The translations under genes were made by a program, and so were the position numbers. The notes under the pieces are model-generated. The model had not been told where the DNA came from. It saw nothing but the letters and a program-made list of their open reading frames with translations, and ran no database searches. A DNA stretch of 64,000 nucleotides from Lytechinus pictus. Lineage: Eukaryota. Position 1 is the stretch's first letter, and each line of letters opens with the position of its first letter. The DNA is taken from assembly GCF_037042905.1 (NCBI RefSeq), contig NC_087250.1:15254001-15318000 (forward strand). The letters run 5' to 3'. Positions 1-64,000 of this stretch are shown here, one piece after another.

Positions 1-1120
1 TCACAGTGTATTCACATTATGTTCACAGTGTGTTCACAGTATGTTCACAGTGTGTTTACGTTGTATTCAAAGTAGGTTCACTGAGCATGTGTTCACAGTT
101 TTTTATGCCATGTTCACAATGTGTTAGCTATGTGTCCACAGTGTGTACACCGTTGTTCATATTGTGTTCACATTGGATTCAAAGTAGTTTCATTGTGTGT
201 GCACAGTGTATTCATGTCATGTTCACAATGCGTTCACATTAACAAAGATAAAAAGCTGGTTCGCAATTGGGCCCTGTTAATTAAAATACATACAAATTAT
301 AATGGTAAATATATACAGTACATAATATGCAAAATAAACAAGAAATAAATCTTTAAAAATCCCAATTGTGTTCAACACGCGACACTCTGTGAACGCAATT
401 ACCGTGGACACACTGTGAACGCACTGTGAACGTACTATGAACGAACTGTGAACACACTATGAACGCACTGTGAACACACTATGAATGCACTTTTAACACA
501 CTATGAACGCACTGTGAACACACTATGAATGCACTGTGAACACACTATGAACGCAATGGGAACACACTATGAATGCACTTTTAACACACTATGAACGCAC
601 TGTGAACACACTATGAATGCACTGTGAACACACTATGAACGCAATGGGAACACACTATGAACCTACTGTGAACACACTATGAACACACTATGAACGCACT
701 GTGAACACACTATGAACGCAATGGGAACACACTATGAACCTACTGTGAACACACTATGAACACACTATGAACGCACTGTGAACACACTATGAACGCAATG
801 TGAACACACTATGAACCTACTGTGAACACACTATGAATGCACTATGAACACACTATGAACGCACTGTGAACACACAATGAACCTACTGTGAATGCACTGT
901 GAACACACTGTGGTCGCACTGCGAACACACTATGAAGGTACTGTGAACACACTATGAACGCACTGTGAACACACTATGAACTTACTGTGGACACACTATG
1001 AACGTACTGTGAATACACTATGAACCTACTGTGAACGCACTGTGAACGCATTGTGAACATACTGTGAACGCATTGCAGCTTACACTGTGAATAACCTGTA
1101 AAACACAATGTTAACACATT
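1..1120. repeat. ~11-bp minisatellite (TGTGAACACAC/TATGAACGCAC) in two oppositely oriented arms (1-240 and ~380-1120)
   Basis: Direct reading of tandem units; the two arms are reverse complements of each other. Confidence 0.9.
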
Positions 1121-1624
1121 GCGTTTTTCCGGTATGGTTATCATAATAACAAGAGAAATTCGAGTCAGGTAACAGTGTTGGCTTACAATTGGCTTCATGT
1201 ATACCCACATGTGAATATAAATTATACAGTTAATCAATAATTCATTCGTGCAAGCATAATAAGATTGTGTTGTGCCAGAGGCAAAATATTAGGTCACTGC
1301 CCAATAAAATTGTGACGCGCTTGTTCATTCATGGTTACTTCTATAACTTTAACTATGGGTTAATGTTAATTATTCTACATGAACAAATATTGGTATCGGG
1401 TGCTAATTGTTGAGAACTTCTTGCATTTAAAAAACAGGTATATATATACATATACTTATATTTCATTATGAAAAAAAAAAATCGTTTTTGTCCTCACAAA
1501 CGCGAAACGCAAACATAACGAGGATGCATGTGAACACACATGTGGACACTCACACTAGCGATTATATTCACGCTGTCGAGATGTTCGAAGTGTGAATTCA
1601 TCTTCACATTGTAGTAGCCATGTA

Positions 1625-1803
1625 CACTGGCGGATCAAGGGGGAGGGCAAAGCCGGCCCGTGCCCCCCCCCCCTCCTTGAGAGGCACAATTAAAATTTGT
1701 AATGTAAACATGTCGTTAAAATGGAAGTGTGCCCCCCCCCCTTTTGAAAGTTAAGACTTTTTTTTTTTGCTTGTCAAAATGGAAAATCTTGGATCCGCCC
1801 CTG
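1625..1803. mobile_element. hAT-like MITE
   Basis: Termini CACTGGCGGATC...GGATCCGCCCCTG; 8-bp TSD gccatgta/tccatgta. Confidence 0.75.
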
Positions 1804-2419
1804 TCCATGTAGTCCACGGTGTGAACACACGGTGAACCCACTGTTCAACACTTTGTTTTTTCTAGCAAGGATGTACCGGCCTACTGTACTGTAAATAGGC
1901 CAGACGAAGACAGGTACAAACAGATCCCACATACATCCCTCGAATTAATCAATGCTTTTAGGTACAATGTTGCAAAGTGAAATCAGATCCATGACTTGTG
2001 ATAAGCAGGACGTTTATATTTTCAAGGTTTATCTTAAGATACTAATAACAATTATTAATAATAATAATTGTGGAATAAATAGATCTACATGTATGTCTGA
2101 CTCTATAAGTTGGATTGCGCAAAACAAAATCATGACGAAGAGCACGGCAAGCAGGCGAATTAATAAACAAAAATAGTGATCAGAAAAATATGTTTGCTTT
2201 TAAAAAAGAAACCCGTAAATGTCTAAACGGAACTTTAAAAAATACTTGGTATATTTGAAGAAATGTCTTCATCAAATAGATTACACTGATTAAATACAGT
2301 CAGATAAAGTAAAAGAGATAAAAGTGAATTTAATAGTTGTTTTCTCATCCAAATGAGTTTTCAATTTACATGTCAAGACAACAATTTTTAGTAAAAGTGA
2401 GTTAAATAGCATGACCTAC

Positions 2420-2446
2420 CTTAATGTTTGGCAACAATGTTGGCAT
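2420..2446 (-). CDS. Possible first coding segment (MPTLLPNIK) of an unidentified gene running off the left edge
   Basis: aacATG at 2446 followed 27 nt later by AAG|gtaggt, with a CpG-rich stretch at ~2520-2640 upstream. No homology recognised. Confidence 0.35.
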
Positions 2447-2795
2447 GTTATAGAGGATCGGCTGAGTTAGATTGTAAATTCACAGACGAACACATCGTTG
2501 ATGCAAATCGCTTTGAGACATAACCTTGTCAATTTCAAGTCCGCGCGATCAATCTCTATCAACCCGCGAATATCAGAGACAGGGCGCTCCATGCATCTCC
2601 GCTTGCGCATCGATCGCTGTAGGGATGCGACGTGAAGCTAGAGAGATCAATGCGGGAGGGCAGGAGTGGGGATTGTATGATGGGGGGGGGGGTGAATGGG
2701 GAGGGAGATTGAGAGGGAAATCAGGTAAGACGAATGTGAAGGAGTGGGGTCAGAGCTAACCGTAGAGGGGGGGGGGATGAATAGATATTAATGAA

Positions 2796-2992
2796 CCTGG
2801 TGGGTGTTTCATAAAGCTGTTCGTAAGTTAAGAGCGACTTTAAGAACGACTGGTGATCCTTTCTTGTGATAAATGGTATACACAAAAACGTTCATTGCCT
2901 CATTGGCGAGGGTTTTGCGCGTAAGAAAGGATCACCAGTCGTTCTTAAAGTCGCTCTTAACTTACGAACAGCTTTATGAAACACCCACCAGG
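2796..2992. mobile_element. Palindromic MITE with CWG ends (PIF/Harbinger-like); relatives at ~44362-45349 and ~57395-57570
   Basis: ~70-bp near-perfect inverted repeats GTGGGTGTTTCATAAAGCTGTTCGTAAG... Confidence 0.8.
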
Positions 2993-3349
2993 TGAGGAAA
3001 GAGAAATAAAGCGAACACCTTAATGGATATGGCATATATTGACTGTCCAGTCCACTCTTTCGTGTATCCATTTGCGCTCTTAATTCCCACTTTCTTTTTC
3101 TTCATCTGTTCTCAACCATTATCTCTCCTTCCTTTGCTGTCTCCCTCTCTCTCTCGATGTCTCTCCCCTTCCACTCGTTCAATCTGTCTCCCTCTCTCCC
3201 ATTGCCTTCTCTCTCTCTCTCTCGTTGCATTTTCACTCTATATTCCTCTGCTCTCTCCATCTCCCCATCCCCTTGGTATCTAGCTGTTTTTCTATCTTCT
3301 CCCTATACTTTAATTCTATTTGGGATTACTGAATATATGAATAGAATGA

Positions 3350-3960
3350 TTAAAGGTCAAGTCCACCCCAGAAAAATGTTGATTTGAATAAATAAAGAAA
3401 AATCAAACTAGCACAACACTAAAAATTTCATCAAAATCGGATGTAAAATAAGAAAGTTATGACATTTTAAAGTTTTGATTATTTTTCACAAAATAGTGAT
3501 ATGCACAACAGAGTGACATGCAAATTAGATACTCGATGATGCCCTTCACTCACTATTTCTTTTGTTTTTTATTGTTTGAATTATACAATATTTCATTTTT
3601 TACGAATTTGACAATAAGGACCAACTTGACTGAACCATATAGTATTGAACAATGCTAATTCCACATGTTCAGGGAGGAATTAATCGTTGTTTCACTTGGC
3701 AATGAGGAGAAAATTAGAATATTTCATATTTCATATAATAAAATACAAAAGAAATAGTGAGTGGATGACGTCATCAGTCTCCTCATTTGCAAACAGACCA
3801 GGATGTGCATATAACTGTTTTGTGAAATTTAGCGAAACTTTAAAATGTCATAACTTTCTTATTTTACATCCGATTTTGATGAAATTTTCAGTGTAATGTT
3901 TGTTGGATTTTTCTCTTTTTATTCAAATCAACTTTTTGTTGGAGTGGACTTGTCCTTTAA
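3350..3960. mobile_element. TTAA-flanked non-autonomous DNA transposon (Kolobok-like), family A; copies at 15158-15779, ~27720-28140 (partial), 59968-60462
   Basis: TTAA-AGGTCAAGTCCAC...GTGGACTTGTCCT-TTAA with long internal inverted symmetry. Confidence 0.8.
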
Positions 3961-4315
3961 ATGAATGAACCAATGATAGGAATAGACAAATTTTTTCCAT
4001 GGGTGTATGTATGAATGAATGAGTAAAGGAATGAATGAATGAATGAATGAGTGGAAGAATAAATGAATGAATCAATCAATCAATAAATATGAATGAATGG
4101 ATGAATGAATGAATGAATCAATCAATCAATAAATATGAATGAATGAATCAATAAATATGAATGAATGAACCAATCAATCAATTATCCAATCAATAAATAT
4201 GAGTGAATCAATCAATTAATGAGTGAGTGAAGGAATTAATGAATTGATAAATGAATGGATAATTGAATGAATGAATGAGTGAGTGAATGAATGAGTGAAT
4301 GAAAAAATGAATCCA
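3961..4315. repeat. (GAAT)n/(CAAT)n microsatellite tract
   Basis: Direct reading. Confidence 0.9.
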
Positions 4316-4992
4316 ATCATGGCCATATGCAGCATTGGGGCTGCCCACCTACCCGAAATTTTAAACTTACATTTTTTACTGAATATTTCACGAAATTCAC
4401 TAAAAGTGGGCAAAAAAATCCTTCAATTTCACTTTATAAATGGCAAAAGTGCCTTGTGACAAGCTCTTCCCCTTTACTTCCTTGCTTTCAGGTTTCTCTG
4501 ATTATTTTGCATCTCCCCCCCCAAAAAAAAAAAAAAAAAAATCTGCATATGGCCAATCCAATGGAGGCAAGGAACCGACCACATGTGTGCATCATGTTCT
4601 GTACACTGTATCTTATAAACAAGATGATATACGAAAACTTGAAAAATAATAAAACACAATTCAGGAAAAAAATTATTCTAAATGTAGCTACTTCTCATAG
4701 CTCTTTATTCCTCTCCTATACTTTACATCAGATATTTACACATTTGGAATATATATATACTTTTGAGCAGAAAAAAAGATAGTTATACTACGTTATTTCT
4801 TCTCAATGTACCATATTCTAGTACTACCTCGTACTGTTATAGTCTTACCTTGTACTGTTTTAAAATAAATAAAATAAAAATGAATGTGTACATACACCTT
4901 CTGGAATGGACAGAAATGAAAGTGGAAAGATTCATATTGCACTAGTTCTCGACTACACGTAGGAATGGAAACAATCAGCTTTGTTAACATAT

Positions 4993-5305
4993 GGGCCCGT
5001 ATTGTGAAGTGGAGTTTAACTTAAACTCATGTTTACAGTTGTGATTTAAGTATGGATAGCCAATTGTTGCATAAATCACTAACAGTAGAGATATCGTATT
5101 TCAGCTCATTTGGCTCTCAAATCATTCATAGTTGTCTAGGGAGTATAAATAGATGATTGCCGTCACCATCGATGAATCAGGCAAGAGCACAGTAAACATA
5201 AGAAACATACAACTTAATACAAATTTTGACACTTTTGGCTTCCGATAATTTTAGCACAAAGTTAGACCATGATCTAAGTTAAACCCGACTTCAGAATACG
5301 GACCA
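4993..5305. mobile_element. MITE (GGCCCGTATT-type); inverted copy at ~42560-43032
   Basis: Terminal inverted repeats and a second copy in the window. Confidence 0.7.
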
Positions 5306-7094
5306 TAATGTTGGAAACAAGCCCCATGTGTTGTATGAATACATGAATATCTTCCGGGGGGGGGGGGGGGAGTAAATTAATGCACAAGTAAGGCAGTACC
5401 CATTCTGATTTAGTGCTACCCCTATCACATAAACATAGATGTGTTGACAAATAACTGAACACTAAGCTTTATACACAGTACATGTACATGTAGATTTTGT
5501 AATTCTTGTAAATCTAAAGATAAAATTCAGGTTCTGGTAACAACAGAAAATAGAATGTTCACAGAATCTAACAAAACTGACAAAGAAACGATAAATAAAT
5601 GACAACTGCCATCCATTTTTCATGAAAATGTACAATTATCATAGAGTAATGAGCAAATAAAGATCGGCAATAAAAAAAGATGATTGTCCGTTTATAATGT
5701 GGTCCCACATGTTGTTTCCTGTGTTAGCTACACCAGGAAAAGCATGTGACAATGAAATTAATATAATTTCAAGCAAGCCTGAATTATTTTAATTAAGTTT
5801 TGTTATTCTAAATAAGCATTCCAGCATATGATAAACATTTTAGTAATGCTTCCAACCATTTTCTATAAAATTACATTTCTATACCAAAACTCAAACTTCG
5901 CTTCAAAGGATTAAAATTATGATTAAAATATTAGAAGAATTTAACGAATTGCACAAATTTCACTAACATTTGTTGTCTGACAAGTAACCAGGGGTCTGTT
6001 GCAGAAAGAGTTGCGTTTAAATGCAAGTCAAAAAATCAATCGCAAGTCCCAAATGCGCGCTGTTGATTGGTTGGAAATCAAGTTGCGCATGATTTTTAGA
6101 GTTGCGGTTGATTGCAACTCTTTGTGCAACGGGCCCCAGGGCCCAACAACTTTTCTTGAGCTGACAACTTTTCTTGGTTTTGATTGGCAGAAAAGCACTG
6201 TTACTATGGTAACTGCTTGAAAAAACCGGACTTGTTAGACAAAACGTCCAACAAGTCCTTTCATAAAATGCTTCCTCCGACTAATGAAACCGCCTCTAAT
6301 TTGTATTCGTATGAGATTGCTTCCAGGATTAACTTACAAAATCACAACAGAAATTGATCACATGTCGGTACTGGTGAATAGACTACGAATACATTTACAG
6401 AATGAATTAAGATGGCAGAAAGGTACATAATACATGTAGATAAATATTTACAAACAGATGAATACAGACATAGAATAGTGTTCAAGGTTTAAAGATCATC
6501 ATCACGTTGATAATGACTTAAGTTTTTACATGATTTCCCCCCAAAAATGTGAATAAAGAATCATTAGTAACAGAGCTTTCGAAGCAATCCTTTCAAAAGA
6601 TCTGTCAAAAATACCACATTTGTGGACCTTCCTTTTGTTACATATACATGTATTCAACCTGTGGTACCTCAAAAGTTTATGTTATATTTGAATAAACACA
6701 TAAGCATAATATTAACATATAATCACCTCTCTTTAGGTAATAGGCACTACATGACCCTACATGTATTTTTATCAATGATTGCACTGTATAAGACCGATGA
6801 CATAAATAATCTTAAATCAATATACGAGACATAAACAGACAGATCTTAAATCAATATATTATCAAATCAATTCATTCTCTGAATTCAATCACAAGCAATA
6901 TAATTTTGAAATCAATATATTTTCTAATCAATACAACAGTTTAAAACAAATCATGTCTCCATACAGGCCTAGGCATGTGTCACCTGAATGCTTTAGCCAA
7001 TGTATGTCAATGTACGTATGACAAATCGTTTTATCACTTAAAAATAAATAATATTTCATTTTATCAACAAAGCAAGTTCTTAAAGGCATAAAAC

Positions 7095-7697
7095 TTAAAG
7101 GGGAATCCAACCCAAATAAAAACTTGTTTTTGTAAGGAAAAGAAATATCAGACAAGGTAATAGGTGAAAGTTTGAACAATATTGGACAAACAACAAGAAA
7201 GTTATGAATTTTTAAAAGTTGTAAATATTGGTAATCACTATACCCATGAAGACTTCAAATTGGCCGCATATGTGATGTCATAATGATGTAAGGCAAGGAC
7301 TACTCTTCCATGTACTCCAATACATATTATGGCTAAAATGTCATTTTTCCCAAAAGTTTTATTTCAAATTATATTTTTCTTCCATGAGGACATAAAACAA
7401 TATCCTACCTGGGTTATATTTAGATTACTGCCCCAGGGGAATGGGTACTTAGGAGAAAACCACAAATCCCTGATAATCAAGTACATGGCCTATGGGAAAG
7501 TTGTCCTTGCCCCTTGTCATAATTTACTTACTCAGTTGCCAATTTGAAATCTACATAGTATTCGTGATCTCAAATTTAAAGCAGCTATAACTTTCTTATT
7601 GCTTGTCCGATTTCTTTCAAACTTTCACCATTCTGCTTAATTTATTTTTCTCCTTCCCAACACAACATTTTATGGCCAAGGCTGGATTCCCCTTTAA
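7095..7697. mobile_element. TTAA-flanked Kolobok-like MITE, family B; relatives at ~13400-13868 and ~54305-54832
   Basis: TTAA-AGGGGAATCCA...TGGATTCCCCT-TTAA. Confidence 0.8.
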
Positions 7698-7875
7698 CAT
7701 GAATATGACTTTTAAAAATCTAAGCTGCAAGGTCCCACTTGTCACCTGTGTCAGTGATATGTTATAAAATATGAAGCTCAGAAAAAAATATCGCACCTGA
7801 AAATTATTATTTACCTATACCATAAAAATTACTCGTGAAAAATGAAACACATTATCAATCCTTTTGATATCGCAC

Positions 7876-8465
7876 TTAAAGGGATGGTCCGGGCTGAAAA
7901 TATTTATATCTTAATACATGGAGTAGAATTCACTGAGCAAAATGCTGAAAAATTCATCAAAATCGGATTACAAATAATAAAGTTATTGAAGTTTAAAGTT
8001 TAGCAATATTTTGTGAAAACAGCCGTCATGAAAATTCATTAGGTGGGCTGATGATGTCACATCCCCACTTTCTGTTTTCTTATGTTATTACATGAAATCA
8101 TAATTTTTTCATTATTTCATAATGGTTTGAATAATATGTCTCCCTTATAATGAAATAAGTTGCAGCAATAAATATCCAATGCACTAAATCAGTTGTCAAT
8201 CCAATTTTTCTAGTTCTTGGAGCAAAAAATTTGAATAAAACTAATTTCATATAATAAAATACAAAAGAACAAGTTGGGATGTGACATCATCTACCCACCT
8301 AATGAATATTCATGACGACTGTTTTCACAAAATATTGCTTAACTTTAAAATTCAATAACTTTGTTATTTGTTATCCGATTTTGATGAAATTTTCTGCATT
8401 TTGCTCAGTGAATTCTACTCTATTTATTAAGTTATAAATACTTTCAGCCCGGACCATCCCTTTAA
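7876..8465. mobile_element. TTAA-flanked Kolobok-like MITE, family C; copies at ~37130-37675 and ~51860-52455
   Basis: TTAA-AGGGATGGTCCGGGCTGAAA...TTTCAGCCCGGACCATCCCT-TTAA. Confidence 0.85.
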
Positions 8466-8880
8466 TGCAGACACACTAGATAGTAAGAATAATGATAATA
8501 ATTTAGTAACACTGAACTTTGTGTACATAGCGCATACACACACAAACTCCTATGAACTAAAGATGGAATAAATAAAAGGATTATTTCCAATTTGTCTAAT
8601 GCCAATTCGTCCATTTGCCAACTTGTCTACTATCATTTGGTCTACCATCAGTTTGTCCTCTATCCACATGGTCTAACTGCCAATTCATTCACTCATCACT
8701 TCGTCTAATAACCAGTTGGTGCAATAGCCATTTAGTCCATATACCATTTGGTCTAATTGGACTAAGAGTTCATTGTGCAGAGTGAATGAAAATGAAATGG
8801 ACATTAGACCAACTGGTTTTATGAGACAAAATGGTCATAGATGAAAAGGTGATCAGACAAAGAGAAGATGGACCAAATGG

Positions 8881-9337
8881 TTATAATAATAACAATTAAC
8901 ATTATTTGTATAGCGCTTATAACACAACATGCCTCTAAGAGCTTAGGAAAAAATAGAAAGAGAGAAGGAATTTCAGCAAAAAACTAAAGTAATTGTATAG
9001 TTCACAGTAGACTAAACAGTTGAGGGGCTTCACATGCAAAGGGAAAGGCTATTTAACAAAAAAGTAAGTTTTTAACATGGATTTGAATTTCTATGCTTGC
9101 TTTATACTTTGTGGTAGATTGTTCCAGAGATGAGGGGATGCAGAATAAAAAGATCGTGAACCGTAAGACTGGGTATTGGTGGCAGGAACTATTAAGAGTG
9201 ATTTGTTTCTTGAGCGCAAGTTGTGGGAGGGTGAATATTCTGATATAAACTCTTGAAGATAGACTGGAGCTAATTTCTTCAAACATTGGAATGTCAGCGA
9301 GAGGATCTTAAAATCAATTCGTTCCCGGACCTTTAGC
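8881..9337 (-). mobile_element. 5'-truncated L2/CR1-clade LINE 3' end (ORF2 C-terminus and tail)
   Basis: Peptide LKVRERIDFKILSLTFQCL..LAPVYLQE...YGSRSFYSASPHLWNNLPQSIK is typical of L2/CR1 ORF2 ends; tail AAGCGCTATACAAAT..TTATTAT. Confidence 0.85.
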
Positions 9338-10221
9338 ATGTTATCAGACCAAACGGTTGTTAGCCAAAATGTTGATGGACGGAATGGCATTAGACTAAAT
9401 GAAAGTAGACCATGTGGTAAGTGGACAAGTTGGCAGTAGACGAATTCGTAATTTACCAAATAAAATACACGTACAGTTCATCTATGCAAAGAACCAGGGG
9501 GTGTGGCTCTGGAATGGTTAAAATATAATGAGAAATAAGAAACAAAATGTGTTCATCTTCTATGACGGTATTCTTTTAACTAAATCTACTGGAATTTCAT
9601 TACAATTCAATTCAAATATAAGATTTTAAATTATTCAATTGTAACAGTGAGCACAGTTACTTAATCAATTGTTAAAACTGTCTATACATGAAATTCAGTC
9701 ACCACTAACATGTAGTGATTAGGAGTTCTTTGTATTCAATGTTTATAATAAAATGTTCATTTCATTTACAATGGAAGTACTGCAGAAACTAAATAATTCA
9801 CATTGAAAAGTCACAATTTAATTATGTAAAGAGAGATCTTTTCTTGATAAATATATCAATGTCCAACTCTTATAAGACAAACATCATACATGATATTGAT
9901 AATAATAACAGCATTTCAATTCCTAAATTGGCAACCTTCATATTATACTCTCAGGATAAGCTGCATATTTTCAACGAGTACCATAGATTTTTATGAAAAT
10001 AATTAATCACTATTCAAGTGAACAGTGATCAAATTGGCAACAGTCATCGAATTGGCAACAGTTTATTTTTAAATTGCGAAACATCTGAGATGATGTCCAT
10101 TACAGGGGCAGCAGTAAAGGGGGCAAGGGGGAGGAAGATCCCCCTTGCCCTCTATTTTTTTCAATTAGATAGTTAAAAAAAAGGAAAGAGAAGAAAAAAA
10201 GGGAGGACACAAGAGTATCAA

Positions 10222-10470
10222 CAGGGCCCCGTCTTACAGAGAGTTGCGACTGCTCCTATCAATCGCAGATCAATCTATGGAAAGCCAGCAATGTCAACAT
10301 ATAAAATGCACGTTTGTTTGAAAAATTTTCTAGATGTAATGTATAATATATTGACAATTTGGTGTGTTCTCCTTTGTTTACAAAGGACGTTATGCAAATT
10401 TCCTGTAGAAAAAATTATGACACTGATGGATTTCCATTGTTACGATTGCTCTTTGTAAGATGGGGCCCCT
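10222..10470. mobile_element. ~250-bp MITE (GGGCCCCGTCTTACAAAGAGTTGCGATTG family); copies at ~21386-21658, ~54836-55108, ~55756-56030
   Basis: Terminal inverted repeats; four similar copies in the window. Confidence 0.75.
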
Positions 10471-11097
10471 AGGCCATACATCCTGGACGTGTTCACACTT
10501 ACGGCAAAATAAGAAGAGGGGACATAGAATAGTATACTGGTATTTATCACTATGAATTCACATGCTTAACCTACTGTTGGAAGAGATGAGTAAATCTCTG
10601 TGCAACATCTCATCTCATTATGGTTGTTCATTATCGCTATAGCACAAAAGAACTGCATTCACACTACTGGCTGTATGACTTCTGTGTTCATACTCTGCTC
10701 ACAAGGAGAAACGTCGATTAAAAGTGTGAACCTACCTAGATGGGATTTGTAATACGGCATCCATTCTTTGTATCAACGCCTCTCATCAGAATGATTGTCC
10801 ATCATCACTATGATACAGAAGAAGTGTGTTCAAACTGCATACACACATTTGCTGTATGACTAATGTGTTCATACAATACTTGCAAGGAGAAACGTAGACC
10901 AAGAGTGTGAACCTACCCATCAGAATATATGTGTTAATTTGTGTTCATCATCTCTTCTAATCAGCACGATTCTCCATCAGCACTATTACACAGAGACCTG
11001 TGTTCATATTGCATTTAGACAGTCAGCTGTACTTATGACTACCAGTGTGTTCGCACTTACGAGATGAAGGGGTTAGAAAACGTGTTGATGTATCAGG

Positions 11098-11204
11098 TTA
11101 GAAGGCATCTTTGATATTCTGGAATTGCTTAATGGCAAGATCAACGGGCAGGCAGAACTTGATGTCGCTAAGTTTGTCCAATATTTGAATCCCACCATCA
11201 AATC
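11098..11204 (-). CDS. RUNDC1: RUNDC1 last coding exon (FDGGIQILDKLSDIKFCLPVDLAIKQFQNIKDAF*)
   Basis: actag acceptor, TAA stop at 11098-11100, C-terminal NIKDAF* as in vertebrate RUNDC1. Confidence 0.96.
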
Positions 11205-14200
11205 CTAGTACAGATAACAGGGAAAAACACAAGCATGTAATAAATGTATTCCAACAAAATTGAGGTTAAGATGAGACTTATATAAATTGACTTGAAACCC
11301 TGAAATTAACAAATATTTTAAAGCAAACACTTACAGCCCCATCTTACAAATGGAGATGTCTCAGCGACATCTCGCAAACTTAAAGTAGCTGAGACATCTC
11401 CAACATAAATGTGTTTTCGGTCTGACCAAGGAGACATCTCTGCGGCAACTCAGAGACATCAGGGGTCCATTTCATTAAGGACTTACAACTGTTGTAACTT
11501 TGCCATTATGGCAACTACCATGGTAACAGGGCTCAGCAGCCAATCAGAATCAAGGTTGCCATGGTAGTTGCCATAATGGCAAAGTTACAACAGGGGCCCG
11601 TTGCAGAAAGAGTTGCAATCAATCGCAACTCTAAAAAAATGCGTAACTTGATTTTCTACCAATCAACAGCGCACATTTGGGACTTGCGATTGATTTTTTG
11701 ACTTGCGTTTAAACGCAACTCTTTCGCAACGGGCCACAGTTGTAACTCTTTATGAAACAGGCCCCTGGAGACAAGGTGACCTGCATTATATCTGATGGTC
11801 ACGGGGGATGTTACTGCAAAGCCTCAGAGTACTTGACTTTTCTTAGTTGCAGCGACGTCTCAGAGCTGTTTCCGACACGTCGCAGTGACTTTGCAGCAGC
11901 ATCCACTGACTGTCAGGCAAAGAGCTTGTCAACTTGTCTGCAGAAGTCTCTGCAGCTCACCAAATCTGGATTTGCAAAGTAGTGGTAAACAAGTTGCAAG
12001 CCCAGTGAGCTATAACCTTTAAGTTTCAAATGGATTCTAATGCAAAATATTTGCAGAAACTGAGACAGCCGTGGTAAAAACTGACCATCAAGAAAAAATT
12101 CTGATATTTTCAAAAAGTAGAGCAGACTGTTGACTTTCTGATTTTAAAGCCTTTACTCTGGAAAATGAGAGTGGTAAATACCTGATCTTAACATGTAACT
12201 CCATGACTGATAGAAGCTATCCATTAGAGTATGTGTCCTGCATACCAGTCTGCACCAAGAGGCAAGCTTCTGCTCACTGTGGGGGGGATACAAAATAAAT
12301 AAATAACTAGAGCTGAAAATGTATTAGGCAATGGGAATTATATATATAATGCATAATGAAAAAACAACACATTTTCAGAATTAAAGGTACAAGACGTTGA
12401 AGCAAACAATTATTTCATGAGAAAGTCTTTTGAATCAAGATTTATTGTCAAAATATTATCATACATCTAGATCAGGGGAGCGTTTCATGAAAGGACTTGT
12501 CGGACGTTTTATCCGACAAGTACTGTTTTATCCGACAGTTACCACAGTAACGGTGCTTCTCAGCCAATCAAAGTCAGGGAAAGATGTCAGATCTGACAAC
12601 TTGTCGGACGAAAATGTTGATGAAACACCCCCCTGGTACATCAATATAAGCTTATCTTTGTAAAATCATGAAATCTTAGCTCAAAATCGATAATTCTGAT
12701 GATCACCAACACAGAAAAGCATATGTGGGACAGTGTATTAATATTGCTTTGAAAAATACCTGACATTTGATGGAATTCCGTGCTTATGATGCTCATTTGA
12801 CTATAATTTTCAAAGATTAGATTTAAAGAAACATTTTCACAAATTTGTTAAAAGATCAAAGTTTTTTGCAAGTTTGAGATTCATGATACTTGCAAATGCT
12901 TGACTCCAAAAGGCCCATATTCTCAAAAGAGGTTTCAATTGTACCATGGTACAAAACCATGAATTAGTGCTTCCCTTAATGCCCTTTGCCAAAAGTGTGC
13001 ATATAATCGTTATTTCTTAGCGTACGTGATGAAATAAGTGTACATATGTACACAAATCTGCAAAGGCCATGGTCCAATTGAAACCTCTCGAGAATACAGG
13101 CTTAAATATCGATATAGCTCAATTAGGAATAAAGTTTTTAATGTAATTTTTTTATATAACAGTATACATACTTGAGTGCTTGACAGACGAACGCCTTGAA
13201 CCGAGCTTCATGACTTCTTCTGAGTGGTTCATGTGTTTCTTCTACATGGTCTATGGCGGCGAGAAGCGTCTGTCGTGAAGTGATGGCCGTTCCGCCAACG
13301 ATGTCAAGGTCGAAGGCTTGCGAGAGACGACGAGCGGGTGATTCGGCAAACTGCTTTCCTTTCTGTAAAGATAACAAACAACCGATCGCTGAACAGAGTC
13401 GTAACCACTATACCTACGGAGACTTCAAATTGGCCACACTGGTGATGTCATAGTGATGTAAGGTAGGGGCTACACTTCCATTGGCTCCAATATACACTAA
13501 ATGGCTTAAATGTAATTTTCATTATTTCAATTTGTATTATTTCTTCATGAGGACATATAACATTGTGCTATCTGTGCTACATTTTATCTATTACTGCCCC
13601 AGGGGTATACATACTTACGAGAAAACATCAAATCCCCAACAATTCAGTACACAACCAATGGGAAAGTTATCCCTACCATTTGTCATGACCGACTTACCAA
13701 ATTGCGAATTTGAAAATGACAGTCACAGTGATCTCATTTTTTAAACTACTATAACTTACACTTATTCCTAGTCTGATTTTTTGGGGTTAAATTTCACTAT
13801 TCTGTTTTTTCCCTTATTTTTCTCATCTGTCACACAGCATTTCATGACCAAGGTTAGATTCCCCATTAACTCTTAATGTGCCATTCACTGTAATCAGCGA
13901 GTACCATTTTTTTCAGAGTATATATTTAATTGTTTTATTCATAAAAAAAGGGAATCACTCCTGAGACAATTATGTTGAACCTCTTGACCATAAGCTGAAC
14001 TGAACAATGGAATCAATCATGCATGCAATGCACTCCTCAAAATGCAATAGGCATTACAATAGCTGTATGACCATTGCACGAAAATGTGTTTGTGGCACTC
14101 CAGTGGATGCACAGATATGTGTTCATGGCACGTTAAGGGTTAAAGGCACAATGAAGAGTTGGATTGATGCCATGACATTCACTCCAGCAACAGTAAAGAA

Positions 14201-17200
14201 ATCCTCCCACACACTAATCCAATCCCTAACTTCAACCCTGGATTCAACACCATATCCTACCCCTAAACCTAACCCTGAACCAAACACAAAAAATCCTATT
14301 GCAACTCTAACTCCACATCTTAGACAAAATGAAGCTCAGGGGCCCGTTTCATAAAGAGTTACAACTGTTGTACCTTTGAAGAAGAAAAAGAAATGGAAAG
14401 GCGAGAAAGTGGAAGACGGACAGTCAACCTGCCCGAAACCTCAAGTCTTTCTACTGCTTCTGTTCATCATCTCTACTCGCCGACTCAAGCCAGCACCTCC
14501 TCATCCATCCTCAAGCTGTTTCAACTCATCAATCTCTTCTGGTTTACAGTCCTTTTCAGGACTACATTCAAGAAAAGAAAACTCTACTCTCAAATCTCCA
14601 CTTTCTCGCCTATCCATTTCTTTTTCTTCTTCTATAATACTCCACATGGTGTACCGTAAACCACATCAGCGATTGTACATGCCACCATGCACACCTTCAA
14701 ACAACATCTGTTGTAACGTTGCCATCAAGTCAACTACCATGGTAACCTTGATTCTGATTGGCTGCTGAGCCCTTTTTACCATGGTAGTTCCCATTTAAGT
14801 AAAAGTTACAACAGTTGCAAGTCTTTTATGAAACGGACCCCAGAGCAATTTTGCAAAAGCATATGTTGTGTCACTGTTTGATTATACGCTACTTTCCGAA
14901 GAAAGAACCAATGGATTTATAGTAATCTTTCTAAAGCTATTCAAACTTGAGGGGCCCATGTTCTATCTTACCTTGATCTCAAAATACTTGCTGAAGACTT
15001 CCCAAGCGTGGACAGTCTGTCCTGCAATACTTCTGGGGGCAAGACAAGCAGTGATCGGTGTCATCAGAGCTTGACTTGTACTCATCTGAAATGACAATGA
15101 ATAACACCTCTTGCAACTGACTTGATTAAAATATAGAATTGACTTTATCAAAATATATTAAAGGTCAAGTCCACCCTAGAAAAGTGTCGATTTGAATCAA
15201 TAGAGAAAAATCAAACAAGCCTAACACTGAAAATTACATCAAAATCGGGTGTAAAATATGAAAGTTATTACATTTTAAAGTTTCGCTTATTTTTCACAAA
15301 ACAGATATATGCTCAACTCAGTGATATGCAAATGAGAGTCTCAATGATGTCCATCACTCACTATTTCTTTTGTTTTTTATTGTTTGAATTATACAATATT
15401 TCATTTTTCACAAATTTGACAATAAAGACTAAACTTGATTGAACCATAAAAAGTTAAGGCAATGGTAATTCCACGTGATCAGGGAGGAATGAAACTTTGA
15501 TTCAAAGGAGGATGAGAAGAAAATTGGAATATTTCATATTTCATATAATGAAATACAAAATAGTGAGTGGGTGATGTCATCAGTCCCCTCATTTGCATAT
15601 GCATACAGACCAGGATGTGTATATATCCGTTTTGTAAAATTAAGTGAAAATATTTCATAATATATTTCATAACTTTTTTATTTCACATCCGATTTTGATG
15701 AAATTTTCAGTGTTATTCTTGTTGCATTTTTCTCTCTTTACTCAAATCAACTCTTTGTTGGGATGGACTTGGCCTTTAACAATGTGATCATAATAAATTT
15801 GCTGAACACGTCCAAGGATTGGGCGGTTGGTACAAGTACTCGAGCCCAAAACTGCTGCACGTGTAGCAAGGCAAGGTTGACACAAAGTCGGTGCAGCTAC
15901 GTGTAGCAATCTGACCATATCACATGGCAATGTGTTTACTAGCGCTGCCGAAAGCATCAGCGTTTGTTTGTTTGAAAGGCTTTTCGAATGCTCAATTCAC
16001 CATACAAGCTTCATATGGGCTAAATATGAAGAAGTGGAAAGTTGTACATATACTTGATATGAATTCACAGACACAGTGCGATAAACCATGGAGTGCTAAT
16101 GCTCAACTCACACTTGGAAATTAAAAATATTTCAATATTTTCAATTATTGAAATTGCTATTTGATGAAAAAAATCAGAATCCCTCAGAAAGTCAGGTATT
16201 TCAAAGCCCTGATTAGTGACACTCTCTTCTTTAGTTACTACTGTCTTGAATTTCAAGTTTCGATCAGAGGTACAAAAGGATTGAGAAAAAACACAGACAA
16301 TTCAGAAATTTATGTTTAGTTTGACAAAATGGTTGACAAATTTTACAATTAACCCCCTGTCATGGTGGGTTATATCAACGATTGTTGTCTGACGAGTTGT
16401 CAGATCTGACATCTTTCCTTCATTTTCATTGGCTGAAAAGCAAAGTTATTACAGTACTGATAAAACAGGATAAAAAGTCTGGCAGGTGCTTTTTCTTCTT
16501 CTCTTACTTGTACTTGAAAGAGGACAACAACAACAAAAACCAGAAAAATTCAGCTTGTCTAAGAACAAAATTGTTACTTGGCCGAAAATTCATGTGAAAG
16601 CTATAAGACTGAAGGAAACATATCTGCACATGCAATTGGTGTTGAAATAATTTTGATGCCTCGCCTTTTATTTCCTACATCTTTTTTAATGTGGGCAAAG
16701 AATACTGAACAACATGTAACTTACCCTGATTAATCCATGTTCGAACAGCGCCCTCAAGGCTGGAGCGAGCTCTCTCCTGACTGCTATGGTGACATCATCA
16801 AGCGGCCGACTTACGGGGCTCTAGGATAGGCCAGACAAACAGATCAAAGCGTTTCATGAAACAATAAGTCACCGACTTTCACTGACAAATTTGGTTTGAG
16901 CCAATAAGTTGCCAGGATTTCTGGCAGGTTTTTCAAGGGTTTTTCAAAGTTTAAATGCCATTCAAACCCAAATTTAAGTAGAAAAAAATACACATTTGTG
17001 ATTACTTGAAAAGTGAGTTGCAATTGATTTCTTGAGTTGCGTTTGATTGCAAGTCTTACTGCAATGGGGTTCCTAAAAGACATTTCTTCATCAGGGGCCC
17101 TGTTTCACAAAACTCGTAATAATAACCGATGCGCAATAACAGTAACAATCTACTAAAATCCTTCAATCCGATTGGCTGGTAGTACATTTAATATAGAAAT

Positions 17201-20200
17201 TGTGCATTTAATACCACAAGAAGTATTTACGGGAACCTGGAGTTGCATTTGATTGCAAACTCTTTTAGCAATGGCTCCCTAATACTGCTTTCACACAGCG
17301 ACCGATCGGACGTGCTTTCACACCGCCGTCAAAATTTGGTCAGACCCAGAGCGATCGGTTGCTGTAAGTTTGTGCGCATAATGATCTGCGCATATTTCAC
17401 ACTATGCACATTAACATCACAAAGGATGAATAGGGCATTTTGATCGGTCGCTGAGTACGATGTGCTTTCACATCAAGCTTGCATCGGTCGCTAAAGACCC
17501 TCTCCGACCGTACTCAGCGACCGATCATTTTTTACCAAAATGATTGGTCGCTGAATACGATGAAATGCTTTCACATGATTTCATAAGTCACTGCGACCGT
17601 ATCTTGATGTAAAAGCAACATACAAAACATAACTTGATCTGTATTATACAATAGAAAATTGATGGGGGGGGGAATAATTAACTTACATCGGATGAGTCGC
17701 TGGCATAGTCTCTATCCTCCTCATCTTGGATCTGTTTCTTCCGTGCTAGTTCAATCACTCGCTCTGTAGCCTTGTCCAAGTTTTGCAAGAGATCACTGAA
17801 ATAATCAAACAAATTATGCAACATTTACATTGCGTTTCTAAGCAATACATCCCCATTACACACTCTAAATTGGCAACGCCTATAAAAACAATTTGACTGT
17901 TTAAAAGTTGTAACTGGTACCCTAAAACTGTTATGTTGACTCAAGCTCCGACCCATATTTCATTTTTTTTCAACATTCGATGCCTATATTGTTGCCAATT
18001 TGATCAATACTGACTTTAAGGCGATGAACCTACTAATAATCTGCTCCAATGTCGTCCTTTGCTCTCCTTGGTCTTTCTTTCATCCTGTCCGTCCCGCAAC
18101 CGAGCTGTGATATCGTGATATACTGGAGGACGGCAAGGGCTTTCTTCATGGCAGAAATGTTGGACTCTCTGATTTTCTGCAATAAAATAAAAACTTAGAT
18201 GTAATATTGAGTCATTGTTGACATGCCAACAGGCTGCATTGCACCGTACAAATGATACATATAGGTACAGCACATGTAAGAGTTTTCTTAATATAAGAAA
18301 TAGACAGGGCCCTGGGAACGATTTTTTGACTGGGGGTGCTGATGTAAATTTGACAGGCAAAAAAAAATTATAAAAAAGATTCACTCCAAAATGAAGTTCA
18401 TTTTTACCTGATAAATTTGACAATAAAAAAAAAAAAAGGGGGGGGTTTCTACATAACATGTAGACCATTTTTTTTTTATACATTTCTCCATTTTGTCACA
18501 TCTTACAGAATTCCAGGGGGTGCTGTCTATGGAGAATAATACATGCCACACCCCCAAGGAAAATCTTTGGGGTGCTTCAACACAGCCAGCACCCCCACTT
18601 CCCAGGGCCATGGAAATAGAGCTCATCTGTAATAAAATGAGCAGAAGAACACTGTAGTGTCCCAAGGTATTATTTGTACACTTCACATTAACGCAGTAGA
18701 AGGAGAAGATGAACAATGCTGGAAATATGAAATTCTTAACCTGGGGAGCGTTTCATCAACACTTTTGTCCGAAAAGTTGTCAGACCTGACAGCTTTCCTT
18801 AATTTTGATTGGCTGAGAGGCACTGTTTCTATGGTAACAGTCAGATAAAATAGGACTTGTTGGATAAAACGTCTGACAAGTCCTTTCATGAAATGCTCTC
18901 CAGGTTATCACAAAATCTAATGAATTGTAAATCATATGAAAAAGAAAATTAAAGCCCTTGTTTCCTTTACCACAACTCTTTTTAAAGGTAAAAGAATATA
19001 CAGTAGTTGCAGCAAACAATTATTTCATGAGGAAGTCTTTACAATCAAGGTTAATTGTCACCCTATTATCATAGATCATTAACATAAACTTTTCCTTGTA
19101 AAATCATGAAATATTAGCTGAAAACTGACAATACTTATGACCACTAACACAGAAAAGCTAATGTGGGACAGTGTATTAATATTAGTAAAAAAAAAAAAAA
19201 AGCTGACATTTGATGGAATACGGCATTTATTTTTCTCATTTCTCAGCAATTACACACTTTCTTCCAGAGCCATTTGGCACAATTTTTTTTTTTTATACAG
19301 AAAATTGGGCGATCATTTTATTGAATTCTTTTTCGAACTCATTTTAAGATTGATACCACACCTGGCATTTCTCTGTCATCGAATAATCAATAAAAACATT
19401 ACTTCAGGACACTATTAAGAAGAGATAAAAAATAATACATTAAATTCTTACAGTTTCAGACTATATCATGACGGCCTGCATCACTTCAATCAAATCAGCA
19501 TCCATATGGAACAGTATACAACATAACCATATGGAGATTCACAAGTAAATAATGCATGCAATTCTATACTAAGTAAATATGCAGGTACTTCACAGAATTG
19601 CAATTTAAATATTAAAGGTCGAAGCAGCGAGGAGGGTCATCGAGGAAATATACATATATGGGACCTAAAATAGAAAGCCACACAGCTCACACAAGCATCC
19701 TCCTCATTTTTATGTTCCCATGTAGGCAATAAATCCTACATTTCCATCGTTCGAGAATCTTAATGCCACAATGCAAAATTCAATTTCTCTATCTAGTAGC
19801 ATTTTCTGCAATCGACCCTGTTTCTTATTCCAATCCAATCCAAAGGTCATTTGATATAAAGCGCCTTTTCCCTTCGGTTACAAAGCACTGTGCACACACT
19901 ACTCCATGTTTGGGCCACTAAATCAATAATCAAACACCTCAGAATGGTCAGCTTAGTCCATGCAATTCATTGTCCTTTTTAGCAAAATGGATGGGATTTA
20001 ATGGCTTTCTTGAATAATTCAACAGTAGCAGGAAGGTGATTCCAGAGCTTTGCAGTTAATTTGTTAACTTTTGCAAAATATAAGAAACTAGAACATCAAA
20101 AGTCAGCTAGTGGCACGGTGTAACAGATTTGCTCAACTAAATTCTTGTAGAACCCTCCCTCTCTCCCTCCTCTCCCCTCCCCTCCTCCTCCGGCTAAGAT

Positions 20201-23200
20201 ACAAATCTGATGGTCTAGTTCATATGTAAGTTGGAAGAAGACGTACCTTAAGTTCTTCTTTAGTTTTTCCTTTGACTTTCTTCCTGTTTTTCACACCACC
20301 AGGATGTGTACAGCATTGGGTATCTGATCCTCCGTCAGAACCAGCATCGATATCACGAGAAGGCGGGGCCTAGATACGGAAAGAGAAGAAATATCATCAT
20401 CATCGTTGTCGTCATCATCGTCATCATCATTGCCACAATGACGTTCACCACCTCCATGTACCATTATCATCATCATTATGATAATCAATACCACTCTCAT
20501 CATAATATTCTTCATCATCACTACCATCAACATCATCACCACCATCAGCATAATTGTCATCATCACCATCATCATCATCATCATCATCATCATCATTATC
20601 ACCATAGCAATGATCATCACCATTCTCATAATATATATCACCACCAATACCACCATCATCATCATCATAATGATATACTCGATTCAATAAATTTATTAAA
20701 ACATATCACGTTCCATCCATTCCAAGAGGGTCATCATCACGTTTATTATAACTATCATCATCATAATAAATCTTCATTGTCATAATCAACATCACCATCA
20801 TAATAAATCTTCATCGTCATCATCATCATCATAATCATCATCATAATAACCATCATCATCACAATCATAATCACATGTATCTTTTAATACTACCATCATC
20901 ATCCTCATCATCCTCATAATCATCATCATCAAGCAATAACAGGTACTACTCACAAGTTTGTGGACCTCACATTCACACAGCTCGTCGTTAGCTGATAAGA
21001 CCAGAGGAGATTGCGCCTCATCTTGTAAATAGTTGATGAATCTCTCCAGATCAACTATCTGGTTCTTGAGCTGGTGTATCACCTGTTCTTTGACCTTAGC
21101 TGGGTTGACGATCTGAAAGAGAACAGATGAGATATTGATTTTACCATTCTGTAACTTGTTTTAGCTCAGTTGGAAATTACACTATATTCTGTGACATGAA
21201 TATTCATGAGGCGTAGTCTCACTAAATAAACTCTATTGGGTACTGAGTCGGCCGAATCGACGTCAATATAGTCTTTACCGTAGCTTACGTGCGACTTTAC
21301 AAACAAAATTGTGAACCTTTGTTAACAACCATATCAAGGCTAATAGAAATCAGGTACGCTTCAATTACTAGAAGAAAGGATCACCAGGGCCCTGTCTTAC
21401 AAAGAGTTGCGATTGATCCAATCAATCTCAACTGCATGGAAATCCATCCATATTATAATTTTTCTACAAAAAATCTGCACAATCTCCTAATAGTAAACAA
21501 AGAGAATCACACTGAATCTTCAAGAGAACGATGAATGTATGAATATACATCGTATCTAGAAAATATTTTGAACAAATTTGCATTTTAGATGTTGACGTTG
21601 CAGGCTGTCCATAGTTGTGGTTGATCGGATCAATCACAACTCTTTGTAGACTGGGCCAAGTTGTTTGTTTGATCGTAACTAACGAAAAGTTTTATGAAAT
21701 ACACACCTGATTATTTATCTGACTGATTTGTCATCATCACAATCATTTTTAACATCAAACATAGTATTAAAACAAAGCTCAGAGAGAAAAGAACAAATTT
21801 ACGTTGTGCAAGCAGCAAGCTAGAATCCAAGAACCCATGAAAATTGTAATGCAGTTTTTATAGAGACATCAAACATTATGAAATGTACATGAAGTGGGCT
21901 AATCTCAATACTGTTCAAATACAATCAATCTTCGATGAAGTTTTGGTAACACAACATTTTTCTCCTGCAACATTTGCTCCAGGCTTCATTTTGTCTAAGA
22001 TGTAGGGTTCAGGGGTGTGAGTGGTCACAAATAAAAAGATCTGAAAAAAGCTGAAGAGTGTTGAAAAAATCTGAAATAGAAAGAGCTCCCATAACTTTTG
22101 TACAGAGGAAAGCCAAAAATAAGCTGAAATTAAGCTGAAAATCAAAACAAACAAATGTCTGAAATCAGCTAAACATCTGAAATCTCACACCCCTGAGGGT
22201 TAGGGTTAGGGTTGCAATAGGGTTTCATGTTAAGTTCAGGCTGAGGTTTAGGGTAGGGTATAGTGTTAAATTAGGGGTTGAAATTAGTCATGCGATTAGT
22301 GAGTGGAATTCATAGTGGAGTAATAGTCGCGGGAGCAAATGTTATGTAATCAAAGGTTCAAACTTACCCTCCCGATGGCACTGTCGACCCTCTGTTTGAG
22401 TTCCTCAGTGGAGAGTTTCTCAAAGTCTTCCAGATTGAGGTCCAGTTTGTTCTTCAGCTGATCAATAATGGTGCCTTGTTTCTCCATCACCTTTGTGTGA
22501 GGGAGATTACCAGTCCCTTCCTGCAAAGTAATAATGGGTGATATCAATTCTTTTAAAAATTGTTTGATCAGCTCCGTTCATCAAATTGGCAGCATTCCTT
22601 CAAAAGTTTAGTGAATATGACAAATGCATTTGAAAGTTGAATTTTTTTCATTTTACATTGAAGGACAATTCTGAAGTTTCCATTCCATTGCAAATTTGAG
22701 AAGTTAAAGATTCTTCTTCAAAAAGATAGATGTAGTTTAATCTACCATTGCCAATTTGAGGATTTTATTCTGATTATTTCAATTTTGCAAGAAACCAATC
22801 AAGCTTATTCTTGAGCTGTTCGATAATGGTTCCTTGTTTCTCTATTACACTTGTGTGAGGCAGATTACCAGTCTCTTTCTGGAGCAAGCGAAATGTGTTA
22901 TATTTCTTTACAAAATTGTTTGATCAGCTCCATTCATCAAATTGGCAACACTAGTATTATCACTTTCACTGCAAATTAATCAATTCAAAGTTTATACACC
23001 ACCAGAACTGAATATGAATTGATAGATAATGCCTTTGAAAGATGGAAATTTGCCAATTTGCTTTGAAGAAGTGCAATTCTGACATATCCATATCAGAGGG
23101 CTTTGTTTAAAATTATCATTTCATTTTAACAGACTCTGATCATGCTCATTCCTGAGCTGCTCAATAATGGCTCCTTGTTTCTCCATTACATTTGTATGTG

Positions 23201-26200
23201 GCAGATTCCCACTGCCTTCCTGGAGTGCAAATAATGACTCTTTGATCTGATAAATGAAATAAATAATATAGGATTTGTATAGCGCACGTATCCACCTTAC
23301 TAGGCGCTCCTATATTACCCCGGCTAAGCTAGTCTACCGATTCTGGTGCGCACAGCGTTTTGAGGAATTACTTCCTGCCGATACCCATTTACCTCACCTG
23401 GGTCGAGTGCAGCACAGTGTGGATAAATTTCTTGCTGAAGGAAAACACGCCATGGCTAGGATTCGAACCCACGACCCTCTGTTTGAAAGGCGAGAGCCAG
23501 AACCACCAGACCACGACGCGCCCACACCATCATACATTCTTCAAATTGGCATCTTTGGTCCTTTTTTTTCTTTAGAAGTATAGTGTATAACCTTGAAATC
23601 TATCAATAATTTAGAGAAAAGGACCTTCTTACCTCATATGCAAACGTCTCAATATCTTCCAGTTGATTTTTCAGTTGGCTGATGAGCTCTGCTTGCTTCT
23701 CTCTCTGCTCTGTGATTTTACTCTCATGCTCTCGTTCGCACTGCCAAAAGAGAAAGACTTTCACAATAGCATATATACACAATGAAGATAAATATATTGG
23801 CAGTGAGAACACAACTGGGCGTTGTGGCGTGCATCTGTAATCCAAGCTACATGTACATGTACGTGTGGAGGTTGCAAATTGGTGCAGAGGTTCAAGGTTC
23901 GAGCACAGGTCATATCTTTCGGATGGTGACGTTAAAGGTCTACACCAGATGTGTATAATCATATTAATGGGCACCTATGCCCATGAGCAAGGCATTTAAT
24001 CGACAATGCTCTTTTATCCTGCACTCAAATAAATGGAAATGCTATAAGGATTCCTGGTAACTAGGTGTGCACTTGTTAAAAAAAAAAAAAAAAATCATAT
24101 CTGACTGATATGCATCTTTGAAACCCAACTGCACATACACACACACGTTTATTAGAAATTACAAATACTTAGTGCTTCACAGACTACAACTACATGTAGT
24201 TGGGTTTTTTTTTTCAATACACTTTTAATTTACTCTGCTTTATTATATGGTTATATTGGCAATGCTCACTTCCTAACTGATGAGGGACTTCTTGGCCTGG
24301 CATTGTGGTATAGTGGTTCAGTCACTTGACTGTTAATTCAAGAGTAAAGGGTTCAAATCCCATCCGGTGCTAATGTCCATATTTGTATTTGTCACTCTCC
24401 ACCCAGGTGTTAAATGTGTACCCGGTATAGGATGTGAACGTCAATGGGATTAGATTGGCATTTGTGCACCGATAAACTGTTCCTGGCCAAGATAATCCCC
24501 AGGGAGTGGAAATGGTGCACTCTATGTGTGGAACAGTGGTGGATCCAATGACCAGGGTAATGATGATTACATGTAAAGTGCTTAGAAACGCAAAGTATTA
24601 AGCACTATATAAATGTAACTTGTACGCTCTTGGCTTAATGACTATTGAAATCTACAAGATAGTTGATTACTCTGAGATGAAAAAATACTTACATCATCTT
24701 CTAATGTGTTTGCATCTTGTGATTTAGATCCTCTGACGTCAGGACATCCTTTGAAAGCAAATTCCTCCAGCTCCTTCAGTAAATCCTAGGGTCAAAGGTC
24801 AAACAGATTTATAAGGTCAAAGGTCATACATCCCCATTGGTGATTTATACGTCCACTTTTAAAGATAAATGTCAGTTGTGGTAATGATCTCAAAATGAGT
24901 TCAAACAGAATACAATAAAATTAACAACAAGTGTTTGTATACATAGATTAATGAGCAAAGTGGCTCTGGAAGAAAATGTGTAAATGCTGAGAAAGGGCAA
25001 ACAAATTTATAAGGTTAAAGGTAAAAGAAAGTACTGTACTTGCAGGAAACAATTATTTGATAAGAAAGTCTTTAAAATCAAACTTAAATGCTACCATATT
25101 ATCATACATGTAGGCCTAGATCTAGTTCTGGTACATTGAAGTAAACTAGTCTTTGTGAAATCTTGAAATCTTAGCTGAAAACAGATAATTCTGATAATCA
25201 CTAACACAAAAATGCATGTAGGACAGAGTATTAATACTGTTAGGAAAAATACCCAACATATTATGGAAAGCTTATTTTGCTAATTTCTCAGCAATGCACA
25301 TTTTTTACAGAGCCAATTTGGTGCATATTTTTTATTTATAAATACAAACACTTGGGTGGTCATTTTATTTTGTCCGAACACCAGTCTGGATATATTTGCA
25401 CCGGTGACCGCCATCATCAATCACCTATTCGACTCAGGCTTAGCTCAGACTGTATTTTCTTCCTTATTGTGGCACTGGGGTCAATTCACATTTACCTATA
25501 AAGCTGCCGAAGTTGGGGCAATGGGGTCCATTCACACTTACCTCTTTCTCTTCACCCTCTGATGTCACAACTTGCTTGAGTCTGAACTGGACTTGGGCGA
25601 AGTGAGAAGTGAGTGCAAGGAGAGAAGAATTCAACTGATCTTGTTCCTCTTCGAGATTTCTCAACTGATCTGCCATGTGAACATGACTGCAAAAAGAGAA
25701 AAGTTACACGTATGATTACTCAGCTGACCTGCCATGTGAACATGACTCTACTGTAAATAAAAGAGAAAGGTTACCAGCATGTTTATTCAGCTGATCTGCT
25801 ATGTGAACATGACTGCAAAAGAAAGAGAAAAGTTACAAGTATAGTAACTCAGCAGACCTGCCATGTGAACATGACTCTACTGTAAATAAAAGAGAAAGGT
25901 TATGAGCATGTTTGTTCAGCTGATCTGCTATGTGAACATGAATGTAAATAAAAGAGAAAAGTTAAAATGTACGTTAACTCAGCTGACCCGCCACGTGAAT
26001 ATGACTATACTGTAAATAAAAGAGAAAGGTCACAAGTATGCTAAAGCCCAGCGCACACTATGCAATGCGAACGCACTAAGATCCGATTCCAACAAGTTGC
26101 CAATCTCATCTCAGTGCAATCAGATTGCAGGCCAGCGCACATATTGCAACAGCTCTGCAGCGCGTTGCATCTCATGGCGCCTCTTCTTTTGCATGTATGT

Positions 26201-26919
26201 TGTCTATGCAGCAGAAGCGCAGCGAATTGGCCTTGACGTCATCGTCTAGGACAAATCTGATCGGCTGAAATCAACAAAGTCGCTGAGGAATAGCAGAGAA
26301 ATTTGACAGGTCAAATGTCTGAGATTTGGGCTGATCCTACTTCGACAAGGCAGGTCGCTTTTGCAGCACGTTGTTGGTTGGGCACACTCTGTCGTTTTGT
26401 TGCAATCGCATTGCAGAGTGTGCGCTGGGCTTAATCAGCTGACCTGCCATGTGAACATGACTGGACTGTAAATAAAGGAGAAAAGTGAAGTTTGTTAATT
26501 CAGCTGATCTGCTATTTGAACATGACTATACTGTAAATAAAACAGAAAATTCACATTATGTTAAAGTGCATTTTAAGCCATTTCAAACAAATTTGGGCAA
26601 ATTCTTCAACCAAATCCAAGTCTCTATAACAAAACATTGCTTTTGTTCATTTTATGTCTGCCAAAAAAAGTAAATTAGCAAACACAATCTTTCACATTTT
26701 GGGGTCAGTCAGACGAGGGCAATATAAGATCTTTTTTTTTAATTAAAAGGATGATACTTGTCCACCTCTATGATCATATGATAACCACACTTACCTCTGT
26801 TCGCCCATGATGGTAGGGGGCGAGGGGGCAACAGCGCCGACAGGGGCCCATCTCTCTCCCTTCGGCCGCTCCCCATCAAAGTTCTCCATGGAATCATCAG
26901 TGAGCACCGAGTCATCCAT
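11098..26919 (-). CDS. RUNDC1: RUN domain-containing protein 1, complete spliced CDS (14 coding exons, 1761 nt, 586 aa)
   Basis: Exons (minus): 26795-26919, 25542-25686, 24693-24785, 23633-23740, 22368-22520, 20954-21112, 20247-20369, 18034-18176, 17687-17795, 16725-16820, 14972-15085, 13172-13362, 12182-12276, 11098-11204. All junctions are GT-AG with consistent phase. Peptides match RUNDC1 as I recall it (RWAPVGAVA, LLALTSHFAQVQFRLKQVV, ESPARRLSQAF, LPVDLAIKQFQNIKDAF*). There is an in-frame TGA upstream of the ATG. Confidence 0.96.
11461..11768. mobile_element. CWG-type MITE with a second MITE nested at 11594-11736 (TSD CAG); the inner family also occurs at ~5990-6140
   Basis: Host TIRs are interrupted by GGGCCCGTTGCAGAAAGAGTTGC...GCAACGGGCCA flanked by cag/cag. 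Confidence 0.8.
12182..12276 (-). CDS. RUNDC1: RUNDC1 coding exon 13 (EQKLASWCRLVCRTHTLMDSFYQSWSYMLRS)
   Basis: cccacag acceptor, G|gtattt donor, NEQxLxSW...YQxWSY conserved. Confidence 0.95.
12472..12636. mobile_element. ~160-bp MITE (GGGAGCGTTTCAT family); copies at 18741-18903 and 42573-42729
   Basis: TIRs, CWG flanks, several copies. Confidence 0.8.
13172..13362 (-). CDS. RUNDC1: RUNDC1 coding exon 12 (KGKQFAESPARRLSQAF...FKAFVCQAL)
   Basis: tttacag acceptor, gtatgt donor, conserved RUN-domain peptide. Confidence 0.96.
14379..14707 (+). mobile_element. Penelope-like pseudo-LTR fragment with inverted 5' segment, inserted in a MITE (14338-14843)
   Basis: ~36-bp inverted duplication, hammerhead-like GAAGA-stem-GAAAC, motifs shared with the 58900-59106 element, ~14-bp imperfect TSD. 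Confidence 0.6.
14972..15085 (-). CDS. RUNDC1: RUNDC1 coding exon 11 (MSTSQALMTPITACL...HAWEVFSKYFEIK)
   Basis: tttcag acceptor, gtaaga donor, HxWExFxKY conserved. Confidence 0.95.
16725..16820 (-). CDS. RUNDC1: RUNDC1 coding exon 10, RUN domain start (SPVSRPLDDVTIAVRRELAPALRALFEHGLIR)
   Basis: cctag acceptor, gtaagt donor, RUN-domain HGL motif. Confidence 0.95.
17687..17795 (-). CDS. RUNDC1: RUNDC1 coding exon 9 (DLLQNLDKATERVIELARKK...SSD)
   Basis: tttcag acceptor, gtaagt donor, phase 2 to 0 consistent. Confidence 0.92.
18034..18176 (-). CDS. RUNDC1: RUNDC1 coding exon 8 (KIRESNISAMKKALAVLQYITISQLGCG...ADY)
   Basis: ttttattgcag acceptor, gtaggt donor, ALAVLQ...SQxGC conserved. Confidence 0.92.
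18305..18612. mobile_element. hAT-like MITE
   Basis: CAGGGCCCTGGGAA...TTCCCAGGGCCATG with a perfect 8-bp TSD GAAATAGA. Confidence 0.85.
20247..20369 (-). CDS. RUNDC1: RUNDC1 coding exon 7 (APPSRDIDAGSDGG...KGKTKEELK)
   Basis: Pyrimidine tract and tag acceptor, AAG|gtacgt donor, open phase-0 frame covering the variable linker. Confidence 0.85.
20390..20930. repeat. Degenerate (CAT)n microsatellite filling most of a RUNDC1 intron
   Basis: Direct reading; explains the His/Met/Asp-rich ORFs. Confidence 0.9.
20954..21112 (-). CDS. RUNDC1: RUNDC1 coding exon 6 ([32 protein letters not shown]...CECEVHKL)
   Basis: ctttcag acceptor, gtgagt donor, conserved peptide. Confidence 0.95.
21950..22345. 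mobile_element. MITE with ACATTTGCTCC TIRs and internal TTAGGG-like repeats, interrupted by a second element (22010-22195); relatives at ~14165-14335 and ~58745-58900
   Basis: TIRs visible; inner element CAGGGGTGTGAG...CTCACACCCCTG. Confidence 0.65.
22368..22520 (-). CDS. RUNDC1: RUNDC1 coding exon 5 (EGTGNLPHTKVMEKQ...STEELKQRVDSAIGR)
   Basis: tttgcag acceptor, gtaagt donor, LSTEELKQRVD conserved. Confidence 0.95.
23262..23523 (-). mobile_element. tRNA-derived SINE; copies at ~30715-31033 (-), ~36700-36983 (-), ~48975-49640 (+, interrupted)
   Basis: A box TGGTCTGGTGG and B box GGTTCGAATCC, central GACCCAGGTGAGGTAAATGGGTA, L2-like tail GCGCTATACAAAT..TATTATT. Confidence 0.85.
23633..23740 (-). 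CDS. RUNDC1: RUNDC1 coding exon 4 (CEREHESKITEQREKQAELISQLKNQLEDIETFAYE)
   Basis: ttttggcag acceptor, gtaaga donor, conserved coiled-coil peptide. Confidence 0.95.
23814..23940 (+). mobile_element. SINE fragment with a 7SL (SRP Alu-domain)-like head and a Deu-like segment
   Basis: ACTGGGCGTTGTGGCGTGCATCTGTAATCCAAGCTAC resembles the 7SL/Alu 5' end; followed by TCTTTCGGATGGTGACGTTAAAGGTC. Confidence 0.65.
24298..24615 (+). mobile_element. tRNA-derived SINE (second family); related copy at ~48024-48300
   Basis: TGGTATAGTGG and GGTTCAAATCC boxes, CTCCACCCAGGTG core, AAGCACTATATAAAT tail. Confidence 0.75.
24693..24785 (-). CDS. RUNDC1: RUNDC1 coding exon 3 (DLLKELEEFAFKGCPDVRGSKSQDANTLEDD)
   Basis: cctag acceptor, gtaagt donor, ELEEFAFKGCP conserved. 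Confidence 0.95.
25542..25686 (-). CDS. RUNDC1: RUNDC1 coding exon 2 (HVHMADQLRNLEEEQDQLNSSLLALTSHFAQVQFRLKQVVTSEGEEKE)
   Basis: tttttgcag acceptor, gtaagt donor, conserved peptide. Confidence 0.95.
25687..26550. repeat. ~63-bp tandem repeat derived from the RUNDC1 exon-2 acceptor, interrupted by a MITE at 26042-26434
   Basis: Seven extra copies of CAGCTGAYCTGCYATGTGAACATGACT...AAAGAGAAA; MITE TIR AGCCCAGCGCACACT. Confidence 0.85.
26795..26919 (-). CDS. RUNDC1: RUNDC1 coding exon 1 (MDDSVLTDDSMENFDGERPKGERWAPVGAVAPSPPTIMGEQ)
   Basis: ATG at 26919, donor AG|gtaagt at 26794. The 5' UTR part of the exon probably extends to an acceptor at 26993. Confidence 0.9.
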
Positions 26920-28213
26920 CAGTCTTGATAGCGCAGGGGTCAGAGGTCGAAGGTCGGGTGATCAAGGTCAAGGAATTAAAGGTTCCAGATTACTAGGGAT
27001 CAAACCAGCAAAAGAGAATATAAAGCATTGAATACTTAGCATGAGCTTGTAATTTTATGTTGAGCAGAACAGCTAATCTCAGCAGAGTTTTCTGCTTCAA
27101 TAATGATGATTGTCACTTACATGTAATTGAATTCATTTCAATTAGGTCTATCCTTGGAAACGGTAAGGAAAGCATGGTGGTTTCAACTTTGGCTGACTTG
27201 GATTTTACTGGGAAAGTAAAATAAAACAAATCTTGTAAGAATAGTAATAAGGCATAAGTCTGACAGTTCGAACGTTGGTCCAGTTTTTCCTTGGATTATA
27301 CCGTTCCTTTTGATACTACCGATTTTCAGATAAAGTGCTGAAAATATATGTTTATACTGATGTTTTGTTTCTTACTTTAGAAAATTGATTGCCGGAGATG
27401 AAAAACTGGCAGCATCGTAAAATATCATGAAGTGATTTTATGATATTTATTAGCCGATGCAAGTATTTTACAATCCATGATATTTATCGGCCGACAAAAG
27501 TATTTTTTTATCTAAGTTGGAACTGCTCATGCCTCTATACACATCTGTATCTTTGGCTATGATAACAAAGACGGCAAGATGGCGACAATGTGAGTATAGC
27601 TCATCTTTTTTTTCTTCTTTTTTTATTCATCATTTTTCGTGTAAAAAGAATGTTATTTTTTCCTAGTGGGGGGAAATGGGGGCTTAGCCCATATACAATA
27701 AGTATAGTATTGGTAAACAATGTTTATTTGAATAAATAGAGAAAAATAAAACCTGCATATTGCTGAAAATTTCATCAAAATCGGATGTAAAATAAGAAAG
27801 TTATGACATTTTAAAGTTTTGCTTATTTTTCACAAAACAGTGATATGCACAACTCAGTGACATGCAAATGAGTCAGTCGATGATGTCCATCGCTCACTAT
27901 TTCTTTTGTTTTTTATTGTTTGAATTACACATTATTTCATTTTTTTACAGATTTAACAAGAAGGACCAACTTGACTGAACCATATAGTATTATAAAACAA
28001 TGCTAATTTCACATGTTCAGGGAGGAATCATTGTTGTTTGACTTGACAATGAGGAGAAAATTAGAATATTTCATATTTCATATAATAAAATACAAAGGAA
28101 ATAGTGAGTGGATGACGTCATCAGTCTCCTCAATTGCATACCAGCCAGTATCAGTATGGGATACTTGGTATATGTGGGTCTATACCATCCCGTCCCAGGC
28201 TCCATGGAGAGTA

Positions 28214-29086
28214 CCTCGAGCGAAGTTCTTGCAGGCTCCACTCCACTTCACTACCGCTACACTACACTCCACCTACCCGAACTTCGAGACCGTGAACTCG
28301 ATCTGATATTCCGAGTGACAAAGGTGGGATTTTATGGGGGGAAAATATAAAATTCATGCAACATCACATTTAAAAACAATTCAAACTAATATTCTTACTT
28401 TACACCAAGTTTCACTTCTTTTCCATGCTTCTATCAGTCTCAAATTGGTGATTTAGAGCCAACATGAAGTTCCTCACACGTACAGTAGAGGCGCACGGCC
28501 AATATTGGAGACTGTCTCCAATGTGGGAGATTATCTCCAATATCAGAGACTTTTGTAAAGAATTTGGGTATCCAATTTCAGATACAGTCTCCAGTTTTGG
28601 AGTCCAATTTTCTTTGTTTATGTACATTTGCTGCAAAAGGATTACCTTGGCGGCAAATAAAAATGTGATAAGCAGATTCCTCATGAAAAATTACCCCTTT
28701 TCACCGTCTACTTTAAATATTCACCGTCTACTTTTGTTTTGATAAGGATTTTTGTTGTCAATCCCAAACAAAACAAATGGGCTTCTGACCTCAGTGAGAC
28801 AACATTTTGGGTGGAAAAATCATGCTTTTGTTGGTTTTGTTTCTTTTGTCCTTTTGCAAAGCAAGTCTCCAATGTGGGAGATTGTCTCCCCTATTGGAGA
28901 GTCTCCCATATTGGCTGTGCGCCTCTACTGAAGTGATGTATGAATAATTCGCTGCCGATTTCAAAACATCGCATGCGCGGGGGTCCGAGCACGGACCGGA
29001 GCCGGTATCTCGCGCATATCGCATGCGATGTTTGAAATCGGCAGCGAATTATATGTGTGAGGAACCTGCACGAACTTCGCTCGAGG
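28214..29086. mobile_element. TA-flanked element with nested inverted repeats, containing a Tc1/mariner-like MITE at 28483-28930
   Basis: TA-CCTCGAGCGAAGTTC...GAACTTCGCTCGAGG-TA; inner CAGTAGAGGCGCAC...GTGCGCCTCTACTG. Confidence 0.7.
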
Positions 29087-29279
29087 TAGGAAAAGAAGTA
29101 AAACTTTGTGTAAAACAGTCATTTTTTAATTTTAGTGAGGCTCCAGCACTCCAGGCTAATCTTATCCGAAAGATGCGCTCTAAAACTAACTGAGCTAAGC
29201 TACTGTACGCTGCCTCCCTTTGCCTTGGTAATGATCTGTAGAAGAATATTTTACACAAATAAGAGTAAGACATAATGTT

Positions 29280-29830
29280 CAAATAGTTTTCAACGACAAC
29301 GTAGGCCTATATGAAAACAAAGTCCGGCGTATTGCCGTGTTTACTGGGTCCCGATCCATATCCCCTGCCCATCAGCGAACCATCGTCGTTCCCTTCCCCT
29401 ACAACTCTGGCGCAAGAACCCGGCGATTTGCCTATCGGTATCAATTAATCATCAACATCATCGAACAAACACTACATTTTCGATCTTGAATAAAATAATC
29501 CACAGCAATATTTATATATTCTTACGATAATTACAGCGTTGCATACATATTGCTCTTCACACTTAACGATCTGTTGACCTTAAAATACCATCTGGCATCT
29601 ACTGATTCAGGAAAATATGGCTCGAAAAATCATCGCATGCACGGCGAAAGCGATACAAAGTACGCGAATGTATGGTAACCTCGCGCCCATTTCCATTTCA
29701 ATTCTAAATTCAAAGAACTAACGAAAAATATATGGAGACGAGGTAGGCAGTAAAGACGTCATCAGAGTTACGCTTGCGTGTGCTCTTTATTGGGGGGGGG
29801 GGGGGGGGGGGAGGGGTAGCCGGAGGGGTA
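29280..29830 (-). promoter_or_regulatory. CpG-rich putative RUNDC1 promoter and non-coding first exon
   Basis: Locally high CpG, candidate donor gtaag at 29525 (minus), GACGTCA CRE-like site near 29756, upstream of the acceptor at 26993. Confidence 0.4.
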
Positions 29831-30199
29831 CGTAGGCGGATCGAATAAATATAATCATGTCATACTTTCAATCATTCAAGTGGCGTAACTTATAGAGGAA
29901 AGAGGGGGAATTAGCAGGGCACTACCGCGGGTAGGAAGGACCGCGGGAATTTAAAAAAGAAAAAGAAAAAATACACGAGAAAATTAAAAATAATAAATTC
30001 AGGGTAGTTCATTACCCCCCCCCCTTTCCGGCACATTTAGAATTTGAATGAATGTATTTTTAAAAGAAATAATCTTTACTGGCTCTTTATCGTTATTTTT
30101 TTATATTTGTATTTCATTTTTACTATTTTTTTATTTATTGGTTATTTTTTTTGTAATGTTCGATCGGTCTCAAGAATACATATCGTATACATGTATAAC

Positions 30200-30660
<461 letters not shown>

Positions 30661-32899
30661 TCCAATAGAAGCCTTTTACCCGTTTTTATAATAATGATAA
30701 TGAAAATAAAAGTAATAATACAATAGTAATAATAATGAATAATAATGATAACAATAATAATAGCTGGATTTATAATGCACTTTTTGTTTTGCCTCAGAAT
30801 ACAAAGCGCTGCTATTTGTTACCCCGGCTGAGCTCGAGCTATCATCACCAGCGCATTTACAGTGCATGCAATGAATGATTCTACCTGAAACCCATTCACC
30901 TCACCTGGGTCGAGTGCAGCAGAGTGCGGATGAATTTCTTGCTGAAGAAAAACACAACATGGCTAGGATTCGAACACACGACCCTCTGTTTGAAAGGCGA
31001 GAGTCATCAGAACCACTAGACCATGACGCGCCCGACACTTGTTTTTACCCTTTATATCTACTTTTTGAGAGTAGGACATAAAGAATGAACACTGTTATAT
31101 TTTGTACTTTGAACTGAAAAGTTTATAATGACCTGACTGAAAGGGAAAATTTTACTCAACCCCCCCCCCCCCTCCACCCGAGTAGCCCCCAGTGCCGCAC
31201 CCGAGGACATTTGAGAAGGGAGCTAAATCTCCGCTTTAGGCACACGATGCACCTCGTTGTTTTTATTGTTTGTACAAATAAGTAATGTGCCCCATAAAGG
31301 CAGGCCCCGCCCCCCAAAAATAATAATAAAATTGAACTATATACTATTAAAAATAACAGAAAATCACCATTAGTGACAATTGTACACATATATTTTAAAA
31401 CACAATTAACGCAGTTTGGGTGGGGCCTACATAAAAAAGCCATATTAATTGCATTCTATAGTGTGGGGCAAATTATGTAGCCGATACGAGAGAGGGTCGA
31501 TATATACGTAAGGGCATTAAGAGAAGGTTTTAATTAAATGCCCTTTCATGCATGACATGAATTTCAGATATCATTCACCTATAATTCAATCTTCTCTGGA
31601 CTATTCATGACCTTTCAGGGGCCGCAAAAAACAAAATGAACAAACAATATGAAATAAAAGCGAATCAACTCCAGGGACGAGATCGATTGTCTATAGAGTA
31701 AAAAAAAAATTAATTCACGAAGGGCACATTTCATTTTGAAAAAGACCCCACATTTTATTTTGAAAAAGGGTACATTTCATTTTGAACAAAGGGATTTTTT
31801 AATCATTTATTATTATTTTTTTTAATTATTTTTTGGGGGGTGGGGGAGGGGGGGGGGTTGCCACCTGCCCCCGTATCATTATGATCACAATTAGATCCAA
31901 CTTAATTCACTCCATGTTTCCATTGTAATGCAAACGCAGAACCTAATTAGTGCCATGCATTAGGCATATTATTTCCATCTGGTCTTAATTCATCAAGAAA
32001 ATAGATGATAATCTTTATGTTTAAATCTAGCTAGAACAAGAGTTATTAAAAGGCGTGAATATGCGTCTGCATTGGGGGGGGGGGTTAATTTGGTGCCCCT
32101 CAAATGACTATTAAAACAGCTGCCCGGGGGCACAGAAAGAAATATAATTTTATGTCAAAATTGATCATCACAAAATCGTATAATTTTATGTCTAAAAGAT
32201 TTAATTTTTCGTTCACTTGCATTTTTGTAATTGGGGGGGGGGGGGGGATTTGCCTGAGTTTTGGGGGCCGATCGAGGGGTATTCATGCACGTCATACTAT
32301 TCTAGTGGGGGTGAACATAGATATATATATAGAAAACTAGGATCACCCCCCCCCGGCCCCGGCCTTAATGAACAATTATTCACCCATCACGATTAAATCA
32401 ACAAATATATGCTTATGTAGGACGCGGCGTACCCTTTCCCCCCCCCTCTCTCTCTCTCTTATCTCTTATTCTCACCCGCATACGCACTCACTTGCACACA
32501 CTTCATCTTGCCCCTTTTTCTTCCCCCTTTCCTTTTATTATATTTTAAGCAATATAAGTGACATCACTTTTAAATAATAAAGACCAACTAAAGTATTTTT
32601 ATTATGGTTTCCATGTAGCCTTCTCTTCCCCTGGCTGCTATTATTTCAAGCTTTCAGCTTACGATAGCTGGCCTCTGCATTTAAATTCATTTGTTATTGT
32701 TTACATGAATTATGTCTATATAGGCCTATATCTAGTTAACTACTATACAATTGTCACCTTATTTGTATCTTTATGTATGTTTGATTTTATATCATTGTTA
32801 TAAATTTGTAATTTTGATTTATTAATAAATGCAAATACCTACTTTAAAATCTCCAAAATTTTGTGGCCCGCAGCAAAATAATATTTTGAGCGTTATGGT

Positions 32900-33138
32900 A
32901 AATGGACAGACCCCGTGACAGACCCATACATATCCCCCTTAATCATCACCTACCCCGCCCCCGTTTGACGGCAGGATTTATAGCGCAAATGAGGTGGGTG
33001 TCCGCTGATCTTGCGTTCTTTTCCATATTTCAGGTACGATTTTCGCGCTATACATACCCTACGTACGTACGTACCGCAAAAAGTCAGAGGATCAGAAGAT
33101 CACTTTGTTTGTTCATTTTATTTGTTTATTTTTATCGG
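32900..33138 (+). promoter_or_regulatory. CpG-rich putative OSBPL11-like promoter and non-coding first exon
   Basis: GC box CCCCGCCCCC at 32953-32962, CpG-rich, candidate donor CGG|gtaaga at 33139. Confidence 0.45.
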
Positions 33139-34109
33139 GTAAGAGCTAATTTTTCTCTTTCTTGTGTGTGCTGATTGAAACATTTAGGATCTATCGTATG
33201 TGGAATGGTATTGCGTTGCTTCTTATGATTTATAATAAGCATCATTTTGTTACCAATCACGTCAATAAAATGTAGTCTACCTCCGCTTACGTTGCCCCAC
33301 TAACCCGTTTTGGTGTTGTGTGTAACAAAGCTTTGGTCCGACTTTTTTTTAATCTTTAGAAAGTTTAGTGACTTGTTAAAAAACAAACATAGTATTAGTA
33401 ACGTACGTGTGACTGCATCAAAGAGTGGCATGGAAGGAGGGAGTGTCATGATGGCGCGAGTGTCAGTAACCGGCGGTACCCAGATTCAGAGTCAGATCTC
33501 AGAACATTGACATTGTCAAATTAATATATTATAATGACATTTTGTCTTTGATTGCCAATCATTCTTTTTTGTCATTCGTGAATCGTGTCATTGCTGAAAT
33601 TGGAATGAAAAAAAAGGAAAGAATCAATTCAAAGACAAAGTTACGTAACAGGTTACACTGACATATGACAAGGGTAGTATGATATTTTAGTCATTGAGAT
33701 ACCGATGAAATATTGATGACGACAGGTGGCTGTAATGATGGTGATCAGGTTGCTACACAACTTTTTTGAAGCACTTGCCCAGTCGGGCAAGTGAAATCCT
33801 TGGAAAATACTTGCCCGAAAATATATTTCACTTCCCCAGAAAAGAGTTTTTAAAACGTTTTACCACTTCAAAAGAAAGTAGTGCAGTTTTATTGCTTTTT
33901 TCCTCTCTTTTAAACGTGAACTGGCCTGTGTATCTTGTAGTTGTAATATTGTAAAAAAAATTCAAAGTGATTCTATCTTGCCTGCCATGACTGAAATTAG
34001 TTTCAATATGCCATTTTATTAATTCCCTCTATCATATATTTTCATGTACTTTTGTAAATGTCCATGGCACAAAATAAAAAAGGGAATCACTGAAAACAAC
34101 GAACTAAAA

Positions 34110-35260
34110 CTTGCAAGAAAGAAAGAAGAAAATGACAAAGATAAAGAAAAAAAGAAAAGGAAAGGGGGGAGGGTGAACAAATGGGTGAAAGAAAGAATGA
34201 AGGAGATAGAAAAAAAGGAAAGAAAAGTGAATGGAGAAGAAAGAAGGAAAAATCAAGTTCAAGTAAAAAATGAAGTAAAGAAAAAAAGGAAAAAAGAAAA
34301 AAAAACATGAAAAGAACGAGAGAATGTTTCCCTCATTCTTTGAAATAAAGAAAAAGAGAAAGAAGGGAAAGAAATGGGAGATGAATTAATGTGTGAAAGA
34401 AAGAATGAAGGAGAGAAAAAAACTTTAAAAAATGAGGATGAAAGAATGAAGGAAGGAAAAAGGGTTTTCTTCATTCTTTGAAAGAAAGAATGAAGAAATC
34501 AGGAAGGGAGGAAGGAAGGAAAGAATGAAAATAAGGGAAAAGGAAAGAAGGAAAGATAAGAATGAATGAAGGGAAGAGAGAATAAAAAAAGAAAATAATG
34601 GAAGAAGGAAAGAGAACAAAAAGAAAAAGGAGAGGAAGGGAGAAGGAAGCAAAGAACATTTTAAGGAAAGAAAGAATGAAGGAAATACAAAAGAAGGAAA
34701 CTATAAGAAAAGAAGGAAAGAAAGAAAAAAAAATGAGGGAAATAAGAAAGAAAGAATAAAGAAAATAAATTAACACAGAATTAAAGGAAGGAAAGCTAGG
34801 AAATTATAAGAAATAAAGATAGATGGAATGAAAGAAAGGAATTCAGGAAGGATAGAAGAAAGGATGAAGAAAGAAGGAATGGAAAGAAAATTAAGAGAGA
34901 AAGAGAAAAATCAGGAAGAAAGGAAAGAAAGAATAAGGGAAAAGAAAAGGAAAAAAATAATGAAGCCAAGAGAGAATGGAAGGAAGAAAAGAATGGAAGA
35001 GGGAATGACAGAAAGAAAAGAAAAAGGAGAGGAAGGGAGCAAAGAAAATAAAGAAAAGGAAATGAAGAAAAAAGAAGGAAAGTAAGAAAAGGAAGGAAAG
35101 AAAGAAAAATGAACAGAGAGGGAGAAAGCGAGGAAAGATTGAAAATAAAGAAAGATGAAAGAAAAAAGGCCAGCAGGAAGGATAGAAGAAATGATGAAGG
35201 AAGGATAAAAAAGTGAAGAAAAAAAAGAAGAAATAAGTTGAAACTTCAAAAAGAAAAAAA
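34110..35260. repeat. ~1.1-kb purine-rich (GA) low-complexity tract
   Basis: Direct reading; explains the Lys/Glu-rich and Phe/Ser-rich ORFs. Confidence 0.9.
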
Positions 35261-37709
35261 AATCCAATCATCTAACAAAAATCTTACTGATATTTTTATT
35301 AAATATATCTTAAAAATTGTTAGAAAATTAAAATGTTTTAGAATAAAATATAAAATTTTGAAGTGAAACATTGTTGAACTTAAAAATCAGATGAATCATC
35401 ATGGCATCACACACACGCAGCTACAAGTTCGCACTGATCACAAGACTCAAAACGAAAGCTGAAACAACTAGTTATGAAAACTCATACCTTGCTCCTCCAA
35501 TCACATCACCAAATCAGTATTATGAAAATCCATATAATTATTTTTAAAAAATTCCCGACGATTTTGTGATTATTTTTGTGGAAAAAGTATTTTTCATGTG
35601 AGATTGTTCACTGTGATTGATCGGGGATGTGCAGGTCCGGAGGACAGGTGTGCACCAGCTTGTACATGTTTGTATGCTGACTTTGTTTGTGTGTGTCTTT
35701 GTGTGTAGATTTGAGAAAATAGCGCAAACCGGCTTGCAATATGAATTCAGGGAAGTCCTGTATTTTTGCTTTTGAAATATGGGAAAACTTTGTAAAATTT
35801 CATTTCACAGCACTTGAGAACTGCTTGCCCGAATCGGGCAAGCAGTTTTTGCCTTTACTTCAGAACACTTGCCCGACTCTAACTGATGATGATAAGGATG
35901 ACAAAAATGATGATGATGCTTGTGATGGTAAATGTGTTGAAGCCAAACTGCCGAACCAAACAGAAGCTTGCCAAACTTGGCACTTCCAAACCAAAGCGAA
36001 CACAAAGTCAAAGGCTTGGTTTGATGGTTTAGTATGAAATATCAGACTCATTTTTTTTTTCAAGTGTCAATAAACAAAATTTAGTTCTGTATGTAGGGGG
36101 CACCATACAGAATAATAGACATCTTCATTGATTAGTTATTGTTACACAATGAATGTATATTTTCAAAATCCACCGTGAAAGCTTCTGCCTCGCCTTTGAT
36201 TCATTGTTATAAATTTTATAGCATTGTTAACCATGAATATATTTTTTCTCTTCATAAAATGGTAGGAGATTTGAAGCTAAACTTGGCATGAAAGTGTGAG
36301 TAATTAATTATATGACCATAATGGGTCATAACCGTAATAGTGAGTCAAAAGTCATATTTTGTTCGTTTTTAGACATAAAATTCCTTCCCCCCAACTGACA
36401 AAGTGCATACATGTATTAAATGGGGAAATGTATTTTTCATCTTCTGAATTACCAGTACATGAAATAATGAGGCTAGAAATGGAATCCCAAAGAACACAAA
36501 AAATTACAACGTCATATAGCAAGCAAAGCATCTAGTACCCTGATCGTGTTTAGGAAATTTTTTGATATGGTAAGTTAAAATAAGAGACAAACATCCTCAA
36601 CTGCTTTTATTAATAGGCCTTCTGGTAAAATTCATATTTCATAACATGAAATGTGATTCCAAAGTCAATATTTTCTTAAAAGTGGTTTCATCTGGTGTTG
36701 AATAATAATAAATAATATAGGATTTGTATAGCGCACGTATCCACCTTGCTAGGTGCTGGAGGCGCTCCTATATTACCCCGGCTAAGCTATTCTACCGCTT
36801 CTGGTGCGCACAGCTTTTGAGGAATTACTTCCTGCCGGTACTCATTTACCTCACCTGGGTCGAGTGCAGCACAGTGACTGTGGATAAATTTCTTGCTGAA
36901 GGAAAACACGCCATGGTTAGGATTCGACCCACGACCCTCTGTTTGAAAGGCGAGAGTCAGAACCACTAGACCACGATGCACCCAATTACTGACTCTAAAA
37001 ATAAGCTGAATTATCGGTTCCTCCTTGGTGTTAAAAGGTCGATGCCAAGTAATGTGTGCAGTGTTATAGCTACAGTAGACAGGAGTGGTCGGCCCAACCG
37101 GCACAGAAAATTTCTGACCACCAGTCATCATTATATATAAATAAATAGAGTAAACTTCACAGAGCAAAATGCTGAAAATTTCATCAAAATCGGATAACAA
37201 ATAATGAAGTTATTGAATTTTAAAGTTTATCAATATTTTGTGAAAACAATTATATGCACTTAATATGCACATCATCATGAATATTCATTAGGTGGCCTGA
37301 TGATGTCATATCCCCACTTTCCTTTTTCTACTGTTATTACATGAAATCATAATTGATTCATTTTTCATACATGTGTAAATGATGTGTCTCTATTATGATG
37401 AAATAAGTTGCGGCAATAAATAACAAATGTACAAATCAGTTGTCAATCCAATTGTTTTAGTTCTTGGTAGAAAATTTTTGAATAAACAATTTCATATAAT
37501 AAAAAAAAATAAAAAACCAAGTGCGGATATATCATCACCAGCCCACCTAATGAATATTCATGAAGACATGCCTAGAACTGTTATCCAATTTTGATCAAAT
37601 TTTCAGCACTTTACTCTGTGAATTTACTCTATTTATTGAGATAAAAATATCTCCAGCCTGGACCATCACTTTAAAGATTCTTACGCATATATTTGACAAC
37701 GGTTTATTT

Positions 37710-39529
37710 CCCAGGACCAAAATCCAATTGAAACCAGTTGGATTTCCAACTGGTTTCAATTGGTTTCAATTGGTTTCAACTGGTTTCAATTGGTTTTAAC
37801 TGGAATTTAACAATTTCCAGTTGAAACCAATTGAAACCAGTTGGGCAACTGGAAATCCTAACTGGAACCAGTTGGGTAACTGGAAATGACTTCCAATTGG
37901 GAATGATTTCTAACTGGAACCAGTTGAGCAACTGGAAATCCCAACTGGAACCAGTTGGGCAACTGGAAATCCTAACTGGAACCAGTTGAGTAACTGGAAA
38001 TGACTTCCAATTGGAAATGATTTCTTACTGGAACCAGTTGAGTAACTGGAAATCCCAACTGGAACCAGTTGGGCAACTGGAAATCCTAACTGGAACCAGT
38101 TGGGTAACTGGAAATGACTTCCAATTGGAAATGATTTCTAACTGGAACCAGTTGGGCAACTGGAAATCCTAACTGGAACCAGTTGGGTAACTGGAAATGA
38201 CTTCCAACTGGAAATGATTTCTAACTGGAACCAGTTGAGTAACTGGAAATCCCAACTGGAACCAGTTGGGCAACTGGAAATCCTAACTGGAACCAGTTGG
38301 GTAACTGGAAATGACTTCCAATTGGAAATGATTTCTTACTGGAACCAGTTGAGTAACTGGAAATCCCAACTGGAACCAGTTGGGCAACTGGAAATCCTAA
38401 CTGGAACCAGTTGGGTAACTGGAAATGACTTCCAATTGGAAATGATTTCTAACTGGAACCAGTTGGGCAACTGGAAATCCTAACTGGAACCAGTTGGGTA
38501 ACTGGAAATGACTTCCAACTGGAAATGATTTCTAACTGGAACCAGTTGGGTAACTGGAAATCCTAACTTGAACCATTCAGTTGTGTAACTGGAAATCCTA
38601 ACTGGTACCAATTGGGTAACTGAGATGACTTCTAACTGGAAAGATGGGTAACTGGAAATGAATTCTAATTGGAACCAGTTGGGTAACTGGAAATTATTTC
38701 CAATTGGTTTCCAATTGGAAATTTTCCAGTTACCCAACTGGATCCAATTGAAACCAGTTAATTTGCATATTATTTGCCAGTGTGCACAGATTAATGTTTT
38801 ATGAGATTAATCATCATTAACAATGTATCTATTTAATTCTTTACAATTTCAAGTACCACACTTTTTAAAGATTAGTATTTAGAATACTTAGCAGTGAAAA
38901 CCATGTTCATAAATGTTATAGATTATAATTAAAACAGATTAAAGGATAATTAGTACACCACTAACTGTTACCAAATTACATCAAATAAAAGTACATATAT
39001 TTGAAGATCTTCCATATAAATATATATACATGAAAGTCTGTATTTTATCAATGCCCTTTACATTGGTATTAATAGACATATAACACTGCTTCTGTGTTGG
39101 CATGATAAATAGTTACTGCAAATGCTAATTAATTTGTAACTAATTAAGTTCGTTCCAACTGGAAGTTCCAATTGGATCCAGTTGGAAACCAATTGGTTTC
39201 AACTGGTTCCAGTTGAAACCAGTTGCCTCCAATTGGTTTCAACTGGAACCAATTGAAACCAGTTGCCTCCAATTGGATTCAATTGGTTTTAATAGGGAAA
39301 TTGGAACAACTGGAACCAATTGACAACAATTGCCAACTGGTTCCAGTTGCCCAATTGGTTTTAACTGGAACCAATTGGCAACTGGTTTTCAATTGGTTTT
39401 TAACTGGAACCAATTGGCAACTGGTTTTCAATTGGAACCAGTTGTTCCAATTTCCCTATTGAAACCAGTTGGCCAACTGGTTTCAATTGGTTTTGCCCTA
39501 ATTGGTTTTAACTGGATTTTGGTCCTGGG
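37710..39529. mobile_element. 1.8-kb non-autonomous element with CCCAGGACCAAAATCCA TIRs and large arrays of AACTGG/CCAGTT repeats (EnSpm/CACTA-like)
   Basis: 17-bp perfect TIR ending in CCC/GGG, T-rich flanks compatible with a 2-3 bp TSD, subterminal tandem arrays. Confidence 0.75.
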
Positions 39530-40257
39530 TTTCAATGTCAGATGATATTCCTTCACTTTGGGCTTCAAGACCACTAACTCAGCCTGAAAAAAAACTTTGT
39601 AATGCAGTGAAATAGCGACCACCACTAAAATGTTCTAGCTACATGTAGAACACTGAATGTGTGGCATACTGTATCAACAATAATAACAATACAGTCCCAT
39701 GTACTTATTTTTTAGTTGGTAATGCCTTCGAAACCAATTAGCGTCCATCTTTCAGGACCAAGGGACTGATGATTTATCTTTTTAGGGTAATTAATTGACC
39801 AGATTAAACTACTTTGAAGCAGTTGAGTGAGAGTTGTTTTGTTTGTCTCATGTTTCAAATTTCCCAATCATCACTTTCTGATCAGGTTTTTTTTTTTTTC
39901 TTTTTATTTAATTTGGAAAGGAAATAGGAACGACTTTTAATATTTTTTGAAAGTATTTAAATAAAAAAAAAAGAAAATGAAAATAACAAAATTTGTTTAT
40001 TTGTAAATGTGTATTACAGACCATTCTAACAATGAATGTTTAGTTTTCTCAATGCTGGCAGTCTTTTATGATATATTTTTAAAAATATATATTGCTAAAT
40101 ATTGGAAAAATGGTAAACTCTGCTGACCAAACCGAACCTGATAATGGCGCCTGACTTGCTACAGTTTTTATCTAATTATTTTCTTTTTAACAAGAAATAT
40201 TTCCTGTTTTTTATTTACAGCTTTCATTGTTGATTCTTTCATACCAAGGCTTGATAA

Positions 40258-40280
40258 ATGGAGGATGAAGATTTATTTAG
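40258..40280 (+). CDS. OSBPL11: OSBPL11-like first coding segment (MEDEDLF-R); exon spans 40221-40280
   Basis: tttacag acceptor at 40220, in-frame TAA just before the ATG, AG|gtaaga donor, phase 2 matches the next exon. Confidence 0.75.
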
Positions 40281-43200
40281 GTAAGATTTCTGTGATTTGC
40301 TTTATTAATGCAATATGCTACACAATACAGAGCTATTGAATGGTATGTGATCAGATAGATGTAAAATGAGAAAGCTCTCTTTGATATGGTTAAATTGCTT
40401 TAAATGGGGGGACTTAAGAAATGTTCTTTGCATGGAATATGAAATATGAAATATTTCAATATTCTCCTTTCAATGTAGAATCTGGATTTATTGATTTGTA
40501 TGTCGAATTGTCATTGTACAGATTCCTTATTGTCAGATCTAATCTCTGATTTCATATTTTATTAAGAATTTTCATTTTCTCCTAAAACGATGTACAATAC
40601 ATGTATGCAAAATAACCATTTTCATATTAGTTTCAATGTCAGTTATGTTTTTTTAAATCGATCCCACTTGCAAAAAAATTCACTCCAGTAGTTTTTACTG
40701 TTGTGAATGTGTCATAATTGAATTTCTCATAATTTGCAAACCCTTTGTATGATACATGTATACATGTTCTCTCCTTCCCCTCTCTCCCGCCTTCAAATCT
40801 ATTTCCCCGTGTACATGTATCTTTTCTTCGTCTGTCTTCTCTCAATTCCCTTTATTCTGCGGTTGCATGCTAAATTAAAATAAAAAAACCAATTAATGCT
40901 ATAAGGAAGTGGAAATATATATTTGACCACTTTTTGTACATATCTCTTTGCATGAGCACCGCTGTTTCAACAGATTTCTGAAATTCAATCTACTTTCTGA
41001 AATGTGCTGGTCGGTGGCACTTGCAGGTCATGTATTGCAAATTACATGGTACAAGCAAAACAGTGCTGTTTCACTGAATACGTACCCTGTTGCATAAAAG
41101 TTACTATTATGCTATTAACTTTGTCATCGATGGTAACTTCCATGGTAATGCTGATCAACAGCCAATCAAAATCAAGGATTTCATGCAAGTTGCCTTTGTA
41201 CATGTAATGGTAGCTTTTATGCAACGGGGCCGCCCTGATCTCGCCACCTTTCTGGCTTTGAAGGGAAGAATACTATTTGAAATTACCCTTCTTTTCTATA
41301 TTCTGAAAAAGGCTTCTGAAAATCAAATTATTTTTGTAGTTATTATTATTATTATGAATAATCTTATCATCATTATTAAATTATTATATGATATTGACTG
41401 GCCTTGAGGGGAACATCAAATATGTCACTCGCAACAGAATCATATTGGCCTGAGTCTCTAGATGAGGGCAATATGGTTCTTTTAAGGGCGACGTATTTGA
41501 TGTTTTCCGAAAGAAGAGCCAGTCAATATTATTATTACCTACAGTAAGGCTGTACAATCTGTAATTCAAGCTATTATTTGGAACAATAAATTATTTATAT
41601 GCCTGTTTGCTTATCACTACTTTTGATTTCAGGTTATTCACTTTATAGCGAAGGAACCCTTAATATTTGTGATGTAAATTGTTACCTTTGCAGTTGCACA
41701 TCATGCATGGCGTGCACATGCACTCAACGCGTAGAAATCTTGCGCTTGGGTTACGTTTGTGTATGCACTGGCCGCGCCACGCATTATCTACAATGCGTTG
41801 GTTCATAAACTGGTTCCAGCTAGATTTCTGAAATTATACTGAAATTAGCGATCAAAATCGGCTCCTACTTCGCAAGCGCACCAGCAGAAATATGGCCAAT
41901 ATTGCCCTCTGTTTTGAACAGGATTCCTATGGGCCAAACTCCGAGGAGGGCAACATGGCAAATGTTTACCTCGTTGGTCTCGGATTGAAAGTAACAAGCA
42001 AAATATGATAATGAGTTTTATTCATCTGCTAAAATACCTTGTATAGGTAATAATCATTATTATTATTATTGTTATTATTATTATTACTAGCAGAGCCCGT
42101 GGAAATTCCACGGGTTTTGGGGGTGTGATTAAAGTTAAATAGAATTTGTTGTAGATTGACATGTTTATTCAAGATAGGGAAAGAAATAAACATTTGAATT
42201 TTTTAAGAAGTTGTGGTTTGAAAGGAATGTGAAAGTTAGGTTTTTATTTGAAGTCGTAATTTGTTTTGAAAAATATATGATTGATTAAATGTAATAGTGA
42301 GAAAGTAAAAGGTGATAAAGAGTATAGGATTATGGTTATTGTTATTATTATTATTATTATTATTGTTATTAAATTATTATTATCAATATTACTATTATTA
42401 TTATCATTAACATCATTATGTTGCACATTACAGGCAGCCTCACGAAGGACTGCTAAACAAGTTCACCAATGTCGTCAAGGGGTGGCAGTACAGATGGTTT
42501 GTTCTTGACCCCAGCAGAGGGGTTCTTGAATACTTCCTGGTAAGTTTATTAATTACATAGGCCCGTGTTCTGGGGAGCGTTTCATCAACATTTTAGTCCG
42601 ACAAGTTGTCAGGTATGACATCTTTCCTAGATTCTGATTGGCTGAGAAGCACTGTTACTATGGTAACTGTCGGATAAAACAGTACTTGTCGGATGAAACG
42701 TCTGACAAGTCCTTTCATGAAACGCTCCCCTGAAGTCTGGTTTAACTTAGACCATGGTCTAACTCTGTGCTAAAATTATGGGAAGCCAAAAGTGTCAAAA
42801 TTTTTATGAAGTTGTATGTTTCTTATATATTTACTGTGCTCTTTTCTGATTCTTCAATGGTGAAGACAGTGATCTATTTATACTTCCTAGACAATTATGA
42901 ATGATTTGAGAGCCAAATGAGCTGAAATATGATATCTCTACTTTTAGTGATTTATGTAACAATTGGCTATCCATACTTAAACCACAACTTTAAACCTGAG
43001 GCTAAGTTAAACCTGACTTCAGAATACAAGCCATAATGTTCTCAATTTTAGTGCAGTTACATGTAGTATTCATGTATGCATTGTATTTACTTAATGATAA
43101 TAATACGAAACATATGTTATAATTTAGTAATAGTTGGAGTTCAATTCAACTGGCACTTGAGATAACTCGGCCCCGCCCCTTCATATCTCTGCTGCTTTGT

Positions 43201-46200
43201 GGTCATAAATAGCATCAAGTAAATCCATTTAAACCACACAAAAAAAAACAATCATACATTTATGATATTTTGTTGAAAAACACATTTTGCATTGAAGGGG
43301 GGGGGGGGGGGGTCAAAATGAACCCCCCCCCCCCACTGTTAAATAAGGGTTAATGCACAATCTGACTGATGGTTATGCGGCGGTGTCCGTTCTGTGCACA
43401 TGATATGACCAATACGATAATGCGTTAAATACTGTATGCAACTGGGAATCGAAGTGCCCCCCCCCCCCCAGGTCATTCCAAAGAGTCATCTGTTGAAAAG
43501 TTAGATGTCAGTTAGCCGGGTCTTCAATTAAAACAGGTGGACTTGGCATAATCTGTATAGCAGGTAGATTATACAACACAATATAAAGAAAAGGGGTAGA
43601 ACCTGTATGCATTATATCTGTATCACATTTGTAGCAAGCATCACACTATGCAACTGGGAATCGAAGTGCAACCTCCCCCCCCCCCCCCCAGGTCATTCGA
43701 CAGAACCATCTGTTGAAAAGTTAGATGTCAGTTTTGAGCCGGGTCTTCAATTAAAACAGGTGGACATGGCATTATACAATACAATAAAGAGAAAGGGCAA
43801 ATCCTGTATGCATCGTACTCTGCATGCTTTTCAAGAGTTATGCCCAGTCACATCAATGAAACCGAGTCCAAATCGACCGATGGAACGTCATTGGTAATAA
43901 CATGAAAGCTTTGACCAATCTGCGTCCTCTTTCATAAAGACTTGTTATCTTGTTATAATATAATATGCATAATTCTCTAAATCAAATTTACTATCAGCCA
44001 ATCAGATTGAAGGATTTCAGTAGCTTTTAACTGTTATTGTGAATTTGATATTATAACAAGTTTTATGAAACGGCCCCCTGGAGTCAGCTTTGTTGTCGTG
44101 ACTGTAGCATGACAATGTGCATTTGACTGATTTGAGATATTTACGTTCTCAAAGTATCACCTAAAAACAATTGTGATGCGCACTCTTAGTATGGATGATA
44201 CTATTTCATGAGTCTTTATTTCTTCTCTCTCTCTTTAGAATGAGGAAGGCAAAAAGCAGAAACCAAGAGGAGCAATTCACCTGTCTGTAAGTTTCTTATA
44301 ATGTAGCCTACAGCTGATAAACTTACATTCAGTTTGTAGCAAGTGAAGTTTGATATAGCTGTCAGGTGGGTGTTTCATAAAGCTGTAGCTGTTCGTAAAG
44401 TTATGAACAGCTTTACGCATGACTGGAACATGTTATTAGGTCATAACTCAATTACATATATAGGGACAGAGATTTTCCGCGATCGCGGAAAACGGACGGA
44501 ATTCACGGAAATGGCCTTTTGAAACGGAAAGTGGCATTTCAAACGGAAAATCACGGAAAACATATTTTCCCTCAGAATACACAGAACAGCAACATAAATT
44601 ACTCCAAAATCTCAACAAAATACGAATATAAAATGGCCACTAAACCTCACAAAACACGATCTCACTTCACTACAATCACGACAAAATCCACACATCGTGA
44701 CTGCATGCTCTTCACTCCATCACACTAGATCGTACCCCTCGCCCCGGTCCTTCCCGACCGCACCGGCGGGGTACGGTCGATCGGCCGTATCAAAATCATT
44801 CACATGTATGCAGGTCGTGTGTTGCTACCCTCTACGTTTGAAGATGTACAGCACGATCTTGAAATCCAAAATGGCAGTTAGAACAAAATCGTTGACTGCT
44901 CAGAACGATGTCCAAAAAACCCCAAAATTATCGATAAAATTTCATTCAACCGTAAAATAATTCTAAAAATGTGAAAGGTGAGGATGTATTCATGTTAAAT
45001 ATGTTTGTCAAAATATTTTGTGTACCCGCTTAGATCAGATGAGAGCGGATTCTACTGCGTTGTTGGTACAGTGGCAGATACAAATTTGACCAGCGCGAGT
45101 GGCAACTTGTGTTATTGCTACTGAATGGGTAAACGGAACCGTTAATTTTTTATGTACACAAAGTCTATGGGGAAACAGAATTTCTGTTTTCTGACATGCT
45201 GAAACGGAATTTAAGATTTTCTGAAACGGAAAAGGCAATTTTTTAAAACAAAAAATCACTGTCCCTATACATAGGGATATTACATAGCACAATAAAGGAT
45301 CACCAGTCATGTGTAAAGTCATTCGTATCTTTATGAAACACCCACCAGGACTTAATTATGACTGACTTTACGAAATGACTGGTGATCCTTTCTCAGAAGT
45401 ATAGAAAACACCAATGAAATTTTGGTGCACATGATTTACCACAAGATTTGTAAAGTTGCTTATAAATTAGGAACAGATTTATGAAACACCCACCAGATGT
45501 ATTTCCCTATTCTAGAAACCAGAGGGTGTTTCATGGGGTCAATGGGCCATTTCATTTAGCTGTTTGTAAGTTAATTATGACTTAGCGCACAGCTAGTAAC
45601 CCTTTCTTGAGCTAAAGGTACGTCCCTGTGTAGCTGACTTAGCATCTAAGAACATGTTCAAGTTGTGTGTCAAAGTCATACCTAAGCTTGCAACCTGCTA
45701 TATCAAACACAACCCCATACTCTCAGATCTGCACAATCTCAAATGCCATGATAATTAATTCTGAGACAACTTCATATGGCTGAAGACGCCAATTTAGAAT
45801 TGGTGAAATGCTACTCCAAGTATTGGTAGTATATTTCCTACTATTGAATTTAAAAGTTCCATTGCTTGTACAGTAGTAGATCAAGTATTACTTAAGGACG
45901 TTCCACAGTTATAGTTGTGCGCATTATGATCTGCGCATAGTTTACACTCTGCGCGCTGACGTCACAATGGATGAACAGGTATTAATTAGCTGCGGGTATG
46001 AGCTAATTTTTCTCATCTTCTGCACTTTAACTGCAGATCCGATGCGTTATTTCATGAAGCTAAAAAATTGAATTATTCCATGGACCATTTTTTTAAATAT
46101 CTCTACAATTTCAAAATACTTTACTCTGCAGTGCTGCCAAGAATCACGAACATGACCCCGAGTTTGAATAAATGGTAGAGTGGTTTTGATTTTTTCTTCA

Positions 46201-49200
46201 CATAGATACTAAGCATTCGGCCCATTTTTGGTGTTTTAAAAAGCAAATTTGCTCTAATAAAAATGCTGATAGTTTAAAAACAAGCACATGAACCCCTATT
46301 TTTTAATGTTTGTACCTCTTAGATATACCTTCCTCTACAACTCTGCAAATTTTGGTGAAAATGACATGGATTTTGAATAAAGTGCAGCATTTATTGTACG
46401 TTTGTAGTTTGTTACTGAAATTTTACATTTTTCAGATTGCGAATTTGTTATCTTTTACGCCATTTTTAAGAACTGACAGTGCTGTTAAACTTAAAATTGC
46501 AAACAAATAGCACTATTAATAGATTATCCATTCTAACGATACAATTATTAACTCTCTTGCAAAATTTGATGACTTTTTCATGTATTTTGAATGAGTAATG
46601 GAGGTTTAAACTTATTGTAGTAATCTTGAGCGGTCTAAAAATGCCAAATTCTTTTGAATGCGCAATTCTTAAGAACATCAATTTGGGTGAACTTTGAAGC
46701 TCTATAGCAAAAAATCAAGCACATGGACCTATGTTAATTTTTGCATATTTAAAATATTAAGGTTCTTAAGTATCTATGTGCAAAGTTTGGTGAAAATGAC
46801 ATGGATTTCACTTTAACTGTGGAACGTCCTTAAATAGTAAAAGCAAGAGAAGTAGAAATCATTCATGTACATGTATGATGGGTGTTTCAGATACATAAAG
46901 TATTAATATGTATACTTTTAGATACCTCTTATTTTGGTGTTCCCCAGGGAGCTCTTGTATAAACATTATTCCTCTTATTTTGGTGTTCCACAGGGAGCTG
47001 TTGTATCACCTAGTGATGAAGATTCTCAGACCTTCATGGTGAATGCTGCTAATGGGGAAGTATATAGACTTCGTGCTCAAGATGCCAAAGAGAGACAGCT
47101 GTGGGTTAGCCGTCTGAGGTCTATCGTCCAGAGACAAAGGGATATGCTTATGGTGAGGTCATAATTGTAATAATAATAATAATGGCATGTTTACTCACGT
47201 TAGCCACTTCATTTCCGAAAACTGTTCTCCCAACAGGTCCTGCTATTATTATTATACTTCTTCCTGATTTATGGGCTTTGCCCGATGTCCTTTTCTTACC
47301 CCATTACTCCCTCTATCCTGCACTTTTTTCTGAGTTTTAATTTCTATACTAAAGAGATAAAGGATGTGCTCATGGTTAGGTCATAGAACTGCGCCTCAGA
47401 ATGGTTTACTAGATAGATAGCGCATAATAAATGCTGTGTTTATTGATTAAATGACCATACCTTCTTTCCATCAAGGATATCAGTGACCCATCCATTATAT
47501 TTATCATCAACAAAATCAAATCTTCGCAAGAACTCGCTTTGCAGCTGTGTTTATTTTACAATGTGGTGTTGTGATACATATATGATGAATTTCTTTTTGC
47601 TGTTGTCTTTTTGCACCTTCAAATAGAGTGTTCACTGGATCTAGATTTGCGTCTCAATCTGGTGTCTTTTTCATTTCTTTAAATTTTTTCCTTACCACAG
47701 GATTTCAGGGACCCGTCCCTGACAGCATCTTCCGAATCCCTCCACAACCGCACATCGTCAAAATGGAGTCTCCACAGGAACTCGCCACGCAGCTCGGTCT
47801 CCTCTCATGCCGGTGGCAGCGGTGGGATGCCGAGGCAAACCAGGACATCGGCCACACTGACCGCAACGCAAGAGTCCTTGAGGAATGCAAAAGACATCCT
47901 GATAGTAGCCGAAGAACAACAGAAGAGCATGGTCAAGGGATTGGAGGTAAGGGTTTGCTAACCAAGTGAGCGTTTCATGAAACAATCAGTGATTTTCACT
48001 GAGTATTGTTATTGGCTACTGTAGAGGTGTTGTGGCTCAGTGGATAAGTTTCCAGACTTTGAACCGCAACGTCCTCGGTTCAAATCCCACCGCAGCACTC
48101 GCGTCCTTTGGCAAGGCGTTTATCTACATTTGCCACTCTTCACCCAGATGTAGTGAATGGGTACCCGGTAGGAAGGAATTCCTTGAATGCTTGTGCGCCC
48201 GATCAGGGTAACCGTGCTGAAGCCGGATTAATAGTATGCAGCGCTTAGAAACATTTGTTTTAAGTGCTGTATAGATGTTGCATATTATTATTATTATTAC
48301 TATAAACCGTTGCATATTATATGCTCCGAGCAAATAAGTCTGAAAATCACTGACAAATATTTTCATGAAACACTTAATCTTTAAAAAAATGTCAGCTCTA
48401 CCAAAGCCAGTGTAATAAAGCTTCATTATTGTAGCATGCTTTCATAGAGACTTCTGATAAAGTAGTGATAAGTGCTCTTATAAAGCATGTGTAGGTATTA
48501 TGATTATTATTGTTTTATTTTCTCTTTCTCATTTTTTAGTCATTACCAACCACAGGACCAGGTATCAATAGCTTAGACCATGTGAGTATGTTTTCTGCAT
48601 TAAACCTGTTTTTAGATTATAACTAAAACCCTATGGCCCTAATTTATTAAGGTGGTTTTGAAAGACATCGGTTGAACCCATGGTTTATGCAGATTTTCTG
48701 TATAAATTACGCTTAATTAACTATTGAAAAATGCCCAATACTGATGCGCGCTTTTGTCAGAGTGCACCAAATTGACATCTGTTGCCATGTTTAAGTACGT
48801 ATGCTATTTTATTCATAAGTCCACTGTTTTGAATAGTGGACTTATTAATATAAAACAAAGGACTCATGAATAAAATAGCGTACTCAACCCTGGCAACAGG
48901 GTCAATTTGGTGCACTGTTACAAGAAGGCATCAGTATTGGACATTTTTCTATAAACATTGTAAATTATGTACTTCTGAGGGTCTTGGGTTCAAGTCCAAG
49001 CCTCGGCGTAATTTCCTTCAACAAGAAATCGATCATCAATGTGCTGCACTCAACCCAGGTGAGGTAAATGGCAGGGAACCCAGGTGAGGTAAATGGCAGG
49101 GTTCCCAGCCCATCAGGAAAATCATGGAAAATTGTTTTACTTTTTTCCAGTCAGGGAAAAATAAGGGAATTTGAAAAAAATACCTCAAATCAGGGGAAAA

Positions 49201-52200
49201 TGCCTCAAATGAGGGAAAAATCTGGAAATTTTGATCGGCCCAAAAGTCAAAAGCACGGTAGTCAGTCAGACTCTGTCATATTTTTTTGCATATCAAAACA
49301 ACATCCACTGAATGACTGGTTATGGTGGTACTATTTAGTTTTATATTATTGTTTTTATACTGAAAATACATGTAATTCACTGCAACAACTTAGAAAACAT
49401 GCGAAACTGGGAATGGGTTCAAATAACTATCAGGGAATTTTTAAACTTCGTCAGGGAAAAATCTGGAAATTTTGTTTTCTTGTAAAGCTGGGAACCCTGA
49501 ATAGGTATCAGCAAAAAGTAATTCCTCAAAAAGCTGTGAGCAAGGGAATCGGTAGACCAGCTTTAATAGTGGAGGTAATGTAGGAGTGTCTTGACCACCT
49601 AACAAGCTCGGTGAATACTGTATGTGTGCTATACAAATACCTAATAGTATTATTATTCCCTCTCATCCCTTTTTTTGCTGCCTTTCCAGGATTGTTTATT
49701 ATTGAAAGCAACTTCCCAAGCCACTATGGAATGCTTAGAAGACTGTCTCACGATGCTGCAACGCCAGGAGTTGACCCAAGGTCAAAGGTCGGCCGAGGAG
49801 CTTGAACTCTCACAGAGCATGGCCAACATCAGGTACATGTAATGTGTTGTTTTGTGGTAGTTCTTGTATATTAATGTAGATTACGTTACAAAATAGTGTA
49901 TTAGTGGGACTGAAGGCAATCTTCAGTAGTGGTACATGTATGAGAATGTTTATTGGCTTCAAGGTGCTGTCAGTGAATCATTTCATTTTATTGCAGATCC
50001 CAGTGGCTATTACTTTGTAACTTATAATCTTTTCAAGTCCTGAGCTTGTAATTCCCATTTACGTTTAAATGTTTTATTTTTAAGAGGCTGTGTGTAGGGC
50101 TGACCTAGCTCTAGTGAATGACCTGTTCACACATGTTGTTGCATGGGTTTCAAAATGTTTTTTTTATATCGCTGTTCATGAACTCTTGACATTTTTCAGA
50201 TGATGTTCATACATATTGCCAAATGCAGCAATCTGTATGACATGACAACATCAATGACACCTTAACTATAATTTATGTCAGAAGTATTACATGTAAGCCA
50301 TTTACCACAAGGTGATAATGCAGTGCCCTGTGGGACACCAAAAGTTATGCATGATACATTTCAGATGGGGAAGTACTGTTTTGTCCACTCGTGAAAGAAT
50401 GAAATTGTCCATTGTGAGCAGTGCAATGTCTTGTGTAGTTGCTTAGACGTGCATCATGCTATAGTGCATATCATGCATTATAACATTTCTGCATGAGACA
50501 GAAGTTCTTGCTATCTTTAAATAAGAACATTGGTCTTTTTTTTTCTCTAGGAAAAGAATTATCAGACTACAGAGTGACTTTTATGAACAAATAATCAGTT
50601 TACAATATATTGACAGTATGATGAAATCATAATGAAAGTTATGTGTGTGTACATTTAAAAAACACATTTTCTTATCAATCACCAATACTGACAAGTGTGC
50701 ACTCCAACTAAAATTATCCTAGATTTTAAATTTTAATGAAGCTATATCCAACATAATCAAGTATTTTTTGCACATGCACAGTATAGTCGACACTATTTTT
50801 GTAATATACATTTTAATTATTCAAACAACTCAGTTCTCGACTCCATTAGTCAGATGTGTGTTTTACTTTTATCAATTAATGCATTTTCTTGTTAGGTCTA
50901 TTAATATTGGTTCTTGAATAGTAATGTCCATAGAAAAATTAAAGAGATACACTGAATGATTAAGAAAAAAAATTGTCAGTTTAATGGAAATCCTTGTCAA
51001 GAACACCATTTTTTATGTCGTGAAAGATTATTTTCTCTGACATAATTTTATACCATTGGAATAGAATAGGAGGTATTCTGTGGTCTTATTCATAGGTGTA
51101 CATGTACATGTAAAATTTGATATGTGCCAAAGTAATGTATGGTTTGCTGAGGAGTACAGTTGTCTGACTATTGCAGTGGTAAGTGATGAACACCTGAAAT
51201 TTGTCAGTGTTGATATGTATCAAACTACTGGGTTTTTTTTTTTTGGGGGGGGGGGTGTGGTTCTCTTTCAGGACATAAAATTTTTGTTTTCTGATTAGTC
51301 TTTTCATTTAATTGACATTTATTAAAATTAATTTTTCAAACACACTCAGTATATCAAATACATTGTATATTAGAGTATATATATATATATATGTATCAAA
51401 CTATTGGGGTTTTTTTTTTTGGGGGGGGGGGTCTCTTCTCAGGACATAAATTTTTTGTTTTCTGATTAGTCTTTTCATTAAATTGACATTTATTAAACTA
51501 TATTTAGAGAATCTTTAATTATGTAATATAATCATCCTGAATAATATGATGTAATTATTGCATCAATATATGAAAGGGTTTGATGAAGACCTGTAAGGAA
51601 AAGTGATTGAGCAATCATCATCCCACCCTTACAACAAAATAACAGTTGAAAACACATGTACATGTATATAGAGACCTTCCTCTCTATCCAGCATGAATTA
51701 GATTTTTATTGAAATATCATTATTACCCCAAATCAACAAGGGATTTCATCAGACTTGCCTGCTTATTTTCACCTTTGTTCTTGGTATCTCTTCATCTCTT
51801 TTGTTTACTGTACTTGTACCTTCTCTTCTGCTTGATTTTATGTCTTTTTGAGGTGCACTTTGGGATGGTCCAGGCTGGAAATATTCATATCTCAATAAAA
51901 AGAGTAAAATTCACAGAGCAAAATGCTGAAAATTTGATCAAAATCGGATAACAAATAACAAAGTAATTGAATTTTAAAGATTTGCATTATTCTGGTGAAA
52001 CAGTTCTAGGCATGTCTTTATGAATATTCATTAGGTGGGCCGATGATGTCATATCCCCACTTGATCTTTTGTATTCTATTATTTGAAATTAGGTTTATTC
52101 AAAAATGTTTCTACCAAGAACTAAAATAATTGTATTGACAACTGATTAAGTGCATTTGTTATTAATTGCCGCAACTTATTTCATCATAATGGAGACACAT

Positions 52201-55200
52201 CATTTACACATGTATGAAAAAATGAAACATTTATGATTTCATGTAATAACATAAGAAAAGGGAAAGTGGGGATGTGACATCATAAGCCCACCTAGTGAAT
52301 ATTCATGACAATGTGCATATAACTGTTTTCACAAAATATTGATAAACTTTAAAATTCAATAACTTTGTTATCCGATTTTGATGAAATTTTCAGTATTTTG
52401 CTCTGTGAATTTTACTCTATTTATTTAGATAATTTCAGCCCGGACCATCCCTTAAAAAAAAAGGATCTATGTTGTGTATGCTAATTATTTGCATCCTTTG
52501 TTTAATTCCTAATAATGTAGGGCCCCCGGGTCTCATCGCAAGGCAAAACAAATCAGGTACCCTTGACTGTATGCTTGTTACAAATCATGAAATCATTGTA
52601 AAGAATTATTTTTATAATAAAATTGGTGGATTTGTATTTACAATCTAAACTTTTTGTCATTTTGGCTGGTTCATTTCCATTCATTATTTACTACTAACAT
52701 CTAACAAGCATTTATTTATGAAACTGGTTTGTGTTATTTTCAAATCCATTCAGGACTGAAATTAGTAAGAATTTGGGCATATTTATTGTCACTCAAATTA
52801 ATATTTACTACATTTCATTGATTAATTCTACTTAATTCTTCTTTAAAAATCCTACATGTACTTACTAATTCTACATGTACACTACCGGTAATTTGACAGA
52901 AAGTCATTTTTGAGTGAAAATTTTAAGAATATTTGCCATATTCTAAGAATACATTATTGAGGATTGAGGATGCTTTGTCATTATGCCATATTCGGATTCA
53001 GATTTTATATCAGGATATAGATCTAAGTTTGTAATAATAGTGATAATAATAATAGCATGGATTTATATAGCGCACACACCATCCAAATGAAAAATCTCTT
53101 TTCTGATAGTATAATTTGTGATAAGGAATAGCTCCCAACTTGTTAGTCAGGCTCTTACATGTAATTGAAAAGATATTACAAAACATCCGGCTCCTTTAAG
53201 GGTTATTGGGTGGGTATGGGGGGGGGGGTCCTTAGAATGGGTTTAGATGCTAACTATTTATTTCTATAACACTCATCAACCACTTTTTTAGGGAGTTGGT
53301 CTCAATATTTTGATTTGTTCACATGGATACATATATCATATCCAGACTTTTGTACCCCCCTCTACCCCACCACATTGATGCATACATGTATTATGGAATA
53401 GTTTCACTTGTGTATGTTTGACTGTGTGTTATGTGTACTTTGTACATTTTATGTGATAACCCCTATTCCCATTTTCCTTGCCATTCGCTCTCCAACTGTA
53501 CATGTATACATTCTTAAAAATATATTCTATATAGGTTTAATTCTTCTCCGCAGATTTCATTGTATGTGTATGTATGTGTTTGCTGGGTTCATTTGGATCT
53601 GTGTAAGTGTGTCTCTGTCTCCCCTGTTTTGTTTCTGTCTACCTGTCTCTGTTTACAATGTCTGTCTGTCTGTCTCTCTTCCTCTCTTTTTATCCCACTC
53701 CCCAAGTTTGTTTGCATTCCTCTCTATACCCTCCTGGTTCTTGCTTCGTCTCTTTTCAATTATTTATCTGTCCTCTCTCTACTTTTCTTTCTCATAACTA
53801 TTATTTTCTCTCTTTCTTTTTTCGTCCTCTGCCCATTTCTCTCTTTCTTCTTTCTGTATTTCCTCTCCCCTCTCTCTCTCTGCTTTTACCCTGAGTCCTC
53901 CTTTTTTTCTTATAAATTTAAATAAATAGCTATCCCATTTTTTTTTCAAGCACTGTATGTACCTTACTCCTGAATTAGACCCAATATTATTACAACACAT
54001 TCCAGTCGACATTCCATGCATTTGGTTCATTGGACATACAGCTATATATTTTTTACACAGTTTACATACATGTATGGGGAATCCAGTGTGTTGAAAGTTT
54101 GAAAGAAATCAGACAATACAAATTTTATGGACATTTGATCAAGACAGGATCAAGACTGTGTAATCTCAAATTGGCAACTCGGTCAGTACATGTCACATGT
54201 GATAAGAGACAACTAATCCATTTGTACTTACAATTTTTTATGTTTTTTTAATGTGTTTCAAGAAGGCAATTTAAGGGGATTTACCAAACTTTAAAGAGGG
54301 GTTCAAAAGGGGAATGAAACACTTGGAACAAGTTAGGTTGTATGAAAACAAAAGAATATAAAGATATAAACAACAGTTTAAGAACAATTTGACAAAATGT
54401 CAAAATCACTATCATATGTAGATCCTCCTATTGGCAATGTGACCAAAATTAGTGATGTCACACAAGTATAACTCTCCTTTGAATACTGAAAATATACCCC
54501 AAAACGTATAGTTTTTTGCTCTATCAAATGATATTACTAACTTTTGTTTGTGATATTTTTTATGTGAGCACCTGATCTTTGGATAGACTTCATAAAAGTG
54601 ACAATTTTATGTAGAAAAGTAATTGGGGAATTGTACAATAGTAACATCACACTGAAACAAGTTAGTTGCATTGCCAATAGGGAGATGTCCACATTATTAG
54701 TGATCTTGCCATTCAAATGCTCATAACTTTTTTATTCTTTGCTCAATCTTTCTCACATTTTTGTTGATTTGTTTCTTTGATTTTTCTATTTTCACACAAG
54801 TTAACTTGTTCTAGAGTTTAATTTTCCTTTAATCTGTGCCCCGTCTTACAAAGAGTTACGATTGATCCGATCAATTGTAACTGTGGAAATCCATCAGTGT
54901 CATTTTTTTTTTCTACGAAAAATTTGCACAAAGTCCTTTATGTGCAAAGAGAAGCGCAGTGAATTTTCAAGAAAACAATGAATGCGTGAATATACATCAT
55001 AGCTAGAAAATATTTTGAACAAACATGCATAATAGATGTTGACGTCGTTGGCCCTCCATAGTTGCGATTGATCGGATCAATCGTAACTCTTTGTAAGACG
55101 GGGCCCAGATCTTTGAAGAGTCTTTGAAAGGAAACCGAATTCATTTTTTTTCCTCTAAAGTTTTAGAGAAACAAAAATTAATTCAGTTTCCTTTCAAAAT

Positions 55201-58200
55201 AAATTAACTTCCAATATGTTAAAAGAGACGACAAAAGTATGGAATCCCATTGAGCACAAGAACTGGTCACATGGGCTCGGTCTCACAAAGAGGTGGCGAT
55301 TGTAGATTTTCATCAAACTCGGAAATTGCGATTGATCTCAAATTTCTATACTAATTTAGATCAATCACAATTTGAGGTTGATTAGAATCTGTCACTTTGT
55401 GTGATGGGGCCTCGACATGTGTAAAACTTGTGTGTGAAGACTTCCCAACAGCATTAAGGCATGGTCGCACTGCACTTATAGATGCAGAGAGGATGTAAAA
55501 CGGAAAAGAATCTTGCCCTCTGTTGGAAAACGTTATGTATCCGCTGTGTACTCTTTGCATAGTTACATGTTTCATATGCTCTATATCCATCGAGCATCCG
55601 TCCACTGTGATTAATTGTTCGCCCATTTTGTCCATTGTCTGGAGGGGATGAAAATGGATGGAGCCACCCCGAAATTTTGCTTGTCCGCTGTATCCGTTAT
55701 GGATGCATTTTGTGTCCGTTGGCCAGTGCGACCAGGCCTTAAGAAACCATTCCCAGGGCCCCGTCTTATAAAGGGTTGCGATTGATCCAATCAATCACAA
55801 CTATGGAAAGCCAGCAAAGTCAACATATGAAATACATGTTTATTTAAAAAAAAATTCTAAGTATGAATGTATATCCATAAATTAATTGATTTCTTGACAA
55901 TTTGGTGTGATCTCCTTTGTTTACAAAAGACATTTTGCAAATTTCCTGTAGAAAAAATTATGACACTGATGGATTTCCATAGAGTTATGATTGATTGGAT
56001 CAATCGTAACTATTTGTAAGACGGGTCCAGATGTGTTTATTCCTAGTATTCTTAGATTATGAAGAGAGGCTGCTTTGCAGTTTATTGACTTAATGATAAT
56101 GAGCATCCAAGATGTTGATTTTGGTCACTCGTTAATTAGTTGTAAATTCCAGTAACCAGGGACAGTGCTAAGGAGGGGTGTTGTGGTGGGAACAGGAGGG
56201 GGGTAATGGTGCCCCTCCTCACCCCCCCTGATTCTTTGAGTGATCAAAAGAAACAAAATAAACAACACAAAGGTATTTGGTGAAGAAGAAGGAATTCCGG
56301 ATTTCGAGATAGAGAAGCCTTTGCGTAAATGTAAGTTTAACTGCGCAAGACCTGTTATCTGGTTTATACAAATAACAACTTTAACAGTGGGTCCTGTTGC
56401 TCCCCCTCCCCTTCTCAAACAAAGTCCATAGCTGGAACTGCCCCAGTCTGTTAAACAGTAATGAATTAGTATGTAGTGCTTTCAGGTGCACATGTAAATG
56501 TACCATGCGTTACTGATAGTAGTACCTTTAGGCTTTACACATTATGACATATTTCATCCATTTTGCGTCCTGAATTCTTATTTTGAGGATAATTCCGTGC
56601 AAGAAAATTCTCAACTTCCATTGGATAGCATAATTCATGAGGTAAAAATTATTTTCATAATATACTGGATATACACTATTATTTGTCTCACGTTTATAAT
56701 AGATCTAGGCTTTTTTTGCTTGTGTAAGTGTACTACTTGCATGTATCATGTTCCAATGAAAAATCAACAAAAAGAGGCAGTAATGAAACAGGTACTTTGA
56801 ATCCTGCCTATTGAGGTTTGATAAAGATTCAATATAAATGTGAATTTATATTACTGTACTAGAATGAGACTTTTAGGAGCCAGGGATTGAACCCATGACC
56901 CACTGTTTATGAGGCGGGCACTCTACCACAGAGCCACCATGCTATACAAAAGAATGCATTGGGCCCCGGACCCTGGAATCACCCCCGTTTGTGGAGAATG
57001 TTGACCTCTTTTTTATATCTTGGGTCCCCGGCCTCATTGGCCTCCCATGGGCATCTTCTAGGAACCAGAGTGAATATATATTGATATTTGTTTGAAATGA
57101 ATTCAATTCTCATAATCTACACAGTGTTGACATCAGGACACACCTCCCGGAAACCAGACCCCCTGCGGATCACCAAGCCATCCAATCAGCAAGCAGCAGA
57201 GCGATGACATCACCGCAGAGGGGCGGACCCGGAGGCATAGGCGGACCCAATACCAACACATCTCATAATGTACCAACCCCTTGTAAGTTGTGCTTTGTGA
57301 GATTTTATTATTCATTTTGATACATGATTAGTGCCTCAATTCTTTTTATTTGTTATTAGTGTTCATATCACTTTGTAAATTATGCAAAAAATCGGGATGG
57401 TGTTTTCATAAAGCTGTTTGTAAAGTTACACACAACTTTACGAACGACTGGAACATGTTCTTATACAGAAGTCAGCTAGATAGGGATATATCATATAGCA
57501 CAAGAAAGGGTCACCAGTCGTTCATATAGTCATTCGTAACTTACAAACAGCTTTATGAAATGGGCCTTGGGTGTGTAACATAAGATATGATTGATATTTA
57601 CAATCGATTGTAACTTATTGTACATGGTTTGTATAAACTTACAGTTACAATTAATACATGTAGTTCAGTAGATTGTATCTTCTATGGCCTTGATGTTTTA
57701 ATGAAAACCATTTTGTATTTTCATCCGTCTTACATGCATCAGTAAGCCACGATGATGAGGTCGCTGATGCGGATGATGATGCCGATAAGGACCTCGGTGG
57801 AGTCGAAGAACATAAGAGCATCATCCTCCATCTACTCTCTCAACTCAAACTAGGAATGGATCTGACAAAGGTAGGTCCGAGGGTTCATTGGTGGAAATCC
57901 CAGGGGGGACACGTCCCCCTACCCAAAAATAGTAGGGGGGACACAATATCAAATGTCCCCCCTACAATTTTTGGTATTTTATGATGGCAAGAATCGAAAT
58001 AAAACATGTATTTTGGATGAGATGACCTTACTTTTTGGATGATAACCTTTTTTTGCTTGACAAATATATTTTGGTCGAAATGATCTAACATTTGGGGTGA
58101 TAACTTTTTATTTTTGCCTTTGCTTGTCAAATTGTCCAGCCCCTGGTCCCCCTACCTTTGGGGAGAGATTTCCGCCCTTGCGAAGGTTAATAGCCATTTG

Positions 58201-61200
58201 GTCAACACCCCCTTTTTCTACTTGACATTTGGTCTAGAGATGCAAAGTTCTTGAAGAATTTTGATGAATCAACTCAAAACAATTTCCTTGCTACAGATAA
58301 ATTCTTTCATTCATTGACTTTGTTCTAGTCACTCCAATACAAAGTTCCTGAGAATAAATATAAAGCTTTTAACGGGTGTATTGAGGATGAGATATATTTG
58401 ACCTTTGACCTCTTGTTCCAGGTTGTTTTACCAACTTTTATTCTGGAGAGACGGTCATTGCTTGAAATGTTTGCAGACTTCATGGCCCTTCCACACATGT
58501 TTGCAAGGTAAGTAGGCATCACATCTAATATTACACAGGTTCAAGGATGTAGCCAATGTTTTGACTCTGCTAAAAGTATGGCAAGCCGAAATGTCAAATA
58601 TATTAAATCTGTCAAATCTGTGTTTACATTGTATGTTCCTTAAGCTTATTTTCTTCTTCCTTCATGCTTTAATCATGGAAATATGAACTGTTTTAGCCAT
58701 AATTCCATGACAGTATTGAATGCTTTAAGTGTCATATGGGTGACACGACATTTGCTCTGGTGACAAATGCTCTGGGCTTTATTACGTCTAAGATATAGGG
58801 TTAGTGTTGCAGTTCAGGATAGGGTATAGTGTTAAATCCAGGGTTGAAGTTGGTCATTCCATTAGTGTGTGGAATTCACAATTGTCGCCAGAGCAAATGT
58901 CAACATTGTTAACATTTGTAACTTCTGGAGGTTTCCATGGCGAAGAAGAATAGTGTAGTAGGTTTCATGGTACACCATGTATCTTTCTTGGGCAAGTGTT
59001 GGTCCCGAAAAGGACCACCCAATATTGACGTTTCGACATGTGTGTTCTTGCCATCTTCAGGAGAATGAGCAAAGTTTGTAAAAGCAGACCTGCTTTTACA
59101 AACTTTACAAAAAAGTCACAAATAACATAAAAATTCTTTATCATTTACAGAATACCAACATTACCGACAGCTGAAGCCAGGATGCTTGCTGTAGTAGAGT
59201 ACTATCTATCTTCATTTCATGTTGGACGAAAGGTAATTCTAGAGGGCATTTTATTCATTATTCTTTGTTTTATCCTAAAGGCCCTCTCACATCAACCGAA
59301 ACTCGCCCACAACAAGTTTTGAACATGTTTAAAGGTTTTCTGCGTGCAAATCAGACCTTTGTGCTAGTAGTCGTTGTAGTAATGTCATCATTGTTATTAT
59401 CATTATTATTATGTTAAGGGTCATTTTTATCTTGTATTTTCCATGTCTATATTTAACTTTAAAAACCTTTAAATATAAAATAAACTGATAATGATTAATC
59501 ATCTATAACCTTTGACCTGCAGGGTTCTCTTGCCAAAAAGCCATACAATCCAATCCTAGGAGAGACATTCCACTGTTCGTGGGTGGTGCCTTCCTCTCCT
59601 TCCACCAGCCAATCACAGGACTCTATGCTAAACGGTGACCAATCAGGACGAGGGGCATCATCAGATGGGAGGGGGTCAGACAGGGTGACCTTTGTTGCCG
59701 AGCAGGTATCCCATCATCCTCCTGGTGAGTCTATCAAAAAAGTTTTGAAATTCTTTAATCCTATTTTAACTGGCCTATTTCAACAGGCTTTATCTTTGGC
59801 CGCCAAACGTGCAATCGTGCTATGCTTGAACATAGAGCTTGATGTGAAGTGATAGCCTGTGCAGTGAAATATTCAACCAAAATATGCTTTATATGTTTTT
59901 TATAGATAATGTACATGTAGATGACATCATAAAAACATGACTATTATCTCTTTTTTGTACATCACCTTTAAAGGTCAAGTCCACCCCAGAAAAAAAGTTG
60001 ATTTAAATAAATAGAGAAAAATAAACATGAATAACACTGAAAACTTCATCAAAATCGGATGTAATACAAGAAAGTTATGACATTTTAAAGTTTCGCTTAT
60101 TTTTCACAAAACAGATCTATGCTCAACTCAGTGATATTCAAATGAGAGAGTTGATGATGTCACTCACTCGCACATGTTCTGGGAGGAATGAAACTTTGTT
60201 TCACATGACAATGACGAGAAAATCAAAATATTTCATGTAATAAAATACAAAAGAAATAGTGAGTGGGTGATGTCATCGGTCCCCTCATTCGCATACCAAA
60301 CAGGATGTGCATATAACTATTTTGAGAAATTAGGCGAAACTTAAAAATGTTATAACTTTCTTATTTTACATCAAATTTTGATGAAATTTTCCGTGTTATG
60401 CTTGTTTGATTTTTCTCTTGCTATTCAAATCAGCTTTTTGTTGGGGTGAACTTGTCCTTTAAGAAATATAAAAACAAAGCGAAGTACAATGAAACAATTC
60501 CAGGTTACTTGGTTTGTTGCAGAACAAAGTGCAATACTAATTTTGTAAAAACTTAATTACAGATAAACAAGATAAGAAAATTTGCATAAATAATTCTACA
60601 TTAGCAATTCCAAAAATAAATTGTTATACTAAATGAAGCACTCCTTTCCAATCTTAAGGCACAGAGGTTAAATAAAAAAAAAAAGGAAAGAAAGTTGTGG
60701 CACCGGAATCTTCCAATCTTATCATGTAGGTAATTCAGTCTGGACTCAGCTGGTAATGATGTACTTTAAAAATGTTTTTATTGTGCCAACCCTGTTATAG
60801 GAAACCAAAACCCAAGAAGAGAAGCAATCTTATTGGAAAGAGTAAAATGAGAGGAACAATTTAAAAAAAAAGTTTCATCAAAATCAGTTGTGAAATAAGC
60901 GAGTTATGGACCATTGAAAAGTCTTGTTGTACTTTCTATGGGGATCCTCATTGGCAAACGTGCTTCAAAATGGCTGATTTTGTGAACAATTCTCCATTTG
61001 TTTTGTACACAAATTTTCAGATTTTCCCCTTTATTTTAAATATTTCACATTATCTCCTCCTGACCTTGACATGTGTGATGTGAATTATATTTTCCCATGA
61101 CATGTATGTTGTGCTCAGAAGGAGGCAAGATGCAATTTGAAAGATAATGAGGAAAAATCTGAAAATTTGTGTACAAAACAAATGGAGAGTTGTTATTATT

Positions 61201-63696
61201 TGTTATTATTTATATTACTTATACATATATTTGTTATTATTAATCTTTTCTCTCCAGTTTCAGCATTCTACGCAGAGTGTGCAGCCAAGCGGATTTGTAT
61301 GAACGCATCGGTCTGGACGAAATCAAAGTTCCTTGGCATGTCCATAGGTGTTAATATGATTGGCGAATGTAAGTTAATTGTTGTAGTTCCTCACAATGGC
61401 AATTTATCCTTAAGAAACATTCTATTAAATACTACAGACTGCGTCTCAGAAAAAAGGAAATGGATTCCCATGCCTTTTTTCTTCAAAGCAAAATGAATTA
61501 TAATATTTAATTTACATCATCATACAATTCAATTGTTCCTCTATATTTTGATACCTTATATGAGACGAATACTTCACGCATTAATGAGCAAGACAAACAG
61601 TGGACTCATGAATAAAACAGAACCACGGCAATAGGCGTCATTTTGGGGCATTGATAAAAGCGCGCATCAGCATTGGACATTTTTTAATACACGCGGTAAA
61701 ATAAGCGTAATTTACACAGGAAATCTACATAAATCATGGACTCAACCGTGGGTTTTCAAAACCACCTTGGTGAATTTGGGCCAGTGTATACAGTGTTTTC
61801 ACATTGTGATCACAGTATTTTCACAGTGCATTGAAAATGTGTTCGTAGTGTTTTCACAGTGCGTTAAAAATGTGTTCAGTATGTTCACAGTGTTTTCACA
61901 TTGTGATCACAGTGCGTTAACAGTGTGTTCACATTGTGATCAGAGTGTTTTCACAGTGCGTTAAAAATGTGTTCAATGTGTTCACAGTGTTTTCACTGTA
62001 AGTTAAAAATGTGTTCAGTGTTTTCACAGTGCATTAAAAATGTGTTCTGTGTGTTCACATTGTGATCAGTGTTTTCACAGTGCGTTAAAAATGTGTTCAC
62101 AGTATGATCACATTTTTTCAGGGCATTAACAGTGTGTTCACAGTGCGTTAACAGTACATTCACAGCGTGTTCACAGTGTTTTCACATTGTGCTCAGTGTT
62201 TTCACAGTGTTTTCACCGTGCATTAACAGTGTGTTCAGTGTTTTCACAGTGCATTAATAGTGTTTTCACATTGTGCTAACAGTGTGTTCACAGTGTTCTC
62301 ACAGTGCATTAACAGTGTATTAACAGTGTTTTCACGTTGTGTTAACAGTGCTTACACAGTGTGTTCAGTGTATTCACATTGGGATCACAGTGGGTCCACA
62401 GTGCTTTAACAGTGTATCCACCTAAACATGCGTTTGACTCTCACAGCTTCAAATAATTTTAGCCCAGACTTAATGTAGTCCAAGGCTTAAGTTAAACCGG
62501 CATTCAGAATACAGGCCAATGGCATTAACCAAATGGCCTTTGACCTTTTCTGCAGGTGCTGTACACGTATTGGAGCACGGGGAGACGTACACTCTCACGT
62601 TCCCTAACGCATATGGAAGGTCCATACTCACGATACCGTGGATGGAGTTAGGGGGAAAGGTTCTGATACAGTGCGCAAAGTCAAATTATTCAGCTTCGAT
62701 TGTCTTCCACACCAAGGTAATATGGTTTGCTTTTCCAGCCCATCAGAGGAAATTATTTTATTATTTTTTCGTGGGGAGGGGTCACTGCCATTGAAGAGTG
62801 GATAGCATCTTGAGAATCGTCCTAAAAAACACACTCTAAATGAGGATTCAAGGGCAGGCTTGTTGGACACTCGAAACATGGATTTTGTGGAGATGTCCCT
62901 GATTTGTGAATTTCATACTCTATTTTATTTGTATTTTAGGCTATCGTGATTTTGGGGACTTTCTTCCTCATTTTTGGCATTTATTACACTCTATGCGGAT
63001 TATGCCTGTTCTGTGCATACCCGCAAAAAACACACATTTTTTAAAGGAATGTGATGAAATAATGCCTCGAATCAGGGAAAAGTCAGGGAATTTTGATTGG
63101 CCCATTATCATAAGCAGTAAGTGAGACTCTGTTGCATATCAAAACAAAATCCATTAGATTACTGCCTATGGTGTTGTTAGTGTGCACTCTCTGACTGCAA
63201 TATAAGTAGCTGTAGTGCATGACCTAAATAATGCCTCTTTAAACATGATTGTGTGCACTAAGAAAAATAAAAGGTGTAGCATTGTAAGGAATAAGTTGAA
63301 ATAATCGTCATGGAATGCTTTGGGGCTACCATCTTTTCTAAAGTCACCCGACAAGTTTTTTCCACAAATAATGTTTACAAACATTTTGAAAATCAATATT
63401 CTACATACATGTATAGCAGAATAATGAGTTTTGCTTTAACAGCATAATTGACCACTGAGCATAAAAATGTAGCCCTTGAAATCAAATAAGCCCCAAAAAG
63501 TCGGCAATCGCCCCATTGTGGCACAAAATAGTATCTAAAAGTAAAAATAAAAAAATGATTTCCCACCCTGTTTTTTTAGCCCTTTTATGGAGGCAAAGTT
63601 CATAGGTTAACAGCGGAGGTCAAGAATCCAGCCAGTCAGACGATCTGTAAGGTCAACGGGGAATGGAATGGAACTTTGGAGTTCAACTACTCATCT
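40258..63696 (+). CDS. OSBPL11: Oxysterol-binding protein-related protein 11/10 (ORP11-like; PH, coiled-coil, ORD), 3' end beyond the window
   Basis: Exons: 40258-40280, 42434-42539, 44239-44286, 46994-47152, 47701-47946, 48540-48581, 49690-49832, (52521-52556 optional), 57125-57282, 57743-57870, 58422-58507, 59151-59232, 59523-59724, 61258-61368, 62556-62716, 63580-63696. All GT-AG and phase-consistent, 604 codons without the optional exon. Motifs: PH domain ([27 protein letters not shown]), [10 protein letters not shown] coiled-coil, [36 protein letters not shown] signature EQVSHHPP. Probably pro-orthologous to vertebrate OSBPL10 and OSBPL11. Confidence 0.94.
42434..42539 (+). CDS. OSBPL11: OSBPL11-like exon, PH domain start ([35 protein letters not shown])
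   Basis: ttacag acceptor, gtaagt donor, ORP PH-domain motif. Confidence 0.95.
44239..44286 (+). CDS. OSBPL11: OSBPL11-like exon ([16 protein letters not shown])
   Basis: Long pyrimidine tract and tag acceptor, gtaagt donor, QKPRG conserved. Confidence 0.93.
44459..45269. mobile_element. ~810-bp non-autonomous DNA transposon with a 4-bp TSD (CATA), nested in a MITE
   Basis: TATAGGGACAG...CTGTCCCTATA; removing it restores the host sequence seen at ~57476. Confidence 0.7.
45892..46833. mobile_element. TTAA-flanked Kolobok-like element (~940 bp)
   Basis: TTAA-GGACGTTCCACAGTTA...TAACTGTGGAACGTCC-TTAA, perfect TIR. Confidence 0.85.
46994..47152 (+). CDS. OSBPL11: OSBPL11-like exon ([41 protein letters not shown]...)
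   Basis: ccacag acceptor, gtgagg donor, PH-domain C-terminal half. Confidence 0.95.
47701..47946 (+). CDS. OSBPL11: OSBPL11-like exon (Ser-rich linker and coiled-coil start, ...[13 protein letters not shown])
   Basis: ccacag acceptor, GAG|gtaagg donor, 82 open codons in phase 0. Confidence 0.9.
48540..48581 (+). CDS. OSBPL11: OSBPL11-like exon ([14 protein letters not shown])
   Basis: ttttttag acceptor, gtgagt donor, LP...SLD aligns with ORP11 as recalled. Confidence 0.9.
49097..49499. mobile_element. MITE inserted into a SINE
   Basis: CAGGGTTCCCAGC...GCTGGGAACCCTG TIR; SINE halves lie on both sides. Confidence 0.75.
49690..49832 (+). CDS. OSBPL11: OSBPL11-like exon ([26 protein letters not shown]...)
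   Basis: tttccag acceptor, AG|gtacat donor, LLLKATSxAT of the ORP9/10/11 coiled-coil. Confidence 0.93.
52521..52556 (+). CDS. OSBPL11: Candidate 36-nt cassette exon of the OSBPL11-like gene ([12 protein letters not shown])
   Basis: atgtag acceptor, CAG|gtaccc donor, symmetric phase 2/2, no stop, GC-richer than its flanks. Confidence 0.5.
55454..55742. mobile_element. TTAA-flanked MITE
   Basis: TTAA-GGCATGGTCGCACTG...CAGTGCGACCAGGCC-TTAA. Confidence 0.75.
57125..57282 (+). CDS. OSBPL11: OSBPL11-like exon (linker [16 protein letters not shown]...NVPTP)
   Basis: acacag acceptor, gtaagt donor, phase 2 to 1 fits neighbouring exons. Confidence 0.85.
57743..57870 (+). CDS. OSBPL11: OSBPL11-like exon (acidic tract and [22 protein letters not shown])
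   Basis: catcag acceptor, AAG|gtaggt donor, ORD lid motif. Confidence 0.95.
57886..58180. mobile_element. hAT-like MITE
   Basis: CATTGGTGGAAATC...GATTTCCGCCCTTG; 8-bp TSD cgagggtt/cgaaggtt. Confidence 0.7.
58422..58507 (+). CDS. OSBPL11: OSBPL11-like exon ([28 protein letters not shown])
   Basis: ttccag acceptor, gtaagt donor, conserved ORD peptide. Confidence 0.96.
58900..59106 (-). mobile_element. Penelope-like pseudo-LTR remnant with a hammerhead ribozyme core (59027-59060)
   Basis: Minus strand reads CTGAAGA-T-GGCA-loop-TGTC-GAAA-CGTC, preceded by a perfect 17-bp-arm hairpin (59071-59106). Confidence 0.65.
59151..59232 (+). CDS. OSBPL11: OSBPL11-like exon ([27 protein letters not shown])
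   Basis: tttacag acceptor, gtaatt donor. Confidence 0.95.
59523..59724 (+). CDS. OSBPL11: OSBPL11-like exon ([20 protein letters not shown]...[11 protein letters not shown])
   Basis: ctgcag acceptor, gtgagt donor, OSBP signature EQVSHHPP. Confidence 0.97.
61258..61368 (+). CDS. OSBPL11: OSBPL11-like exon ([36 protein letters not shown])
   Basis: ctccag acceptor, gtaagt donor, [12 protein letters not shown] conserved. Confidence 0.96.
61780..62410. repeat. ~11-bp minisatellite (ACAGTGTGTTC-like), related to the array at 1-1120
   Basis: Direct reading. Confidence 0.85.
62556..62716 (+). CDS. OSBPL11: OSBPL11-like exon ([11 protein letters not shown]...[15 protein letters not shown]...FHTK)
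   Basis: ctgcag acceptor, gtaata donor. Confidence 0.96.
63580..63696 (+). CDS. OSBPL11: OSBPL11-like exon ([39 protein letters not shown])
   Basis: ttttttag acceptor, gtaagt donor; the gene continues past 64000. Confidence 0.96.
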
Positions 63697-64000
63697 GTAA
63701 GTATATTTGGCCAATGAGGATTCCAAATGATAAAACAAATAACGCACAGAACTTGGTGTGCTAATGGAAATGCAGTGGACACAAGGTTTCTTTTGATAGC
63801 TGCCACACAGTTCAAGGGCCCAGTGAGCACCATCTGAATTTATTTTCACACATTCGATTCAATTCAATTTATTTTATTTTAATTTTTAGATAATAAACAT
63901 AAGAACAAACTTATGCATACGTAATATACAAAGCAGATCAGAGTTCATAATAGATACTTCAGTTACAAATAATATTATGCAAAGTGATTGGTAGTAAATA

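Follow-up and report, generated by a model that had tools for sequence, protein, structure and literature searches.

The element at 23814-24146 is, in our reading, a defunct member of a SINE family of sea urchins whose head is a 7SL/tRNA-Deu chimera; the family would have originated by template switching and would work through RNA polymerase III and a LINE. We give this reading a probability of roughly 0.8. What is established is a series of parts that are joined in many copies and represented by sense-strand RNA: first about 47 nt of 7SL-like sequence, next a linker and a B box, and finally a short Deu/Nin block with a (CA)n tail. A bolder version, in which this would be the first SINE with a 7SL head from any invertebrate and a minimal Alu occurring in nature, we consider somewhat more apt to fail than to hold. 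In that version the element would have taken from 7SL only the ~46-nt 5' domain that binds SRP9/14, and its B box from a tRNA/Deu SINE; it would be transcribed by Pol III and would dock on ribosomes through SRP9/14, capturing there the enzyme of a LINE other than L1. The sequence-only reading had reported a 7SL-like segment and a Deu-like segment within 23814-23940. Both are present there (head 23814-23850, core 23915-23940), but the end of the span was set too early, as the element extends to 24146.

The window, i.e. the whole 64-kb stretch of Lytechinus pictus DNA that was analyzed, includes exons of RUNDC1 on the minus strand. The SINE is located inside a RUNDC1 intron, antisense to the gene and between the exons at 24693-24761 and 23633-23740 (by tblastn), and starts 73 nt from the acceptor site of the latter exon, which was delimited with tblastn of L. 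variegatus RUNDC1 and by reading the acceptor from the sequence. The invertebrate host proposed from sequence alone is borne out by these flanks, since the RUNDC1 exon at 13141-13407 (minus strand) is, at the protein level, 93% identical to its counterpart in Lytechinus variegatus and 88% identical to the one in Strongylocentrotus purpuratus. Another exon of the gene, 22365-22577, has left two decayed partial duplicates within one intron (22798-22872 and 23130-23258, minus strand), with protein identities of 88% and 56%.

Once two later insertions are removed, the SINE is about 185 nt long. No second copy was found in the 64-kb window, and a weak match to its body at 51842-51898 (E=0.005) was taken as chance. 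Around the element there is only a 5-nt repeat that overlaps the tail repeat, and hence no convincing target-site duplication. Information on other copies came from 4 of 24 public runs, which were aligned to 23560-24280 at 80% likeness and represent two organisms, A and B. X21 is raw RNA of organism A, rRNA-depleted and stranded, and X24 raw RNA of organism B; X6 consists of contigs of organism B (DNA-type) and X1 of contigs of organism A, their type not stated.

The head (plus strand) is likely of 7SL origin, judging from sequence comparison. Its first block, 23814..23850, comprises the equivalents of helix 3, the UGUAA turn and loop 4 of the 7SL Alu domain. Counted by eye, it agrees with the Rfam Metazoa_SRP consensus (RF00017, a non-host reference) at 29/36 positions plus one inserted A, a match whose chance of arising within 64 kb lies between 2e-5 and 2e-3 depending on the base frequency assumed. 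Against the 5' end of the hagfish SINE1-1_EBu, also a non-host reference and available as a partial text, identity is 31/36 and runs from base 1 of both. A full-text literature search with a 13-mer of the head retrieved a zebrafish 7SL primer, the first 14 nt of which are identical to 23837-23850 (14/14), extra A included (PMC3566149, accessible text). With these three matches the 7SL-like head of the sequence-only reading holds. Within the first block, a 10-mer at 23818-23827 matches 8/10 letters of the human and hagfish box A as quoted in the available part of PMC7245038. A 12-nt microsatellite-like expansion at 23851..23862, private to this locus, breaks loop 4. Family contigs and reads pass from the head directly to 23863 and beyond without these 12 nt, and the octamer involved in the expansion occurs 37 times in the 64-kb window versus about two expected. 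The head then ends at 23863..23873 with the 3' strand of helix 4 and the partner of the first three bases, a segment that the Rfam alignment places at Metazoa_SRP model positions of about 41-48 with the pairs kept (GGAGGTTG stands at 23867-23874). Confident alignment to the Rfam model is confined to positions 1-48 and confidence drops afterwards.

As to how such a head could have been assembled, the ancestor would have been a tRNA-headed Deu-type SINE like the metagenomic relatives L002-L004 described below. During its copying, the reverse transcriptase would have switched template to 7SL RNA, whereby the 5' half of the head was replaced by 7SL positions 1-47, while the B box would be retained from the tRNA-type ancestor. 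RNA polymerase III would then use the 7SL A box together with the tRNA B box, and the reverse transcriptase of a LINE would recognize the 3' tail of the SINE. Finally, the 7SL piece might bind SRP9/14 and thereby bring the SINE RNA to ribosomes. A template-switch model has been put forward for heads made of 5S and partial tRNA (PMC4824008 and PMC4758252, in the sections available). For the last step the precedent is a 46-nt 5' Alu domain that, according to the accessible text of PMC11760393, is able to bind SRP9/14 and reaches 86% of the activity of Alu in HeLa, yet has no B box and hence cannot propagate alone. The 7SL-like piece of about 47 nt found here is close to it in length, and we put SRP9/14 binding and ribosome delivery at about an even chance.

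The same family and the same origin could also be combined with a more modest role for the 7SL piece, that of an A-box donor only, with SRP9/14 taking no part in mobilization, and the odds of this fall only moderately short of even. It would account well for the absence of the 3' Alu strand of 7SL. After position ~48 no 7SL 3' segment was seen but the linker, the B box and the Deu block, and the full Alu domain, in which the 5' and 3' parts of 7SL surround a central S-domain deletion, is not present. Promoter takeover alone is also sufficient to explain the DeuSINEs with 5S heads, as far as the available sources describe them. What such a donor does not explain is the length retained, about 47 nt, which equals the 46-nt SRP9/14-binding domain and not the 15 nt needed for an A box (partial source), nor why this copy should still have the motifs that the Rfam consensus shows for loop 3, loop 4 and UGUAA. 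On the side of the donor role, again, loop 4 is variable among copies: where it ends, the consensuses of loose read ends differ by two letters that are either present or absent, so that subfamilies with an altered loop 4 probably exist. Besides, the closing helix may be weakened by the letter that the majority of reads carry at 23870, and this copy did not fold better than shuffled versions of itself (z -0.7 to +1.1). Given the disagreement over loop 4 and the letter at 23870, we do not regard an intact Alu fold as established for the active family.

Downstream of the head the affinities are with Deu-type SINEs. The Deu-like core (23915-23940) begins 65 nt beyond the head block. By eye, 23915-23936 matches the Deu domain of AmnSINE1_HS at 19/21 positions with one gap, and the core of L004 matches the same domain at 28/36, in both cases against partially available sequence; the core also resembles bivalve Deu sequences from similarly partial sources. 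Only the 5' block of the Deu/Nin central domain that typifies DeuSINEs and Nin-DC elements was recognized, and not the later conserved blocks. The Deu-like core of the sequence-only reading therefore stands for this 5' block, while the SURF1 label attached to it was rejected, as SURF1 is not among the DeuSINEs in the accessible text of PMC3747384. In place of the tRNA or 5S head of DeuSINEs the 5' end is 7SL-like, and of a tRNA head the 3' part remains at most.

Relatives were sought in metagenomes with a degenerate pattern of the core, which gave four hits (L001-L004). L001 matches the degenerate motif only and was dropped as chance. The other three share core and tail with the SINE of the window (E from 2e-8 to 7e-12). 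The 5' block and body at 23909..23964 (plus strand) is identical to L004 at 47/56 positions (E=7e-12), and the 3' tail at 24093..24146 (plus), which ends in the (CA)n microsatellite, is identical to the tail of L003 at 41/54 (E=1e-6). None of the three has a 7SL-like head, the best head matches having E values of at least 2.9. Identity to them is also low (6-11/35) in the region 25-60 nt upstream of the core, which together with high read depth marks 23874..23895 (plus) as a family-specific linker. Next to the linker, 23896..23909 (plus) resembles a B box and tRNA T arm, with a B-box-like 9-mer at 23896-23904, and this motif is found at the same distance to the core in L002-L004. Its T-arm stem would have 4/5 pairs with the majority letters at 23894, 23905 and 23907, against 2/5 in this copy (by eye). 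Neither Rfam nor ARAGORN called a tRNA in the heads of L002-L004, and for this reason we call them tRNA-like only on account of box motifs seen by eye. These relatives, on marine metagenome contigs (L002:430-586, L003:440-595, L004:165-375), carry three distinct heads before one core and tail, a pattern that in sequence terms reads as repeated exchange of heads in this SINE lineage. The core pattern had no match in viral contigs or prokaryote genomes, and neither did the head pattern; the single match in a pattern scan of plasmids was taken as chance.

This shared spacing bears on the possibility that the first ~85 nt, B box included, are collinear with sea-urchin 7SL, which would leave no tRNA remnant and bring the element nearer to the classical SINE1. 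Without interruption the B box would sit near position 71, compared to 76-86 in human 7SL (available part of PMC7245038), and the head has been compared with non-host 7SL only, both of which lend the idea some credit. We nonetheless consider it unlikely, because the confidence of the Rfam alignment falls past model position 48 and the B-box-like motif keeps the spacing from the Deu block seen in L002-L004. The 7SL-headed Deu-SINE family suggested by the sequence-only reading is supported, with the amendment that its head appears to be a hybrid of ~47 nt of 7SL-like sequence followed by a B box of the type of its relatives.

Less probable still is that the head is not 7SL at all but the decayed 5' half of a tRNA, or some other RNA, with the likeness to the Alu domain arising by chance. 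The match is short and GC-rich and the Rfam scores are low. Metazoa_SRP, against which the head was to be checked, does give a match at 23814, yet one of just 17.7 bits (E=0.04 in a 1.2-kb search), far below the gathering score of 70; on 201 nt the figures were 12.3 bits and E=0.25, and a scan of the whole 64-kb window gave no SRP match at E<=1. Rfam did not call a tRNA in the head of the SINE either. No pile of 7SL RNA reads was found on the head in the rRNA-depleted X21 (depth 9-26); a human-read filter may be responsible, or the shortness of the match, or the expansion of 12 nt, but the result is otherwise unexplained. Against a chance likeness, besides its low estimated probability, are the agreement with the hagfish element from the very first base, the perfect match to the zebrafish primer and the behavior of the family. 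The majority letters at 23833 and 23834 (~42,600 of a depth of 44,000 in X6) are nearer to 7SL than those of this copy, and with majority letters the head reaches 31/36 to Rfam and 33/36 to the hagfish SINE.

That the element belongs to a family is apparent from its depth in the contigs of organism B. In X6 the summed contig depth is 36,873 over the head, 66,490 over the linker and B box and 208,470 over the core, and 1-173 over the flanks, so that the SINE exceeds its flanks by a factor of several hundred to a few thousand. Contig depth is not copy number, but depths of this order indicate a repeat family with members numbering roughly in the hundreds to thousands. The surplus over the core would be consistent with sister families in which the core follows a different head. 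As proposed in the sequence-only reading, many copies have head and body joined: 28 contigs of X6 pass at 23848 from the head to the linker, and 107 and 133 reads of X21 as well as 314 of X24 run from the body back toward the last letters of the head. The flank and the element are found together on one X1 contig (23722-23981) and on two X6 contigs (from 23718), so that A and B both have the insertion at this site, and no empty allele was seen among the matches listed. The single copy in the window and the three metagenome relatives that lack the 7SL-like head do little for a one-off juxtaposition (a 7SL retro-fragment beside a 5'-truncated tRNA SINE) or human Alu contamination. This scarcely credible alternative is largely refuted by the linkage of head and body, seen in two organisms in 28 contigs and in reads by the hundred, by the presence in both organisms of the element at this site together with its flank, and by flanks that are a sea-urchin RUNDC1 intron.

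The copy studied here is very probably inactive, given its two interruptions and its differences from the read majority, at least 18 among the sites listed in ~139 nt. At 23860-23926, one contig of organism B has 26 letters in place of the middle of the element and a second contig is longer; the pair could be either two alleles or paralogues.

In RNA, the strand convention was set by 1-2 X21 reads on the minus-strand RUNDC1 exon, which lay on plus, and by this convention an excess of first mates on minus indicates sense RNA of the family. Such an excess was found in X21 at the core (1280 vs 72) and at 23860-23884 (452 vs 8), a sense bias of 18- to 54-fold for the SINE family; over the inserted SINE the counts were 120 vs 49. 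The sense RNA fits Pol III transcription without proving it, and a single copy, or a few, embedded in abundant mRNAs could also be its source. Similarly, the A-box-like (23818-23827) and B-box-like (23896-23904) elements are to be taken as sequence motifs only. In the antisense direction of the SINE, some 24 reads of X21 have two further changes of the head in common, at 23826-23834, and probably stem from one copy inside a transcript.

The second interruption, at 23965..24092 (plus strand), is a later insertion of another and more abundant tRNA-type SINE, 5'-truncated and poly(A)-tailed. The insert is 128 nt long and flanked by an 8-nt direct repeat (23957-23964 and 24093-24100). Loose ends behind 23940 continue to the sequence at 24093 and beyond in 1258 X21 and 672 X24 reads; since reads pass in this way from the core to the post-insert sequence, the insert does not belong to the 7SL-headed family. 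Reads of the insert extend upstream into a B-box-like head, and its body is presumably CORE-like. Its depth in X6 is roughly threefold that of the core of the SINE, yet its RNA in X21 is about tenfold lower.

Other repeats are found nearby and throughout the window. A tRNA-like head (20 bits) at 24300-24371 (plus), with the sequence downstream of it, is probably a further SINE in the same intron. Another tRNA-type SINE family is represented at 23258-23524 (minus), with copies at 36707-36984, 30887-31038 and 48977-49071. There are also tandem repeat arrays at 382-1120, 61782-62421 and 37720-38760, the first two mutually related, and several palindromic repeats of MITE type. Exons at ~46900-62800 (plus), recognized by eye from ORF translations, resemble what we take to be an oxysterol-binding-protein-related gene.

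In the available parts of the sources, the only animals given for 7SL SINEs are Euarchontoglires, hagfish and shrew mole, and the elements of each retain the two ends of 7SL (PMC7245038, PMC13023118), and the 2026 paper has all of them arising via the same kind of central deletion (PMC13023118). A literature search, mostly outside subscription papers and Repbase/Dfam, returned no report of a 7SL SINE from an echinoderm or any other invertebrate, and none is mentioned in the accessible portions of PMC9367165, PMC5786205, PMC11481361 and PMC3747384. One Repbase name in the available text of PMC5786205 ends in LVa, which we read as L. variegatus, so that the family may already be catalogued under another label. 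We see this as a minority possibility to be reckoned with, and its being catalogued as a recognized 7SL SINE as improbable. SINEBase defines SINEs as short interspersed elements that have 100 copies or more and share 60% identity or more with tRNA, 5S or 7SL along a minimum of 60 nt (PMC3531059, in the part available). The 7SL-like part here is ~47 nt, short of these 60 nt, and no tRNA was called; for this reason and because the full Alu domain is lacking, we do not class the element as a member of SINE1, although it works like a SINE headed by 7SL.

If the reading is true, the sea-urchin family would represent a fourth origin of 7SL SINEs and the first outside vertebrates. It would also have followed another route, head replacement keeping the 5' Alu domain alone, unlike the central deletion. 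Such a family would be a natural test of whether selection keeps the 46-nt domain defined in HeLa (accessible text of PMC11760393), and of whether ribosome docking can serve a SINE that depends on some LINE besides L1, all in an easily injected embryo. For these purposes the present copy, old and twice interrupted, is a poor exemplar.

Several known systems, as described in the available parts of the papers cited, share some of these features. SINE2-3_SP is a sea-urchin SINE with a Deu domain (PMC4824008, PMC3747384), but it is listed as tRNA-headed, a comparison made by description only. AmnSINE1, SINE3 and OS-SINE1 have a 5' piece of a foreign Pol III RNA and a partial tRNA head before Deu (PMC4824008, PMC4758252, PMC3747384), as proposed here, but the donor is 5S in them and 7SL-like in the sea-urchin element. 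The Deu region of the latter is a short 5' block like that of BivaDeu-SINE1 (70 bp), unlike the 330-bp domain of vertebrates. Alu/B1 of Euarchontoglires and Urop of the shrew mole begin with 5' Alu-domain sequence and an A box as well, but are all-7SL monomers or dimers with a central S-domain deletion and poly(A), mobilized by L1 (PMC13023118), whereas the sea-urchin element has no 3' 7SL part and no poly(A) of its own and carries a Deu block. The closest likeness in the head is to SINE1-1_EBu of the hagfish Eptatretus burgeri, in which the 5' end of 7SL was grafted on an older tRNA-SINE lineage (PMC7245038) and which has the same first bases (31/36 identical) and a microsatellite tail. The hagfish element, however, has 7SL positions 1-96 and the 7SL 3' end, with a full Alu domain and the B box of 7SL, and its body and tail are RTE-derived, with duplications of ~17 bp; in the sea-urchin element ~47 nt of 7SL-like sequence are followed by a B box, the Deu block and the (CA)n tail.
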